Notes under the pieces: model-generated
The model's input: only the letters and a program-made list of their open reading frames with translations
Database searches by the model: none
Told to the model about the DNA's origin: nothing
In this document: positions 1 to 19,111 of the stretch, piece after piece
Layout of the letters: the number at the start of each line of letters is the position of its first letter
How positions within the stretch are numbered: position 1 is the first letter of the stretch
Assembly (NCBI GenBank): GCA_031256775.1
Contig: JAIRPX010000154.1
Location: forward strand, 1-19,111
Origin: Dysgonamonadaceae bacterium
GTDB taxonomy: Bacteria > Bacteroidota > Bacteroidia > Bacteroidales > Azobacteroidaceae
Length of the DNA stretch: 19,111 nt
Direction of reading: 5' to 3'
Position numbers and translations under genes: made by a program

Positions 1-541
1 AAGCATAATCGGTTACGGCAATATTCAGTTTTTCCGTAACAATCAATTCTACGGGACGATATATTCCTCCGTAAACTCCGAATAATGTGTGATTTACCGG
101 AATAACGTCGGGACGCGAAGCATTGTCCGCTTTTACTAAAATTTCATTTTCCTGTCCGTATTTCAACAGTTTAGTCATTTCGATTACAAAAGCGGAATAC
201 CCTCCTCTGTGGTTTCCCGCCAGCGTTCCGTTTACATAAACTTCCGCTACCGCCGCCACGCCTTCAAACCGGAGAAATACGCGCTTGTCGGACAAGGATT
301 TATCGGGCGTATATGATTTCTTGTAATAAGCTTCGCCGGCATAAAAGATGTTTTTCTTTACCTGCATATCTTCTGCATTCCAAGTGTGTGGAATTTTAAC
401 AGGCTGCCAAGTTTCGTTCAGTGTCTTAGGCAGATTCTCGGCTTTTTTAAATAACCAGCCGTCGTTAAACGGCCGGTTATCGCGGCTAAAAGCCGAAGTT
501 GCTATAAATGTAACAAGTAATATCAAGAAAAATCTGTTCAT
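1..541 (-). CDS. Glycoside hydrolase family 2 (beta-galactosidase/beta-glucuronidase type), N-terminal ~180 aa only; the gene runs off the window start
   Basis: The minus-strand ORF starts at ATG 541..539, 6 nt downstream of the M60 gene stop, and stays open to position 1. It is absent from the ORF track because it is partial. The translation begins MNRFFLILLVTFIATSAFS (signal peptide), then ...NDGWLFKKAE...WQPVKIPHTWN...VFLRFEGVAAVAEVYVNGTLAGNHRGGYSAFVIEMTKLLKYGQENEILVKADNASRPDVIPV. This matches the GH2 N-terminal sugar-binding domain pattern (W.F..., PHTWN, L.F.GV...A.VYVNG...GGY..F..DIT..L..G.EN.L.V.V.N). Confidence 0.75.
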   Translation of the reverse strand, partial: MNRFFLILLVTFIATSAFSRDNRPFNDGWLFKKAENLPKTLNETWQPVKIPHTWNAEDMQVKKNIFYAGEAYYKKSYTPDKSLSDKRVFLRFEGVAAVAEVYVNGTLAGNHRGGYSAFVIEMTKLLKYGQENEILVKADNASRPDVIPVNHTLFGVYGGIYRPVELIVTEKLNIAVTDYA

Positions 542-547
542 TTCCAA

Positions 548-3500
548 TTAGTTTACAACTATTTTTGACATATATCTTTCCGTACCGCTCTTCACTTCTA
601 TGATGTATGTTCCTTTGAGGTCAATAGTTTGTTTGACAAAGCCAGCATTTATCTTCTGTTCCGATACTTTTGCCCCGGAAACAGTATAAATATTGACTAC
701 TCCATCCGAAAATTTACCGGTCGACTTTACCGTAAAAGGCTGTCCTGCTTTTCCCGGATTGGGATAAATGCTTATTCCCTGTTCGCCGTCCGGAAACTTC
801 AGGCCGGTTGTTGTTTTTGCAGCAATATTGATATCCAAATGGTTTGTTACCTTTACGGTCAGGCTATATTTCTCCGGTACTACAGCCGCATCACTTAAAA
901 TCGGGATTACTGTGTCGCCGTCGACAGTTACGGTCAATTCGTTCGCATCGGGTGCTAATGTGAAGTCAATCGTATAATCGCTGTCTTCGTCTTCCAAGTG
1001 AACGCCTGCCTGTGAGGTAATTACCTTGTCGTTTGTTGTCACATTCACTTTGAATTTCAATGGAGGAGGCACGGGCAACTGTTCTCCGGACGACTTGATG
1101 CCGGCATTAAACTCAGCTACCTGTATGGTATTTCCGCTTGACTTGTCCCAATCTTCAATATCCACGCGGATATAACGGTACGACACTTCCGGAAATTCAA
1201 TGACAATTTCATTGTCGTTCTTCGCATAATCGATTACATAATGTTCATAAACCGGCGTGAATACCGTGTTATCGCCCGATCCGTAAACGGATATCTGCCT
1301 TGCCCTGATCCATGCGGAGGTATTGCCTGCATTGCGATGCAAATAACTTACGTAATTGAACATTTGTTCGCCTTGCATGTCAATCGTGAACGAAGGTATG
1401 TAACCAGTCGGCCCGGTTACATTTCCTACTGTTTTCCCCGGCTTAATAAATGAGAATGCAGAGGTTGTATTCCCGTCAATGATGTTCACCGGATTATCGC
1501 CGCCTACGGTAGCATCCGGCACGCCTTCAATGGAAGTGGTAATTGTCCAGTTTGTTCTGTCAAGCGGATTAGCCGTTGATACTTCCGGACTTGAAGAAGT
1601 AATGCCGCGCAAGGCTAAGGGCATCCATGCAGGACGGGCTTGTCCCGTAACCAAAGCAAGCTCTTCGGCCGTGCGGTTGATGTCAGCCAGATCAAGAATC
1701 TCGCCTTTTGTCTTTGCATCAGCCATTTTTGCCCGCAGCTTTGCTTTCACTTCGGCATCCGTTACACGTATTCCCCAGATATTAAAGAACTCGGTCAAAT
1801 CGTAACCGGATACCTGCGAGGCTTTCCAAATCAGATAAGAGCGCCGTTCTTCAGCTCCGCCGCCGGTAACTTTTTCTTCACGCACTACACGGTGCAGGTT
1901 TTTGTAGAAATCGTCGCTGAAAATTAAGAATAATTGTTCCCAAACCATGAAACGCAACTCGTCGCGGTTGAAACCGGTAATGCTTTGCAGCAGTTCGGAA
2001 TCCATGTCATATATCCGCTTTGAAAACGGGAGCTTCAGGTAGGTGTTTTGCGCCCCTTCCCACCGTTCGGCGGAAGTACGGTTATAGCCTGCGCCCTGAA
2101 TATTCCGTTCTGTCACATACGAATAAATATTAACGGTCGATTCGGTTGCCAGGTTAATCATATACGCAGGTTGCTGGTGCTGGTGTCCCAGCTCGTGACC
2201 CAGCATCCATGAGTTGTTGCTTGCAGTTCCCAGCTTTGTCAGGTAACGGGCGCGGCTGCCGTGGGGATAACCGGTATAACCGGCCGAACTGGCATGGGGG
2301 TTTTCGCTGGTATTTTCCGTCAGAAGGAATCTCACTTCGCCGGTTTTCAGGCGGTGATGCAAGGGATTCGGGTCGCCGTTGTCCATACCGCTTATTTCGT
2401 CTTCCTTAGCGAGCAGGGTATGTATGGACTCCATCCATTCGTCCTTATTTTCGTCGATGGAGAATTGCAGGGCAGCCTCGCGCGTAGCCGCCGCCACAAT
2501 ATAATCGGACTGGTAGAGGACGTCGGGCGTTTGATAGTTGTTCATCATGCTTGCAAACTCAGCATGTGGAGTAACTCCGTATATATAGCGCGGCGCGCGC
2601 ACATGTTCGCTGCCGTCTGTAAAAGTAATTCTTGCCCGTCCTTTCGGATCGGCATTTCCGTCATTGACAAAACTCAGCCAGATGAGGCCGCCCAAATGAT
2701 TGGTAACTGTATTCACCCCGGCTGTCAGCGTGGTTGATGTGCCGGTATTCCGTCCGTCCACATTGAATCCCAGCGTTCCTACGGTAAGAACCGGCATCAC
2801 ATTCTGATCTGCCGCGGCAAGGATTTCGACGTTTACTTCCACTTTTTTCCCGGCTTCCACATAGAAGCCTGTGGGTTGCCTGTCGTATTTTTTATGTCCC
2901 TGACACAAGCGCATCCGTTCTTTTTCAGCGCTGTTAATCTGATTGATTTCGATTGCCGAAGGATAAGGCGTAGTAATATTAACTTGTTCCTTCGTTGCCG
3001 AGATGGAAAGATTCATGTCTGCGGTAACGTTTGCGATGCGTATCTTGTCGCCTTCTATTGTTGCGCCGCCGGTTACAACCGGATTTTCGTAATCGGTTTT
3101 CAATCTGAAGATAGCTGTAAACTCGCTGCCGTTGTCTATTCGGGCAAAATAGGGTGTAACATTTTCGATGCCTTCACCCGTACTTACGATGACGCTATGT
3201 TTAACCATTCCGGGAGGTAAATCGGTCTTTCCCAGTCCAAATTCGGCGATTTGCATGGTGCTGCCGCTTCCGGAGCCTGTTCCCGGATAATCAGGATGCC
3301 GGCTGCTGTAAATATCGCTCCACATTACAAGCCTAATTCTGACATACCGGCCGGTAGATTGCGGTACGTCTATTTTATATGTATTCGGATCGGTAACTTC
3401 GGGGGTACTTGTAGTATATCCGGCTATATTCGGAATCCATACGATATCGGTATTAATTTTAGTGAAGTTTGTACCATCGTTGCTGATTTCAATATCAATA

Positions 3501-3853
3501 CCATATACACGCAGATATTTGTAGCTATTACCACCGCGGTGACGCCATTTGATATAATCAAACGTTTGCGCCGATTGCATATCCACGGTAAATGAAGGTA
3601 TGAAATCAGAAGGTTGTTTGGGTACGGCGCCGTAATTCTTACCCGGTTTTACCAGCGAAAGGAATGTCGCGGCATTGTCGTCAAACATGTGTTCCGGCAA
3701 TCCTGTCGTGCCGTCGACTACATAGCCGTAGTTTGTTGCAGTTTGCGTAGTTACCGCCCAATTCGTACGGTCAATGTCTGTTTCGGTTGCTGTCTGCGCG
3801 GTCATTGCTATTGTTAATAACAACGACGAAAAAAATAAGGTTAATCGTTTCAT
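548..3853 (-). CDS. Secreted M60-like (enhancin-type) zinc metallopeptidase, predicted mucin-type glycoprotease, with two discoidin (F5/8 type C)-like modules and a T9SS C-terminal sorting domain
   Basis: The 1101-aa ORF starts with ATG and carries an SPI-type signal peptide (MKRLTLFFSSLLLTIAMTAQ) with no lipobox Cys. Residues ~27-209 form a discoidin-like module (RTNW...GLPEHMFDD...YIKWRHR...YLRVYGIDIEISNDGTNF...RYVRIRL...STMQIAEFGLGK) followed by a GTGSGSGS linker. The M60 catalytic core contains the gluzincin motif HELGH at residues 553-557 with a downstream Glu (HELGHQHQQPAYMINLATE). A second discoidin-like module spans residues ~765-916. The last ~75 aa (ISIYPNPGKAGQPFTVKSTGKFSDGVVNIYTVSGAKVSEQKINAGFVKQTIDLKGTYIIEVKSGTERYMSKIVVN) match the Por/T9SS CTD pattern. 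Confidence 0.8.
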   Translation of the reverse strand: MKRLTLFFSSLLLTIAMTAQTATETDIDRTNWAVTTQTATNYGYVVDGTTGLPEHMFDDNAATFLSLVKPGKNYGAVPKQPSDFIPSFTVDMQSAQTFDYIKWRHRGGNSYKYLRVYGIDIEISNDGTNFTKINTDIVWIPNIAGYTTSTPEVTDPNTYKIDVPQSTGRYVRIRLVMWSDIYSSRHPDYPGTGSGSGSTMQIAEFGLGKTDLPPGMVKHSVIVSTGEGIENVTPYFARIDNGSEFTAIFRLKTDYENPVVTGGATIEGDKIRIANVTADMNLSISATKEQVNITTPYPSAIEINQINSAEKERMRLCQGHKKYDRQPTGFYVEAGKKVEVNVEILAAADQNVMPVLTVGTLGFNVDGRNTGTSTTLTAGVNTVTNHLGGLIWLSFVNDGNADPKGRARITFTDGSEHVRAPRYIYGVTPHAEFASMMNNYQTPDVLYQSDYIVAAATREAALQFSIDENKDEWMESIHTLLAKEDEISGMDNGDPNPLHHRLKTGEVRFLLTENTSENPHASSAGYTGYPHGSRARYLTKLGTASNNSWMLGHELGHQHQQPAYMINLATESTVNIYSYVTERNIQGAGYNRTSAERWEGAQNTYLKLPFSKRIYDMDSELLQSITGFNRDELRFMVWEQLFLIFSDDFYKNLHRVVREEKVTGGGAEERRSYLIWKASQVSGYDLTEFFNIWGIRVTDAEVKAKLRAKMADAKTKGEILDLADINRTAEELALVTGQARPAWMPLALRGITSSSPEVSTANPLDRTNWTITTSIEGVPDATVGGDNPVNIIDGNTTSAFSFIKPGKTVGNVTGPTGYIPSFTIDMQGEQMFNYVSYLHRNAGNTSAWIRARQISVYGSGDNTVFTPVYEHYVIDYAKNDNEIVIEFPEVSYRYIRVDIEDWDKSSGNTIQVAEFNAGIKSSGEQLPVPPPLKFKVNVTTNDKVITSQAGVHLEDEDSDYTIDFTLAPDANELTVTVDGDTVIPILSDAAVVPEKYSLTVKVTNHLDINIAAKTTTGLKFPDGEQGISIYPNPGKAGQPFTVKSTGKFSDGVVNIYTVSGAKVSEQKINAGFVKQTIDLKGTYIIEVKSGTERYMSKIVVN
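551..778 (-). other. Coding segment for the T9SS (Por secretion) C-terminal sorting domain of the M60-like peptidase
   Basis: The C-terminal ~76 residues contain the YPNP motif, an IYTVSGAKV motif (cf. IYDLSGRKV-type), a GTYIIEV motif (cf. GVYFVKV-type) and a basic C-terminal tail. This is the characteristic beta-sandwich CTD of T9SS cargo. Confidence 0.65.
2183..2197 (-). other. HELGH zinc-binding motif codons of the M60-like catalytic domain
   Basis: The reverse complement of 2183..2197 is CAC GAG CTG GGA CAC, which encodes H-E-L-G-H. A Glu lies 14 residues downstream of the second His (LATE), the gluzincin third-ligand position. Confidence 0.7.
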
Positions 3854-3876
3854 AATTGTTTGTTTTTATAATTTGA

Positions 3877-3904
3877 GTAGAGACGCGGTATGCCACGTCT
3901 CTAC
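3877..3904 (-). promoter_or_regulatory. GC-rich stem-loop in the 75-bp gap between the discoidin lipoprotein gene and the M60 peptidase gene; no U-tract follows, so a possible intra-operon attenuator or RNA-stability/processing hairpin
   Basis: gtagagacg (3877-3885) pairs perfectly with cgtctctac (3896-3904) around the loop cggtatgcca. On the transcribed minus strand the hairpin is followed by tcaaattataaaaacaaacaatt and then the ATG, so no T-run follows it. Confidence 0.4.
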
Positions 3905-3928
3905 TGCATTCAAAATCCACATGATAAT

Positions 3929-5245
3929 CTATTCAATAACTATTTTTCCTAATCCGAATTCGGCTATTTGCATTGTATTGCCGCTCAAGGCGCCACTTCC
4001 GGGATAGTTGGGATGCTGATACTTGTCGGGAGCATAGTTCCTGCTCTGTACAACCAAATTCACCTTGACATAACGGTAGGACGATTTGGTTATCGGAATT
4101 ACATAGGGCGCATCTTCTACGGAAGTGACAGACCCGACATACGAAACTTTTTGCGGAATCCAAACGATATCGGCATTAGACCCGGCAGGCTCGGCAGGAG
4201 GTATTACGGTAAAATTAGTTCCGTCGTTGCTGCCTTCCACGATGACGCCATATACCCGCAGGTAATTGTAGGTATTAGATCCTACGCTTCCATTCGCGTT
4301 GCTGTAAGTTCCATTGCGGTGACTCCACTTGATGTATTCAAACTCCTGCGCTGTTTTCATATCAACGATAAACGAGGGAGGGGTGGATTCTGCCGGAGGA
4401 GCTACTCCGTTGATAGAGCCGCCCGGTTTCACCAGTGACAGGTAGGAACCGGCTTGTTCGTCAAACATGTGTTCGGGCAATCCTGTTACGGGAGCGGCCT
4501 GTGTACCGCCGTCCCACATATAGCCGTAATCGTTGTGGGTTTGCGTGGTTACCGTCCAGCCGGAGCGGTCTATGTCCACATTTCTTATTACCAGATCGAG
4601 CACAGTAACGGTAACGTCCCTTGAAAGGTTGCTGCCGTCGGCGGTTCTAATTGTAATCGTTGTGGAACCTACGTTTACGGGACTTACAATACCGGTTGCA
4701 GTAACAGTTGCAATCGATGCATCGTTGGAGGTATAAGTGACAGTTTTATCCCATGTATCCGCGGGCGTCAGACTTACACAGGCGCCAAGGTCGAATGTAT
4801 TTCCTCCGATTTTCAGTTCAAAGTTGCTGCCGGCAGCCGTTACGTTAATGGCTGTGGCTTTTACCATGTGGTCGATAATATTCACTATGAATCTTGTACT
4901 AACTCCCGATCCGTCGGTAGCGCCGACAATTAGCGTGTCGGTACCGAAAGTCTTCGGCTTGAGCAGTCCCGCTTCGGTTACTTCCATCAAGTCGGGACGC
5001 ATGTTGGAGAATGTTACCTTTGGGTTTTTTGCATTTTTCGGCAATATCTCGACATTCAGCTGTAATTCCGTGTTATCTTTCAGAGAAATCTGCATGGAGG
5101 GCTTTCCCGCGCTCACATAGACCGCTTCTTTAATGCCGATTGCGGTAACTTTGCCATCGTTTTCCGGTTCAAATCCCTGAGGTTCGCAGCCGGGCATCAT
5201 CACAGTAATAATTACCAGAAGTGATAAATATATAATCTTTTTCAT
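3929..5245 (-). CDS. Cell-surface lipoprotein with two Big_2 (bacterial Ig-like) domains and a C-terminal discoidin-like (F5/8 type C / DUF5000-like) module; SusE/F-position surface glycan-binding protein candidate
   Basis: The 438-aa ORF starts with ATG and has a lipoprotein-type signal (MKKIIYLSLLVIITVMMPGC) followed by an acidic stretch (CEPQGFEPENDGK). Two Ig-like repeats follow (VTAIGIKEAVYVS... and ATAINVTAAGS...). The C-terminal module RSGWTVTTQTHNDYGYMWDGG...GLPEHMFDEQAGSYLSLVKPGG...YIKWSHRNG...YLRVYGVIVEGSNDGTNFTVI...RYVKVNLVVQS...NTMQIAEFGLGK is about 50-55% identical to the N-terminal module of the adjacent peptidase. The gene lies immediately downstream of susD. Confidence 0.75.
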   Translation of the reverse strand: MKKIIYLSLLVIITVMMPGCEPQGFEPENDGKVTAIGIKEAVYVSAGKPSMQISLKDNTELQLNVEILPKNAKNPKVTFSNMRPDLMEVTEAGLLKPKTFGTDTLIVGATDGSGVSTRFIVNIIDHMVKATAINVTAAGSNFELKIGGNTFDLGACVSLTPADTWDKTVTYTSNDASIATVTATGIVSPVNVGSTTITIRTADGSNLSRDVTVTVLDLVIRNVDIDRSGWTVTTQTHNDYGYMWDGGTQAAPVTGLPEHMFDEQAGSYLSLVKPGGSINGVAPPAESTPPSFIVDMKTAQEFEYIKWSHRNGTYSNANGSVGSNTYNYLRVYGVIVEGSNDGTNFTVIPPAEPAGSNADIVWIPQKVSYVGSVTSVEDAPYVIPITKSSYRYVKVNLVVQSRNYAPDKYQHPNYPGSGALSGNTMQIAEFGLGKIVIE

Positions 5246-5270
5246 ATTTATTTATTTTGACGGTTGTTAA

Positions 5271-7271
5271 TTAACGTTTTATATCCTGCCATCCGGGGCT
5301 TTGCGTCAGGTTTTTATTCAATTCGAGTTCCTGAAGGGGAATCGGATTGTAATAATATCTGTCGTCCCATTTCACGACGCCATTGCTTACATTCGGGCTT
5401 TTCGGATAGCCGACGATGAAGCCTTCGCTATCTACGAATACATCTGAATTGAGCGTAGCTTTCGGCGCATTTTTCGCCTTGCTTGTATTTGTGCCGTCGT
5501 ACAGTTTTTGTTTTTCTGCCGTAAATTTCATGCCTCTTATGGGCTTTTCAATAAACCTTCCGGCTTTCCAGCGTACCAAATCTTCGCGGCGAAGGCCTTC
5601 CATTGCCATTTCTATGCGGCGTTCGCGGCGTATTTCGCGAAGAATGGGACTCGGAACGTATCCCGCATATTGCCGGTAAAGATTATCCAAGTGAGTATCG
5701 GCAGGAATGTTCTGCAAAGTCAGCTTGCTGTTGGGATATTTGGAAAAATCAAATCCTGCGCGTTGACGCAAGACATTGACGGTCTTGTCCAAATCCTCAT
5801 TTGTAATGGTTCCCAGTTCCGCTTTGGCTTCGGCATACATCAACAAGGCTTCCCCATAACGGAAAATCAAGGCTGTCTGCGAACCACTGGTAGTAGATCC
5901 GTTGTCTATCTGCTCGTTTGTCCAGTGCTTGATAAACATATAGCCGGTAACGCAAGGGCCGGCTGTCGGCGTTTGATTGGCAGTCGGACAGTTGTATGTA
6001 ATTTCCGGATACTTAAGCCCTTGCAGCGCCTGATTGATTGCGCCCCCGTTATCGTCCCTGTTAAAGACAGTGACATATTCGCCCGGCTTCACTACGGTTT
6101 GCCGCAGGCGCGGGTCGCGGTTGTCAAGCTCTCGCCAGTCGTCGCCGTCATAGCCTTTGAAAAGGGGGCTTGAGGCAGCCGGCAGGCCATCAATACACAA
6201 GTATTCGTCTATCAAGTCTTTGGTGGCTCCCTTACAATAGCGTCCGCTTGCATTTCCGCGGTTCATATTGAAGTATCGCGAGGTTCCGTGCCCCAGCTTG
6301 GAGCCGTCATATACCCGTGCGAGGATGGCTTCCTTGTGGTCACCACCCGTCATGCCGTTCAGCTTGAAGAGATGCCAGTACGGGTCGTTTCCTACTTCGG
6401 CGCTCGGTACATTATATAACTGATACTTGTTTGTCGCCATAATCGCTTCGCAGGCTGTTGCACATTCTTCAAGGAACCTGTTGGCCGTGTTTTGCAAGCC
6501 CAATTCGGTATGATACTTTCGGAAAGTTCCTTCAAACAGGCAGAAACGCGCTTTCAGGAAGTTTGCCATGTCGCGGTTGATGCGTCCTGTTGGTCCGCCT
6601 GTGTTGTTCATATACTGCACGGCGTAGTCGAGGCATTTCATCACGCTATCCACAAGTTGCGTTCTTGGCGTACGCGGGGAATACAATTCGGGAGAATTGG
6701 TATTCAAATCTTTTTCCAGCCAAGGCGCTTCTCCGAAGGCGACTATCTTCCAGTAATAATCCCAAGCCTTAAAGAAATAAGCCTCGGCGGCGTATTTGTT
6801 CAGGATGTCGGGGCTGCTCACCGAGCCTTCCGCTTCGCGGTAATGGCTCAGGAAATAGTTGATTGTACGCAGGTTACCCCACCGCCAGCCGGTATTGTTG
6901 CCATCGTCGAGCGAAGTTACCGCGCTGGCCGGCACTTGCCATGTACCTTGCATGCGGTTAACAATATCGCCCGAAGTATTGGAAAATCCAATGGCGTTAT
7001 CTGTGAAAATGTCGCCGTATATGATATAACTTCCGCGCGTAATGTAGAACGGTGGAGCATAACTGTAAGCATTGCCTGTCTGATGCCCCATGCAATATAC
7101 ATTGTATAATTGATTAAGGTACAAAGGCAAGTCGCCTTCATTTTTTAGAAAAACACCTTCGGCAAGCGTATTATAAGGATCTTGCTGCATAAAATCGTCG
7201 TTACACGAGATCAGGGTAAATCCTGCGCATATACAAACGATTGTAATATATTTTTTTATTATTTTTTTCAT
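5271..7271 (-). CDS. susD: SusD/RagB-family nutrient-binding outer membrane lipoprotein
   Basis: The 666-aa ORF starts with ATG 20 bp downstream of the SusC-like gene. Its lipoprotein signal has the lipobox and an acidic export signal (GFTLISCNDDFMQQDP). It is aromatic-rich and sits in the canonical SusC-SusD pair position. Confidence 0.85.
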   Translation of the reverse strand: MKKIIKKYITIVCICAGFTLISCNDDFMQQDPYNTLAEGVFLKNEGDLPLYLNQLYNVYCMGHQTGNAYSYAPPFYITRGSYIIYGDIFTDNAIGFSNTSGDIVNRMQGTWQVPASAVTSLDDGNNTGWRWGNLRTINYFLSHYREAEGSVSSPDILNKYAAEAYFFKAWDYYWKIVAFGEAPWLEKDLNTNSPELYSPRTPRTQLVDSVMKCLDYAVQYMNNTGGPTGRINRDMANFLKARFCLFEGTFRKYHTELGLQNTANRFLEECATACEAIMATNKYQLYNVPSAEVGNDPYWHLFKLNGMTGGDHKEAILARVYDGSKLGHGTSRYFNMNRGNASGRYCKGATKDLIDEYLCIDGLPAASSPLFKGYDGDDWRELDNRDPRLRQTVVKPGEYVTVFNRDDNGGAINQALQGLKYPEITYNCPTANQTPTAGPCVTGYMFIKHWTNEQIDNGSTTSGSQTALIFRYGEALLMYAEAKAELGTITNEDLDKTVNVLRQRAGFDFSKYPNSKLTLQNIPADTHLDNLYRQYAGYVPSPILREIRRERRIEMAMEGLRREDLVRWKAGRFIEKPIRGMKFTAEKQKLYDGTNTSKAKNAPKATLNSDVFVDSEGFIVGYPKSPNVSNGVVKWDDRYYYNPIPLQELELNKNLTQSPGWQDIKR

Positions 7272-7291
7272 ATTCTTCCGTTATTTAAAAT

Positions 7292-10200
7292 TTAAAATGT
7301 AATCTGAGCACCAACGGCAATTGTTCTCTTTTGTGGATAGGCGTCCGAAATTTGATCGGGGTCAAAAATAGACGGGATTTCCGTAATTTCAAACAAGTTG
7401 TAACCCGACAGGGTAAAGCGCAGTTTTTCAACATGCAGTCTTTTTATCAGAGAAGCAGGCACAGTATAACCCAATACAGCCTGTTTCATACGCAGATAAG
7501 CTCCGTTGACCAGCCATCCTGTCTGTACGGCAGGTCCTCCGGCGGTAGAGCTATAACGGGGAAACTTCGCGTCGATCTGGTCAGGCTTCCACGAACGTTC
7601 GTACATCCACCGGCTGCCGGCGTTGTTTGTTCCGCCGCCCCAATAAGTGGTGCTGCCGATCCACAGGTCGCGCTTGGCGACGCCCTGGAACAACATGCTG
7701 AGGTCGAAACCTTTCCACGAAGCGCCCAGCGTAAGGCCAAACTTGTAACGCGGCGTATTGTTTCCTATGATGCGCCGGTCACCCGGATCGTCGGCCGTAT
7801 TGGAGCCGGAGTTGATAATTCCGTCGCCGTTCAGGTCTTTCCGCCACGCATCGCCGGGCCAGACATTGCCACCCTGATAAGGACCGTAGAATTTATAGCT
7901 GTTGCCATCGACTATAAGATCTTCCATTTGCAGAATGCCTCCGGTTTCGTATCCCCAGATTTCGCCAACGTTCATACCTTCATAGTAAAGATAATCTCCC
8001 AGCGTTTTTATGGGGTTGGAAGGATAACTCAGCACTTTGGCCATAGCATCCGACAAAACGAGGCCTGCATTGTACTGCAATCCGTTGGCGAGCTTGTCTT
8101 TCCATTCCAGGCTGAGTTCCCATCCTTTTGAGCGAAGCGCCCCGCTATTTTCACGCGGAGCCGAAACGCCCATCAAATTGGGATATGCAACGCTTCCTTC
8201 CACCAGGATATCGGTGGTTTTGCGTTCAAATACGTCTAAAGAAAAGTTCAGGCGGTTTTGAAAGAACCCAGCGTCCAGCCCAATGTTGGTGGTTGCCGCT
8301 TTTTGCCAGGTCAAGGTAGGCGACACAAGGGACGGCGCGTTTACCGTATTGCTCCAGCTTCCGTCAATCCAGTAATTGGAAGCCGATGAGCTCATTGTCG
8401 CCTGATAGGGATAATAAGAATCGGGCTGGCTACCCAATTTACCATACGATCCCCTTATTTTAAGATTTGAAAGCCAATTTTTCGAAAAATCCATAAAACC
8501 TTCTTCCGAGATTCTCCATCCGACAGAGAAAGAGGGGAAGAAAAAGTATCGTCCGTTAGGTGTAAAACGGCTGCTACCGTCGTAGCGACCATTGACTTCA
8601 AATAAATATTTCCCTGCGAAATTATAATTGATCCGGCCGAAAGCTGCTCTTCCGGTGCGTTTTTGCGCCGAAGTTTCTATTGTATTTAAAGTGGGATCTT
8701 CTGTTGCGCTTGGATTTAAAATATTGGGTGAAAGTAAATTACGTAGATTAAGCGCCGACTGATCGTATTCTACGTATTCCTGATTATACCCGACAATAGC
8801 CGAAAGCGTATGTTTTTCCTTGAATGTTTTGTTGAAATCGGCATACACATTGATCTGGTAATTGTCGGTAACGTCTTTTTCAAATCTTCCCCTGTTTTCC
8901 TTGTATTCCTGTTGCTCGCTTACGGGCGTCCATGTATAGGTGAGATAGTAATGCGAAGGATCGACGCGCCTCAATGTACGTCCTTGCGGCGAATAGGAAA
9001 GATCTGCCTTGAGCTTCAGGATTTTCGGGATAACGATAAATTCCGGCGACACGGCCAAAACCGTAGTCCACCGCTTGGTTACCGTCCGGTTGCCGTAATT
9101 CAGCCATGCAAGATAATTATCCGTCCACTGCTCGCCGCTCGGATCGGTCTGCAAAGTCTTTATGGGCATATTGATATTCTTGTCGGCGTCCTGTTTCAAT
9201 ATCGACCAGATAGTACCCTTATAACTCGGCACGTAAGGTTCTTCGTAGCTGTAACGGTTATAATTGACTTTTGTTTCCACATTAAACCAATCGGTTACTT
9301 TTGCATTAAAGCGGGTAGCGATGTTGTAGCGGTTGTATTGGTCTTCGCCGATTTTATACATGCCGTCTTGCGTCATGTAACCCAGCGAAAGATGATAGGC
9401 GATTTTATCCGATCCTCCCGACAGGCTCACGTTATGCTTTTGTGTAGGCGCGTAGTCGCGAACCACTTCTTTGTAAGGATTCATATTTCCAACCCATACG
9501 ATTGAGTTTCCGTTCATTATATACCGGTTTTCCGGATTGGTTGGATCTGCCATGTATTTTTCGATCGCTTCCATCTTTCTCTTGTCCAAATCGCTTGGCT
9601 GATTGTTGACAGAGGTCCACTGGGTATTTTGCATCACGAAGCGTTGAATTTCATAAGCGTTCATAATGTCGGGGAGGGCGGAGGGCTTGTCATACGAAAG
9701 ATCATAATTGTAGCTGATTTTTCCCTTTTGGTTGAATTTACCCGCTTTGGTTGTAATCAACACGACTCCCCATGTTGCTTTTGTTCCGTAAATGGCCGAA
9801 GCTGAAGCATCCTTAATTACACTCATGCTTTCAACATCGTTCGGATTCATCTGGTTCAGCAATGTGGAGGTCATTTCCACTCCATCCACTAAAATTAACG
9901 GTTCGCCGTTTTTAAGTTCCCATCTGGAGTCTGTCGTATTGTAGTCGATAGAGGTAGTTCCACGAATATTAAAACTGGGTACCGTGTTGGGCTTCCCGTC
10001 GCTCATGGAAATATTCAGGTTAGGAACAACGCCTTGTAAGGCTTGGCCGATATTGGCCACGGGGCGGTTTTCAAATGTTTCGGATCCAACAGAGGAAACG
10101 GCTCCGGTCAGGTTTACTTTTTTTTGTGTCTGGAAGCCAACGACCACCACATCGTCCAATAATTTTGAATCTTCCGCAAGTTTTACGTTAATTGTTGTTT

Positions 10201-10495
10201 GCGTTCCCGCTTTGTACTCTTGCGTAGCATATCCGATATACGAAAATACCAGAACAGTGTTTGGACCGTCGGCAGTGATACTGTATTTACCGTCAATATC
10301 GCTTACCGTTCCTTTTGTTGTGTTTTTAAGAGTAACACTGACTCCTACGAGAGGTTCGCTGCTCATGTCTGTTACTGTTCCTGTAATTGTATTCTGCGCC
10401 CTGCAAAGGCAACAGACACAAAAACCGAAAAAGAGTAACAGAAAGATTTTGCATTTGAATCTTTTTCTAAAATTTTCGATAGTACAATGTTTCAT
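7292..10495 (-). CDS. susC: SusC/RagA-family TonB-dependent outer membrane transporter
   Basis: The ORF-track start at 10501 is a TTG. The first in-frame ATG is at 10495 (MKHCTIENFRKRFKCKIFLLLFFGFCVCCLCRAQ signal), so the protein is ~1067 aa. A carboxypeptidase-regulatory-like N-domain (NTITGTVTDMSSEPLVGVSVTLKNTTKGTVSDIDGKYSI) is followed by a TonB-box region (DDVVVVGFQTQ), a plug and a long beta-barrel ending in the aromatic C-terminus AQITF. There is no STN/N-terminal signalling extension. Confidence 0.9.
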   Translation of the reverse strand: MKHCTIENFRKRFKCKIFLLLFFGFCVCCLCRAQNTITGTVTDMSSEPLVGVSVTLKNTTKGTVSDIDGKYSITADGPNTVLVFSYIGYATQEYKAGTQTTINVKLAEDSKLLDDVVVVGFQTQKKVNLTGAVSSVGSETFENRPVANIGQALQGVVPNLNISMSDGKPNTVPSFNIRGTTSIDYNTTDSRWELKNGEPLILVDGVEMTSTLLNQMNPNDVESMSVIKDASASAIYGTKATWGVVLITTKAGKFNQKGKISYNYDLSYDKPSALPDIMNAYEIQRFVMQNTQWTSVNNQPSDLDKRKMEAIEKYMADPTNPENRYIMNGNSIVWVGNMNPYKEVVRDYAPTQKHNVSLSGGSDKIAYHLSLGYMTQDGMYKIGEDQYNRYNIATRFNAKVTDWFNVETKVNYNRYSYEEPYVPSYKGTIWSILKQDADKNINMPIKTLQTDPSGEQWTDNYLAWLNYGNRTVTKRWTTVLAVSPEFIVIPKILKLKADLSYSPQGRTLRRVDPSHYYLTYTWTPVSEQQEYKENRGRFEKDVTDNYQINVYADFNKTFKEKHTLSAIVGYNQEYVEYDQSALNLRNLLSPNILNPSATEDPTLNTIETSAQKRTGRAAFGRINYNFAGKYLFEVNGRYDGSSRFTPNGRYFFFPSFSVGWRISEEGFMDFSKNWLSNLKIRGSYGKLGSQPDSYYPYQATMSSSASNYWIDGSWSNTVNAPSLVSPTLTWQKAATTNIGLDAGFFQNRLNFSLDVFERKTTDILVEGSVAYPNLMGVSAPRENSGALRSKGWELSLEWKDKLANGLQYNAGLVLSDAMAKVLSYPSNPIKTLGDYLYYEGMNVGEIWGYETGGILQMEDLIVDGNSYKFYGPYQGGNVWPGDAWRKDLNGDGIINSGSNTADDPGDRRIIGNNTPRYKFGLTLGASWKGFDLSMLFQGVAKRDLWIGSTTYWGGGTNNAGSRWMYERSWKPDQIDAKFPRYSSTAGGPAVQTGWLVNGAYLRMKQAVLGYTVPASLIKRLHVEKLRFTLSGYNLFEITEIPSIFDPDQISDAYPQKRTIAVGAQITF

Positions 10496-10506
10496 AAACA
10501 ATAGAT

Positions 10507-11649
10507 TTAAAATTTATAATATGATTGATAAATTTCACTTCCTGCCAGCAAGAATGCGCCCACGCCGTAAGCAGCAGTCATATTTGCCGTCACTTTTTTA
10601 GGATCTGCACCGACAGGCTGCACCCATCCGAGTTTCCCGTTTTTATCTATGGCAGAAACCAGAGCTGTCCACGATTTTTTCACGACAGGTGTATATTTTT
10701 TTTTATCCAGCAAGTCCTTGTTGACACCGTAAGCCAATGCGTAGGTAATAAGCGCCGTAGCGCTGGTTTCAGGTGCCGGGTAGCTCGCAGGATCCAGCAG
10801 GCTTGCATGCCAAAAACCATCTTTATCCTGCAATGCCGCCAATTGCGAAACAAACTCTTTGAACAGATTTTCGTAAAAAGGCCGGTACTCTGAGTTTTCA
10901 GGAAGCAGTTTCAAAATATTTACTAATCCTGCGGCCACCCAGCCGTTGCCTCTTCCCCAAAAGACTTTTTCCCCATTCGCTTCTTTTTTGTTAAAATAGC
11001 TGCTATCTCTAAAGAACAGTTTCTTTTTTCGGTCATATAAAAAATTATATGTTCTTTTAAATTCTCTGTCCATAAATTGAAGATATTCGTCGTTTCCTTC
11101 GATTTTTGTCAGATGTGCATAAACAGGGGGAGCCATGAACAAAGCGTCGCACCATGTCCATGATTGTTTGTTGGATATGCTCATTGCGGAATCGGGGGGA
11201 TTACTGATGATCCAGTCTGCTCTTTCCTTTGTGGAACAGAGCATTTTATTCTCTTTGTAGAGATTGAACATATTCAGGTAAAATTGTCCGATACAGAGTT
11301 CGTCGGCATGATAGAGTCCGTATATAGGGTATTTAAGAAAATTGGCGGGAATATTCCAGTTACTTGTTAAACCGATGTTTTCCAGCCACTGAAAACAGGA
11401 TGAATCGTCGGCTATTTTTGCCCATTCAAACATTCCCAAGTATAAAACGGCATTTGTCCATGAATCTATTCCATAATCATGCAGATTATCGGTTGTAGAG
11501 TACTTGAAGTTGTCGATTTGCCAGTCGGCGACTTTTTTCATTGAAGATTTTATATCCGGTAACTTTAATGCCGACCTGCTCCAACAGGGAAAAACAGATA
11601 TTATTCCCCAGAAAAGCAAAAAAATGACAATGTTCTTGTGTCTTTTCAT
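10507..11649 (-). CDS. Glyco_hydro_88-superfamily (GH88/GH105) unsaturated glucuronyl / rhamnogalacturonyl hydrolase-like enzyme with a signal peptide; first gene of the locus
   Basis: The 380-aa ORF starts with ATG and has an N-terminal signal (MKRHKNIVIFLLFWGIISVFPCWS). It shows (alpha/alpha)6-type motifs shared by the UGL/YteR families (DSWTNAVLYLGMFEW, YHADELCIGQFYL, WTWCDALFMAPPVYAHL, GRGNGWVAAGL). Its stop codon lies 11 nt before the SusC ATG. Confidence 0.65.
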   Translation of the reverse strand: MKRHKNIVIFLLFWGIISVFPCWSRSALKLPDIKSSMKKVADWQIDNFKYSTTDNLHDYGIDSWTNAVLYLGMFEWAKIADDSSCFQWLENIGLTSNWNIPANFLKYPIYGLYHADELCIGQFYLNMFNLYKENKMLCSTKERADWIISNPPDSAMSISNKQSWTWCDALFMAPPVYAHLTKIEGNDEYLQFMDREFKRTYNFLYDRKKKLFFRDSSYFNKKEANGEKVFWGRGNGWVAAGLVNILKLLPENSEYRPFYENLFKEFVSQLAALQDKDGFWHASLLDPASYPAPETSATALITYALAYGVNKDLLDKKKYTPVVKKSWTALVSAIDKNGKLGWVQPVGADPKKVTANMTAAYGVGAFLLAGSEIYQSYYKF

Positions 11650-11687
11650 ATAGTATATTTTGTTTTTTTTAAGTTTTTAAGGTGCAA

Positions 11688-11695
11688 CAAAAATA
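11688..11695 (-). promoter_or_regulatory. Candidate Bacteroides-type -7 promoter element (TAnnTTTG) for the GH88/105-susC-susD-lipoprotein-M60-GH2 operon
   Basis: The reverse complement of caaaaata (11688-11695) is TATTTTTG, matching TAnnTTTG. It lies ~39 nt upstream of the ATG at 11649. No well-spaced -33 TTTG was found. Confidence 0.35.
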
Positions 11696-11700
11696 TGTAT

Positions 11701-11767
11701 TTTGGTTTTCAAGTTAATATTTTTTGCATTGCTATTATTGCCTTATTTTTTGCTGTAATTGCCAAAT
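11701..11767. repeat. Copy 1 of a ~67-bp near-perfect direct repeat in the locus upstream region
   Basis: Copy 1 reads tttggttttcaagttaatattttttgcattgctattattgccttattttttgctgtaattgccaaat. It differs from the copy at 11821-11887 at only ~2-3 positions. Each copy contains two internal ATTTTTTGC(N)ATTGC sub-motifs. Confidence 0.85.
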
Positions 11768-11820
11768 AGCTAATATTCAGTATGTTATATAGTGTATGAA
11801 TTGCAAAAAAAAGTATAAGG

Positions 11821-11887
11821 TTCGGTTTTCAAGTTAATATTTTTTGCATTGCTATTATTGCTTTATTTTTTGCTGTAATTGCCAAAT
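11821..11887. repeat. Copy 2 of the ~67-bp direct repeat, 120-bp period, separated from copy 1 by a 53-bp spacer
   Basis: Copy 2 reads ttcggttttcaagttaatattttttgcattgctattattgctttattttttgctgtaattgccaaat. The flanks diverge immediately outside the repeat. Confidence 0.85.
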
Positions 11888-12197
11888 GGTTGTGGTATAG
11901 ATAATTGTGATATGATATTATGAAGAAGAAAAGCTGTCTCAACTCAGTTATTAAACAAATCTTTGTCACCAAAATAGTTACATCAAGAAATCGTATGTTT
12001 TGAAAAACCGGACAAATCGTGTATATATCTTATGGTATAGCTTCCTTAAATGGCGACAACATCCAAACTTTTCACTATTCTGTTTATTGAAAAGAAGGTG
12101 TTCAAAAACCATTTGTTTTTCAAATCAACCGTAACCTTTAATGTTTACTGCAATAAGCTTGTACTTTACTACTTGGTCTCGGCTTTCGACTTTCATC

Positions 12198-12218
12198 AAA
12201 AAGCGTTTTCTAAACGCC
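12198..12218 (-). terminator. Candidate rho-independent terminator for the NfeD-flotillin operon
   Basis: On the minus strand the sequence reads GGCGTTTagaAAACGC followed by TTTTTG. This is a 6-7 bp stem with a 3-nt loop and a U5 tract. It lies ~185 nt downstream of the flotillin stop at 12402. Confidence 0.3.
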
Positions 12219-12401
12219 ATCTTTCGAATGTAAAGGGGTGATGAAAGGCAATCCAATGGCAAAACAAAACGATTGTTTATTAATAAAAGTGCTATTTTTT
12301 AGGGAAGAATTTGGATATGAATTTAAGAAAGTTTTCACAAAGGAGCAAAAGTGCAACGTATTCATCGTCCATCTTTACTCCTTTGTGGAATAAGGCAAAA
12401 C

Positions 12402-13976
12402 TTACGCGAGATTATTATTGTCCGAATGTTTTCCTTTCAATGTGTTAGGGATTCCGGGAATGGTTTTCATGATATCAGTAACAGGAGCGATGGACGATAT
12501 CAAACCGGTAAGCAGGTTTGTCAAAGTACCTCCTTGAGTGGTATCCATGACATTGACATTACCTAAATTGATGTGTTCAAAAGCTTTCACTTGTTCGGCG
12601 GCGATATCTTTCCATTGATCGACCATTTTCCATTGGATTGCTACTTGCGGATTGTTTTCTGCCACTCTCACCATAGCTTCAAACCCTTCGGCTTGCGCCA
12701 ATAACGATGCTTTTTCGGCGGCGGCTTTTGCCAGTCCTTGTTGTTCGATCACTTTTGCGTGAGCCAATCCTTCGGCGGTAATAGCTTCGCCTTTTCCTTT
12801 ACCTTCGACAGCAACGGCGTCTGCGCGTCCTTGCGCTTCTATACGTTGTTTATTTGCGTTTGCTTCTGCTTCTTTTTCCAATTTCAATTGGTAGGCTTGG
12901 GCGTCGATCAATTTTTGTTGTTTGGCTATTTCTGCCGGAACAATTTGCTCTGCTTTCAAGGCGGCTTCTGTTCGTTTGGCTCTTGCTTCTTCGGCTTCTT
13001 TACGCGCTAATTCTTTGTTTTTTTCTATTTCGGCTTTAGCTCTTTCGTCAGCTGATAAGGCCAAACTTTGCGATTCGGCTTTAATTACTTCCAGTTCGGC
13101 ATTGGAGACTGTTATTTTTTTAGTTGCTTCGATTTCTCCGACACGGGCTTCGGAATCATATTTTGCAATATTGATATCCCTGTTTTTTTTAGCTTCAGCT
13201 ACGCGGGAATCACGTTCGGATTCGGCCTGGGCAACCGAAATACTCTGATCTCTTTGAGCGTTGGCGATAGCAATTAGCTCTTCTTTTTTTGTTGCGGCCA
13301 CTGTTGCATTTTTAATTTTCATCTGTTCGGCTACTTGGGTTTCTCCTTCGCGTTCGGCTGTCGAAATTTCCACATTAGCCTGATTGATCGCTTTGGCCTG
13401 GTCCTTTTTACCCAAAGCGACAATATATCCGGCTTCATCGCGGATATCAGTTATGTTAATGTTAATTAAATGCAACCCTATTTTGCGCAATTCGGTATCA
13501 ATAAGGCCTTTTGCTTTAAGTAAAAATTCATCTCTGTCAGCGTTTAGCTTTTCAATAGTCATATCGGCAATAATAGTTCTCATTTGACCGTAAACGATAT
13601 CTTTGACCAAGTCTTCAATTTCACCCCGTCCTAAGCCCAGAATGCGCTCTGCTGCTGCCTGCATCACATCCTGTTCGGTGCTGATACCTACGGTAACGGT
13701 GGTTGGTACATCCACTCTGATGTTTTGTGAAGACAACGCTTTTTGCAGGTTGCATTCAAACTGCAAAGGTTTCAACGACATGTAAGCATATCCCTGTAAG
13801 ACGGGAATAACAAACGCCGCTCCGCCCTGAATGCACTTGGATGATTTATTACCTCCTGTTTTACCATAGATTACCAAGATTTCATCCGATTTGCATTTTC
13901 TGAATCGGGATAAAATACCGATAAGCGAAAATACAATAAGCAAAACCAATACTCCAATAAAAATAATTAAATTCAT
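12402..13976 (-). CDS. Flotillin-family membrane protein (SPFH/band-7 domain; FloT/YqiK-like)
   Basis: The 524-aa ORF starts with ATG and has an N-terminal TM helix (MNLIIFIGVLVLLIVFSLIGIL). An SPFH domain (ILVIYGKTGG...GGAAFVIPVLQ...) is followed by a long Ala/Glu/Lys/Gln-rich coiled-coil region (EAEEARAKRTEAALKAEQ...) typical of the flotillin domain. A compositionally simple tail follows. Confidence 0.9.
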   Translation of the reverse strand: MNLIIFIGVLVLLIVFSLIGILSRFRKCKSDEILVIYGKTGGNKSSKCIQGGAAFVIPVLQGYAYMSLKPLQFECNLQKALSSQNIRVDVPTTVTVGISTEQDVMQAAAERILGLGRGEIEDLVKDIVYGQMRTIIADMTIEKLNADRDEFLLKAKGLIDTELRKIGLHLININITDIRDEAGYIVALGKKDQAKAINQANVEISTAEREGETQVAEQMKIKNATVAATKKEELIAIANAQRDQSISVAQAESERDSRVAEAKKNRDINIAKYDSEARVGEIEATKKITVSNAELEVIKAESQSLALSADERAKAEIEKNKELARKEAEEARAKRTEAALKAEQIVPAEIAKQQKLIDAQAYQLKLEKEAEANANKQRIEAQGRADAVAVEGKGKGEAITAEGLAHAKVIEQQGLAKAAAEKASLLAQAEGFEAMVRVAENNPQVAIQWKMVDQWKDIAAEQVKAFEHINLGNVNVMDTTQGGTLTNLLTGLISSIAPVTDIMKTIPGIPNTLKGKHSDNNNLA

Positions 13977-13995
13977 AATTTATAGTATAAAGTAA

Positions 13996-14502
13996 TTAAA
14001 TAATAAAATCAATCGGATAAACCAATTGGCGTGTACCGGACACTTTTATTTTTTGTCCCTTTTCGAAATGAATTTCTTCAGGACACTCTAAAGTAATAGT
14101 TACCGGCCTGCCTTCCAGAGTGACAAATACTTCTCCTACTTTTCGCTTATCGTCCCAAAAATATACTTCAGCTTCCATCTCTTTTATTTCATGAGTATAT
14201 TTCATATTTTGTTGCAATTTGTCATAGACCCATTTATACAAGAAGTATAATACAACGACAAAAATGATACCCACAAAGACTCCCATTGTGGTCGAAAAAA
14301 AAGTAACTTCGTGCATTAGAGTTAATTCAAGCGAAAAACCAATAGTAAAATGCAGCAGACCTTTGAAAGAAAGAATATCGCCCCACAGAAATCCACTATC
14401 CATATCCGAATCTATATCGAAATTGCCGAAAAACAGAGATCCTATAGCGTTGATAATAAACAAAATCCCTGATACAATCAAGACTATCTCATACCATGTC
14501 AT
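13996..14502 (-). CDS. NfeD-like short membrane protein (YuaF/YqiJ-type partner of flotillin)
   Basis: The 168-aa ORF starts with ATG and has N-terminal TM helices. Its C-terminus is OB-fold-like (GEVFVTLEGRPVTITLECPEEIHFEKGQKIKVSGTRQLV). It lies 19 bp upstream of the flotillin gene, the conserved nfeD-floT arrangement. Confidence 0.7.
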   Translation of the reverse strand: MTWYEIVLIVSGILFIINAIGSLFFGNFDIDSDMDSGFLWGDILSFKGLLHFTIGFSLELTLMHEVTFFSTTMGVFVGIIFVVVLYFLYKWVYDKLQQNMKYTHEIKEMEAEVYFWDDKRKVGEVFVTLEGRPVTITLECPEEIHFEKGQKIKVSGTRQLVYPIDFII

Positions 14503-14552
14503 AATTTTATGCTTTAATTGTTATCAATCCTTTTATATATTTTAATCATTGC

Positions 14553-14560
14553 CAAAGATA
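14553..14560 (-). promoter_or_regulatory. Candidate -7 box (TATCTTTG) for the nfeD-flotillin operon
   Basis: The reverse complement of caaagata (14553-14560) is TATCTTTG, matching TAnnTTTG. It lies ~50 nt upstream of the NfeD ATG. A TTTG exists upstream (complement of 14575-14578), but with a suboptimal 14-nt spacing. Confidence 0.25.
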
Positions 14561-14660
14561 ATGAATTTAAAAATCAAAAAAAAGTTAATACCATGTTTTT
14601 TCTCCCAAAATCTTATTTTTTTTGCAAGAATATTGGCTGATAAAACGCTTCTTAATTTTC

Positions 14661-14712
14661 TTCAAAAAATTAGCCATCCTGACAAGAAACGGTTTCCTTT
14701 TCAGAATGGCTA
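14661..14712 (-). terminator. Candidate terminator for the peptidase-surE-lpxB operon: a long imperfect hairpin followed by a T-run on the minus strand
   Basis: tagccat (14671-14677) pairs with atggcta (14706-14712), and inner pairing ctgacaag/cttttcag and gaaa/tttc extends the stem. On the minus strand the hairpin is followed by ATTTTTTGAA (complement of 14661-14670). It lies ~130 nt downstream of the lpxB stop. Confidence 0.3.
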
Positions 14713-14843
14713 TAAAATAAACTATTATGAAAACAGGCAAAAGTAAAGTATTTTTCTTGAACAACCAAATAATTATTATCTTTTCGTGAAAATTATTTTT
14801 ACCGGTACAATATTTCGACTGTTTTCTCTTTGTGGTATTTCCG

Positions 14844-16016
14844 TTATTGATTGTTATCCTTAAGATGGAATGGCTGCGAAATGATTTGAAAAATTTTTTC
14901 AGCTACCTTGCCGGAGGCGCCCGGCGGCCCGAGCAGGGAAATAATTGCCTGATAATCGTTATCCATTTGTTTCCTGTACGTTTCGTCATTCAGGAGCAAA
15001 TCCAACTCTTTACGAATTTGCAGGGATGAAAAATGCTTGCCGAATAATTCCTTAACAACCGATTTTCCTGCAATCAGATTTACTAAGGAAATATAAGGAC
15101 AGGAAAAAAAAGTTTCAAAAATGAAAGAACTGAGGTATTTAAGTGGCATTTTATAGCAAACCGCTTGAGGAATCCGAAGTAAAGCTGTTTCTAAAGTGGC
15201 TGTACCCGAAGTGACTAATGCGGCGCGGGATTGTGAAAGCAAGCGATAAGTTTGTCCGAAGATGACAGGTATTTGGTCCTGTTTGGTGAAGAGTTCATAA
15301 TAATGCGGATCGATTCCCGGAGATCCGCCAATAACCGGTTGGTATTCTCCGAAAGACGCAACGGCTTCTAACATTGCAGGTAGATTATCCTTGATTTCCT
15401 GTTTGCGGCTACCGGCTAAAAGAGCGATTATGGGTTTATTTTCAAGTTGATTAACTTGAATGAAATTTTCAAACGTTTCGTCTTTGTAATTTCTACCGGC
15501 AAGTGCATCGACTGTAGGATTTCCCATATATGCCACTTCCATTTGATGTTTTTTGTAAAACTCTGTTTCGAAAGGCAAAATACAGAACATTTTGTCTATA
15601 TATTTCTTAATTTTTTCAATGCGGTATTTTTTCCATGCCCAGATTTTAGGGGAAATATAATAGTTGATGAACGGCGAACGGCAATTGGGAAACGGATGTT
15701 TTTTTAAATACTCGGCGATCTTGAGATTAAATCCCGGATAATCGACCAAAATTACTGTATCGGGCTGGTATTCTTCGATTGCTTTTTTGCAAAGCGTCAT
15801 ATTATCAAGTACCGTTCGGAGATTCATTAAAACGGGAATAAATCCCATAAACGCCATATAGCGGTAGTGTTTGATTAATATTCCGCCTTCCGCTTGCATA
15901 AGATCTCCTCCAAAATAGCGGAAATCTGCTTTCGGGTCTGTTTTTTTCAACGAATGCATTAGATTAGAGGCATGCAAATCGCCTGAGGCTTCTCCGGCAA
16001 TAAGAAAATATTTCAT
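14844..16016 (-). CDS. lpxB: Lipid-A-disaccharide synthase
   Basis: The canonical LpxB N-terminus MKYFLIAGEASGDLHASNLMHSLK begins at the ATG at 16016..16014. The ORF-track start at 16115 is an upstream in-frame extension overlapping surE. The protein is ~390 aa with GT-B-type motifs (ALLAGSRKQEI, LVTSGTATLETALL). Confidence 0.9.
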   Translation of the reverse strand: MKYFLIAGEASGDLHASNLMHSLKKTDPKADFRYFGGDLMQAEGGILIKHYRYMAFMGFIPVLMNLRTVLDNMTLCKKAIEEYQPDTVILVDYPGFNLKIAEYLKKHPFPNCRSPFINYYISPKIWAWKKYRIEKIKKYIDKMFCILPFETEFYKKHQMEVAYMGNPTVDALAGRNYKDETFENFIQVNQLENKPIIALLAGSRKQEIKDNLPAMLEAVASFGEYQPVIGGSPGIDPHYYELFTKQDQIPVIFGQTYRLLSQSRAALVTSGTATLETALLRIPQAVCYKMPLKYLSSFIFETFFSCPYISLVNLIAGKSVVKELFGKHFSSLQIRKELDLLLNDETYRKQMDNDYQAIISLLGPPGASGKVAEKIFQIISQPFHLKDNNQ

Positions 16017-16789
16017 ACAGACAGTTCCCAGTTTTTTATTTTCCCTAAAACCGAATAAGCCGTCATATCCGGTTGGAGTGGAACCAGAGCTGCATATCCT
16101 TGCGATAGTGCCCATTCGTCACTCTGCTCGTTTCCAAGTTCTTCATTAAGAAACGAACCTGTTAACCAATAGACTGTTTGCCCGGAAGGGTCTTTAGCTG
16201 TTTGAAACTCTTTAGCCCAATATCCTTTGGTTTGCGTACAAATTTTCAAACCTTTTACATTCGAAATATCAGGAATGTTTAAATTGATACAGACACCTTC
16301 AGGCAATTCTCCCGCCAGTATTTTTTCGGCTATCAGCTTTCCATATTTTACTGCTTGAGTAAAATCGGCGTCGGGCGAATGGTTGGTAAGAGAAATTCCA
16401 ACAGAAGGTATTTTTAAGATACATCCTTCCAAAGCGGCGCCAACAGTTCCCGAATAAATTACACAGATAGCAGCATTGGAACCGTGGTTAATTCCTGAAA
16501 GAAGCAAATCCGGTTTTCTGTCCAGTATTTCATTAATTCCCAATTTTACGCAATCTACGGGCGTACCCGTGCAGCTATAAACGGTAAGATCTTTTTCTTT
16601 ATGAATCTGATTTAAACGAATCGGATTGGAGGCTGTTATGGCGCTCGACATACCTGAACGTATCCGGTCGGGCGCGATTACCACGATTTCTCCCAGAGAG
16701 CGAACACCTTCAATTAGTGCGTTAATCCCTTTTGCATGAACGCCGTCGTCATTCGTTATAAGAATAAGAGGCTTTTTGTATTTCAACAT
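16013..16789 (-). CDS. surE: 5'/3'-nucleotidase SurE
   Basis: The protein reads MLKYKKPLILITNDDGVHAKGINALIEGV...; the DDG motif and overall pattern are typical of SurE. The start is reassigned to the ATG at 16789, 4 nt after the upstream stop. The longer ORF-track start at 16831 would overlap the upstream gene by 38 nt. The stop TGA overlaps the lpxB ATG in the sequence ATGA. Confidence 0.85.
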   Translation of the reverse strand: MLKYKKPLILITNDDGVHAKGINALIEGVRSLGEIVVIAPDRIRSGMSSAITASNPIRLNQIHKEKDLTVYSCTGTPVDCVKLGINEILDRKPDLLLSGINHGSNAAICVIYSGTVGAALEGCILKIPSVGISLTNHSPDADFTQAVKYGKLIAEKILAGELPEGVCINLNIPDISNVKGLKICTQTKGYWAKEFQTAKDPSGQTVYWLTGSFLNEELGNEQSDEWALSQGYAALVPLQPDMTAYSVLGKIKNWELSV

Positions 16790-16793
16790 AACT

Positions 16794-18566
16794 TTATTTT
16801 TCAGGTTGCAAAGGTACGTTTTTTTGTACAATATCCATTACTCGCATCAAATTTCCTCCCCATATTTTGGCAATATCTTCTTCGGAATATCCTCTGCGGA
16901 GAAGTTCTAAAGTGATCTGCGGCATTTCGTTAGTTGCATTGACGCCTTTAATTCCGCCGCCGCCGTCGAAGTCGGAACCGATGCCTGCATGGTCGACGCC
17001 CACCGTTTTTACCACATAATCAATATGATCGACAGCATCTTTCACAGTTGCTTTTCCGTCTTTTCGAAGAAAATAAGCGTACAGGCAAATTTGAATGACT
17101 CCGCCTTTGTCGGCTATTGTACGCATCAGTTTATCGGAAATATTTCGCGGATGATTACAAAGTGCTTTTACGGAAGAGTGGGAGGCAATGACCGGAAAAC
17201 GGCTTATTTCCAGCACGTCGAACGATGTTTTTTCGGAAGTGTGGGAGATATCAACTATTATTCCCAGGCGATTCATTTCTTTTACTACTTCTTTACCGAA
17301 CAGGCTGAGTCCGTTGTGTTCCGTGCGACTGTTTGTGGCCGCATCGCAAATATCATTGTCGCCATTGTGAGATAATGTAATATAAGTAACTCCCATGTCG
17401 GCGAATTTTTTAATATTTTCAATATTTTTTCCAATAGCATATCCATTTTCGATTCCGATAAAAATGGCTTTTTTCCCTTCTTTTTTCAGGTGCTTGAGAT
17501 CGGCGGTCGAACGAGCGATTCCGGCAATATTTTTATTATTTTCAACTTGTCGAATTATTTCTCCGATTATTGATTTGGCTTTGTCTACTGCTTTTTGGGA
17601 TGATATTACGTCTCTTTTCCCTTGTTTGAGGTAGGCTACCATAAATGCAGCGTCCAATAATCCATCTTCCATTCGGGGAATTTCTACTTTTAACTGATAA
17701 TTGGTAAATGATTCTTTCGACGAAACACCAAAGGAGCGAAGACCGATTTTCAAAAGTGGATTTCTTTTCCCTATATCTATCTTATAGGGAAAATACATAG
17801 GTGTATCACAATGAGAATCAATTGAGTATATCCTCTTGTGGATTTCTTTTGCTTTCCGGTACAATTCGGCTTCGTCTACTGTTTGCTTAAAAATCGAGTG
17901 CATGGCTTCGTTTCCGGCAACAGACATGTTTTCGGGATGCCATTGTACGCCTAAAATAAAGTTTCCCTGAGTAGATTCGATTGCTTCAATAATTCCATCT
18001 TCGGAACGGGCTATAGCTTCAAATTCCGGCGCTAATATTTTAATGGCTTGATGATGGAATGAATTAACAAGTAACTTATTTGTTTTAACCGGATCATACA
18101 GTTTTGATCCGGTTAAAATATCTACAAAATGCGTTCCTGTTTTTCGTTCCTCCTGCTGATTGTGATTGATTTTCGAATCCGGCATTTGCGAAGGTATATC
18201 CTGAATCAAGGTTCCGCCGAAAGCAACATTGATCACTTGCTGCCCCCGGCAAATTCCCAAAACAGGGATTTGTTTTTCGACTGCTCTTCGAACCAAATGA
18301 ATTTCACAACGATCTCTTTCTATATCATACGATTCGACAAGCGGATGCAATTCTTCGTTAAACAACGGGGCATAAATGTCGCCTCCTCCGGTCAAAATAA
18401 GCCCGTCTATTTGCGCCAAAATGTTTTCTAATGTACCCAAATCTGTTGTTAGAGGTATTAATACAGGAACACCCCCCGCTTTGATAACCGCATTTACGTA
18501 AGCGTCGGAAATACAGGAACGGCTTTCACTATGATTGACAGATAAGCCGATAAGCATATTTATCAT
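16794..18566 (-). CDS. Bifunctional fusion: N-terminal class-I glutamine amidotransferase-like peptidase C26 (gamma-glutamyl hydrolase, PuuD-like) joined to a C-terminal M19 (renal-type) dipeptidase; cytoplasmic
   Basis: The ORF-track start at 18572 is a TTG; the first ATG is at 18566 (MINMLIGLSVN...). The N-terminal domain has the GATase1/C26 signatures GICRGQQ (nucleophile Cys), FHHQA and WHPE. From ~residue 240 the M19 dipeptidase signatures appear: IDSHCDTP, ITLSHNGDN, IVDISHTS, ASHSS and DFDGGGG. No signal peptide is present. Confidence 0.8.
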   Translation of the reverse strand: MINMLIGLSVNHSESRSCISDAYVNAVIKAGGVPVLIPLTTDLGTLENILAQIDGLILTGGGDIYAPLFNEELHPLVESYDIERDRCEIHLVRRAVEKQIPVLGICRGQQVINVAFGGTLIQDIPSQMPDSKINHNQQEERKTGTHFVDILTGSKLYDPVKTNKLLVNSFHHQAIKILAPEFEAIARSEDGIIEAIESTQGNFILGVQWHPENMSVAGNEAMHSIFKQTVDEAELYRKAKEIHKRIYSIDSHCDTPMYFPYKIDIGKRNPLLKIGLRSFGVSSKESFTNYQLKVEIPRMEDGLLDAAFMVAYLKQGKRDVISSQKAVDKAKSIIGEIIRQVENNKNIAGIARSTADLKHLKKEGKKAIFIGIENGYAIGKNIENIKKFADMGVTYITLSHNGDNDICDAATNSRTEHNGLSLFGKEVVKEMNRLGIIVDISHTSEKTSFDVLEISRFPVIASHSSVKALCNHPRNISDKLMRTIADKGGVIQICLYAYFLRKDGKATVKDAVDHIDYVVKTVGVDHAGIGSDFDGGGGIKGVNATNEMPQITLELLRRGYSEEDIAKIWGGNLMRVMDIVQKNVPLQPEK

Positions 18567-19111
18567 GAGCAATTTTACAAAAATATTAAGTTCAATTCTT
18601 AAAGTTCAAAATAAATAAACAAGTTATTCTTAAAAACGAACAAATGTACATGAAAAATTTCATATTTTGCATAAACAAATGGATTTCTATTAAAGCTGAT
18701 TTCAAAAAAGAAACATCATTTTGCATTTTCCGGTTCGATTTTGTATTTTCTTGAAATCTGGCGAATCGGATTTGCCCCATTTCACTTCTCCGTTTGCTCG
18801 ACGTATCATTTACTTGAGCATTTATATAACAGCAAAAAAATACTGTCATTGAAATTGAAAAATACTTTCTCATATTTGTGAAATTTAAAAGTTGATTGTT
18901 TTAGTACAGTGATAATTGGCGTGTTAGCCTGTATTCTTTTTCGTGGCTGCAAAATGTTGCTACTAACAGAAATGGTATCAATTTAACATCTAATTCTTAT
19001 TTCTTTATCAGTGCATACGCCGCAGAGTTGATAAATAAAATTGTTGGTGGGATAATGTCCGACAGATCAGTATGTTTTGGTGTGTCGATTGCAAGTATTG
19101 AATTAAAAGAA

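What the first reader, a model, noticed from the sequence alone, without database searches (positions are those of the whole stretch)
1..11649. Six-gene glycoprotein-targeting PUL with unusual gene order and no regulator in the window
The co-directional genes have gaps of 6, 75, 25, 20 and 11 nt. The order is GH88/105, SusC, SusD, Big_2/discoidin lipoprotein, M60 peptidase, GH2. The content (M60 protease, GH2 galactosidase-type enzyme, discoidin/CBM32-like binders) points to mucin-type O-glycoprotein or another galactose-rich glycoconjugate as substrate. This resembles BT4240-50-type loci, with three differences. A GH88/105 enzyme leads the operon and is coupled to susC. SusC lacks the N-terminal signalling extension used by ECF-sigma/anti-sigma-regulated PULs. 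No HTCS, ECF-sigma/anti-sigma, SusR or AraC gene lies within 750 bp upstream, where the region is instead non-coding with repeats. Regulation therefore appears non-canonical.
Basis: partly seen in the sequence, partly recalled or inferred. Interest (0 to 1): 0.6.

Follow-up and report, generated by a model that had tools for sequence, protein, structure and literature searches.

The report
Acidic-glycoprotein utilization locus, regulator unseen
This is a real but fairly ordinary Bacteroidales nutrient-harvesting gene cluster that most likely digests glucuronic-acid-bearing glycoproteins or proteoglycans, and its missing regulator reflects a short contig, not a new control mechanism.

Summary
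Six co-directional minus-strand genes (GH105-type hydrolase, SusC, SusD, Big_2/discoidin lipoprotein, M60 peptidase, GH2 fragment) are separated by 11, 20, 25, 75 and 6 nt. Upstream lies 752 nt of non-coding DNA with an 82-nt direct repeat. The window is an entire 19,111-nt contig of a Dysgonamonadaceae MAG, so the GH2 gene is cut after 180 residues and nothing lies left of position 1.

The first gene resembles GH105 unsaturated beta-glucuronyl hydrolases. The GH2 is closest to beta-glucuronidases, and its 81%-identical full-length orthologue carries the N-x-K motif. Related loci add fucosidases (GH29, GH95) and chondroitinase-AC-like PL8 lyases. The likely substrate is therefore a glucuronate- and possibly fucose-bearing glycoprotein or proteoglycan, not a galactose-rich mucin.

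Non-canonical regulation is not supported. At least four related loci carry a hybrid two-component-type regulator next to M60 or GH105. The window's promoter holds a conserved operator: two GCAAnnAnAGCAA direct repeats 21 nt apart, 87-90% identical in the closest relative against about 55% at neutral sites. That layout fits an AraC-type activator encoded elsewhere. Here the operator-promoter module is tandemly duplicated. This is a new member of a known kind, of modest interest.

The parts
11806..11887 (-). Distal copy of the duplicated operator-promoter module. It contains two GCAAnnAnAGCAA half-sites (11849-11861 and 11870-11882). Its -7 box is degenerate.
   Evidence: Direct repeat family D1. 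Motif hits. Alignment A1.
11686..11767 (-). Proximal copy of the operator-promoter module. It contains half-sites 11729-11741 and 11750-11762, and a consensus Bacteroidetes -7 box TATTTTTG at 11688-11695. The GH105 ATG lies about 40 nt downstream.
   Evidence: The 39-nt operator block is 34-35/39 identical to L001, against 49-59% identity at four-fold degenerate sites.
10507..11649 (-). GH105-type unsaturated beta-glucuronyl hydrolase (Pfam Glyco_hydro_88). It has an N-terminal signal sequence and is probably periplasmic.
   Evidence: PF07470, 4.6e-91. Best PDB match is 4CE7, unsaturated 3S-rhamnoglycuronyl hydrolase, 5e-68, with the WxWCDALFMAPP motif shared.
7292..10495 (-). SusC-type TonB-dependent transporter with no STN signalling domain.
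   Evidence: TIGR04056, 878 bits against a cut-off of 368, plus CarbopepD_reg and Plug domains. The ATG start agrees with the gene call on L016.
5271..7271 (-). SusD-family surface lipoprotein (signal ...LISC followed by NDD).
   Evidence: PF07980, 1.5e-46. It is 87% identical to the L001 orthologue.
3929..5245 (-). Surface glycan-binding lipoprotein candidate with Big_2 repeats and a C-terminal discoidin domain.
   Evidence: PF02368. The C-terminal 212 aa are 50% identical to the N-terminal discoidin domain of the neighbouring M60 protein. Orthologues hit F5_F8_type_C.
3876..3905 (-). A 13-bp perfect RNA hairpin in the 75-nt gap between the binding-protein gene and M60. No U-tract follows it. 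It may be an attenuator or a transcript-stabilising element.
   Evidence: MFE z-score -4.1, with 0 of 200 shuffles folding as well. L001 has a hairpin of different sequence in the same gap.
548..3853 (-). M60-like zinc metallopeptidase. Domain order: discoidin, spacer, M60-like_N, M60 catalytic domain (HELGH at 553-557 plus E571), discoidin, Ig-like region, T9SS C-terminal sorting domain.
   Evidence: PF13402, PF17291, PF00754, PF18962 and TIGR04183. H553, E554, H557 and E571 are invariant in 8 relatives.
1..541 (-). The first 180 codons (frame 2-541) of a GH2 enzyme of the beta-glucuronidase-like clade, truncated by the contig end.
   Evidence: PF02837 and the NF050095 LacZ4 model, 7e-47. It is 81% identical to the L001 GH2, which carries the N-x-K motif. 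Protein P0001 shows that the contig is 19,111 nt long.
12202..12218 (-). Terminator-like hairpin plus T-run downstream of the flotillin gene. It separates the housekeeping operon from the PUL promoter.

Best explanation
The locus is a Sus-like polysaccharide utilization locus of a Dysgonamonadaceae bacterium. It harvests an acidic, glucuronic-acid-bearing and probably fucosylated glycoprotein or proteoglycan.

Proposed mechanism:
1. The M60 zinc peptidase is exported by the type IX secretion system and held at the surface. Its two discoidin domains bind the glycan and the catalytic domain cuts the glycosylated polypeptide.
2. The Big_2/discoidin lipoprotein has a binding domain that is a paralogue of the peptidase's N-terminal one. 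Together with SusD it captures the glycopeptides, and SusC imports them.
3. In the periplasm the GH2 beta-glucuronidase removes saturated beta-GlcA. The GH105 enzyme removes 4,5-unsaturated GlcA left by a lyase or dehydratase encoded elsewhere. In relatives a GH29 fucosidase removes fucose.
4. Transcription starts at a Bacteroidetes-type promoter (-7 box TATTTTTG) about 40 nt upstream of the GH105 gene. It probably depends on an AraC-type DNA-binding activator, most plausibly a hybrid two-component system encoded on another contig. That activator would bind the conserved pair of GCAAnnAnAGCAA direct repeats spaced 21 nt apart. In this genome the operator-promoter module is tandemly duplicated.

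Shown: gene content, order, motifs, synteny and conservation of the operator. Inferred: substrate identity, protein localisation, regulator identity and co-transcription.
For: Gene set and domains.

GH105 assignment: the nearest solved relatives are 4CE7 (5e-68), 5NOA and 4Q88, not classical GH88 enzymes.

GH2 as a beta-glucuronidase:
- the window fragment is 81% identical to the L001 GH2
- that protein scores best against the beta-glucuronidase LacZ4 model (636 bits) and against PDB chains that include named beta-glucuronidases (8DHE, 5Z1A, 6MVG)
- it has the HNE, SEYG and N-x-K motifs

M60: the active site is invariant and a T9SS sorting domain is present. The discoidin domain is shared between the binding protein and the peptidase.

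Context in 19 related loci:
- PL8 chondroitinase-AC-like lyases next to M60 in L004, L005, L006, L013 and L018
- GH105 or GH88 in L001, L006, L018 and L019
- GH29 or GH95 fucosidases in L001, L002, L009, L015, L018 and L019
- HTCS-type regulators in L003, L006, L009 and L019

Published precedent: a uronate-processing PUL that also holds M60-like peptidases is B. caccae PUL25, which targets chondroitin (PMC12269599).

Operator: 4 motif hits against 0.11 expected, all in the promoter. The block is 34-35/39 identical to L001, while four-fold sites are 49-59% identical.

Co-transcription: the gaps are 6-25 nt apart from one 75-nt gap, and no intergenic terminator was called.
Against: - No lyase, dehydratase, hexosaminidase or galactosidase is in the window, so the pathway is incomplete as seen.
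- The GH2 catalytic and specificity residues lie outside the window and were read only in the 81%-identical orthologue.
- That orthologue falls below the NCBIfam equivalog cut-off for LacZ4 (636 against 950 bits).
- PL8 linkage occurs in loci whose SusC/SusD are not orthologous to the window's (26% identity). Several of those loci come from MAGs whose names do not point to termite guts.
- The operator motif differs from the motif shared by the HTCS-adjacent promoters of L006 and L019, so the regulator need not be the orthologous HTCS.
- The 13-bp hairpin before M60 could partly uncouple M60 and GH2 from susC/susD.
- No expression or biochemical data exist.
Confidence: 0.6

Rival explanations
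1. The locus forages on host insect glycans. It targets insect gut mucins or peritrophic-matrix glycoproteins whose mucin-type O-glycans are capped with beta-glucuronic acid instead of sialic acid. The beta-glucuronidase would act as the decapping enzyme and the enhancin-like M60 as the mucinase. This is a specific sub-case of the best explanation and keeps the first reader's 'mucin' idea.
For: Most close relatives come from MAGs named Dysgonamonadaceae, Candidatus Symbiothrix and Prevotellaceae. Their isolate codes are typical of termite-gut surveys, which I recognise from memory. Symbiothrix, Dysgonomonadaceae and Bacteroidaceae are discussed as flagellate-associated ectosymbiont lineages of lower-termite guts in PMC11481507. 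Insect O-glycans carry GlcA-beta1,3-Gal-beta1,3-GalNAc and related GlcA-containing structures, including GlcA on O-fucose (PMC6994554). The Pfam family is named for baculoviral enhancins, which degrade insect intestinal mucin (background knowledge).
Against: The source habitat of this MAG was not established with the tools. No GalNAc- or Gal-releasing enzyme (GH101, GH109, GH35, GH20) is seen in the window or in L001. A GH105 has no role on saturated GlcA caps unless a lyase or dehydratase is also present. Relatives with PL8 point to polymeric glycosaminoglycan-like chains.
Confidence: 0.25
2. The substrate is plant arabinogalactan-protein (gum-arabic-like). Its side chains end in Rha-alpha1,4-GlcA-beta1,6-Gal. 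GH105 would remove the unsaturated GlcA left by a rhamnose-glucuronate lyase, GH2 would remove saturated GlcA, GH29 would remove fucose, and M60 would cut the hydroxyproline-rich core.
For: The second-best solved relative of the GH105 is 5NOA (2.2e-52). From memory this is the Bacteroides thetaiotaomicron AGP-locus GH105, which I could not confirm in the paper library. Termite-gut relatives live on plant material.
Against: No galactanase, arabinofuranosidase, PL27/PL42 lyase or GH154 appears in the window or in any of the 19 related loci. The lyases that do co-occur are PL8, chondroitinase-AC-like. M60 peptidases are so far linked to mucin-type or animal glycoproteins.
Confidence: 0.1
3. Regulation is truly non-canonical. 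The locus would have no dedicated sensor-regulator and would be controlled by a global factor, an RNA element or promoter duplication alone.
For: There is no regulator within the 19-kb contig, nor within the 18.8-kb syntenic stretch of L001. The operator motif differs from that of HTCS-adjacent relatives. The promoter module is duplicated. A conserved-position hairpin lies inside the operon.
Against: Absence on a short contig is weak evidence. Orthologous core loci (L009, with SusC 58% identical) and GH105 orthologues (L019 at 64%, L006 at 54%) sit next to HTCS-type regulators. Paired direct repeats with 21-nt periodicity placed upstream of the -33 region are what a trans-acting AraC-type activator would use. 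No Rfam element and no sRNA-like match lies in the upstream region.
Confidence: 0.1

Closest known systems
Bacteroides caccae PUL25, a chondroitin-targeting PUL with M60-like peptidases (PMC12269599)
   Same: A SusC/SusD locus that combines M60-like putative O-glycopeptidases with enzymes that remove uronic acid from the non-reducing end, including an unsaturated uronyl hydrolase. The implied substrate is a protein-linked acidic glycan.
   Different: BcPUL25 uses PL35, GH88, a GH154-type dehydratase and GH109. This window has GH105 and a GH2 beta-glucuronidase-like enzyme, with no lyase, dehydratase or hexosaminidase on the contig. Here M60 carries a T9SS sorting domain. The host is a Dysgonamonadaceae MAG, not a human-gut Bacteroides.
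Bacteroides thetaiotaomicron BT4240-BT4250 mucin O-glycan PUL with the M60-like peptidase BT4244
   Same: SusC/SusD plus an M60-like peptidase with a CBM32/discoidin domain and a GH2 enzyme in one co-directional locus.
   Different: The M60 domain is only distantly related to BT4244 (5KD5, E = 3e-4). The GH2 is glucuronidase-like rather than galactosidase-like. SusC has no STN domain, so ECF-sigma/anti-sigma control is unlikely. Relatives use HTCS-type regulators.
Ulvan and arabinogalactan-protein GH105 unsaturated beta-glucuronyl hydrolases (PDB 4CE7 and 5NOA)
   Same: These are the closest solved relatives of the first gene (5e-68 and 2e-52). They share the WxWCDALFMAPP active-site segment.
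   Different: Those enzymes work in lyase-containing algal or plant polysaccharide loci without peptidases. Roughly 40-45% identity does not fix the aglycone specificity.
HTCS-regulated PULs of Bacteroidota (hybrid two-component sensor with AraC-type output)
   Same: SusC has no signalling extension. Related loci L003, L006, L009 and L019 have such a regulator adjacent. The window's operator has AraC-like direct-repeat geometry.
   Different: No HTCS gene is on this contig or on the syntenic part of L001. The operator sequence differs from that upstream of GH105 in L006 and L019.

Membership tests
Sus-like polysaccharide utilization locus (PUL) | Adjacent susC-like and susD-like genes on one strand | tested here: met
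   SusC scores 878 bits on TIGR04056 (cut-off 368). SusD matches PF07980 at 1.5e-46. The gap between them is 20 nt.
Sus-like polysaccharide utilization locus (PUL) | Co-directional, closely spaced glycan-degrading enzymes and a surface glycan-binding protein | tested here: met
   GH105, GH2, M60 and the Big_2/discoidin lipoprotein are separated by gaps of 6-75 nt. Synteny is conserved in L001.
Sus-like polysaccharide utilization locus (PUL) | Substrate-dependent induction and co-transcription | not testable with these tools
   This needs RNA-seq or qPCR.
HTCS-regulated PUL | Hybrid two-component system gene adjacent to the locus | tested here: not met
   There is none in the 19,111-nt contig or in L001. 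One is present in relatives L003, L006, L009 and L019. The contig ends inside the locus, so absence from the genome is not shown.
ECF-sigma/anti-sigma-regulated PUL (BT4240-50 type) | SusC with an N-terminal STN signalling domain, plus adjacent sigma and anti-sigma genes | tested here: not met
   There is no STN hit, and CarboxypepD_reg starts at residue 38. No sigma or anti-sigma gene is in the window.
M60-like / enhancin gluzincin peptidase | HEXXH motif plus a downstream Glu, and a Pfam PF13402 match above the gathering score | tested here: met
   PF13402 scores 119.7 bits (cut-off 25.8) and PF17291 scores 31.9 bits. H553, E554, H557 and E571 are invariant in 8 relatives.
M60-like / enhancin gluzincin peptidase | Glycan-dependent cleavage of O-glycoproteins | not testable with these tools
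   This needs an enzyme assay. Sequence similarity to the characterised O-glycopeptidases BT4244 and ZmpB is weak (E = 3e-4 to 5e-4).
GH105 unsaturated beta-glucuronyl hydrolase | Glyco_hydro_88 fold, clustering with characterised GH105 enzymes rather than with GH88, and a conserved catalytic Asp segment | tested here: met
   PF07470 matches at 4.6e-91. All ten PDB hits are GH105, YteR-type or uncharacterised, with 4CE7 best. WTWCDALFMAPP aligns to WWWCDALFMAPP.
GH2 beta-glucuronidase (GUS) | N-x-K carboxylate-binding motif and the two catalytic Glu residues | tested here: inconclusive
   The window holds only residues 1-180, which do not reach the motifs.
NCBIfam NF050095 beta-glucuronidase LacZ4 (equivalog) | Score at or above the curated cut-off of 950 bits | tested here: not met
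   The L001 orthologue scores 635.7 bits. This is the best family by far (next is GalA at 297 bits) but it is below the cut-off.
Type IX secretion system cargo | C-terminal sorting domain | tested here: met
   TIGR04183 scores 33.4 bits (cut-off 23) and PF18962 matches at residues 1029-1100. The presence of T9SS genes in the genome was not testable.
Glycosaminoglycan (chondroitin/hyaluronan) PUL | Polysaccharide lyase (PL8, PL35 and similar) plus an unsaturated uronyl hydrolase in the locus | tested here: not met
   There is no lyase in the window or in L001. PL8 lyases (best model chondroitinase-AC, 515-575 bits, below the 1000 cut-off) sit next to the M60 orthologue in L004, L005, L006, L013 and L018.

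The most novel reading that the evidence does not exclude
This would be an insect-gut counterpart of the human-gut mucin PULs. A termite-gut Dysgonamonadaceae would forage on host or protist glycoproteins and proteoglycans whose glycans are capped with beta-glucuronic acid rather than sialic acid. A T9SS-displayed enhancin-like M60 peptidase would act together with beta-glucuronidase and GH105 decapping enzymes. The operon would be switched on by a trans-encoded AraC-type sensor through a tandemly duplicated operator-promoter module that replaced the ancestral adjacent HTCS.
Probability: 0.25. Interest if true: 0.55.

Novelty: new member of a known kind. Interest (0 to 1): 0.3.

Why it matters
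If the refined reading is right, the locus adds a second, independent case in which M60-like peptidases are wired to uronic-acid-removing enzymes. The first case is B. caccae PUL25. That would support the idea that these peptidases act on acidic proteoglycan-like substrates as well as on sialylated or neutral mucins.

It would also point to host or protist glycoprotein foraging by insect-gut Bacteroidales. The termite-gut survey I read (PMC11481507) mentions their PULs only for cellulose, xylans and mannans.

The conserved 39-nt direct-repeat operator is a concrete, testable handle for finding the regulator. As a regulatory oddity, however, the finding does not stand, because the missing regulator is best explained by contig fragmentation and gene rearrangement.

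Tried and rejected
- Finding what lies left of position 1. Exact-protein look-ups found only a 9.3-kb Logan contig (L016) that ends inside M60. An exact 30-mer scan of metagenome contigs found nothing. A protein search with the GH2 fragment showed that the window is itself a whole 19,111-nt MAG contig. The question cannot be answered from this record.
- Looking for a hidden regulator or RNA in the 752-nt upstream region. It contains only short, low-complexity ORFs of up to 71 aa. There is no Rfam match at gathering threshold or at E<=1.
- Testing whether the window's operator equals the motif upstream of HTCS-linked relatives. It does not. L006 and L019 share GATAAAATAAnTGrTrAwTAGAGTAAAT 20 nt before the -7 box, L002 and L009 share AAATACAGTAAA, and AGAGTAAAT is absent from the window.
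- A sigma-70 promoter and intrinsic-terminator scan. Counts were not above shuffled expectation and no terminator fell in the intergenic gaps, so it was uninformative for Bacteroidota promoters.
- A TAnnTTTG scan. It gave 2 hits against 2.8 expected. Only the hit at 11695 is meaningfully placed.
- Literature look-ups for LacZ4, 5NOA and 3FN9 returned nothing. The identities of those references rest on database names or on memory.
- Classical GH88 and 'beta-galactosidase' labels for the first and last genes were rejected on the basis.

Full report
**Observation**

In transcription order they are:
- a Glyco_hydro_88-fold hydrolase (10507-11649)
- SusC (7292-10495)
- SusD (5271-7271)
- a Big_2/discoidin lipoprotein (3929-5245)
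- an M60 peptidase (548-3853)
- the first 180 codons of a GH2 enzyme (2-541)

The gaps in that order are 11, 20, 25, 75 and 6 nt.

Pfam and NCBIfam confirm every domain call. SusC has no STN signalling domain, because its CarboxypepD_reg domain starts right after the signal peptide.

The 752 nt upstream (11650-12401) hold no credible ORF and no Rfam family. They contain an 82-nt direct repeat with 120-nt spacing.

The genes further right are housekeeping: SPFH/flotillin, LpxB, SurE and a C26-M19 peptidase fusion. A terminator-like hairpin at 12202-12218 separates them from the locus.

The window is a complete 19,111-nt contig of an NCBI MAG labelled Dysgonamonadaceae bacterium. GH2 is therefore truncated by the assembly, and nothing exists left of position 1 in this record.

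**What the enzymes are**

*First gene.* Its closest solved relatives are GH105 enzymes. They are 4CE7 (unsaturated 3S-rhamnoglycuronyl hydrolase, 5e-68), 5NOA and 4Q88, followed by YteR-type proteins. The active-site segment WTWCDALFMAPP is shared with 4CE7. I read it as a GH105 unsaturated beta-glucuronyl hydrolase.

*GH2 fragment.* It is 81% identical to the full-length GH2 in the syntenic locus L001.
- That protein scores 636 bits on the NCBIfam beta-glucuronidase LacZ4 model. The best galactosidase model scores 297 bits.
- After one uncharacterised near-identical chain (3FN9), its best PDB matches include chains named beta-glucuronidase.
- It carries the HNE acid/base, the SEYG nucleophile and an RNMKG segment aligned to the N-x-K motif of E. 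coli GUS.
- It is below the LacZ4 equivalog cut-off, so 'beta-glucuronidase-like' is the honest label.

*M60 protein.* It has an invariant HELGH...E site, two discoidin domains and a T9SS sorting domain. Its N-terminal discoidin domain is 50% identical to the C-terminal domain of the neighbouring lipoprotein. The peptidase and the presumed surface glycan-binding protein therefore probably recognise the same ligand. Similarity to the characterised mucinase BT4244 is weak (E = 3e-4).

**Related loci**

Nineteen related loci were recovered and mapped by tblastn and Pfam.
- **L001** (77% M60 identity) has the same order as the window. It continues with the full GH2 and a GH29 fucosidase, and has no regulator in 18.8 kb.
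- **L002, L009 and L012** share orthologous SusC/SusD/binding-protein/M60 genes (57-58% SusC identity) but lack GH105 and GH2. L002 and L009 carry GH29. In L009, M60 is followed by a Reg_prop/Y_Y_Y/AraC regulator.
- **L003** has an HTCS right after M60.
- **L019** reads binding protein, HTCS, GH105 (64%), GH29, M60.
- **L006** reads M60, T9SS protein, PL8, HTCS, GH105 (54%).
- **L004, L005, L013 and L018** place a PL8 lyase beside M60. The two PL8 lyases scanned against NCBIfam (L006 and L013) score best on the chondroitinase-AC model. L018 adds a GH95-GH88 fusion with a T9SS domain.

The recurring partners of this M60 family are therefore uronate-processing enzymes, fucosidases and HTCS-type regulators. 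Galactosidases, sialidases and ECF-sigma pairs do not recur.

A published locus has the same logic. B. caccae PUL25 targets chondroitin and 'somewhat cryptically' encodes M60-like peptidases (PMC12269599).

**Regulatory region**

Each copy of the 82-nt repeat contains two GCAAnnAnAGCAA elements 21 nt apart. There are four hits in the window against 0.11 expected, all in the promoter region.

L001 carries the same block once, upstream of its GH105 gene. The 39-nt block is 34-35/39 identical between the two genomes. Four-fold degenerate sites in the adjacent genes are 49-59% identical, and flanking intergenic columns are 35-55% identical. The block is therefore under selection.

Downstream of the proximal copy lies a perfect Bacteroidetes -7 box (TATTTTTG, 11688-11695). 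L001 has TACTTTTG at the same place. The distal copy has a degenerate box.

Paired direct repeats at two-helical-turn spacing, ending upstream of the -33 region, are the layout used by AraC-type DNA-binding domains. This is general knowledge, not a test made here. The AraC type is also the output-domain type of HTCS regulators.

The motif differs from the one shared by the HTCS-adjacent promoters of L006 and L019. The regulator may therefore not be the orthologous HTCS.

The independent Logan contig L016 starts exactly 30 nt inside the shared repeat segment. That is what a k=31 graph branch would give, and it suggests that the duplication is real.

**Operon structure**

Short gaps and the absence of intergenic terminators support co-transcription. 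One feature qualifies this. The 75-nt gap before M60 holds a 13-bp perfect hairpin without a U-tract (z = -4.1). L001 has a different-sequence hairpin at the same position. It could attenuate or stabilise the transcript and so set different levels for the transport genes and the enzymes.

**Verdict**

The locus is a true PUL for a protein-linked acidic glycan. The most likely substrate is glucuronic-acid-bearing and probably fucosylated: a proteoglycan or a GlcA-capped O-glycoprotein.

Given the termite-gut names of most relatives, and the fact that insect O-glycans are capped with beta-GlcA (PMC6994554), host glycoprotein foraging is an attractive sub-hypothesis. It is unproven. Arabinogalactan-protein is a weaker alternative.

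The regulator is simply not on this short contig, relatives are conventionally regulated, and a conserved activator-type operator is present.

This is a new member of a known kind, with modest interest (0.3).

Noticed in passing
window 11686-11887 (-): The whole operator-promoter module is tandemly duplicated: two 82-nt copies, 120 nt apart, 90% identical. The closest relative L001 has a single copy. The distal copy has lost the consensus -7 box. The Logan contig L016 breaks exactly at the shared 30-mer, as expected if both continuations exist in the reads.
   Followed up: partly
window 3876-3905 (-); L001 about 10712-10758: A strong RNA hairpin without a U-tract sits in the gap between the binding-protein gene and M60. 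Its position is conserved in L001 but its sequence is not. It may be an intra-operon attenuator or stabiliser.
   Followed up: partly
window 548-3853 and 3929-5245 (-): The M60 proteins of the window and L001 (about 1100 aa) carry an extra N-terminal discoidin domain. It is a 50%-identical paralogue of the C-terminal domain of the adjacent lipoprotein. The M60 orthologues in L002, L006, L009, L013, L018 and L019 (727-827 aa) lack it, which suggests domain capture from the neighbouring gene.
   Followed up: partly
L009 12909-15404 (+): This HTCS-like regulator has the periplasmic Reg_prop propeller, a Y_Y_Y domain and an AraC HTH, but no histidine-kinase or receiver domains (831 aa). It looks like a one-component version of a hybrid two-component sensor.
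   Followed up: no
L018 17826-21764 (+): A single 1312-aa protein fuses a GH95 fucosidase-like domain, a GH88-fold domain and a T9SS sorting domain. It lies next to a PL8 lyase and the M60 orthologue.
   Followed up: no
L006 8-2107, L013 68-2335, L018 39-2120, L017 5-2119, L008 12910-15021: A conserved protein of about 700 aa with no Pfam match recurs next to a SusD-family gene: at the head of the PL8-linked M60 loci L006, L013 and L018, at the head of L017, and downstream of M60 in L008.
   Followed up: no
window 16794-18572 (-): A 592-aa fusion of a peptidase C26 / class-I glutamine amidotransferase domain with a membrane dipeptidase M19 domain.
   Followed up: no
window 12402-14502 (-): An SPFH/flotillin gene with a long coiled-coil tail is preceded by a 168-aa membrane protein with no Pfam hit. 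This may be an NfeD-like partner pair. It lies directly upstream of the PUL promoter.
   Followed up: no
window 14844-16115 and 16013-16831 (-): The mechanical LpxB ORF overlaps SurE by about 100 nt. The LpxB Pfam match starts at residue 37 and an internal Met (MKYFLIAGE) at about position 16016 would remove the overlap. The annotated start is therefore probably too far upstream.
   Followed up: no

What the first reader, a model, noticed from the sequence alone, without database searches (positions are those of the whole stretch)
548..3853. M60-like zinc metallopeptidase inside a Sus-like locus carries a T9SS C-terminal sorting domain instead of a lipoprotein anchor
The protein combines an SPI signal peptide, two discoidin-like carbohydrate-binding modules, an HELGH...E gluzincin core and a textbook Por/T9SS CTD (YPNP...IYTVSGAKV...GTYIIEV). 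The characterised M60-like mucinases in gut Bacteroides PULs are surface lipoproteins with BACON/CBM32 modules. A T9SS-exported M60-like protease encoded within a SusC/SusD operon implies that the glycoprotein substrate is attacked by a secreted or CTD-anchored protease before Sus-mediated import. That secretion route is poorly described for Bacteroidales PULs. It also places the organism in a T9SS-positive lineage rather than Bacteroides sensu stricto.
Basis: partly seen in the sequence, partly recalled or inferred. Interest (0 to 1): 0.72.

Follow-up and report, generated by a model that had tools for sequence, protein, structure and literature searches.

The report
T9SS-exported M60 glycopeptidase in a PUL

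Summary
ORF 548..3853 (-) encodes 1101 aa with these parts: an SPI-type signal peptide, a CBM32-like domain, M60-like_N, Peptidase_M60 (HELGH553-557, E571), F5/8-type-C, two Ig-like domains, and a type-A T9SS CTD at the extreme C-terminus (TIGR04183 33.4 bits against a cut-off of 23). It lies in a tightly packed operon: GH105, SusC, SusD, a lipoprotein with Big_2 and a CBM32-like domain, M60, GH2.

The window is a whole 19.1-kb contig of a Dysgonamonadaceae MAG. NCBI already names the protein "M60 family metallopeptidase". About 64 of 69 homologue clusters end in the same CTD, and none has a convincing lipobox. In 25 of 28 related loci with enough flank the gene sits beside SusC. Recurrent partners are GH29, GH2, GH105, PL8 lyases (several also CTD-tagged) and HTCS regulators. 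The hosts are termite-gut Bacteroidales and marine Marinilabiliales.

The closest characterised system is the B. thetaiotaomicron BT4240-50 PUL, where the M60 enzyme is a lipoprotein. PULs whose enzymes use T9SS are already known in Flavobacterium and Chitinophaga.

Likely mechanism (inferred): T9SS export, glycoprotein or proteoglycan cleavage outside the cell, then SusCD import of glycopeptides. The substrate is unknown, and mammalian mucin is unlikely. I rate it a new member of a known kind, of modest interest.

The parts
548..3853 (-). Whole ORF (1101 aa plus stop): modular M60 family metallopeptidase with a T9SS CTD. Identical to NCBI MDR0506654.1.
3797..3853 (-). Signal peptide, residues 1-19 (MKRLTLFFSSLLLTIAMTA|Q). 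SPI type with no lipobox Cys. The mature N-terminus would be Gln.
   Evidence: Sequence inspection. pLDDT <50 over residues 1-21.
3218..3787 (-). N-terminal CBM32-like (F5/8-type-C / NedA-like) module, residues 23-212. It is 50% identical to the C-terminal domain of the neighbouring lipoprotein. Most homologues lack it.
2984..3217 (-). Residues 213-290: linker or probable Ig-like spacer. Low model confidence.
   Evidence: pLDDT <50 over 214-289
2651..2935 (-). M60-like_N accessory beta domain, residues 307-401.
   Evidence: PF17291, E 1.5e-7
1772..2602 (-). Peptidase_M60 catalytic domain, residues 418-694. HELGH is at nt 2183-2197 and E571 at nt 2141-2143.
1097..1570 (-). Second F5/8-type-C (CBM32) domain, residues 762-919.
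   Evidence: PF00754; CpGH89CBM32-5, TMt 0.86
809..1066 (-). Two Ig-like beta-sandwich spacer domains, residues 930-1015. A flexible linker follows at 1016-1026 (TGLKFPDGEQG), the likely region of CTD removal.
   Evidence: strands 933-1013; pLDDT <50 at 1017-1024. The cleavage position is an inference.
551..769 (-). Type-A T9SS C-terminal sorting domain, residues 1029-1101 (IYPNP...GTYIIEV...KIVVN).
3929..5245 (-). Lipoprotein (MPGC|EPQ...) of 438 aa with Big_2 and a C-terminal CBM32-like domain paralogous to the M60 N-terminal module. Candidate surface glycan-binding protein.
5271..7271 (-). SusD-family lipoprotein (signal peptide ...FTLISCNDD, lipid-modified Cys followed by NDD).
7292..10501 (-). 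SusC/RagA-family TonB-dependent transporter.
   Evidence: TIGR04056, 878 bits
10507..11649 (-). GH105-type unsaturated uronyl hydrolase (PF07470), first gene of the operon.
   Evidence: (best PDB match 4CE7, E 5e-68)
2..541 (-). 5' part of a GH2 gene with an SPI signal peptide, cut by the contig end. It starts 6 nt after the M60 stop codon.
   Evidence: The same gene order occurs in L001 and L009.

Best explanation
The gene encodes the outward-facing, endo-acting enzyme of a glycoprotein- or proteoglycan-directed polysaccharide utilisation locus in a T9SS-bearing Bacteroidales bacterium. The contig is from a Dysgonamonadaceae MAG, and its closest relatives are termite-gut bacteria.

Shown by sequence:
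- an SPI signal peptide;
- an intact gluzincin M60 catalytic core with the O-glycopeptidase fold;
- two CBM32-type modules;
- a type-A T9SS sorting domain at the very C-terminus;
- operon linkage to GH105, SusC, SusD, a lipoprotein sharing the same CBM subtype, and GH2.

Inferred pathway:
1. The protein crosses the inner membrane by Sec.
2. Its CTD is recognised by the T9SS translocon. It is exported, and the CTD is removed in the flexible linker around residues 1016-1028.
3. The enzyme is then either released or attached to the surface through anionic LPS.
4. Outside the cell the CBM32 modules dock it on the glycan coat of the substrate, and the M60 domain cuts the peptide backbone next to glycosylated residues.
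5. The glycopeptides are caught by the lipoprotein (same CBM subtype) and SusD, and SusC imports them.
6. They are then trimmed in the periplasm by GH105, GH2 and, in relatives, GH29.

The substrate is not identified. The partner enzymes point to a fucose-, galactose- and uronic-acid-bearing glycoconjugate rather than classical mammalian mucin.
For: Domain HMMs are above curated cut-offs. The catalytic residues are invariant in 69 homologues.

The AF2 model has pLDDT >90 over most of 290-1101. Its top Foldseek PDB hits are ZmpB, ZmpA, ZmpC, AM0627, BT4244 and IMPa, all O-glycopeptidases, and the CBM matches CpGH89CBM32-5 with TMt 0.86.

The CTD profile of the family matches two 75-residue PDB chains. 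One, 8GLJ_D, is named by its depositors as a Por secretion system C-terminal sorting domain protein. The E-values are 1e-6 (8GLK_D) and 2e-5 (8GLJ_D).

The CTD is retained in about 64 of 69 homologue clusters, with P1031, G1060, G1081 and Y1083 nearly invariant and no convincing lipobox. It is also present in most complete clade ORFs from 38 distinct loci.

Neighbouring PL8 lyases and a small CBM-only protein in related loci also carry the CTD.

Synteny is conserved. Of 28 distinct loci with at least 12 kb held, 25 have SusC, 19 the CBM lipoprotein, 12 GH29, 9 HTCS, 8 GH2, 7 GH105 and 5 PL8.

One homologue (P0029) is a single ORF fusing M60, CBM, GH105 and CTD.

The lipoprotein's CBM is 50% identical to the enzyme's N-terminal CBM, E 4e-58. 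This parallels BT4244 and BT4245, whose CBM32 domains share specificity, and matches the published model of glycopeptide import by SusCD (PMC11992087).

Gaps between the six genes are 5-75 nt.

A complete T9SS is documented in a termite-protist Bacteroidales ectosymbiont (PMC12483993).
Against: No T9SS machinery gene can be examined, because the window is the whole contig. No experiment exists for any member of this clade.

The Pfam Por_Secre_tail score sits exactly on the cut-off (27.0). A single-sequence match of the CTD to a solved CTD is weak (E 0.34).

The catalytic domain is distant from every characterised O-glycopeptidase. The best PDB relative, 4FCA, has unknown function, and BT4244 scores only E 3e-4 by single sequence. 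Glycan-dependent cleavage is therefore extrapolated from fold and family.

Release versus surface anchoring cannot be predicted. Partner enzymes vary between loci (GH105 in 7 of 28, PL8 in 5 of 28), so one common substrate is not established. The M60-GH105 fusion is seen in a single metagenomic contig.
Confidence: 0.7

Rival explanations
1. It is a classical mucinase of an animal-gut mucin PUL, as in Bacteroides thetaiotaomicron BT4244. It would attack mucin-type GalNAc O-glycoproteins of a mammalian host and differ only in export route.
For: It shares the family, the fold and the CBM32 modules. It also shares the locus logic of M60, CBM32 SGBP, SusCD and GH2.
Against: The closest relatives are termite-gut MAGs and single-cell genomes, Ca. 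Symbiothrix, and marine Maribellus and Draconibacterium. The locus has GH105, and relatives have PL8 and GH29. I saw none of the mucin-typical GH109, GH101, GH33, GH20 or GH16 genes among the annotated neighbours. Sequence similarity to BT4244 is marginal.
Confidence: 0.1
2. It is mainly a host- or partner-interaction factor, enhancin-like, rather than a nutritional enzyme. It would remodel the insect peritrophic matrix or the glycocalyx of a gut protist to allow attachment or penetration.
For: M60 is the enhancin family (Pfam description). Some relatives belong to protist ectosymbionts such as Ca. Symbiothrix. T9SS cargo in a termite ectosymbiont is dominated by putative adhesins (PMC12483993).
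Against: The gene is embedded in an operon with SusC/D and glycoside hydrolases in 25 of 28 loci. It often has an HTCS sensor next to it, and it occurs in free-living marine Marinilabiliales. That pattern is typical of nutrient acquisition.
Confidence: 0.1
3. It is a general secreted protease feeding a RagAB-like peptide importer. The CBMs would only tether it to particles, and glycans would not determine cleavage.
For: SusC/D-type pairs can import peptides: RagAB and BT2263-64 are cited in PMC11992087. The catalytic domain is far from characterised O-glycopeptidases.
Against: The locus contains three glycoside hydrolase families or partners. Two CBM32 modules sit on the enzyme and one on the lipoprotein. 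One homologue fuses GH105 to the peptidase. All M60 members characterised so far that appear in the structure hits are glycan-dependent (PMC13355702 abstract).
Confidence: 0.07
4. The CTD-like tail is a plain Ig-like domain with no secretion role, or the organism lacks T9SS. The protein would then stay periplasmic.
For: The Pfam score is exactly at threshold. T9SS genes are not observable in the window.
Against: The TIGR04183 score is 10 bits above its cut-off. The domain is strictly terminal and ends in the usual K-I-V-V-x. It is conserved across more than 60 clusters and is shared with neighbouring PL8 lyases. The family profile hits solved T9SS CTD chains.
Confidence: 0.03

Closest known systems
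Bacteroides thetaiotaomicron PUL BT4240-50 with the O-glycopeptidase BT4244-M60L (PMC11992087)
   Same: An M60 catalytic domain carrying a CBM32. An adjacent SGBP lipoprotein whose CBM32 matches that of the enzyme. A SusC/SusD pair. A GH2 in the same locus. The same model: the peptide backbone is cut at the surface and glycopeptides are imported.
   Different: BT4244 is an SPII lipoprotein with a BACON domain. The window protein has an SPI signal, no BACON domain and a T9SS type-A CTD. The partner hydrolase is GH105 rather than GH109 with a kinase. Sequence relation is remote (E 3e-4 single sequence, 3e-8 by profile). The habitat is termite-gut type, not human colon.
Bacteroides caccae PUL25 (PL35 + GH88 + GH109 + GH154 + M60-like genes; PMC12269599)
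   Same: It combines M60-like peptidase genes with a lyase plus unsaturated-uronyl-hydrolase route. The authors suggest a proteoglycan target. The clade studied here combines M60 with GH105 and, in relatives, PL8.
   Different: The lyase family differs (PL35 against PL8), as does the hydrolase (GH88 against GH105-like). Bacteroides has no T9SS (my own knowledge). The B. caccae M60 proteins of that PUL are uncharacterised there.
PULs whose enzymes are T9SS cargo: Chitinophaga pinensis FCWUL (PMC10449523) and Flavobacterium johnsoniae ChiA (cited in PMC5831590)
   Same: A SusC/D locus whose extracellular enzymes carry an SPI signal peptide plus a T9SS CTD instead of a lipid anchor, with CBMs appended.
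   Different: Those cargos are glycoside hydrolases (GH18, GH16) acting on chitin and beta-glucan in Chitinophagales and Flavobacteriales. Here the cargo is a metallopeptidase in Bacteroidales and Marinilabiliales.
4FCA / 5EV7, Bacillus anthracis 'conserved domain protein' (M60-like, function unknown)
   Same: It is the closest solved sequence relative of the catalytic region (E 7e-15 single sequence, 2e-33 by profile; Foldseek TMt 0.71).
   Different: It is a Gram-positive, single-module protein with no CBM32 pair, no CTD, no PUL and no known substrate.

Membership tests
Peptidase family M60 / M60-like (PF13402) | Profile match above the curated threshold | tested here: met
   PF13402 at 119.7 bits against a cut-off of 25.8, covering profile positions 3-275 of 275. 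M60-like_N at 31.9 bits against 23.
Peptidase family M60 / M60-like (PF13402) | Gluzincin zinc site HEXXH followed by a downstream Glu | tested here: met
   H553-E-L-G-H557 and E571 are present. H553, E554, H557 and E571 are invariant in 69 homologues.
Peptidase family M60 / M60-like (PF13402) | Fold of solved M60 O-glycopeptidases | tested here: met
   Foldseek against PDB: ZmpB 7JFS E 1.8e-24, AM0627 7YX8 TMt 0.73-0.74, BT4244 5KD5 E 4.8e-17. The model has pLDDT >90 in this region.
Peptidase family M60 / M60-like (PF13402) | Glycan-dependent peptidase activity | not testable with these tools
   This needs a recombinant enzyme assayed on glycosylated against deglycosylated substrates.
T9SS type-A cargo (TIGR04183 / PF18962 CTD) | CTD profile match above the curated threshold | tested here: met
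   TIGR04183 at 33.4 bits against 23. PF18962 at 27.0 against 27, which is borderline.
T9SS type-A cargo (TIGR04183 / PF18962 CTD) | The domain lies at the extreme C-terminus, and the protein has an N-terminal Sec (SPI) signal | tested here: met
   The CTD spans 1029-1101 of 1101 residues. The signal peptide is residues 1-19 with no Cys. The signal peptide was judged by inspection only; no predictor was available.
T9SS type-A cargo (TIGR04183 / PF18962 CTD) | Homology to CTDs solved as T9SS substrates | tested here: met
   The family profile matches 8GLK_D at E 1e-6 and 8GLJ_D at E 2e-5, end to end. The single sequence gives only E 0.34.
T9SS type-A cargo (TIGR04183 / PF18962 CTD) | T9SS machinery (porK/L/M/N, sov/sprA, porU, porV) encoded in the same genome | not testable with these tools
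   The window is the entire 19,111-bp contig, and the rest of the MAG could not be reached. There is indirect support only: CTD-tagged neighbours in related loci, and T9SS in a termite-gut Bacteroidales symbiont (PMC12483993).
T9SS type-A cargo (TIGR04183 / PF18962 CTD) | T9SS-dependent export and CTD cleavage | not testable with these tools
   This needs proteomics and genetics.
Polysaccharide utilisation locus (Sus-like system) | Adjacent SusC-like TonB-dependent transporter and SusD-like lipoprotein, co-oriented with degradative enzymes | tested here: met
   TIGR04056 at 878 bits and PF07980 at E 1.5e-46. GH105, M60 and GH2 are on the same strand with 5-75 nt gaps. The arrangement is conserved in 25 of 28 related loci.
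BT4244-type surface-lipoprotein M60L | SPII lipobox Cys and an N-terminal BACON domain | tested here: not met
   There is no Cys in the first 35 residues and no BACON hit in Pfam. The protein should not be filed in this subgroup.
CBM32 (F5/8 type C) | Profile and fold match, and glycan binding | tested here: inconclusive
   The profile and fold criteria are met: PF00754 E 8.6e-21, and Foldseek CpGH89CBM32-5 TMt 0.86. Ligand binding and specificity were not tested. The N-terminal module has only moderate model confidence.
GH105 (neighbour gene 10507-11649) | PF07470 match, with closest solved relatives in GH105 rather than GH88 | tested here: met
   PF07470 at E 4.6e-91. The best PDB match is 4CE7, an unsaturated 3S-rhamnoglycuronyl hydrolase, at E 5e-68. 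YteR/YesR-type GH105 entries are also hit. CAZy assignment itself was not run.

The most novel reading that the evidence does not exclude
The window would represent a conserved, uncharacterised 'T9SS-dependent glycoconjugate PUL'. It is shared by termite-gut Bacteroidales and marine Marinilabiliales. All of its outward-acting enzymes (the M60 peptidase, the PL8 lyase and, in one case, an M60-GH105 fusion) are T9SS cargo carrying one mobile CBM32-like module. Its substrate would be a non-mucin, fucose- and uronic-acid-bearing proteoglycan or glycoprotein. Candidates are plant arabinogalactan-protein-like material, protist or algal cell-surface glycoprotein, or insect peritrophic-matrix proteoglycan. 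That would extend M60 O-glycopeptidases beyond animal mucin biology.
Probability: 0.3. Interest if true: 0.55.

Novelty: new member of a known kind. Interest (0 to 1): 0.3.

Why it matters
M60 O-glycopeptidases are studied almost only as mucinases of human-associated bacteria, where the Bacteroides enzymes are lipoproteins.

This locus, with about 40 related loci, shows a sizeable sister clade that uses the type IX secretion route instead. The clade is hard-wired into SusC/D operons together with fucosidase, GH2, GH105 and PL8 genes, and it lives in termite guts and marine sediments.

If the substrate were identified, it would tell us which glycoprotein or proteoglycan is a nutrient in lignocellulose-feeding guts. 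It could also supply new glycoproteomics tools with different glycan specificity.

As a single gene annotation, however, it is what public pipelines already report, and the PUL-plus-T9SS arrangement has published precedents.

Tried and rejected
- **Source contig.** Exact-sequence look-ups to recover the source contig and more flank failed twice. The rest of the MAG, and hence the T9SS core genes, could not be examined.
- **Literature.** Searches for 'M60-like' with 'type IX secretion', and for 'peptidase M60' with the CTD phrase, returned nothing. 'M60' with 'T9SS' returned 19 papers. I judged these by title and abstract only, opening one, where the 'M60' hit was a reference-list artefact. 'Dysgonomonas' with 'gldK' returned nothing. 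McBride & Zhu 2013 is not held under the PMC id I tried. The PDB code 5NOA is not mentioned in any held paper, so I could not use it to argue for an arabinogalactan-protein substrate.
- **Family scan.** I replaced it with a CTD HMM built locally from the homologues.
- **Promoter and terminator scan.** It gave counts no different from shuffles and was not used.
- **Artefact check.** I considered whether the ORF might be a gene-calling or assembly chimera. I rejected this because four clusters share the full 1,080-1,130 aa architecture at 71-78% identity.
- **Lipoprotein anchoring.** I considered it and rejected it: there is no Cys in the signal region, and only 1 of 69 homologues has even a lipobox-like string.
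- I did not run the large representative-protein search or a second homologue search. The existing hits already settle how common the architecture is.

Full report
**1. What is in the sequence**

The minus-strand ORF 548..3853 is the longest in the window (1101 aa, ATG start). Pfam finds:
- Peptidase_M60 (418-694, E 2.3e-34);
- M60-like_N (307-401);
- F5/8-type-C in two places;
- a NedA-like galactose-binding match in the N-terminal module;
- Por_Secre_tail (1029-1100, 27.0 bits, exactly the gathering score).

NCBIfam gives TIGR04183, the type-A T9SS sorting domain, at 33.4 bits against a cut-off of 23. It covers the last 73 residues.

The zinc motif is HELGH at 553-557 with E571. H553, E554, H557 and E571 are invariant in an alignment of 69 homologues.

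The N-terminus (MKRLTLFFSSLLLTIAMTA|QT) has a charged n-region, a hydrophobic core and a small-residue c-region. It has no cysteine, so it is an SPI signal and not a lipoprotein signal. This was judged by inspection.

An AlphaFold2 model built on the alignment has mean pLDDT 83. Most of residues 290-1101 are above 90, and 214-289 are below 50. The order of modules is:
1. signal peptide;
2. CBM32-like domain;
3. poorly modelled spacer;
4. M60-like_N;
5. M60 catalytic domain;
6. CBM32;
7. two Ig-like sandwiches;
8. a short disordered linker (1017-1024);
9. a seven-strand CTD.

Foldseek against the PDB returns the solved O-glycopeptidases ZmpB, ZmpA, ZmpC, AM0627, BT4244 and IMPa, and the B. anthracis protein 4FCA. 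For the CBM it returns CpGH89CBM32-5 with TMt 0.86.

**2. Surroundings**

Six genes lie on the same strand with gaps of 5-75 nt:
- a GH105-type unsaturated uronyl hydrolase (10507-11649; PF07470 E 4.6e-91; best PDB relative 4CE7, unsaturated 3S-rhamnoglycuronyl hydrolase, E 5e-68);
- SusC (TIGR04056, 878 bits);
- SusD;
- a 438-aa lipoprotein with Big_2;
- the M60 gene;
- the 5' part of a GH2 gene cut by the contig end.

The lipoprotein's C-terminal domain is 50% identical (E 4e-58) to the N-terminal CBM32-like module of the M60 protein. It is only 29% identical to the M60's second CBM.

Upstream of the operon lies a 750-bp AT-rich spacer. Beyond it are unrelated housekeeping genes: a flotillin-like gene, lpxB, surE and a C26-M19 peptidase fusion. 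No regulator and no T9SS gene is in the window.

**3. Provenance**

The protein is identical to NCBI MDR0506654.1, 'MAG: M60 family metallopeptidase [Dysgonamonadaceae bacterium]'. The only contig carrying it is 19,111 bp, the same length as the window, so the window is evidently that whole contig.

Dysgonomonadaceae are Bacteroidales but not Bacteroides.

The nearest relatives (57-78% identity) fall into three groups:
- single-cell genomes named 'Bacteroidia bacterium FACS1894177 / MS502-39';
- MAGs of Dysgonamonadaceae, Ca. Symbiothrix, Tannerellaceae, Prevotellaceae and Paludibacteraceae, with isolate codes such as Rs511, Kf353, Hs463, Zx50 and Ct408;
- cultured marine Marinilabiliales (Maribellus luteus XSD2, Maribellus sp. 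CM-23, Draconibacterium).

Ca. Symbiothrix and Ca. Ordinivivax are termite-gut protist symbionts. I read the isolate codes as termite species abbreviations. Both statements rest on my own knowledge and are not a tool result.

**4. How common is the architecture**

Of 69 homologue clusters, about 64 end in a YPNP...K-(I/V/L)-(I/V)-V-x tail. The exceptions are truncated. Only one has a lipobox-like string.

I built a CTD HMM from these tails and ran it on 88 fetched loci. It detects the CTD in nearly all complete M60 ORFs of the clade. It detects none in the ~30%-identical M60 proteins of Pedobacter, Nonomuraea or Streptomyces.

The same HMM finds CTDs on the PL8 lyases that flank the M60 gene in Paludibacteraceae-type loci, and on a 330-aa 'CBM only' protein.

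The family profile matches two solved 75-residue chains: 8GLK_D at E 1e-6 and 8GLJ_D at E 2e-5. 8GLJ_D is named 'Por secretion system C-terminal sorting domain-containing protein'. The single window sequence aligns end to end but only at E 0.34.

So the T9SS tag is the rule for this clade and is under conservation. P1031, G1060, G1081 and Y1083 are nearly invariant.

**5. Conserved locus**

There are 38 distinct loci of the clade. Among the 28 with at least 12 kb of sequence, the counts are:
- SusC, 25;
- the Big_2/CBM lipoprotein, 19;
- GH29 alpha-L-fucosidase, 12;
- an HTCS regulator, 9;
- GH2, 8;
- GH105, 7;
- PL8 lyase, 5.

SusD counts are underestimates, because divergent SusDs miss my phmmer threshold.

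One metagenomic homologue (P0029, 1136 aa) is a single ORF containing M60, CBM, GH105 and CTD.

The 'N-terminal' CBM subtype of the window protein is mobile. It sits before the CTD in P0005. It stands alone with a CTD in the 330-aa protein. It also sits at the N-terminus of a recurrent ~1050-aa protein without a confident Pfam assignment.

**6. Mechanism**

Shown by sequence: the domain content, the intact active site, the fold, the SPI signal, the terminal type-A CTD and the operon structure.

Inferred:
1. Sec export.
2. Recognition of the CTD by the T9SS, and removal of the CTD in the linker before residue ~1029.
3. Release, or anchoring to anionic LPS.
4. CBM-guided docking on a glycosylated substrate.
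5. Cleavage of the peptide backbone next to glycosylated residues.
6. Capture of glycopeptides by the paralogous-CBM lipoprotein and SusD.
7. SusC import.
8. Periplasmic trimming by GH105 and GH2 (and GH29 in relatives).

Steps 4 to 8 copy the experimentally supported model for the B. thetaiotaomicron BT4240-50 PUL. There BT4244-M60L and the SGBP BT4245 share CBM32 specificity, and the model has glycopeptides imported by SusCD and deglycosylated by a GH2 and GH109 (PMC11992087).

The GH105/PL8 association recalls B. caccae PUL25 (PL35 + GH88 + M60-like). Its authors suggested a proteoglycan target for that PUL (PMC12269599).

The substrate here is unknown. I rate mammalian mucin as unlikely because of the habitat of the relatives, the partner enzymes, and the remote relation to BT4244 (E 3e-4 single sequence, 3e-8 by profile).

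**7. Comparison with what is known, and novelty**

Membership of peptidase family M60 and of the type-A T9SS cargo class is met on every sequence-level criterion I could test. The functional criteria (activity, secretion, T9SS genes in the genome) are not testable here.

The protein fails the defining features of the BT4244-type lipoprotein subgroup: it has no lipobox and no BACON domain.

PULs whose extracellular enzymes carry an SPI signal and a T9SS CTD are published for Chitinophaga pinensis (PMC10449523) and Flavobacterium johnsoniae ChiA (cited in PMC5831590). In a rumen Bacteroidales lineage, T9SS CAZymes were described as an alternative to PULs (PMC5831590).

In the searchable library, no paper pairs the term 'M60-like' with 'type IX secretion', nor 'peptidase M60' with the CTD phrase. 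Judged by title and abstract, none of the 19 papers holding both 'M60' and 'T9SS' has either M60 or a T9SS-exported M60 as its subject.

My rating is therefore a new member of a known kind. Both building blocks and their combination principle are known, and public annotation already names the protein. The specific peptidase-as-T9SS-cargo PUL clade has not been studied.

**8. Verdict**

The claim of unusualness is too strong, and the mucin frame is probably wrong.

Interest is 0.3. The more interesting possibility is a conserved T9SS-dependent PUL type for a non-mucin proteoglycan or glycoprotein in termite guts and marine sediments. It is compatible with the data but unproven. I give it probability about 0.3 and interest 0.55 if true.

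Noticed in passing
window 11686-11767 and 11806-11887: An 82-nt direct repeat (90% identical, start-to-start spacing 120 nt). It lies in the AT-rich 750-bp spacer immediately upstream of the first gene of the operon (GH105). It may be a duplicated promoter or operator region.
   Followed up: no
window 3929-4600 (lipoprotein residues ~224-434) vs window 3218-3787 (M60 residues 26-209): The C-terminal domain of the SGBP-like lipoprotein and the N-terminal CBM32-like module of the M60 protein are 50% identical (E 4e-58). Pfam did not recognise this domain in the lipoprotein at all. Most M60 homologues lack the module, and in P0005 it sits just before the CTD, so it behaves as a mobile binding module of this PUL type.
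   Followed up: partly
L002 6822-10232 (protein P0029): A single 1136-aa ORF fuses M60-like_N, M60, F5/8-type-C, GH105 and a T9SS CTD. That would place an unsaturated uronyl hydrolase outside the cell on the same polypeptide as the peptidase. It is seen on one metagenomic contig only.
   Followed up: partly
L003 12741-17222; L006 13801-18303; L012 12448-21767; L028 14743-18606; L006 12688-13668: Large PL8 lyases (~1290-1590 aa) next to the M60 gene in Paludibacteraceae and Dysgonamonadaceae loci also end in a T9SS CTD. So does a 326-aa protein consisting of the CBM module plus CTD.
   Followed up: partly
L038 1-11724: In a Prevotellaceae MAG contig (Im510_bin108), a single open frame of at least 3908 codons spans the whole 11.7-kb contig and contains an M60 domain. 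It is a giant multidomain protein, incomplete at both ends.
   Followed up: no
window 16794-18572 (-): A 592-aa fusion of Peptidase_C26 / class-I glutamine amidotransferase (residues 13-223) with an M19 membrane dipeptidase (244-580).
   Followed up: no
window 14844-16115 (-) and 16013-16831 (-): The longest lpxB ORF overlaps the end of surE by 103 nt. The LpxB profile begins at residue 37, so the true start is probably the internal Met of 'MKYFLIAGE'.
   Followed up: no
window 12402-14502 (-): A flotillin-like SPFH/Band-7 protein (524 aa, long coiled-coil tail) follows a 168-aa membrane protein with no Pfam hit. The layout resembles an NfeD-flotillin pair.
   Followed up: no
L003 6684-9854 and homologues (P0071, P0072; L012, L015): A recurrent ~1050-aa protein sits between the SGBP and the M60 gene in Paludibacteraceae loci and also occurs in Ca. 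Ordinivivax. It has the same N-terminal CBM module. The remaining ~850 residues have only sub-threshold Ig-like Pfam hits and no confident family.
   Followed up: no

Follow-up and report, generated by a model that had tools for sequence, protein, structure and literature searches.

Related CBM32-like modules of a lipoprotein and an M60-like peptidase in a probable Bacteroidia polysaccharide-utilization locus

The region described here is likely to be the surface-protein part of a Bacteroidia polysaccharide-utilization locus, probably one that serves an O-glycosylated protein or proteoglycan, and its three related F5/8-type-C (CBM32-like) modules, designated M1, M2 and M3, are likely to be old paralogues of one narrow travelling lineage. 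The window, i.e., the whole stretch of 19,111 nucleotides that was analyzed, is the Dysgonamonadaceae bacterium MAG contig JAIRPX010000154.1 (GCA_031256775.1, positions 1–19,111 of the forward strand); its source is probably an insect-gut bacterium.

Organization of the locus

Genes were arranged in the order GH88, SusC, SusD, lipoprotein, M60-like peptidase and GH2, all on the reverse strand, as are the other features given below. The first of these encodes a GH88 unsaturated glucuronyl hydrolase (10507..11649; PF07470, 305.9 bits) and is followed by genes for a SusC-like TonB-dependent transporter (7292..10501; TIGR04056, 878 bits, cut-off 368), a SusD-like lipoprotein (5271..7271; PF07980, 159.8 bits), a second lipoprotein of 438 aa directly downstream of susD (3929..5245), an M60-like zinc metallopeptidase of 1101 aa that is a predicted T9SS cargo (548..3853) and the N-terminal part of a GH2 glycosidase, which is cut by the window edge (2..541). 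Adjacent susC-like and susD-like genes with GH88 and GH2 on the flanks identify the region as a polysaccharide-utilization locus. The GH2 was 81–83% identical to the GH2 genes that occupy this position in two related loci, L008 (Bacteroidia bacterium MS502-39), in which the gene order is identical to that of the window, and L010 (Dysgonomonas termitidis). A strong RNA hairpin (3876..3905; MFE -24.1 kcal/mol, z-score -5.7) lies in the 75 nt that separate the lipoprotein gene from the peptidase gene; none of 200 shuffled sequences equaled it in stability, and its stem is followed by no T tract. No match to BACON or GH109 was found anywhere in the window, and genes for the T9SS machinery are absent from it.

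Domains of the lipoprotein and the peptidase

The lipoprotein gene starts 25 nt downstream of susD and encodes a lipobox (MMPGC, aa 16–20) with Cys20 as the lipobox cysteine, two Ig-like domains and, at the C-terminus, M2. In agreement with a Big_2 match of 46.4 bits, the AlphaFold model had two Ig-like domains ahead of a beta-sandwich, and in Foldseek this model matched LigA Big_2 as well as F5/8/CBM32 structures (target TM-score 0.68 for 3f2z). The position after susD, the spacers and the terminal module are those of an SGBP, and surface exposure and glycan binding are predicted from this layout. Orthologues with 74–78% identity were noted in L008, L009 and L010.

The peptidase (MDR0506654.1, recorded at NCBI as 'M60 family metallopeptidase' from a Dysgonamonadaceae MAG) consists of a type-I-like signal peptide, M1, a spacer (X1), M60_N, the M60 catalytic domain, M3, a second spacer (X3) and a C-terminal sorting domain. 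The M60_N (aa 307–401) and catalytic (aa 418–694) domains together occupy 1772..2935, scored 31.9 bits for PF17291 and 119.7 bits for PF13402 (cut-off 25.8) and, among PDB sequences, matched 4fca, 5kd5 (BT4244) and 5kdn (ZmpB). An intact HELGH zinc motif is present at aa 553–557 (nt 2183–2197), with a Glu 13 residues past the second His. By its domains and HEXXH motif the protein is assignable to family M60 (enhancin / M60-like), of which O-glycoprotein-dependent activity is only a predicted property here.

X1, an 85-aa beta-rich spacer between M1 and M60_N (aa 210–294; 2972..3226), gave no match in the Pfam scan. On comparison by hhalign, it aligned to X3 with a probability of 60% (E 8.6e-5, 72 columns) and to the T9SS C-terminal domain with a probability of 0.8%. 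X3, which follows M3 (approximately aa 928–1015; 809..1072), was 48–57% identical to the corresponding part of the M60 peptidases from L002, L003 and L006. The sorting domain at aa 1029–1101 (551..769) is of T9SS type A (TIGR04183, 33.4 bits, cut-off 23; PF18962, 27.0 bits in the whole protein, which equals the cut-off of 27, and 31.0 bits in a fragment scan). The peptidase is accordingly classed with T9SS type-A cargo, for which secretion and surface attachment are predicted.

Identity and fold of the modules

The presence of three related modules in two adjacent genes, as put forward in a preliminary description of this DNA, was borne out by protein alignments of the segments 3227..3775, 3932..4582 and 1106..1561 and by a module HMM that was run on the six-frame translation and found exactly three copies and no fourth. 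M1 (peptidase aa 25–209; 3227..3781), which lies right behind the signal peptide, was 50% identical to M2 (lipoprotein aa 223–434; 3944..4579) over 211 columns (E 4e-65), whereas M3 (peptidase aa 762–919; 1097..1570) was 33% identical to M1 (E 2e-25) and 29% identical to M2 (E 8e-17). The similarity of M1 to M2 is far above that expected of F5/8 domains in general, and a profile of the M1/M2 type found only 230 representatives at E<=1e-3 among 1.84 billion proteins.

Assignment to HMM families succeeded for two of the three modules. Thus, M1 and M3 matched PF00754, whose fold is that of CAZy family CBM32, with 39.9 and 46.1 bits (gathering cut-off 28.2), whereas M2 had no PF00754 match and only a match to PF22633 (15.1 bits) below the cut-off of 27.8; M2 is placed in the F5/8 fold because it is 50% identical to M1 and because the lipoprotein model matched this fold. 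The AlphaFold model of M1 (pLDDT 77, pTM 0.79) matched CBM32 structures 3f2z, 4a44, 2j1a and 2v72 with a Foldseek probability of 1.00 and target TM-scores of 0.71–0.77; one of these, 4a44, is a complex with Tn antigen. At the level of sequence, the M1/M2 profile had no PDB match at E<=1 and M1 alone had none at E<=10, and the nearest PDB sequence to M3, domain 1 of galactose oxidase, matched at E 0.03. M3 was 80% and 76% identical to the equivalent modules of the L001 and L006 M60 peptidases, respectively. An alignment of clade A and clade B sequences (see below) indicated four loop insertions in M2 that are absent from M1 and correspond to low-pLDDT loops in the lipoprotein model.

Phylogeny of the modules

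In two neighbor-joining trees with bootstraps, M1 fell in clade A (100% in one tree, 88% in the other), M2 in clade B (100% in each tree) and M3 in a group of M60 C-terminal modules and PL8-lyase modules (95% support). Within clade A, where inner branching was weak (25–51% support), M1 grouped with the N-terminally fused copies that occur in L008 and L014, as well as with free T9SS module proteins. In the tree-set comparison, M1 was 63–65% identical to free clade-A proteins elsewhere as opposed to 57% to M2, which was 68–70% identical to clade-B proteins of other genomes, so that each module is nearer to copies from other genomes than to its neighbor. The lipoprotein (442 aa) and fused M60 peptidase (1095 aa) of L008, 78% and 77% identical to those of the window, carry an orthologous M1–M2 pair with 56% amino-acid identity, i.e., with the same divergence as the pair in the window. 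A quartet test on the window and L008 gave 107 sites that support orthology, 11 concerted (within-genome) sites and 4 cross sites. Between these two loci, dN and dS were 0.10 and 0.91 for M1 and 0.10 and 0.81 for M2, and the modules are under purifying selection.

The excess of concerted over cross sites would be expected if gene conversion between the adjacent genes, in occasional short tracts, had kept old paralogues partly similar, as would the pS of 0.61 for M1 and M2 of the window, compared with 0.72–0.74 for window–L008 cross pairs, and an exact run of 32 nt shared by the L008 modules at their start, unusual Ala codon included (DRANW). Such conversion nevertheless appears improbable. The 11 concerted sites were scattered over the whole module in the window rather than clustered, a codon bias common to the genes of one genome predicts the same small excess, pS of the L008 within-genome pair (0.73) was not below that of the cross pairs, and insertions and deletions specific to each clade were intact in both genomes.

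Distribution of the modules among related loci

Free clade-A proteins composed of a signal peptide, the module and a sorting domain are encoded directly after the M60 genes of L002, L003, L006 and L007, and free clade-B module proteins of related loci likewise end in a T9SS sorting domain. An N-terminal fusion to M60 was noted in L014 together with a free clade-B protein, whereas the order in P0025 was M60, M3, X3, clade-A module and sorting domain, i.e., a C-terminal fusion. The module has thus clearly been shuffled across genomes, where it forms the C-terminus of the lipoprotein, a free T9SS cargo or an N- or C-terminal fusion to the M60 peptidase. The lipoprotein encoded downstream of susD has M2 as its C-terminal module, and M3 is the standard, canonical C-terminal module of this M60 subfamily. 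The occurrence of clade-A modules, free or fused, beside M60 argues for a functional link. Pairing of the lipoprotein with M60 is not obligatory, since the lipoprotein orthologues of L009 and L010 have no adjacent M60 peptidase; in the D. termitidis locus, which is syntenic, the place of the M60 peptidase is taken by a protein that is related to the Akkermansia O-glycan protease (PDB 6z2o, E 2.9e-42) and likewise has an F5/8 module at its end. Related loci also carry PL8 lyases, GH88, GH2 and fucosidases.

That the module is always encoded beside the same partners, fused as well as separate, would also fit a physical interaction, in which the modules, instead of binding glycans, would be protein–protein docking domains that keep the lipoprotein, SusCD and the T9SS peptidase assembled at the surface; sugar-binding residues, moreover, could not be mapped because the M1/M2 profile had no PDB sequence match. 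We consider docking unlikely, given that the fold and the nearest structures are those of carbohydrate-binding CBM32 domains, that the experimentally studied analogue binds Gal/GalNAc (PMC11992087) and that the same module family is also joined to GH88 and PL8 lyases, as expected of a CBM.

Nucleotide identity between M1 and M2

The preliminary description regarded residual nucleotide identity between M1 and M2 as a mark of duplication or shuffling within the locus. The identity was confirmed, with exactly 7 differences in 38 positions between 3673..3710 and 4453..4490, and a quoted run of 26 nt with one mismatch was found to span 29 nt (17 + 11 exact). If one module had recently been copied between the two adjacent genes, the identity would be a remnant of this event, and the 31/38 matches, the overall nucleotide identity of 63%, the pS of 0.61, which was the lowest of all clade-A versus clade-B pairs, and the agreement in codon at 57 of the 98 residues other than Met and Trp that M1 and M2 share (36.7 expected from window codon usage) are all in this direction. 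Comparable values, however, were obtained between genomes. Thus, the ratio of observed to expected identical codons was 1.55 for M1 and M2 of the window and up to 1.46 for clade-A versus clade-B pairs from different genomes, and the latter pairs included 38-nt windows with up to 34/38 matches and exact runs of 19–25 nt, which equal or exceed those in the window. The stretches of nucleotide identity fall on shared motifs that do not vary among the 11 sequences of clades A and B, and dS between M1 and M2 was about 1.25–1.3. The quoted stretch is therefore real but no sign of recent duplication, because cross-genome pairs match as well at these invariant motifs. With the trees, the equally diverged L008 pair and the quartet test (107 versus 11 sites) also against it, recent duplication within the locus is very improbable, and of the two processes proposed only shuffling, as seen across genomes, is upheld.

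The window being a MAG contig and free module genes adjoining M60 genes elsewhere, the 1101-aa reading frame could in principle be an assembly or frameshift artefact that joins two such genes, but this explanation is highly improbable, as the fusion is uninterrupted and retains the same 85-aa X1 in three independent assemblies (window, L008 and P0024/L014) and X1 is neither a sorting domain nor an intergenic remnant.

Proposed function of the locus

Glycan binding by the modules, their location at the surface, cooperation between lipoprotein and peptidase and the nature of the substrate are inferred as follows. The lipid-anchored lipoprotein would bind glycan chains of the substrate beside the SusCD transporter, and the T9SS-anchored peptidase would bind the same substrate at the surface through M1 and M3, on either side of its catalytic domain, and cleave the peptide backbone. 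The resulting glycopeptides would be imported through SusC and trimmed by GH88, GH2 and other enzymes. The clade-A module, which elsewhere is a free secreted protein, is fused to the N-terminus of the peptidase (as M1) in the lineage of the window and to the C-terminus in another.

A common ligand specificity of lipoprotein and peptidase, and with it a hand-off of substrate from one to the other, is plausible by analogy. Identical specificity of M1 and M2 is not assured because of the four clade-specific loop insertions in M2, which are modeled with low confidence, and the two may not bind the same epitope.

More tentatively, clades A and B could represent an undescribed CBM32 subfamily for O-glycopeptidase loci of insect-gut Bacteroidia, the free form of which would be a surface glycan-binding protein anchored by way of T9SS instead of a lipid, and one that on repeated occasions became fused to one end or the other of the peptidase. 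If this is true and the ligand is an epitope of an insect-specific glycoprotein or proteoglycan, for which peritrophic-matrix mucin or a uronic-acid-bearing O-glycan would be candidates, the modules would provide new glycan probes and point to an unstudied nutrient source in the insect gut.

Comparison with known systems

The closest counterpart is the BT4240-50 PUL of B. thetaiotaomicron, in which Gal/GalNAc binding by the surface glycan-binding protein BT4245 is similar to that by the CBM32 of BT4244, an M60-like peptidase; in the model for this system, both CBM32s bind the same O-glycans at the surface, followed by backbone cleavage and SusCD import (PMC11992087). The design of a binding protein and an M60 peptidase with shared CBM32 is therefore already known, and the idea of a hand-off is not new. 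In both loci, a SusC/SusD pair precedes a lipoprotein that has one or more spacer domains and, at the C-terminus, a CBM32 (PMC11992087; PMC3267712); the M60-like peptidase encoded next to it carries a CBM32 on the N-terminal side of its catalytic domain, and a GH2 is also present. Thus, as in the BT4244/BT4245 type, an SGBP and an M60-like peptidase, each with a CBM32-type module, occur in one SusCD locus.

Differences between the two systems were also evident. BT4244 is a lipoprotein with a BACON domain, whereas the peptidase of the window lacks BACON, has a T9SS sorting domain in place of a lipid anchor and contains a second F5/8 module past the catalytic domain as well as the X1 and X3 spacers. 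The spacer of the lipoprotein consists of two Big_2-type Ig domains as opposed to DUF1735 in BT4245, and the companion enzyme is GH88 (with PL8 and fucosidases in relatives) as opposed to GH109. The modules themselves belong to a separate, narrow lineage; M2 stayed below the Pfam cut-offs, and the M1/M2 profile had no match among PDB sequences.

HC11 of B. fragilis and ZmpB and ZmpC of Clostridium perfringens (5kdn; PMC13003899) are M60-like mucinases from gut bacteria and resemble the peptidase in that CBM32 or F5/8 modules are attached to a HEXXH-containing M60 gluzincin core. In these enzymes, the attached modules work together with the catalytic domain when the substrate is a long glycoprotein, and CBM32 is required for cutting long mucin substrates (PMC13003899). 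The catalytic core of the window is distant from 5kd5 and 5kdn (E 3e-4 to 5e-4), its modules are of another lineage and, unlike these enzymes, it is encoded inside a SusCD locus with uronic-acid-processing enzymes.

The sorting domain (TIGR04183/PF18962) is one that the peptidase and the free module proteins of its relatives share with other T9SS type-A cargo, from which they differ in that the cargo is either a bare module of carbohydrate-binding type or a peptidase flanked by such modules. The M60 peptidase has no sequence relationship to OgpA of Akkermansia muciniphila (PDB 6z2o/6z2d), which is absent from the window, but the occurrence of a relative of OgpA in the peptidase slot of the D. 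termitidis locus supports an O-glycoprotein as the predicted substrate of this family of loci.

Locus layout and the three modules

All genes of the locus region lie on the minus strand. In order of transcription they encode a GH88 unsaturated glucuronyl hydrolase (10507-11649), a SusC-like transporter (7292-10501), a SusD-like protein (5271-7271), a 438-aa lipoprotein directly after susD (3929-5245), a 1101-aa M60-like metallopeptidase (548-3853) and the N-terminus of a GH2 glycosidase (2-541), which is cut by the contig end at the left edge and is 81-83% identical to the same-position GH2 genes of Bacteroidia bacterium MS502-39 (locus L008) and Dysgonomonas termitidis. Surface glycan-binding proteins are usually encoded in the position directly after susD. 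In the lipoprotein, named 'Ig-like domain-containing protein' by NCBI, a lipobox cysteine is accompanied by two Ig-like spacer domains; the peptidase ('M60 family metallopeptidase') has M60_N and M60 domains with an intact HELGH motif and a T9SS type-A sorting domain. A drop in GC content to 0.32-0.34 at 11001-12500, just upstream of the GH88 gene, marks the locus edge, beyond which the genes are of the housekeeping type (Band_7, LpxB, SurE and an M19/C26 peptidase fusion). No hybrid two-component regulator was present upstream of GH88 in the window; one was noted beside each of the related loci L009 and L010 (D. termitidis). Promoter and terminator scans gave counts not above those for shuffled sequence. 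A strong minus-strand hairpin (3876-3905; -24.1 kcal/mol, z -5.7), not followed by a T tract, lies in the spacer that separates the lipoprotein gene from the peptidase gene and may act in mRNA processing or stabilisation, or as an attenuator. An inverted repeat of other sequence, identified as a sequence repeat only, occurs at the same spacer position in L008 (about 9825-9872).

The three F5/8-type-C modules claimed in the preliminary description were located at the expected positions both by BLASTP between modules and by a six-frame search of the window with a module HMM, which indicated no other copies. BLASTP of M1 (3227-3781; peptidase aa 25-209) against M2 (3944-4579; lipoprotein aa 223-434) gave 50% identity (E 4e-65), and M3 (1097-1570; peptidase aa 762-919) was 33% identical to M1 (E 2e-25) and 29% identical to M2 (E 8e-17). 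Assignment by HMM to the F5/8-type-C family held for M1 and M3, which passed the Pfam cut-off, but not for M2, which fell below it; despite this, M2 is clearly homologous to M1 as judged from sequence similarity. An AlphaFold model of M1 (pLDDT 77) matched solved CBM32 structures with a Foldseek probability of 1.00, and the model of the whole lipoprotein had two Ig-like domains and, after them, an F5/8-like sandwich. Mapping of sugar-binding residues onto solved CBM32 structures was abandoned, as neither the M1/M2 profile nor M1 alone had sequence matches in the PDB and the fold search came without a residue-level alignment. The module lineage is narrow: of 1.84 billion proteins searched with a profile built from 11 M1/M2-type modules, only 230 representatives matched at E<=1e-3. 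Between the window and L008, dN/dS is about 0.11-0.12 for M1 and M2, which indicates purifying selection on both.

Ancestry of the modules

Relatives were gathered from metagenomes and genomes and compared in bootstrapped neighbour-joining trees. M3 clustered with the F5/8 modules found at the C-terminus of all related M60 peptidases, with 95% support for a group that also takes in the modules from PL8 lyases encoded nearby, and was 80% identical to the equivalent module of the M60 peptidase of locus L001. M1 was placed in clade A with 100% and 88% support, alongside small proteins in which the module stands between a signal peptide and a T9SS sorting domain. Clade B, at 100% support, took in M2, orthologues of the lipoprotein and small T9SS proteins built in the same way. 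Identity to clade-A proteins from other genomes was 63-65% for M1, as opposed to 57% between M1 and M2, and identity of M2 to clade-B proteins from other genomes was 68-70%.

Gene order in L008 is that of the window, with full-length identities of 78% for the lipoprotein and 77% for the fused peptidase, and the divergence between M1 and M2 in L008 equals that in the window. In a quartet test of the four M1 and M2 sequences from these two genomes, 107 sites supported orthology, 11 supported within-genome pairing and 4 supported cross pairing. The trees, the L008 locus and the quartet test thus oppose recent copying, and the M1/M2 duplication is, on these sequence comparisons, ancient and conserved. 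What stands of the earlier proposal of intra-locus duplication or shuffling is that the modules are paralogous and were shuffled across genomes.

Basis of the nucleotide identity between M1 and M2

The preliminary description had taken nucleotide identity between M1 and M2 as the residue of local duplication. The stretches cited, 3673-3710 and 4453-4490, differ at exactly 7 of 38 positions, as claimed. Of the shared motifs listed, DRxxWTVTTQT, GLPEHMFD, YIKWxHR, YLRVYG and TMQIAEFGLGK were invariant or nearly so in 11 of 11 clade A and B sequences. Comparable identity was noted across genomes: clade-A versus clade-B pairs from different genomes reached 34 of 38 positions. These pairs were scored by best window and longest run only, since identity within the fixed 38-nt span is invalid for L006_A, where an L006 insertion fills gap columns. 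In the GLPEHMFD stretch, M1 of the window matches the L001 clade-B copy exactly over 19 nt, as opposed to 17 nt with its own neighbour M2. Given invariant motifs and equal or longer runs across genomes, the nucleotide-identical stretch reflects amino-acid constraint plus preferred codons. Local duplication as its source was not borne out, since cross-genome pairs match equally well or better.

A codon alignment of M1 and M2 gave 63% nucleotide identity, pS 0.61, dS about 1.25 and dN 0.38. Identical residues were encoded by an identical codon in 57 of 98 cases, compared with 36.7 expected from codon usage in the window, and this excess was nearly equal in cross-genome clade-A versus clade-B pairs (ratio up to 1.46, versus 1.55 for M1-M2). 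A small within-genome excess was nevertheless noted (pS of 0.61 versus 0.72-0.74; 11 concerted versus 4 cross sites), which shared codon bias explains no worse than rare micro-conversion would. The quartet test argues against gene conversion as the origin of the identity in the window, and so does the scatter of the 11 within-genome sites along the whole module. In L008, the two modules begin with an exact match of 32 nt (approximately L008:10001-10040 and L008:9166-9205) that includes an Ala codon (DRANW) absent from the other sequences compared; this run is a candidate short gene-conversion tract, and no such tract was present between M1 and M2 in the window.

Module shuffling and spacers

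In L002, L003, L006 and L007, the gene that directly follows M60 encodes the clade-A module as a free T9SS protein. In the window, L008 and L014 (P0024), the clade-A module is joined to the N-terminal end of the peptidase, and in L013 (P0025) to its C-terminal end, in the order M60, M3, X3 spacer, module and sorting domain. Similarly, the clade-B module forms the C-terminus of the post-susD lipoprotein in the window, L008, L009 and L010, and a free T9SS protein encoded before the M60 gene in L001 and L014; the latter locus carries four modules across three adjacent genes. The module has been moved among the surface proteins of this locus type, and its occurrence as a separate protein in some genomes and as part of the peptidase in others speaks for a functional link between module and peptidase.

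The N-terminal fusion is not simple read-through of a free gene: X1, the 85-aa spacer after M1 (2972-3226), shows no similarity to sorting domains and resembles X3, the spacer after M3 (809-1072). The possibility that X1 is a sorting domain decayed after fusion by stop-codon loss was rejected on an hhalign probability of 0.8% against a sorting-domain alignment. X1 gave only a weak BLASTP match to the tail of the free clade-A protein P0004 (E 0.035), and more likely resembles X3 (hhalign probability 60%). Neither spacer has a Pfam family; the two look like distant relatives, and the peptidase may carry a repeated unit of F5/8 module plus spacer on both sides of its catalytic core.

The module lineage was also noted in other proteins (P0022, P0110, P0031, P0032 and P0167), occurring four times in one 2476-aa He_PIG/fn3 protein among them, N-terminal to a GH88 domain in P0110, together with Big_2, and N-terminally in P0031, P0032 and P0167, which are large proteins without Pfam families.

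Putative substrate and mechanism

Related loci carry PL8 lyases and GH88, GH2, GH29 and GH95 enzymes. The D. termitidis locus is syntenic with the window (HTCS regulator, GH88, SusC, SusD, lipoprotein orthologue, X, GH2 and fucosidase), and its peptidase slot, X (L010:10730-12853), encodes a 707-aa lipoprotein that carries HELGH at aa 370 and ends in an F5/8 module. Only the F5/8 part of this protein was recognised by Pfam; its core matched the Akkermansia O-glycan protease PDB 6z2o (E 2.9e-42). A 574-aa homologue was noted directly upstream of the C-fused M60 gene in L013 (8263-9987). That one and the same slot is filled by two unrelated families of O-glycopeptidase points to an O-glycosylated protein as the substrate, which probably bears uronic acids. 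The lipoprotein would capture glycan chains near SusCD, the surface-attached peptidase would bind through M1 and M3 and cut the backbone, and the resulting glycopeptides would be imported and then trimmed.

Comparison with known systems

M60-like peptidases commonly carry CBM32 modules (PMC3267712), and cleavage of long mucin substrates requires CBM32 (PMC13003899). The closest described system is the Bacteroides thetaiotaomicron PUL BT4240-50, in which the binding protein BT4245 and the M60-like peptidase BT4244 each have a CBM32 of similar Gal/GalNAc specificity and for which a capture-and-cleave model was already proposed (PMC11992087). The putative substrate hand-off between binding protein and peptidase suggested in the preliminary description, for which M1 and M2 would have to share a ligand specificity, is thus an already known design. 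In contrast with PUL BT4240-50, the peptidase in the window is predicted to be anchored by T9SS instead of lipid, has a second F5/8 module and X spacers, and is without a BACON domain; the companion enzymes are GH88 and, in relatives, PL8, and the module lineage is a separate one that Pfam recognises only in part. The comparison adds ties between module and peptidase, seen in the free, N-fused or C-fused forms of the former and in the OgpA-like O-glycan protease in the syntenic slot, and illustrates that invariant motifs, not recent copying, can account for short stretches of nucleotide identity between neighbouring modules. Because D. termitidis can be cultured and encodes the lipoprotein orthologue, ligand and substrate are accessible to experiment. 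The design of a binding protein and O-glycopeptidase with a shared CBM32, known from human-gut Bacteroides, is extended to a putative T9SS-anchored form in Dysgonamonadaceae.

Follow-up and report, generated by a model that had tools for sequence, protein, structure and literature searches.

An apparently duplicated promoter module with putative regulator sites upstream of a PUL operon in an uncultured Bacteroidia bacterium

Upstream of a PUL operon in a 19,111-bp JGI metagenome contig (called the window, i.e., the whole stretch of DNA analyzed here), we found two near-identical direct repeats that are probably tandem promoter modules, with two full candidate sites for a trans-encoded activator, an HTCS being our best guess. 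At the heart of each repeat is an element that would be an unannotated regulator site, duplicated along with its core promoter. The feature is fairly ordinary, in that its architecture is of a known kind and the duplication was seen in this lineage only, and it reveals no new kind of mechanism. What it provides is a precise and testable cis-element for a PUL of uncultured Bacteroidia (14-bp half-sites, a 21-bp period, and a distance of 33 nt from the -7 box), together with a natural comparison, offered by the relatives, of one-site and two-site versions of the same promoter. It could help pair orphan HTCS/AraC-type regulators with PULs and could show how the duplication of a promoter module tunes glycan-utilization genes.

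All substantial ORFs of the window lie on the minus strand (Table 1). The PUL operon starts with a GH88/GH105 hydrolase gene, and the genes on its upstream side are housekeeping genes (flotillin/Band7, the 168-aa membrane protein, LpxB, SurE, and an M19/C26 fusion). A terminator-like hairpin followed by a T-run separates the flotillin gene from the repeats and would shield the PUL promoter from transcription arriving from upstream. Both repeats therefore fall within the 752-nt intergenic region that immediately precedes the first PUL gene. As noted in the preliminary description, no regulator gene is nearby: Pfam searches found none in the 19-kb window and none in the 11 kb of L012.

Table 1. 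Features of the promoter region and of the surrounding genes (window coordinates)
Feature	Position	Strand	Basis or remark
Proximal 64-nt core	11704..11767	-	Conserved element + first 25 nt of the 33-nt spacer
Proximal conserved element, 39 nt, ATTTGGCAATTACAGCAAAAAATAAGGCAATAATAGCAA	11729..11767	-	nhmmer E = 7.8e-10; alignment A1
Proximal half-site 1, GGCAATTACAGCAA	11750..11763	-	21-bp self-similarity
Proximal half-site 2, GGCAATAATAGCAA	11729..11742	-	21-bp self-similarity
Proximal spacer, 33 nt, element to -7 box	11696..11728	-	Relatives' alignment
Proximal -7 box, TATTTTTG, fits TAnnTTTG	11688..11695	-	Consensus quoted in PMC7366714
Distal 64-nt core	11824..11887	-	63/64 identical to the proximal core
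Distal conserved element, 39 nt	11849..11887	-	nhmmer E = 1.9e-9
Distal half-site 1, GGCAATTACAGCAA	11870..11883	-	21-bp self-similarity
Distal half-site 2, AGCAATAATAGCAA	11849..11862	-	21-bp self-similarity
Distal -7-like box, TACTTTTT	11808..11815	-	Exactly 33 nt past the distal element
GH88/GH105 unsaturated uronyl hydrolase, 380 aa, signal peptide; first gene of the operon	10507..11649	-	Pfam PF07470, E = 4.6e-91
susC-like	7292-10501	-	Pfam
susD-like	5271-7271	-	Pfam
Big_2 protein	3929-5245	-	Pfam
M60-like peptidase, F5/8 type C domains, T9SS sorting tail	548-3853	-	Pfam
GH2-like gene	starts below 547	-	
Terminator-like hairpin + T-run downstream of the flotillin gene	12202..12218	-	
Flotillin/Band7	12402-13976	-	
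168-aa multi-pass membrane protein	13996-14502	-	No Pfam match

We then looked into the repeat pair itself. The two 64-nt cores are identical at 63 positions and are spaced by 120 bp from start to start, the sole mismatch being a C at 11742 versus a T at 11862, and none of 200 dinucleotide-preserving shuffles yielded a comparable match. A BLAST of the window against itself gave E = 6e-31, and a repeat search stretched the pair to 82 nt with 90% identity (11686-11767 and 11806-11887). The preliminary description had reported near-identical repeats of 67 nt located 120 bp apart, and we confirmed this, with 2 mismatches over that span (11701-11767 versus 11821-11887). It had also placed them 6 bp from the -7 box, which is essentially right, since the box lies 5 nt from position 11701 and 8 nt from the core. 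Its statement that the flanks are unrelated holds only roughly: on the promoter side, the copies agree at 11/18 of the nucleotides adjoining the core, with 7 mismatches, and both flanks show weak similarity to the matching flanks in relatives. The segment between the two cores spans 56 nt; a resemblance of this segment to the 5' UTR (ATAYACTATAT) was judged not significant (p roughly 0.1 by hand estimate). Tandem Repeats Finder returned trivial arrays of 8 to 9 nt only and missed the 120-bp duplication because the sequence outside the core is too diverged. The repeats are direct and not inverted, as previously described, and the only inverted matches that the repeat search found near them were trivial A/T runs of 14 nt. 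With no inverted repeats flanking the promoter, we rejected an inverton.

Each core combines a 39-nt element, which is conserved in relatives, with most of the spacer that leads to the -7 box. The proximal element lies at about -47 to -85 relative to the inferred TSS and contains two half-sites, GGCAATTACAGCAA and GGCAATAATAGCAA, that are 12/14 identical and 7 nt apart. The single core difference between the copies falls on the first G of proximal half-site 2 (11742). Over the 7 nonredundant instances of the element, self-similarity peaked at a shift of 21 nt, with 48% matches versus 31% expected (z about 6, a value inflated because the sequences share ancestry), and z was ≤4 for every other shift. 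The diverged element of locus L009 still reads ACAGCAA-N14-ACAGCAA. The pattern AGCAA-N16-AGCAA was confined to GH88 promoters in the 112 kb covered by the window and the fetched loci, and it was found in 6/7 other lineages, L003 having GGCAA and L006 having AACAA / AGTAA at this place.

The proximal -7 box ends 38 nt upstream of the ATG at 11649 and fits TAnnTTTG, the -7 consensus of the Bacteroidetes primary sigma factor as quoted in PMC7366714. By position and sequence, this box would be the main promoter of the operon, with a TSS near 11682. The distal box deviates from TAnnTTTG in its final base, a T instead of a G. The canonical spacing between a -33 TTTG and the -7 box is about 19 to 21 nt, and none of the nine modules had a TTTG this far upstream of its -7 box. 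The -33 motif is weakly conserved across Bacteroidetes (PMC7366714). The proximal promoter thus resembles a sigma-ABfr promoter in having TATTTTTG about 38 nt before the ATG and differs from it in lacking the -33 TTTG, the distal one differing in addition by its terminal T.

We found one copy of the element in each of seven other GH88 loci (L002, L003, L004, L006, L007, L008, and L009; L005 is the same locus as L003, from Bacteroidia bacterium MS502-39, and was counted once). The GH88 proteins of these loci are about 70 to 77% identical to that of the window, which has no nearer homologue, and MS502-39 is the closest named genome. Matches to the element in the relatives had nhmmer E values of 5e-9 to 7e-6, L009 alone being an independent detection, as eight of these instances had gone into building the profile. 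The element reads TTTGaCAtTTACAGCAAAAAATAAAGCAAAAATAGCAA in the three closest relatives and is diverged yet recognizable in the four remoter ones. In 6/7 relatives, exactly 33 nt separate its end from the -7 box, the gap in L006 being 43 nt, i.e., one helical turn longer. The boxes found at 33 nt are TACATTTG, TACTTTTG (twice, in L003 and L004), TAGTTTTG, and TATGTTTG, plus CAAATTTG in L007, the only relative without TAnnTTTG at the equivalent position. The spacer kept its length but is poorly conserved in sequence between relatives (alignment A1). In L009, the GH88 gene has kept the element although no co-oriented susCD pair follows it, and the element therefore belongs to the GH88 promoter. 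Two earlier suggestions, that the repeats are tandem sites for a trans-acting regulator and that they are a duplicated promoter module, thus gain support jointly, since the element of ~39 nt precedes the -7 box by a fixed 33 nt in relatives and since, in the window, a -7 box or a box with one mismatch to it follows each copy at this same distance.

Among the window and the seven relatives, two copies of the element were found in the window only. About 250 nt of noncoding DNA upstream of the element in L002 contain no second copy, and in L003 the end of the neighboring gene lies 40 nt upstream of the element; the contigs of L004 and L008 begin about 20 and 50 nt upstream of it, so that a second copy there would be beyond reach. 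The distal box, TACTTTTT, is one substitution away from TACTTTTG of L003 and L004. The 16 nt past the distal core match the promoters of relatives at 11/16 positions in a fixed register (p about 0.006 each), and the 5' flanks of both copies weakly resemble the 5' flanks of relatives. Because of the 33-nt spacing of the distal box, this downstream match, and the likeness of the 5' flanks, a head-to-tail duplication in this lineage seems to have involved the entire module of about 120 bp.

The cores are far more alike than the adjacent flanks (1/64 versus 7/18 mismatches), and near-identity also covers 25 nt of a spacer that varies between species. Gene conversion, or a second and more recent copying, would therefore explain the cores better than purifying selection alone. 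The distal copy retains the ancestral A (AAAGCAA, as in relatives), where the proximal one has a G. A further idea, which we regard as quite improbable, is a copy-number rheostat, in which the 120-bp module would be gained and lost by slippage or RecA while conversion keeps the cores identical; the contig break seen in an independent sample (described below) and the sharp boundary between core and flank are compatible with ongoing recombination. If true, the rheostat would produce subpopulations that differ in the number of activator sites (one, two, or more) and in PUL expression, and it would be a form of heritable promoter variation in Bacteroidia that proceeds without inversion.

We next compared the element with known regulator sites. 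For the HTCS (AraC-type) and SusR-like regulators of Bacteroides, comparative genomics has predicted direct-repeat sites that average 21 bp apart, for example pairs of 14-bp sites separated by 6 bp or of 16-bp sites separated by 5 bp, and these lie upstream of TAnnTTTG (PMC3878776). DNase footprints of the HTCS BT4124 covered sites of ~39 bp with two half-sites about 21 bp apart; the promoter of bt4114 (susC) holds two such full sites, and that of bt4108 shows a similar two-half-site pattern (PMC13292587). The bt4108 gene is annotated as a rhamnogalacturonyl hydrolase (PMC3878776). Our element shares with the HTCS sites the ~39-bp block, the half-site period of ~21 bp, and the location upstream of the TAnnTTTG of a PUL operon; the window shares with bt4114 the presence of two full sites in one promoter, and a GH88/GH105-type hydrolase gene (bt4108) is among the BT4124 targets.

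Several differences stand beside these likenesses. The BT4124 half-site is roughly AAAACAAAWAWTAC, compared with GGCAATWAYAGCAA in the window; both are A-rich, but they align poorly in register, and we rejected a sequence match to the BT4124 (Rgu-1) half-site and kept it as a lead only. The bt4114 footprints, at -126 to -88 and -75 to -34 from the start codon, are about 50 bp apart center to center, whereas the two full sites of the window are near-identical, 120 bp apart, and apparently derived from a module duplication. Many predicted HTCS sites end about 20 to 24 nt from the -7 box (alignment range, roughly 20 to 65), versus 33 nt here, and the window has no adjacent HTCS gene. Since the half-site sequence differs from that of BT4124, we describe the element as one that appears to work like an HTCS site and not as a member of that class. 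SusR is also comparable in that direct repeats precede the -7 box of a sus-like operon, but the repeats in the alignments differ in sequence and spacing (PMC3878776), and we saw no susR-like gene in the window.

A candidate regulator of the conserved element is an HTCS of MS502-39 whose gene lies 6.7 kb upstream of the GH88 ortholog (L013, 1-3313), with Reg_prop / Y_Y_Y, HisKA, HATPase_c, Response_reg, and HTH_AraC domains. This gene adjoins a different susCD pair, the promoter of which is devoid of the motif. We also observed a run of about 13 G in the N-terminal coding region of a susC-like gene next to the HTCS gene (L013, about 8449-8462, minus strand), which could be a tract for slipped-strand phase variation or a sequencing or assembly artifact.

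We propose that the module consists of the ~39-nt element (two 14-bp half-sites with a 21-bp period), the 33-nt spacer, and a sigma-ABfr -7 box. Most likely, a dimeric, trans-encoded activator would bind the two half-sites at about -47 to -85; an AraC-type HTCS or another AraC-type protein encoded elsewhere is our best guess, and it would recruit RNA polymerase to the proximal -7 box when the glycan of the PUL is sensed. With its two full sites, the duplicated promoter would offer four half-sites. The proximal module, with its perfect -7 box, would be the working promoter, and the distal module would add a second activator site and possibly a weak upstream start from the weakened TACTTTTT. The 120-bp offset corresponds to about 11.4 helical turns and puts the distal site out of phase with the proximal promoter, which makes simple in-phase class I activation from the distal site unlikely and leaves cooperative recruitment or an independent weak promoter as alternatives. 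Class I activators tolerate a shift of one helical turn, and by analogy with the class I sites and UP elements of E. coli sigma-70 promoters, the element of the window is centered near -65 and the site of one relative has moved by +10 bp, one helical turn. This likeness is inferred across a different sigma factor and a different phylum.

The same conservation could be read without any regulator, in line with the duplicated UP-like elements that the preliminary description also offered. Phased A-tracts might contact the alpha subunit of RNA polymerase or bend the DNA, as a factor-independent UP-like element that the duplication would double in effect. The element is indeed A-rich, with A5-A6 tracts about 10 to 12 nt apart, it stands at a fixed distance upstream of the core promoter, and the gene of a cognate regulator is not nearby. 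We nevertheless find this unlikely: the element has invariant G/C columns, namely C in the first AGCAA and G in the next (alignment A1, C37 and G57), a pair of AGCAA at exactly 21 bp suits base-specific recognition by a dimer, and a block from -47 to -85 exceeds the usual range of E. coli UP elements, -40 to -60. We know of no characterization of UP elements for Bacteroidetes sigma-ABfr. The bound protein might instead be a repressor, or a regulator with a dual function, by which the PUL is kept off until its substrate is present. Operator pairs about 120 bp apart can support looping, as the two sites here could, and the conservation evidence is the same as for an activator. A GntR-type repressor is on record for a flavobacterial PUL (PMC7641319). 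The location of the site argues against this reading, which we hold to be decidedly unlikely, for it is wholly upstream of the -7 box and of a would-be -33 and overlaps neither. Moreover, relatives manage with one site, and direct repeats of 21 bp are typical of AraC-type activators, whereas operators of the LacI and GntR types are usually palindromic.

The remaining alternatives to an activator site concern the direction of the promoter and the nature of the repeat. The plus strand of the block reads TATTTTTG in relatives and TATTATTG in the window, and L002, L003, and L004 have a perfect opposite-strand TAnnTTTG inside the block, which, with the about 500 nt of noncoding DNA to the right of the distal copy, might indicate a divergent plus-strand promoter or a small transcript. 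The plus-strand box of the window has a mismatch, though, the fixed spacing is to the minus-strand -7 box, and the small ORFs in 11888-12401 are not conserved. In L003, the neighboring gene shares the strand of GH88 and its end is only 40 nt away; a divergent transcript there would merely run antisense into this beta-lactamase-like gene. A small transcript finds no Rfam match or folding signal (z, +0.5 to +0.9) either, and we judge this reading very improbable. Assembly itself might also have produced the pair, as the source is a metagenome contig: the assembler would have joined two strain variants of a single-copy promoter in series, and a strain-level branch would also break a contig of another assembly at the repeat, which is what we observed. 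The 56-nt segment between the cores would then have to bridge the 3' end of one variant and the 5' start of the other via k-mers present in the reads, yet its ends are only weakly like promoter flanks, and the differences between the copies, present in the core as well as in both flanks, are those expected of a true duplication that has diverged. Such an artifact is in our view very unlikely. That the repeats are fragments of a decayed mobile element or of a dispersed repeat family is almost certainly wrong, with nothing to commend it beyond their being repeated: an exact 25-mer occurs once in species-representative genomes, at the ortholog, the 28-mer and the composite pattern gave no real match in the metagenome collection (see below), and there are no terminal inverted repeats and no transposase.

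The contig of another assembly is a Logan contig (L001, from SRR14710896) whose GH88 protein is 100% identical to ours and which starts within the repeat. The two copies share the initial 30 nt of this contig, and the proximal copy can first be told from the distal one at base 31. Such a start is compatible with a branch in the assembly graph caused by a real repeat, or with a strain variant; Logan contigs come from k=31 graphs, in which a branch would give the start seen in L001. The contig shows that both continuations exist in the second sample, the linkage of both copies on one molecule coming from the JGI contig alone. We found no independent contig across the distal copy, as the flotillin protein had no record and the contig of the 168-aa neighbor stops inside the flotillin gene.

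We also searched for the element beyond the locus. The exact 25-mer had one match in 185,579 species-representative genomes, in the orthologous locus of MS502-39, and the exact 28-mer had none in a metagenome contig collection, which evidently does not hold the source sample or those of L002 and L004. A relaxed pattern (element, N33, -7 box) gave two matches in metagenome contigs, both rejected as chance because they lie inside unrelated ORFs. Within the 112 kb of the window and loci, the element was absent upstream of other operons, including the other susC promoters; the search for a regulon covered these 112 kb and the exact-word genome scans, which weak sites may escape. Recurrence upstream of other PULs, proposed earlier as a check for a regulon motif, thus gave no positive result, and no wider motif emerges because the element was found solely at GH88 promoters. 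Rfam had nothing in the whole window at the gathering score and nothing in 11600-12450 at E ≤ 1, and the repeat with its putative long leader folded no better than shuffles on both strands (z, +0.5 to +0.9); we accordingly rejected a structured RNA (riboswitch, leader, or sRNA). A sigma-54 reading of TGGCA-N5-GCA was also rejected, by eye, since the motif is GG-N8-GC instead of GG-N10-GC and the GG is missing in L002 and L004.

Additional observations concern the neighboring sequences. The AT-rich DNA that separates the distal repeat from the flotillin stop codon (11888-12401, about 500 nt) contains no conserved ORF, no Rfam match, and no similarity to relatives; small ORFs in it, such as one of 27 aa at 11920-12003 (MKKKSC...), were discarded, being neither conserved nor matched to a promoter. 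A 17-nt inverted repeat (12333-12349 / 12374-12390) lies just past the flotillin stop. Directly upstream of the element, a heptamer microsatellite (TCATAAT / CATAATT)n occurs in L006 (about 600-630 of the upstream region of this locus) and in L008 (1-30), the contig of L008 ending within it.

The JGI annotation (P0001) starts the GH88 gene at an internal Met, giving 344 aa. The 380-aa ORF from 11649 gains a typical signal peptide, MKRHKNIVIFLLFWGIISVFPCWS, and is also the form predicted in the Logan contig, which makes the longer start the probable one. The gene of the 168-aa protein lies directly upstream of that of flotillin, and by position the two may correspond to an NfeD-flotillin gene pair. 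The M60-like (enhancin-type) peptidase carries two F5/8 type C domains and a T9SS C-terminal sorting domain, and its presence with the GH88/GH105 and GH2-like genes suggests that the substrate of the PUL is a glycoprotein or of mucin type, and not plain pectin.

What the first reader, a model, noticed from the sequence alone, without database searches (positions are those of the whole stretch)
16794..18566. Single polypeptide fusing a C26 gamma-glutamyl hydrolase-type amidotransferase domain to an M19 dipeptidase
The N-terminal 235 aa carry the Cys-His GATase1/peptidase C26 signatures (GICRGQQ, WHPE). The C-terminal 350 aa carry the M19 renal-dipeptidase signatures (HCD, LSHNGD, VDISHTS, DFDGGG). 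The two activities would together degrade gamma-glutamyl peptides: gamma-Glu removal, then cleavage of the released dipeptide such as Cys-Gly from glutathione-like or peptidoglycan-derived peptides. The protein has no signal peptide, and the gene is translationally coupled to surE and lpxB, suggesting a housekeeping salvage role.
Basis: partly seen in the sequence, partly recalled or inferred. Interest (0 to 1): 0.5.

Follow-up and report, generated by a model that had tools for sequence, protein, structure and literature searches.

The report
Fused gamma-glutamyl hydrolase and dipeptidase gene
This is a real, intact gene for one protein that joins a gamma-glutamyl-bond-cutting enzyme to a zinc dipeptidase; the fusion is common and already machine-annotated across Bacteroidales gut bacteria, but I found no biochemical study of it.

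Summary
A single uninterrupted ORF on the minus strand (16794..18566; more likely start 18557) encodes a Peptidase_C26 domain (residues 11-212, E 2.5e-64) joined by a long helix to a Peptidase_M19 domain (residues 242-578, E 1.2e-103). All catalytic residues are present and nearly all are invariant in 83 related fusions.

It is not rare. More than 8000 database proteins and at least 544 matches in a one-genome-per-species collection encode relatives. Nearly all named ones are Bacteroidales, and JGI already names both activities. The family has a cytosolic clade, which includes this protein, and an exported clade with signal peptides.

surE and lpxB lie within about 6 kb of the fusion in 0 of 79 related loci, and the two 79%-identical relatives checked lack them too. 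The usual downstream partners are a type II glutaminyl cyclase and SufE.

The proposed mechanism is that C26 removes gamma-Glu and M19 then splits the released dipeptide, for example glutathione to Glu plus Cys-Gly to Cys plus Gly. It is plausible and has precedents in plant GGP1 and in GliJ/DPEP1, but it is untested.

Verdict: an ordinary member of a catalogued, uncharacterised fusion family. Interest is modest.

The parts
16794..18566 (-). Fusion gene (590 aa from ATG 18566; more likely 587 aa from ATG 18557; stop codon TAA at 16794-16796)
   Evidence: Single ORF. Pfam C26 plus M19. Identical to JGI protein P0001, 587 aa. Close homologues start MLIGLSVNH.
17931..18536 (-). Peptidase C26 / class I glutamine-amidotransferase-fold domain, residues 11-212. 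Nucleophile Cys106 (18249-18251), His210 (17937-17939), Glu212 (17931-17933), and S1 Gln110
   Evidence: PF07722 at 217.5 bits. 40% identical to Lin1909 (3fij), E 1e-46; PuuD E 1e-27, with CRG.Q and QWHPE aligned. These residues are invariant in 83 and in 39 fusion sequences. The model superposes on 3fij with target-normalised TM 0.93-0.94 and rmsd 1.5-1.8 A.
17832..17909 (-). Inter-domain connecting helix, residues 220-245
   Evidence: AlphaFold2 model: helix H220-245, block pLDDT 93-96, overall pTM 0.91.
16833..17843 (-). Peptidase M19 (renal-dipeptidase-type, TIM-barrel binuclear zinc) domain, residues 242-578. His252/Asp254 (HCD), Glu373, His400, His442, His463, Arg474, Asp532/Asp534 (DFDG)
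   Evidence: PF01244 at 347 bits over 2-318 of 319 positions. E 1e-54 to 1e-41 against PvdM, GliJ, 2rag, Sco3058 and human DPEP1. Residues invariant in the 39-sequence alignment A1; in the 83-sequence alignment all pass the 98% mark except His463 and Asp534 (at least 85%). Target-normalised TM 0.83-0.86 against 2rag, GliJ and DPEP1.
18573..19054 (-). Upstream non-coding region that must hold the gene's own promoter. The sigma-70-type scan is uninformative for Bacteroidales
   Evidence: No credible ORF: the only one listed (18592-18873, 93 aa) was not scanned against any family and looks low-complexity. Promoter-like sites were no more frequent than in shuffled sequence.
16013..16789 (-). surE (5'/3'-nucleotidase). 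Its ATG lies 4 nt after the fusion's stop codon. Context only, not a conserved partner
   Evidence: PF01975 and NF001492 at 325 bits. Junction sequence read directly. Absent next to the fusion in 79 of 79 related loci.
14844..16016 (-). lpxB (lipid-A-disaccharide synthase). Its ATG overlaps the surE TGA (ATGA). Context only
   Evidence: PF02684 and TIGR00215 at 199 bits. Junction sequence read directly. Absent next to the fusion in related loci.

Best explanation
The gene encodes a cytosolic bifunctional hydrolase with two independent, intact active sites.

Step 1 (inferred). The N-terminal C26 domain uses Cys106, activated by His210/Glu212, to attack the gamma-carboxamide of a gamma-L-glutamyl compound whose amine part is a dipeptide, that is gamma-Glu-Xaa-Yaa. 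Examples are glutathione, glutathione S-conjugates and food- or host-derived gamma-glutamyl peptides. A gamma-glutamyl thioester forms and is hydrolysed to free glutamate.

Step 2 (inferred). The released dipeptide, for example Cys-Gly, is hydrolysed at the binuclear zinc site of the C-terminal M19 TIM barrel. The tripeptide ends up as three free amino acids.

Shown: the architecture, the conservation of both catalytic sets, the confident two-domain model, and the family's distribution.
Inferred: the substrates, the order of the steps, and any hand-over of the intermediate between the two sites.

In this contig the gene sits directly upstream of surE and lpxB. That is a lineage-specific rearrangement and says nothing about function.
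For: - Both domains score far above family thresholds.
- All catalytic and metal-binding residues are invariant in the 39-sequence alignment A1. In the 83-sequence alignment (down to 43% identity) all pass the 98% mark except His463 and Asp534, which are at least 85% conserved. Both halves are therefore under selection.
- The S1 glutamine four residues after the nucleophile binds the alpha-carboxylate of the gamma-Glu moiety in plant GGP1 (PMC12958103). It is invariant here as Gln110.
- The closest characterised C26 enzymes all cleave gamma-L-glutamyl amides. PuuD and SpuA appear. GGP1 cleaves glutathione itself to Glu plus Cys-Gly.
- The M19 relatives include the Cys-Gly dipeptidases GliJ and human DPEP1.
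- The AlphaFold2 model has pLDDT 90.9 and pTM 0.91 for the whole two-domain chain, which implies a fixed mutual orientation.
- The fusion persists across Bacteroidales families and through an old duplication into a cytosolic and an exported clade. This argues that the two halves work together and that no ATP or cytosolic cofactor is needed.
- Three exported paralogues sit directly after a gene of the dicarboxylate/amino-acid:cation symporter family, with below-cutoff matches to DctA, SstT and GltP. This fits release of free amino acids.
Against: - There is no biochemical or genetic data on any member. Six literature searches found no paper on the fusion.
- Nothing here shows that these bacteria meet or import glutathione.
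- Bacterial M19 enzymes crystallised with ligands bind L-Xaa-D-Xaa mimics (PDB titles 3s2j, 3ly0, 3neh). That would fit a peptidoglycan-peptide substrate instead.
- C26-only and M19-only relatives exist in Bacteroidales and are not adjacent to each other in the two cases examined, so each half can stand alone.
- The NCBIfam PuuD equivalog score is below its cutoff (109 against 266), so specificity cannot be transferred.
Confidence: 0.45

Rival explanations
1. Two unrelated activities share one chain. A PuuD/SpuA-like gamma-glutamyl-amine hydrolase (GABA or polyamine catabolism) and a general dipeptidase for peptide nutrition are fused only for co-expression, with no shared substrate or pathway.
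For: - The best characterised C26 hits are PuuD and SpuA.
- Single-domain C26-only and M19-only relatives occur in Bacteroidales at separate loci.
- Other promiscuous combinations exist: M19-M19, C26-C26 and M19-esterase.
Against: - The fusion is retained with both active sites intact across all sampled Bacteroidales families and in both the cytosolic and exported paralogue clades.
- pTM 0.91 suggests a rigid, evolved interface rather than beads on a string.
- No gene of the gamma-glutamyl-amine pathways turned up among the recurrent neighbour clusters that were annotated; no targeted search for PuuA-type genes was made.
- The PuuD equivalog threshold is not met.
Confidence: 0.25
2. The protein recycles peptidoglycan stem peptides. 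The C26 domain cleaves the gamma-D-Glu-meso-DAP bond of L-Ala-gamma-D-Glu-mDAP, a role like that of MpaA. The M19 domain then cleaves the resulting L-Ala-D-Glu, which is an L-Xaa-D-Xaa dipeptide.
For: - Bacterial M19 structures were solved with L-Xaa-D-Xaa mimics: Sco3058 with L-Leu-D-Ala in 3s2j, plus 3ly0 and 3neh. From my own knowledge of the Raushel-lab work, Sco3058 prefers L-Xaa-D-Xaa.
- An exported paralogue clade would meet muropeptides in the periplasm.
- In Rikenellaceae a Gate-domain membrane protein follows the gene in 17 loci. From my own knowledge it resembles SpmA/SpmB, which lie in the dacB operon of Bacillus.
- A C26-only relative lies two genes from a glucosaminidase-LysM gene.
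Against: - All characterised C26 and class I amidotransferase sites bind an L-glutamyl moiety. Outside the folate gamma-glutamyl hydrolases that moiety has free alpha-amino and alpha-carboxyl groups, and the S1 architecture is described as conserved. A D-configured, N-acylated iso-glutamyl would need a remodelled pocket.
- No murein-recycling genes are conserved neighbours.
Confidence: 0.12
3. The protein is a folylpoly-gamma-glutamate or poly-gamma-glutamate hydrolase, like the founding C26 member (eukaryotic gamma-glutamyl hydrolase). The dipeptidase clears short products.
For: The domain belongs to Pfam Peptidase_C26, the family named after folate gamma-glutamyl hydrolase.
Against: - No eukaryotic folate gamma-glutamyl hydrolase appears among the 22 sequence matches to solved structures; all closest relatives are the bacterial Lin1909/PuuD/SpuA group.
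- The products of gamma-linked polyglutamate cleavage are gamma-peptides, which an alpha-dipeptidase would not cut (established M19 chemistry, from my own knowledge).
Confidence: 0.05
4. The protein is a true amidotransferase. The N-domain is a glutaminase that passes ammonia to the TIM-barrel domain, by analogy with HisH-HisF / His7.
For: A class I amidotransferase fold is fused to a TIM barrel. PF00117 is also matched at 64.7 bits.
Against: - The C26 score is much higher than the generic GATase score (217 against 65 bits).
- No whole-chain similarity to any amidotransferase complex was found. The best query-normalised TM is 0.54, from M19 alone, and GMP synthases reach only 0.27.
- The exported paralogues would work in the ATP-free periplasm.
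- The M19 domain keeps a complete hydrolytic zinc site.
Confidence: 0.03

Closest known systems
Bacteroidales C26-M19 fusion proteins in public databases (JGI product name 'microsomal dipeptidase-like Zn-dependent dipeptidase/gamma-glutamyl-gamma-aminobutyrate hydrolase'; NCBI 'membrane dipeptidase' or 'gamma-glutamyl-gamma-aminobutyrate hydrolase family protein'), e.g. from Candidatus Symbiothrix, Candidatus Azobacteroides, Parabacteroides distasonis, Dysgonomonas gadei, Prevotella and Porphyromonas cangingivalis
   Same: Same two-domain order, same length (about 575-600 aa) and the same catalytic residues. Identity ranges from 79% down to about 42%.
   Different: This copy lacks the roughly 25-residue N-terminal extension that most cytosolic members carry. 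It is followed by surE-lpxB instead of glutaminyl cyclase and SufE.
Lin1909 (PDB 3fij), and PuuD (6vtv) and SpuA (7d4r/7d50/7d53): bacterial C26 gamma-glutamyl amide hydrolases
   Same: Same fold (target-normalised TM 0.87-0.94) and the same Cys-His-Glu triad in the CRG.Q and QWHPE motifs. 40% identity to Lin1909 and about 29% to PuuD and SpuA.
   Different: Those are single-domain proteins. Lin1909 is uncharacterised. PuuD and SpuA act on gamma-Glu-GABA and gamma-Glu-polyamines, and the PuuD equivalog cutoff is not met here.
Arabidopsis gamma-glutamyl peptidase 1 (GGP1), a cytosolic C26 enzyme that degrades glutathione and GSH conjugates
   Same: Same family and mechanism (Cys thioester; S1 Gln four residues after the nucleophile). 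It releases Glu plus Cys-Gly in the cytosol, which is exactly the proposed first step (PMC12958103).
   Different: It is a distant subfamily and was not among the sequence or fold hits here. It is single-domain, and in plants the dipeptide is handled by a separate peptidase.
M19 dipeptidases: human renal dipeptidase DPEP1 (1itq), fungal GliJ (5lwz), Streptomyces Sco3058 (3id7), Caulobacter 2rag
   Same: TIM-barrel binuclear zinc site with the HxD, E, H, H and DFDG motifs (E 1e-41 to 1e-50; target-normalised TM 0.76-0.86). GliJ and DPEP1 cleave Cys-Gly units downstream of gamma-Glu removal.
   Different: Those are stand-alone enzymes. DPEP1 is GPI-anchored and extracellular. There the gamma-Glu is removed by a separate enzyme: GGT or GliK (from my own knowledge).
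Yeast DUG pathway: (Dug2-Dug3) amidotransferase-type glutathione hydrolase plus Dug1 Cys-Gly dipeptidase
   Same: Works alike: cytosolic removal of gamma-Glu by an amidotransferase-type cysteine hydrolase, followed by a metallodipeptidase (from my own knowledge; reference listed).
   Different: Different families (class II amidotransferase and M20) and separate polypeptides. This is an analogy only, not homology.

Membership tests
MEROPS C26 / Pfam PF07722 (gamma-glutamyl hydrolase-type class I amidotransferase fold) | Profile match above the curated threshold | tested here: met
   217.5 bits against a cutoff of 20.5, residues 11-212.
MEROPS C26 / Pfam PF07722 (gamma-glutamyl hydrolase-type class I amidotransferase fold) | Cys-His-Glu catalytic triad (nucleophile elbow G-x-C-x-G-x-Q; His and Glu in HPE) | tested here: met
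   Cys106, His210 and Glu212 align with the CRG.Q and QWHPE motifs of Lin1909, PuuD and SpuA. They are invariant in 83 and in 39 fusion sequences.
MEROPS C26 / Pfam PF07722 (gamma-glutamyl hydrolase-type class I amidotransferase fold) | S1 glutamine that binds the alpha-carboxylate of the gamma-glutamyl group (Gln104 in GGP1, nucleophile plus 4) | tested here: met
   Gln110 (Cys106 plus 4) is invariant. Its role is taken from PMC12958103.
MEROPS C26 / Pfam PF07722 (gamma-glutamyl hydrolase-type class I amidotransferase fold) | Fold | tested here: met
   The AlphaFold2 model matches 3fij with target-normalised TM 0.93-0.94 and rmsd 1.5-1.8 A, and 6vtv with 0.87-0.88.
MEROPS C26 / Pfam PF07722 (gamma-glutamyl hydrolase-type class I amidotransferase fold) | Gamma-glutamyl amide hydrolase activity | not testable with these tools
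   Needs an enzyme assay.
PuuD (gamma-glutamyl-gamma-aminobutyrate hydrolase) equivalog, NCBIfam NF008471 | Score at or above the equivalog cutoff | tested here: not met
   109.1 bits against a cutoff of 266. The database label 'gamma-glutamyl-GABA hydrolase' is therefore a family-level name, not a specificity call.
MEROPS M19 / Pfam PF01244 (renal/membrane dipeptidase family) | Profile match above the threshold, over the full domain length | tested here: met
   347 bits against a cutoff of 26; model positions 2-318 of 319.
MEROPS M19 / Pfam PF01244 (renal/membrane dipeptidase family) | Binuclear zinc ligands (HxD, bridging Glu, two His), catalytic Asp of DFDG, and substrate-carboxylate Arg | tested here: met
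   His252, Asp254, Glu373, His442, His463, Asp532, Asp534, His400 and Arg474 are invariant in the 39-sequence alignment A1. In the 83-sequence alignment His463 and Asp534 fall just below the 98% mark. The DFDG, SH and EN motifs align with GliJ and PvdM. Mapping to DPEP1 residue numbers comes from my own knowledge and was not computed.
MEROPS M19 / Pfam PF01244 (renal/membrane dipeptidase family) | Fold (amidohydrolase TIM barrel) | tested here: met
   Target-normalised TM 0.83-0.86 against 2rag, GliJ, DPEP1 and DPEP3.
MEROPS M19 / Pfam PF01244 (renal/membrane dipeptidase family) | Membrane or extracellular location, as the name 'membrane dipeptidase' implies | tested here: not met
   No signal peptide or hydrophobic N-terminus is present, and a stop codon lies 5 codons upstream of the first start. 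This is not a defining feature of bacterial members, and exported paralogues exist elsewhere in the family.
Two-step glutathione / gamma-glutamyl-peptide degradation systems (GGT+DPEP1, GGP1+dipeptidase, DUG) | A gamma-glutamyl-bond hydrolase together with a dipeptidase able to cut Cys-Gly | tested here: inconclusive
   Both enzyme types are present as domains with intact sites. Their actual substrates are unknown.
Two-step glutathione / gamma-glutamyl-peptide degradation systems (GGT+DPEP1, GGP1+dipeptidase, DUG) | Demonstrated activity on glutathione, or growth on it as a cysteine source | not testable with these tools
   No experimental report was found.
   tblastn with the window's SurE and LpxB found them in 0 of 79 related loci (about 6 kb flanks where the contig allowed), with a positive control on the window itself. 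The two closest relatives checked have the M28 cyclase downstream, and P0003 also has SufE.

The most novel reading that the evidence does not exclude
The fusion is the missing Bacteroidales route for harvesting cysteine, glycine and glutamate from host or protist glutathione and other gamma-glutamyl tripeptides. It would be a single rigid polypeptide that does the job of GGT plus DPEP1 (or yeast DUG). The reactive Cys-Gly intermediate would pass directly from the cysteine-hydrolase site to the zinc site. Cytosolic and periplasmic versions would have been specialised by an ancient duplication.
Probability: 0.25. Interest if true: 0.55.

Novelty: new member of a known kind. Interest (0 to 1): 0.3.

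Why it matters
If the sequential mechanism is right, this family would define how abundant gut Bacteroidales break down glutathione-type peptides without a classical gamma-glutamyl transpeptidase. The family includes Bacteroides, Phocaeicola, Prevotella, Parabacteroides, Alistipes and termite-gut symbionts. That bears on sulfur and cysteine supply in the gut, on the fate of glutathione conjugates secreted in bile, and on hydrogen sulfide production.

It would also be a clean model for substrate hand-over between a cysteine hydrolase and a metallopeptidase. As it stands, the gene is one ordinary member of a large fusion family that is already catalogued but has not been characterised.

Tried and rejected
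- **surE/lpxB linkage.** Tested and rejected. It is absent from 0 of 79 related loci and from the two closest relatives checked.
- **Split-gene evidence.** C26-only (P0266) and M19-only (P0160, L074, L078) relatives exist. In the two loci examined they are not next to the other half. The gene upstream of P0160 looks, by eye, like an FtsX/LolE-type permease and is unrelated to the recurrent neighbours.
- **Literature.** Six searches found nothing on the fusion: C26 + M19 + Bacteroides; PuuD name + dipeptidase + Bacteroides; Lin1909; membrane dipeptidase + amidotransferase + Bacteroides; the two Pfam accessions; cysteinylglycine + Bacteroides. A seventh search gave only plant, yeast, Francisella and Helicobacter glutathione papers. 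The Francisella paper mentions Bacteroides only for a promoter.
- **AlphaFold database fold search.** This would have given the taxonomic spread of the architecture, but the library was not available.
- **Model coordinates.** They are not exposed to scripts, so I could not measure the distance between the active sites or look for a tunnel.
- **Promoter and terminator scan.** Nothing above the shuffled background, as expected because Bacteroidales promoters are not sigma-70-like.
- **tRNA and Rfam scans of the window.** Both empty.
- **Amidotransferase (ammonia-channelling) reading.** Considered and rejected; see the rival explanations.
Full report
**Observation.**
The window carries one uninterrupted minus-strand ORF, 16794..18572. 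A TAA lies five codons upstream of the first possible start, so no longer N-terminus or signal peptide can exist. The real start is probably the ATG at 18557 (587 aa). That is the JGI gene call for this very contig (P0001, 100% identical, contig length 19111), and the close homologues begin MLIGLSVNH.

Pfam places Peptidase_C26 at residues 11-212 (217.5 bits, E 2.5e-64). It places Peptidase_M19 at residues 242-578, covering 2-318 of the 319 model positions (347 bits, E 1.2e-103).

**Are both halves catalytically competent?**
The N-domain is 40% identical to Lin1909 (PDB 3fij, E 1e-46) and about 29% identical to E. coli PuuD and P. aeruginosa SpuA. The nucleophile motif (G-I-C-R-G-Q-Q) and the Q-W-H-P-E motif align in all of them.

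I aligned 83 full-length fusions taken from 79 genome loci (down to 43% identity), and separately 39 database homologues.
- In the C26 half, Cys106, His210, Glu212 and Gln110 are invariant in both alignments.
- In the M19 half, His252/Asp254 (HxD), Glu373, His400, His442, His463, Arg474 and Asp532/Asp534 (DFDG) are invariant in the 39-sequence alignment. In the 83-sequence alignment His463 and Asp534 fall just below the 98% mark but stay at least 85% conserved.
- Gln110 sits four residues after the nucleophile. That is the position which binds the alpha-carboxylate of the gamma-glutamyl group in plant GGP1 (PMC12958103).

An AlphaFold2 model built on 39 homologues has mean pLDDT 90.9 and pTM 0.91. 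A long helix (220-245) joins the two domains. A pTM this high for a two-domain chain implies a defined mutual orientation.

In a Foldseek search of the PDB, no solved chain covers both domains (best query-normalised TM 0.54). The M19 half matches 2rag, PvdM, GliJ, Sco3058 and DPEP1. The C26 half matches Lin1909, PuuD and SpuA.

**How common is the fusion?**
It is very common within one order.
- The word-indexed protein search saturated at 8000 hits. All of the top 120 carry PF07722 plus PF01244, and many have the JGI product name 'microsomal dipeptidase-like Zn-dependent dipeptidase/gamma-glutamyl-gamma-aminobutyrate hydrolase'.
Of the 79 loci kept, all but two M19-only cases and one contig-end truncation span both domains. 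They come from Dysgonomonadaceae, Candidatus Symbiothrix and Azobacteroides, Tannerellaceae and Parabacteroides, Bacteroides and Phocaeicola, Prevotella, Alloprevotella, Rikenellaceae and Alistipes, and Butyricimonas.
- Two bins carry other labels. The one labelled Desulfovibrionaceae (L021) clusters with Tannerellaceae in the tree and has Bacteroidales synteny, so it is probably mis-binned. The one labelled Lachnospiraceae (L063) was not in the tree, but it shows the AsnC and M28 neighbours typical of Prevotella-type loci.
- In the exhaustive library clustered at 50% identity, about 15 clusters are full-length fusions (39-51% identical to the query). The named members I looked up are Prevotella, Porphyromonas cangingivalis and Candidatus Aphodosoma, all Bacteroidales.
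- Other arrangements also exist: M19-M19, C26-C26 and M19-esterase.

The window's closest relatives (73-79% identity) are termite-gut Symbiothrix, Azobacteroides and Dysgonomonadaceae bins.

**Two paralogue clades.**
N-termini and a neighbour-joining tree separate two clades.
- The cytosolic clade includes the window protein. Most members have an extra 25 residues or so at the N-terminus, which the window's subclade has lost.
- The exported clade has classic signal peptides, with a Gln right after the predicted cleavage site (for example ...AQA|Q...).

In Parabacteroides the two paralogues lie in tandem. So 'no signal peptide' is true of this protein but not of the family.

**Genomic context.**
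In the window, the fusion's stop codon is followed 4 nt later by the surE start. The surE stop overlaps the lpxB start. This packing is not conserved.
- tblastn with the window's SurE and LpxB found neither in any of the 79 related loci (about 6 kb flanks where the contig allowed). The positive control on the window itself worked.
- The two 79%-identical relatives checked have a different downstream gene. P0003 is followed by an M28 protein and SufE. On the short P0002 contig, M28 is the only visible downstream gene.

Clustering all flanking ORFs gave these recurrent neighbours:
- gyrB upstream, in 33 loci.
- An M28 lipoprotein immediately downstream, in 39 loci. It is the Bacteroidales type II glutaminyl cyclase (E 1e-92 to 1e-121 against PDB 6qro, 6qql, 4fuu and 3tc8).
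- SufE after the cyclase, in 29 loci.
- An AsnC-type regulator upstream in Bacteroides and Prevotella, in 12 loci.
- A Gate-domain membrane protein immediately downstream in Rikenellaceae, in 17 loci.

Three exported paralogues follow a gene of the dicarboxylate/amino-acid:cation symporter family, with only below-cutoff matches to named transporters.

This contig has a private rearrangement.

**Mechanism.**
These points are shown:
- There are two intact hydrolytic sites on one confidently modelled chain.
- The fusion is retained across an order and through a duplication that put one copy in the periplasm.

The second point argues that the halves cooperate. It also argues against any ATP- or cofactor-dependent amidotransferase chemistry.

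These points are inferred:
- The C26 site forms a gamma-glutamyl thioester on Cys106 and releases the amine part.
- If that amine is a dipeptide, the M19 zinc site then splits it.

Precedents make this coherent. Plant GGP1, a C26 enzyme, hydrolyses glutathione to Glu plus Cys-Gly in the cytosol, and its S1 architecture is described as conserved across C26 and class I amidotransferases (PMC12958103). GliJ and DPEP1 are M19 Cys-Gly dipeptidases.

I put this sequential gamma-glutamyl-tripeptide model at about 0.45. The rivals are:
- Independent activities fused only for co-expression (0.25). Single-domain relatives do exist at separate loci.
- Murein tripeptide breakdown (0.12). C26 would cut gamma-D-Glu-mDAP and M19 would cut L-Ala-D-Glu. 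This is attractive because bacterial M19 structures bind L-Xaa-D-Xaa mimics, but it needs an unprecedented D-glutamyl, N-acylated specificity in the C26 pocket.
- Folate or poly-gamma-glutamate hydrolysis (0.05).
- Ammonia channelling (0.03).

**Comparison with what is known, and novelty.**
The protein meets every testable membership criterion for C26 and for M19. It does not meet the PuuD equivalog cutoff (109 against 266 bits). The database label 'gamma-glutamyl-GABA hydrolase' should therefore not be read as a specificity call.

The architecture is catalogued and named by automatic pipelines. I found no paper, structure or assay for it in the searchable literature or the PDB.

This window's gene is thus a new member of a known, uncharacterised kind. 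Nothing about this particular copy is unusual apart from its rearranged neighbourhood and the missing N-terminal extension.

**Verdict.**
- Interest is 0.3. A specialist would not be surprised by the fusion. It does offer a directly testable hypothesis for glutathione and gamma-glutamyl peptide use by gut Bacteroidales.

Noticed in passing
Related loci L001-L005, L009-L013, L016, L019, L022, L024, L025, L028-L031, L033-L038, L057, L059, L062, L066, L067, L070, L071, L073, L083, L084 (not in the window): In about half of the related loci the fusion gene is followed, at a median of 44 nt on the same strand, by the Bacteroidales type II glutaminyl cyclase (an M28 lipoprotein; PDB 6qro, 6qql, 4fuu), and usually then by SufE. 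This pairing survives from Prevotella to Dysgonomonadaceae although the upstream gene changes (gyrB or AsnC). I have no functional link to offer. The window has lost this arrangement.
   Followed up: partly
L019 6218-8068, L025 7707-9557, L028 7709-9559, L023 5848-7698, L053 5821-7695, L017 1977-3797, L064, L065 and others: A separate clade of the same C26-M19 fusion carries N-terminal signal peptides with Gln right after the predicted cleavage site. In Parabacteroides it lies in tandem with the cytosolic copy. The family therefore works in two compartments.
   Followed up: partly
L026, L032, L039, L040, L042, L049, L051, L052, L055, L056, L060, L069, L072, L075-L077 (17 loci in all); L017, L023, L053; L015: Other recurrent neighbours. 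A 410-aa Gate-domain (nucleoside-recognition) membrane protein lies a median of 18 nt downstream in Rikenellaceae-type loci. A gene of the dicarboxylate/amino-acid:cation symporter family lies just upstream of three exported paralogues. In L015 the exported paralogue lies directly after a 1124-aa and a 546-aa ORF that look like a SusC/SusD pair by size and by eye (not scanned). These are possible substrate or product transporters.
   Followed up: partly
L074 877-1908 (Dysgonamonadaceae bin) and L078 6025-7116: These are M19-only versions. The L074 copy is 62% identical to the window's M19 half and sits in the usual position after gyrB, so the C26 half appears to have been lost there. Stand-alone C26-only relatives also exist (P0266; L080 5001-5783).
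   Followed up: partly
window 548-11649 (minus strand): A polysaccharide-utilisation-type locus: GH88 unsaturated glucuronyl hydrolase (10507-11649), SusC-like TonB receptor (7292-10501), SusD-like protein (5271-7271), a Big_2-domain protein (3929-5245), and a 1101-aa M60-like peptidase with F5/8 type C domains and a type IX secretion C-terminal sorting domain (548-3853). The mix suggests targeting of a host glycoprotein or glycosaminoglycan.
   Followed up: no
window 11650-12401: About 750 nt of AT-rich sequence (GC about 0.32, against about 0.42-0.52 in the flanking utilisation locus) with no ORF over 71 aa, no tRNA and no Rfam hit. It lies between the flotillin gene and the GH88 gene and is presumably the regulatory region of the utilisation locus.
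   Followed up: no
window 12402-14502 (minus strand): A 524-aa SPFH/Band 7 (flotillin-like) protein with a long charged coiled region lies directly downstream of a 168-aa membrane protein that has only a weak, sub-threshold RseC_MucC hit. The layout resembles the NfeD-flotillin gene pairs (from my own knowledge; not tested).
   Followed up: no
window 16013-16016: The surE stop and the lpxB start overlap as ATGA, a classic coupling signature. The longest lpxB ORF (from 16115) would add 33 residues that lie before the start of the LpxB profile matches.
   Followed up: partly
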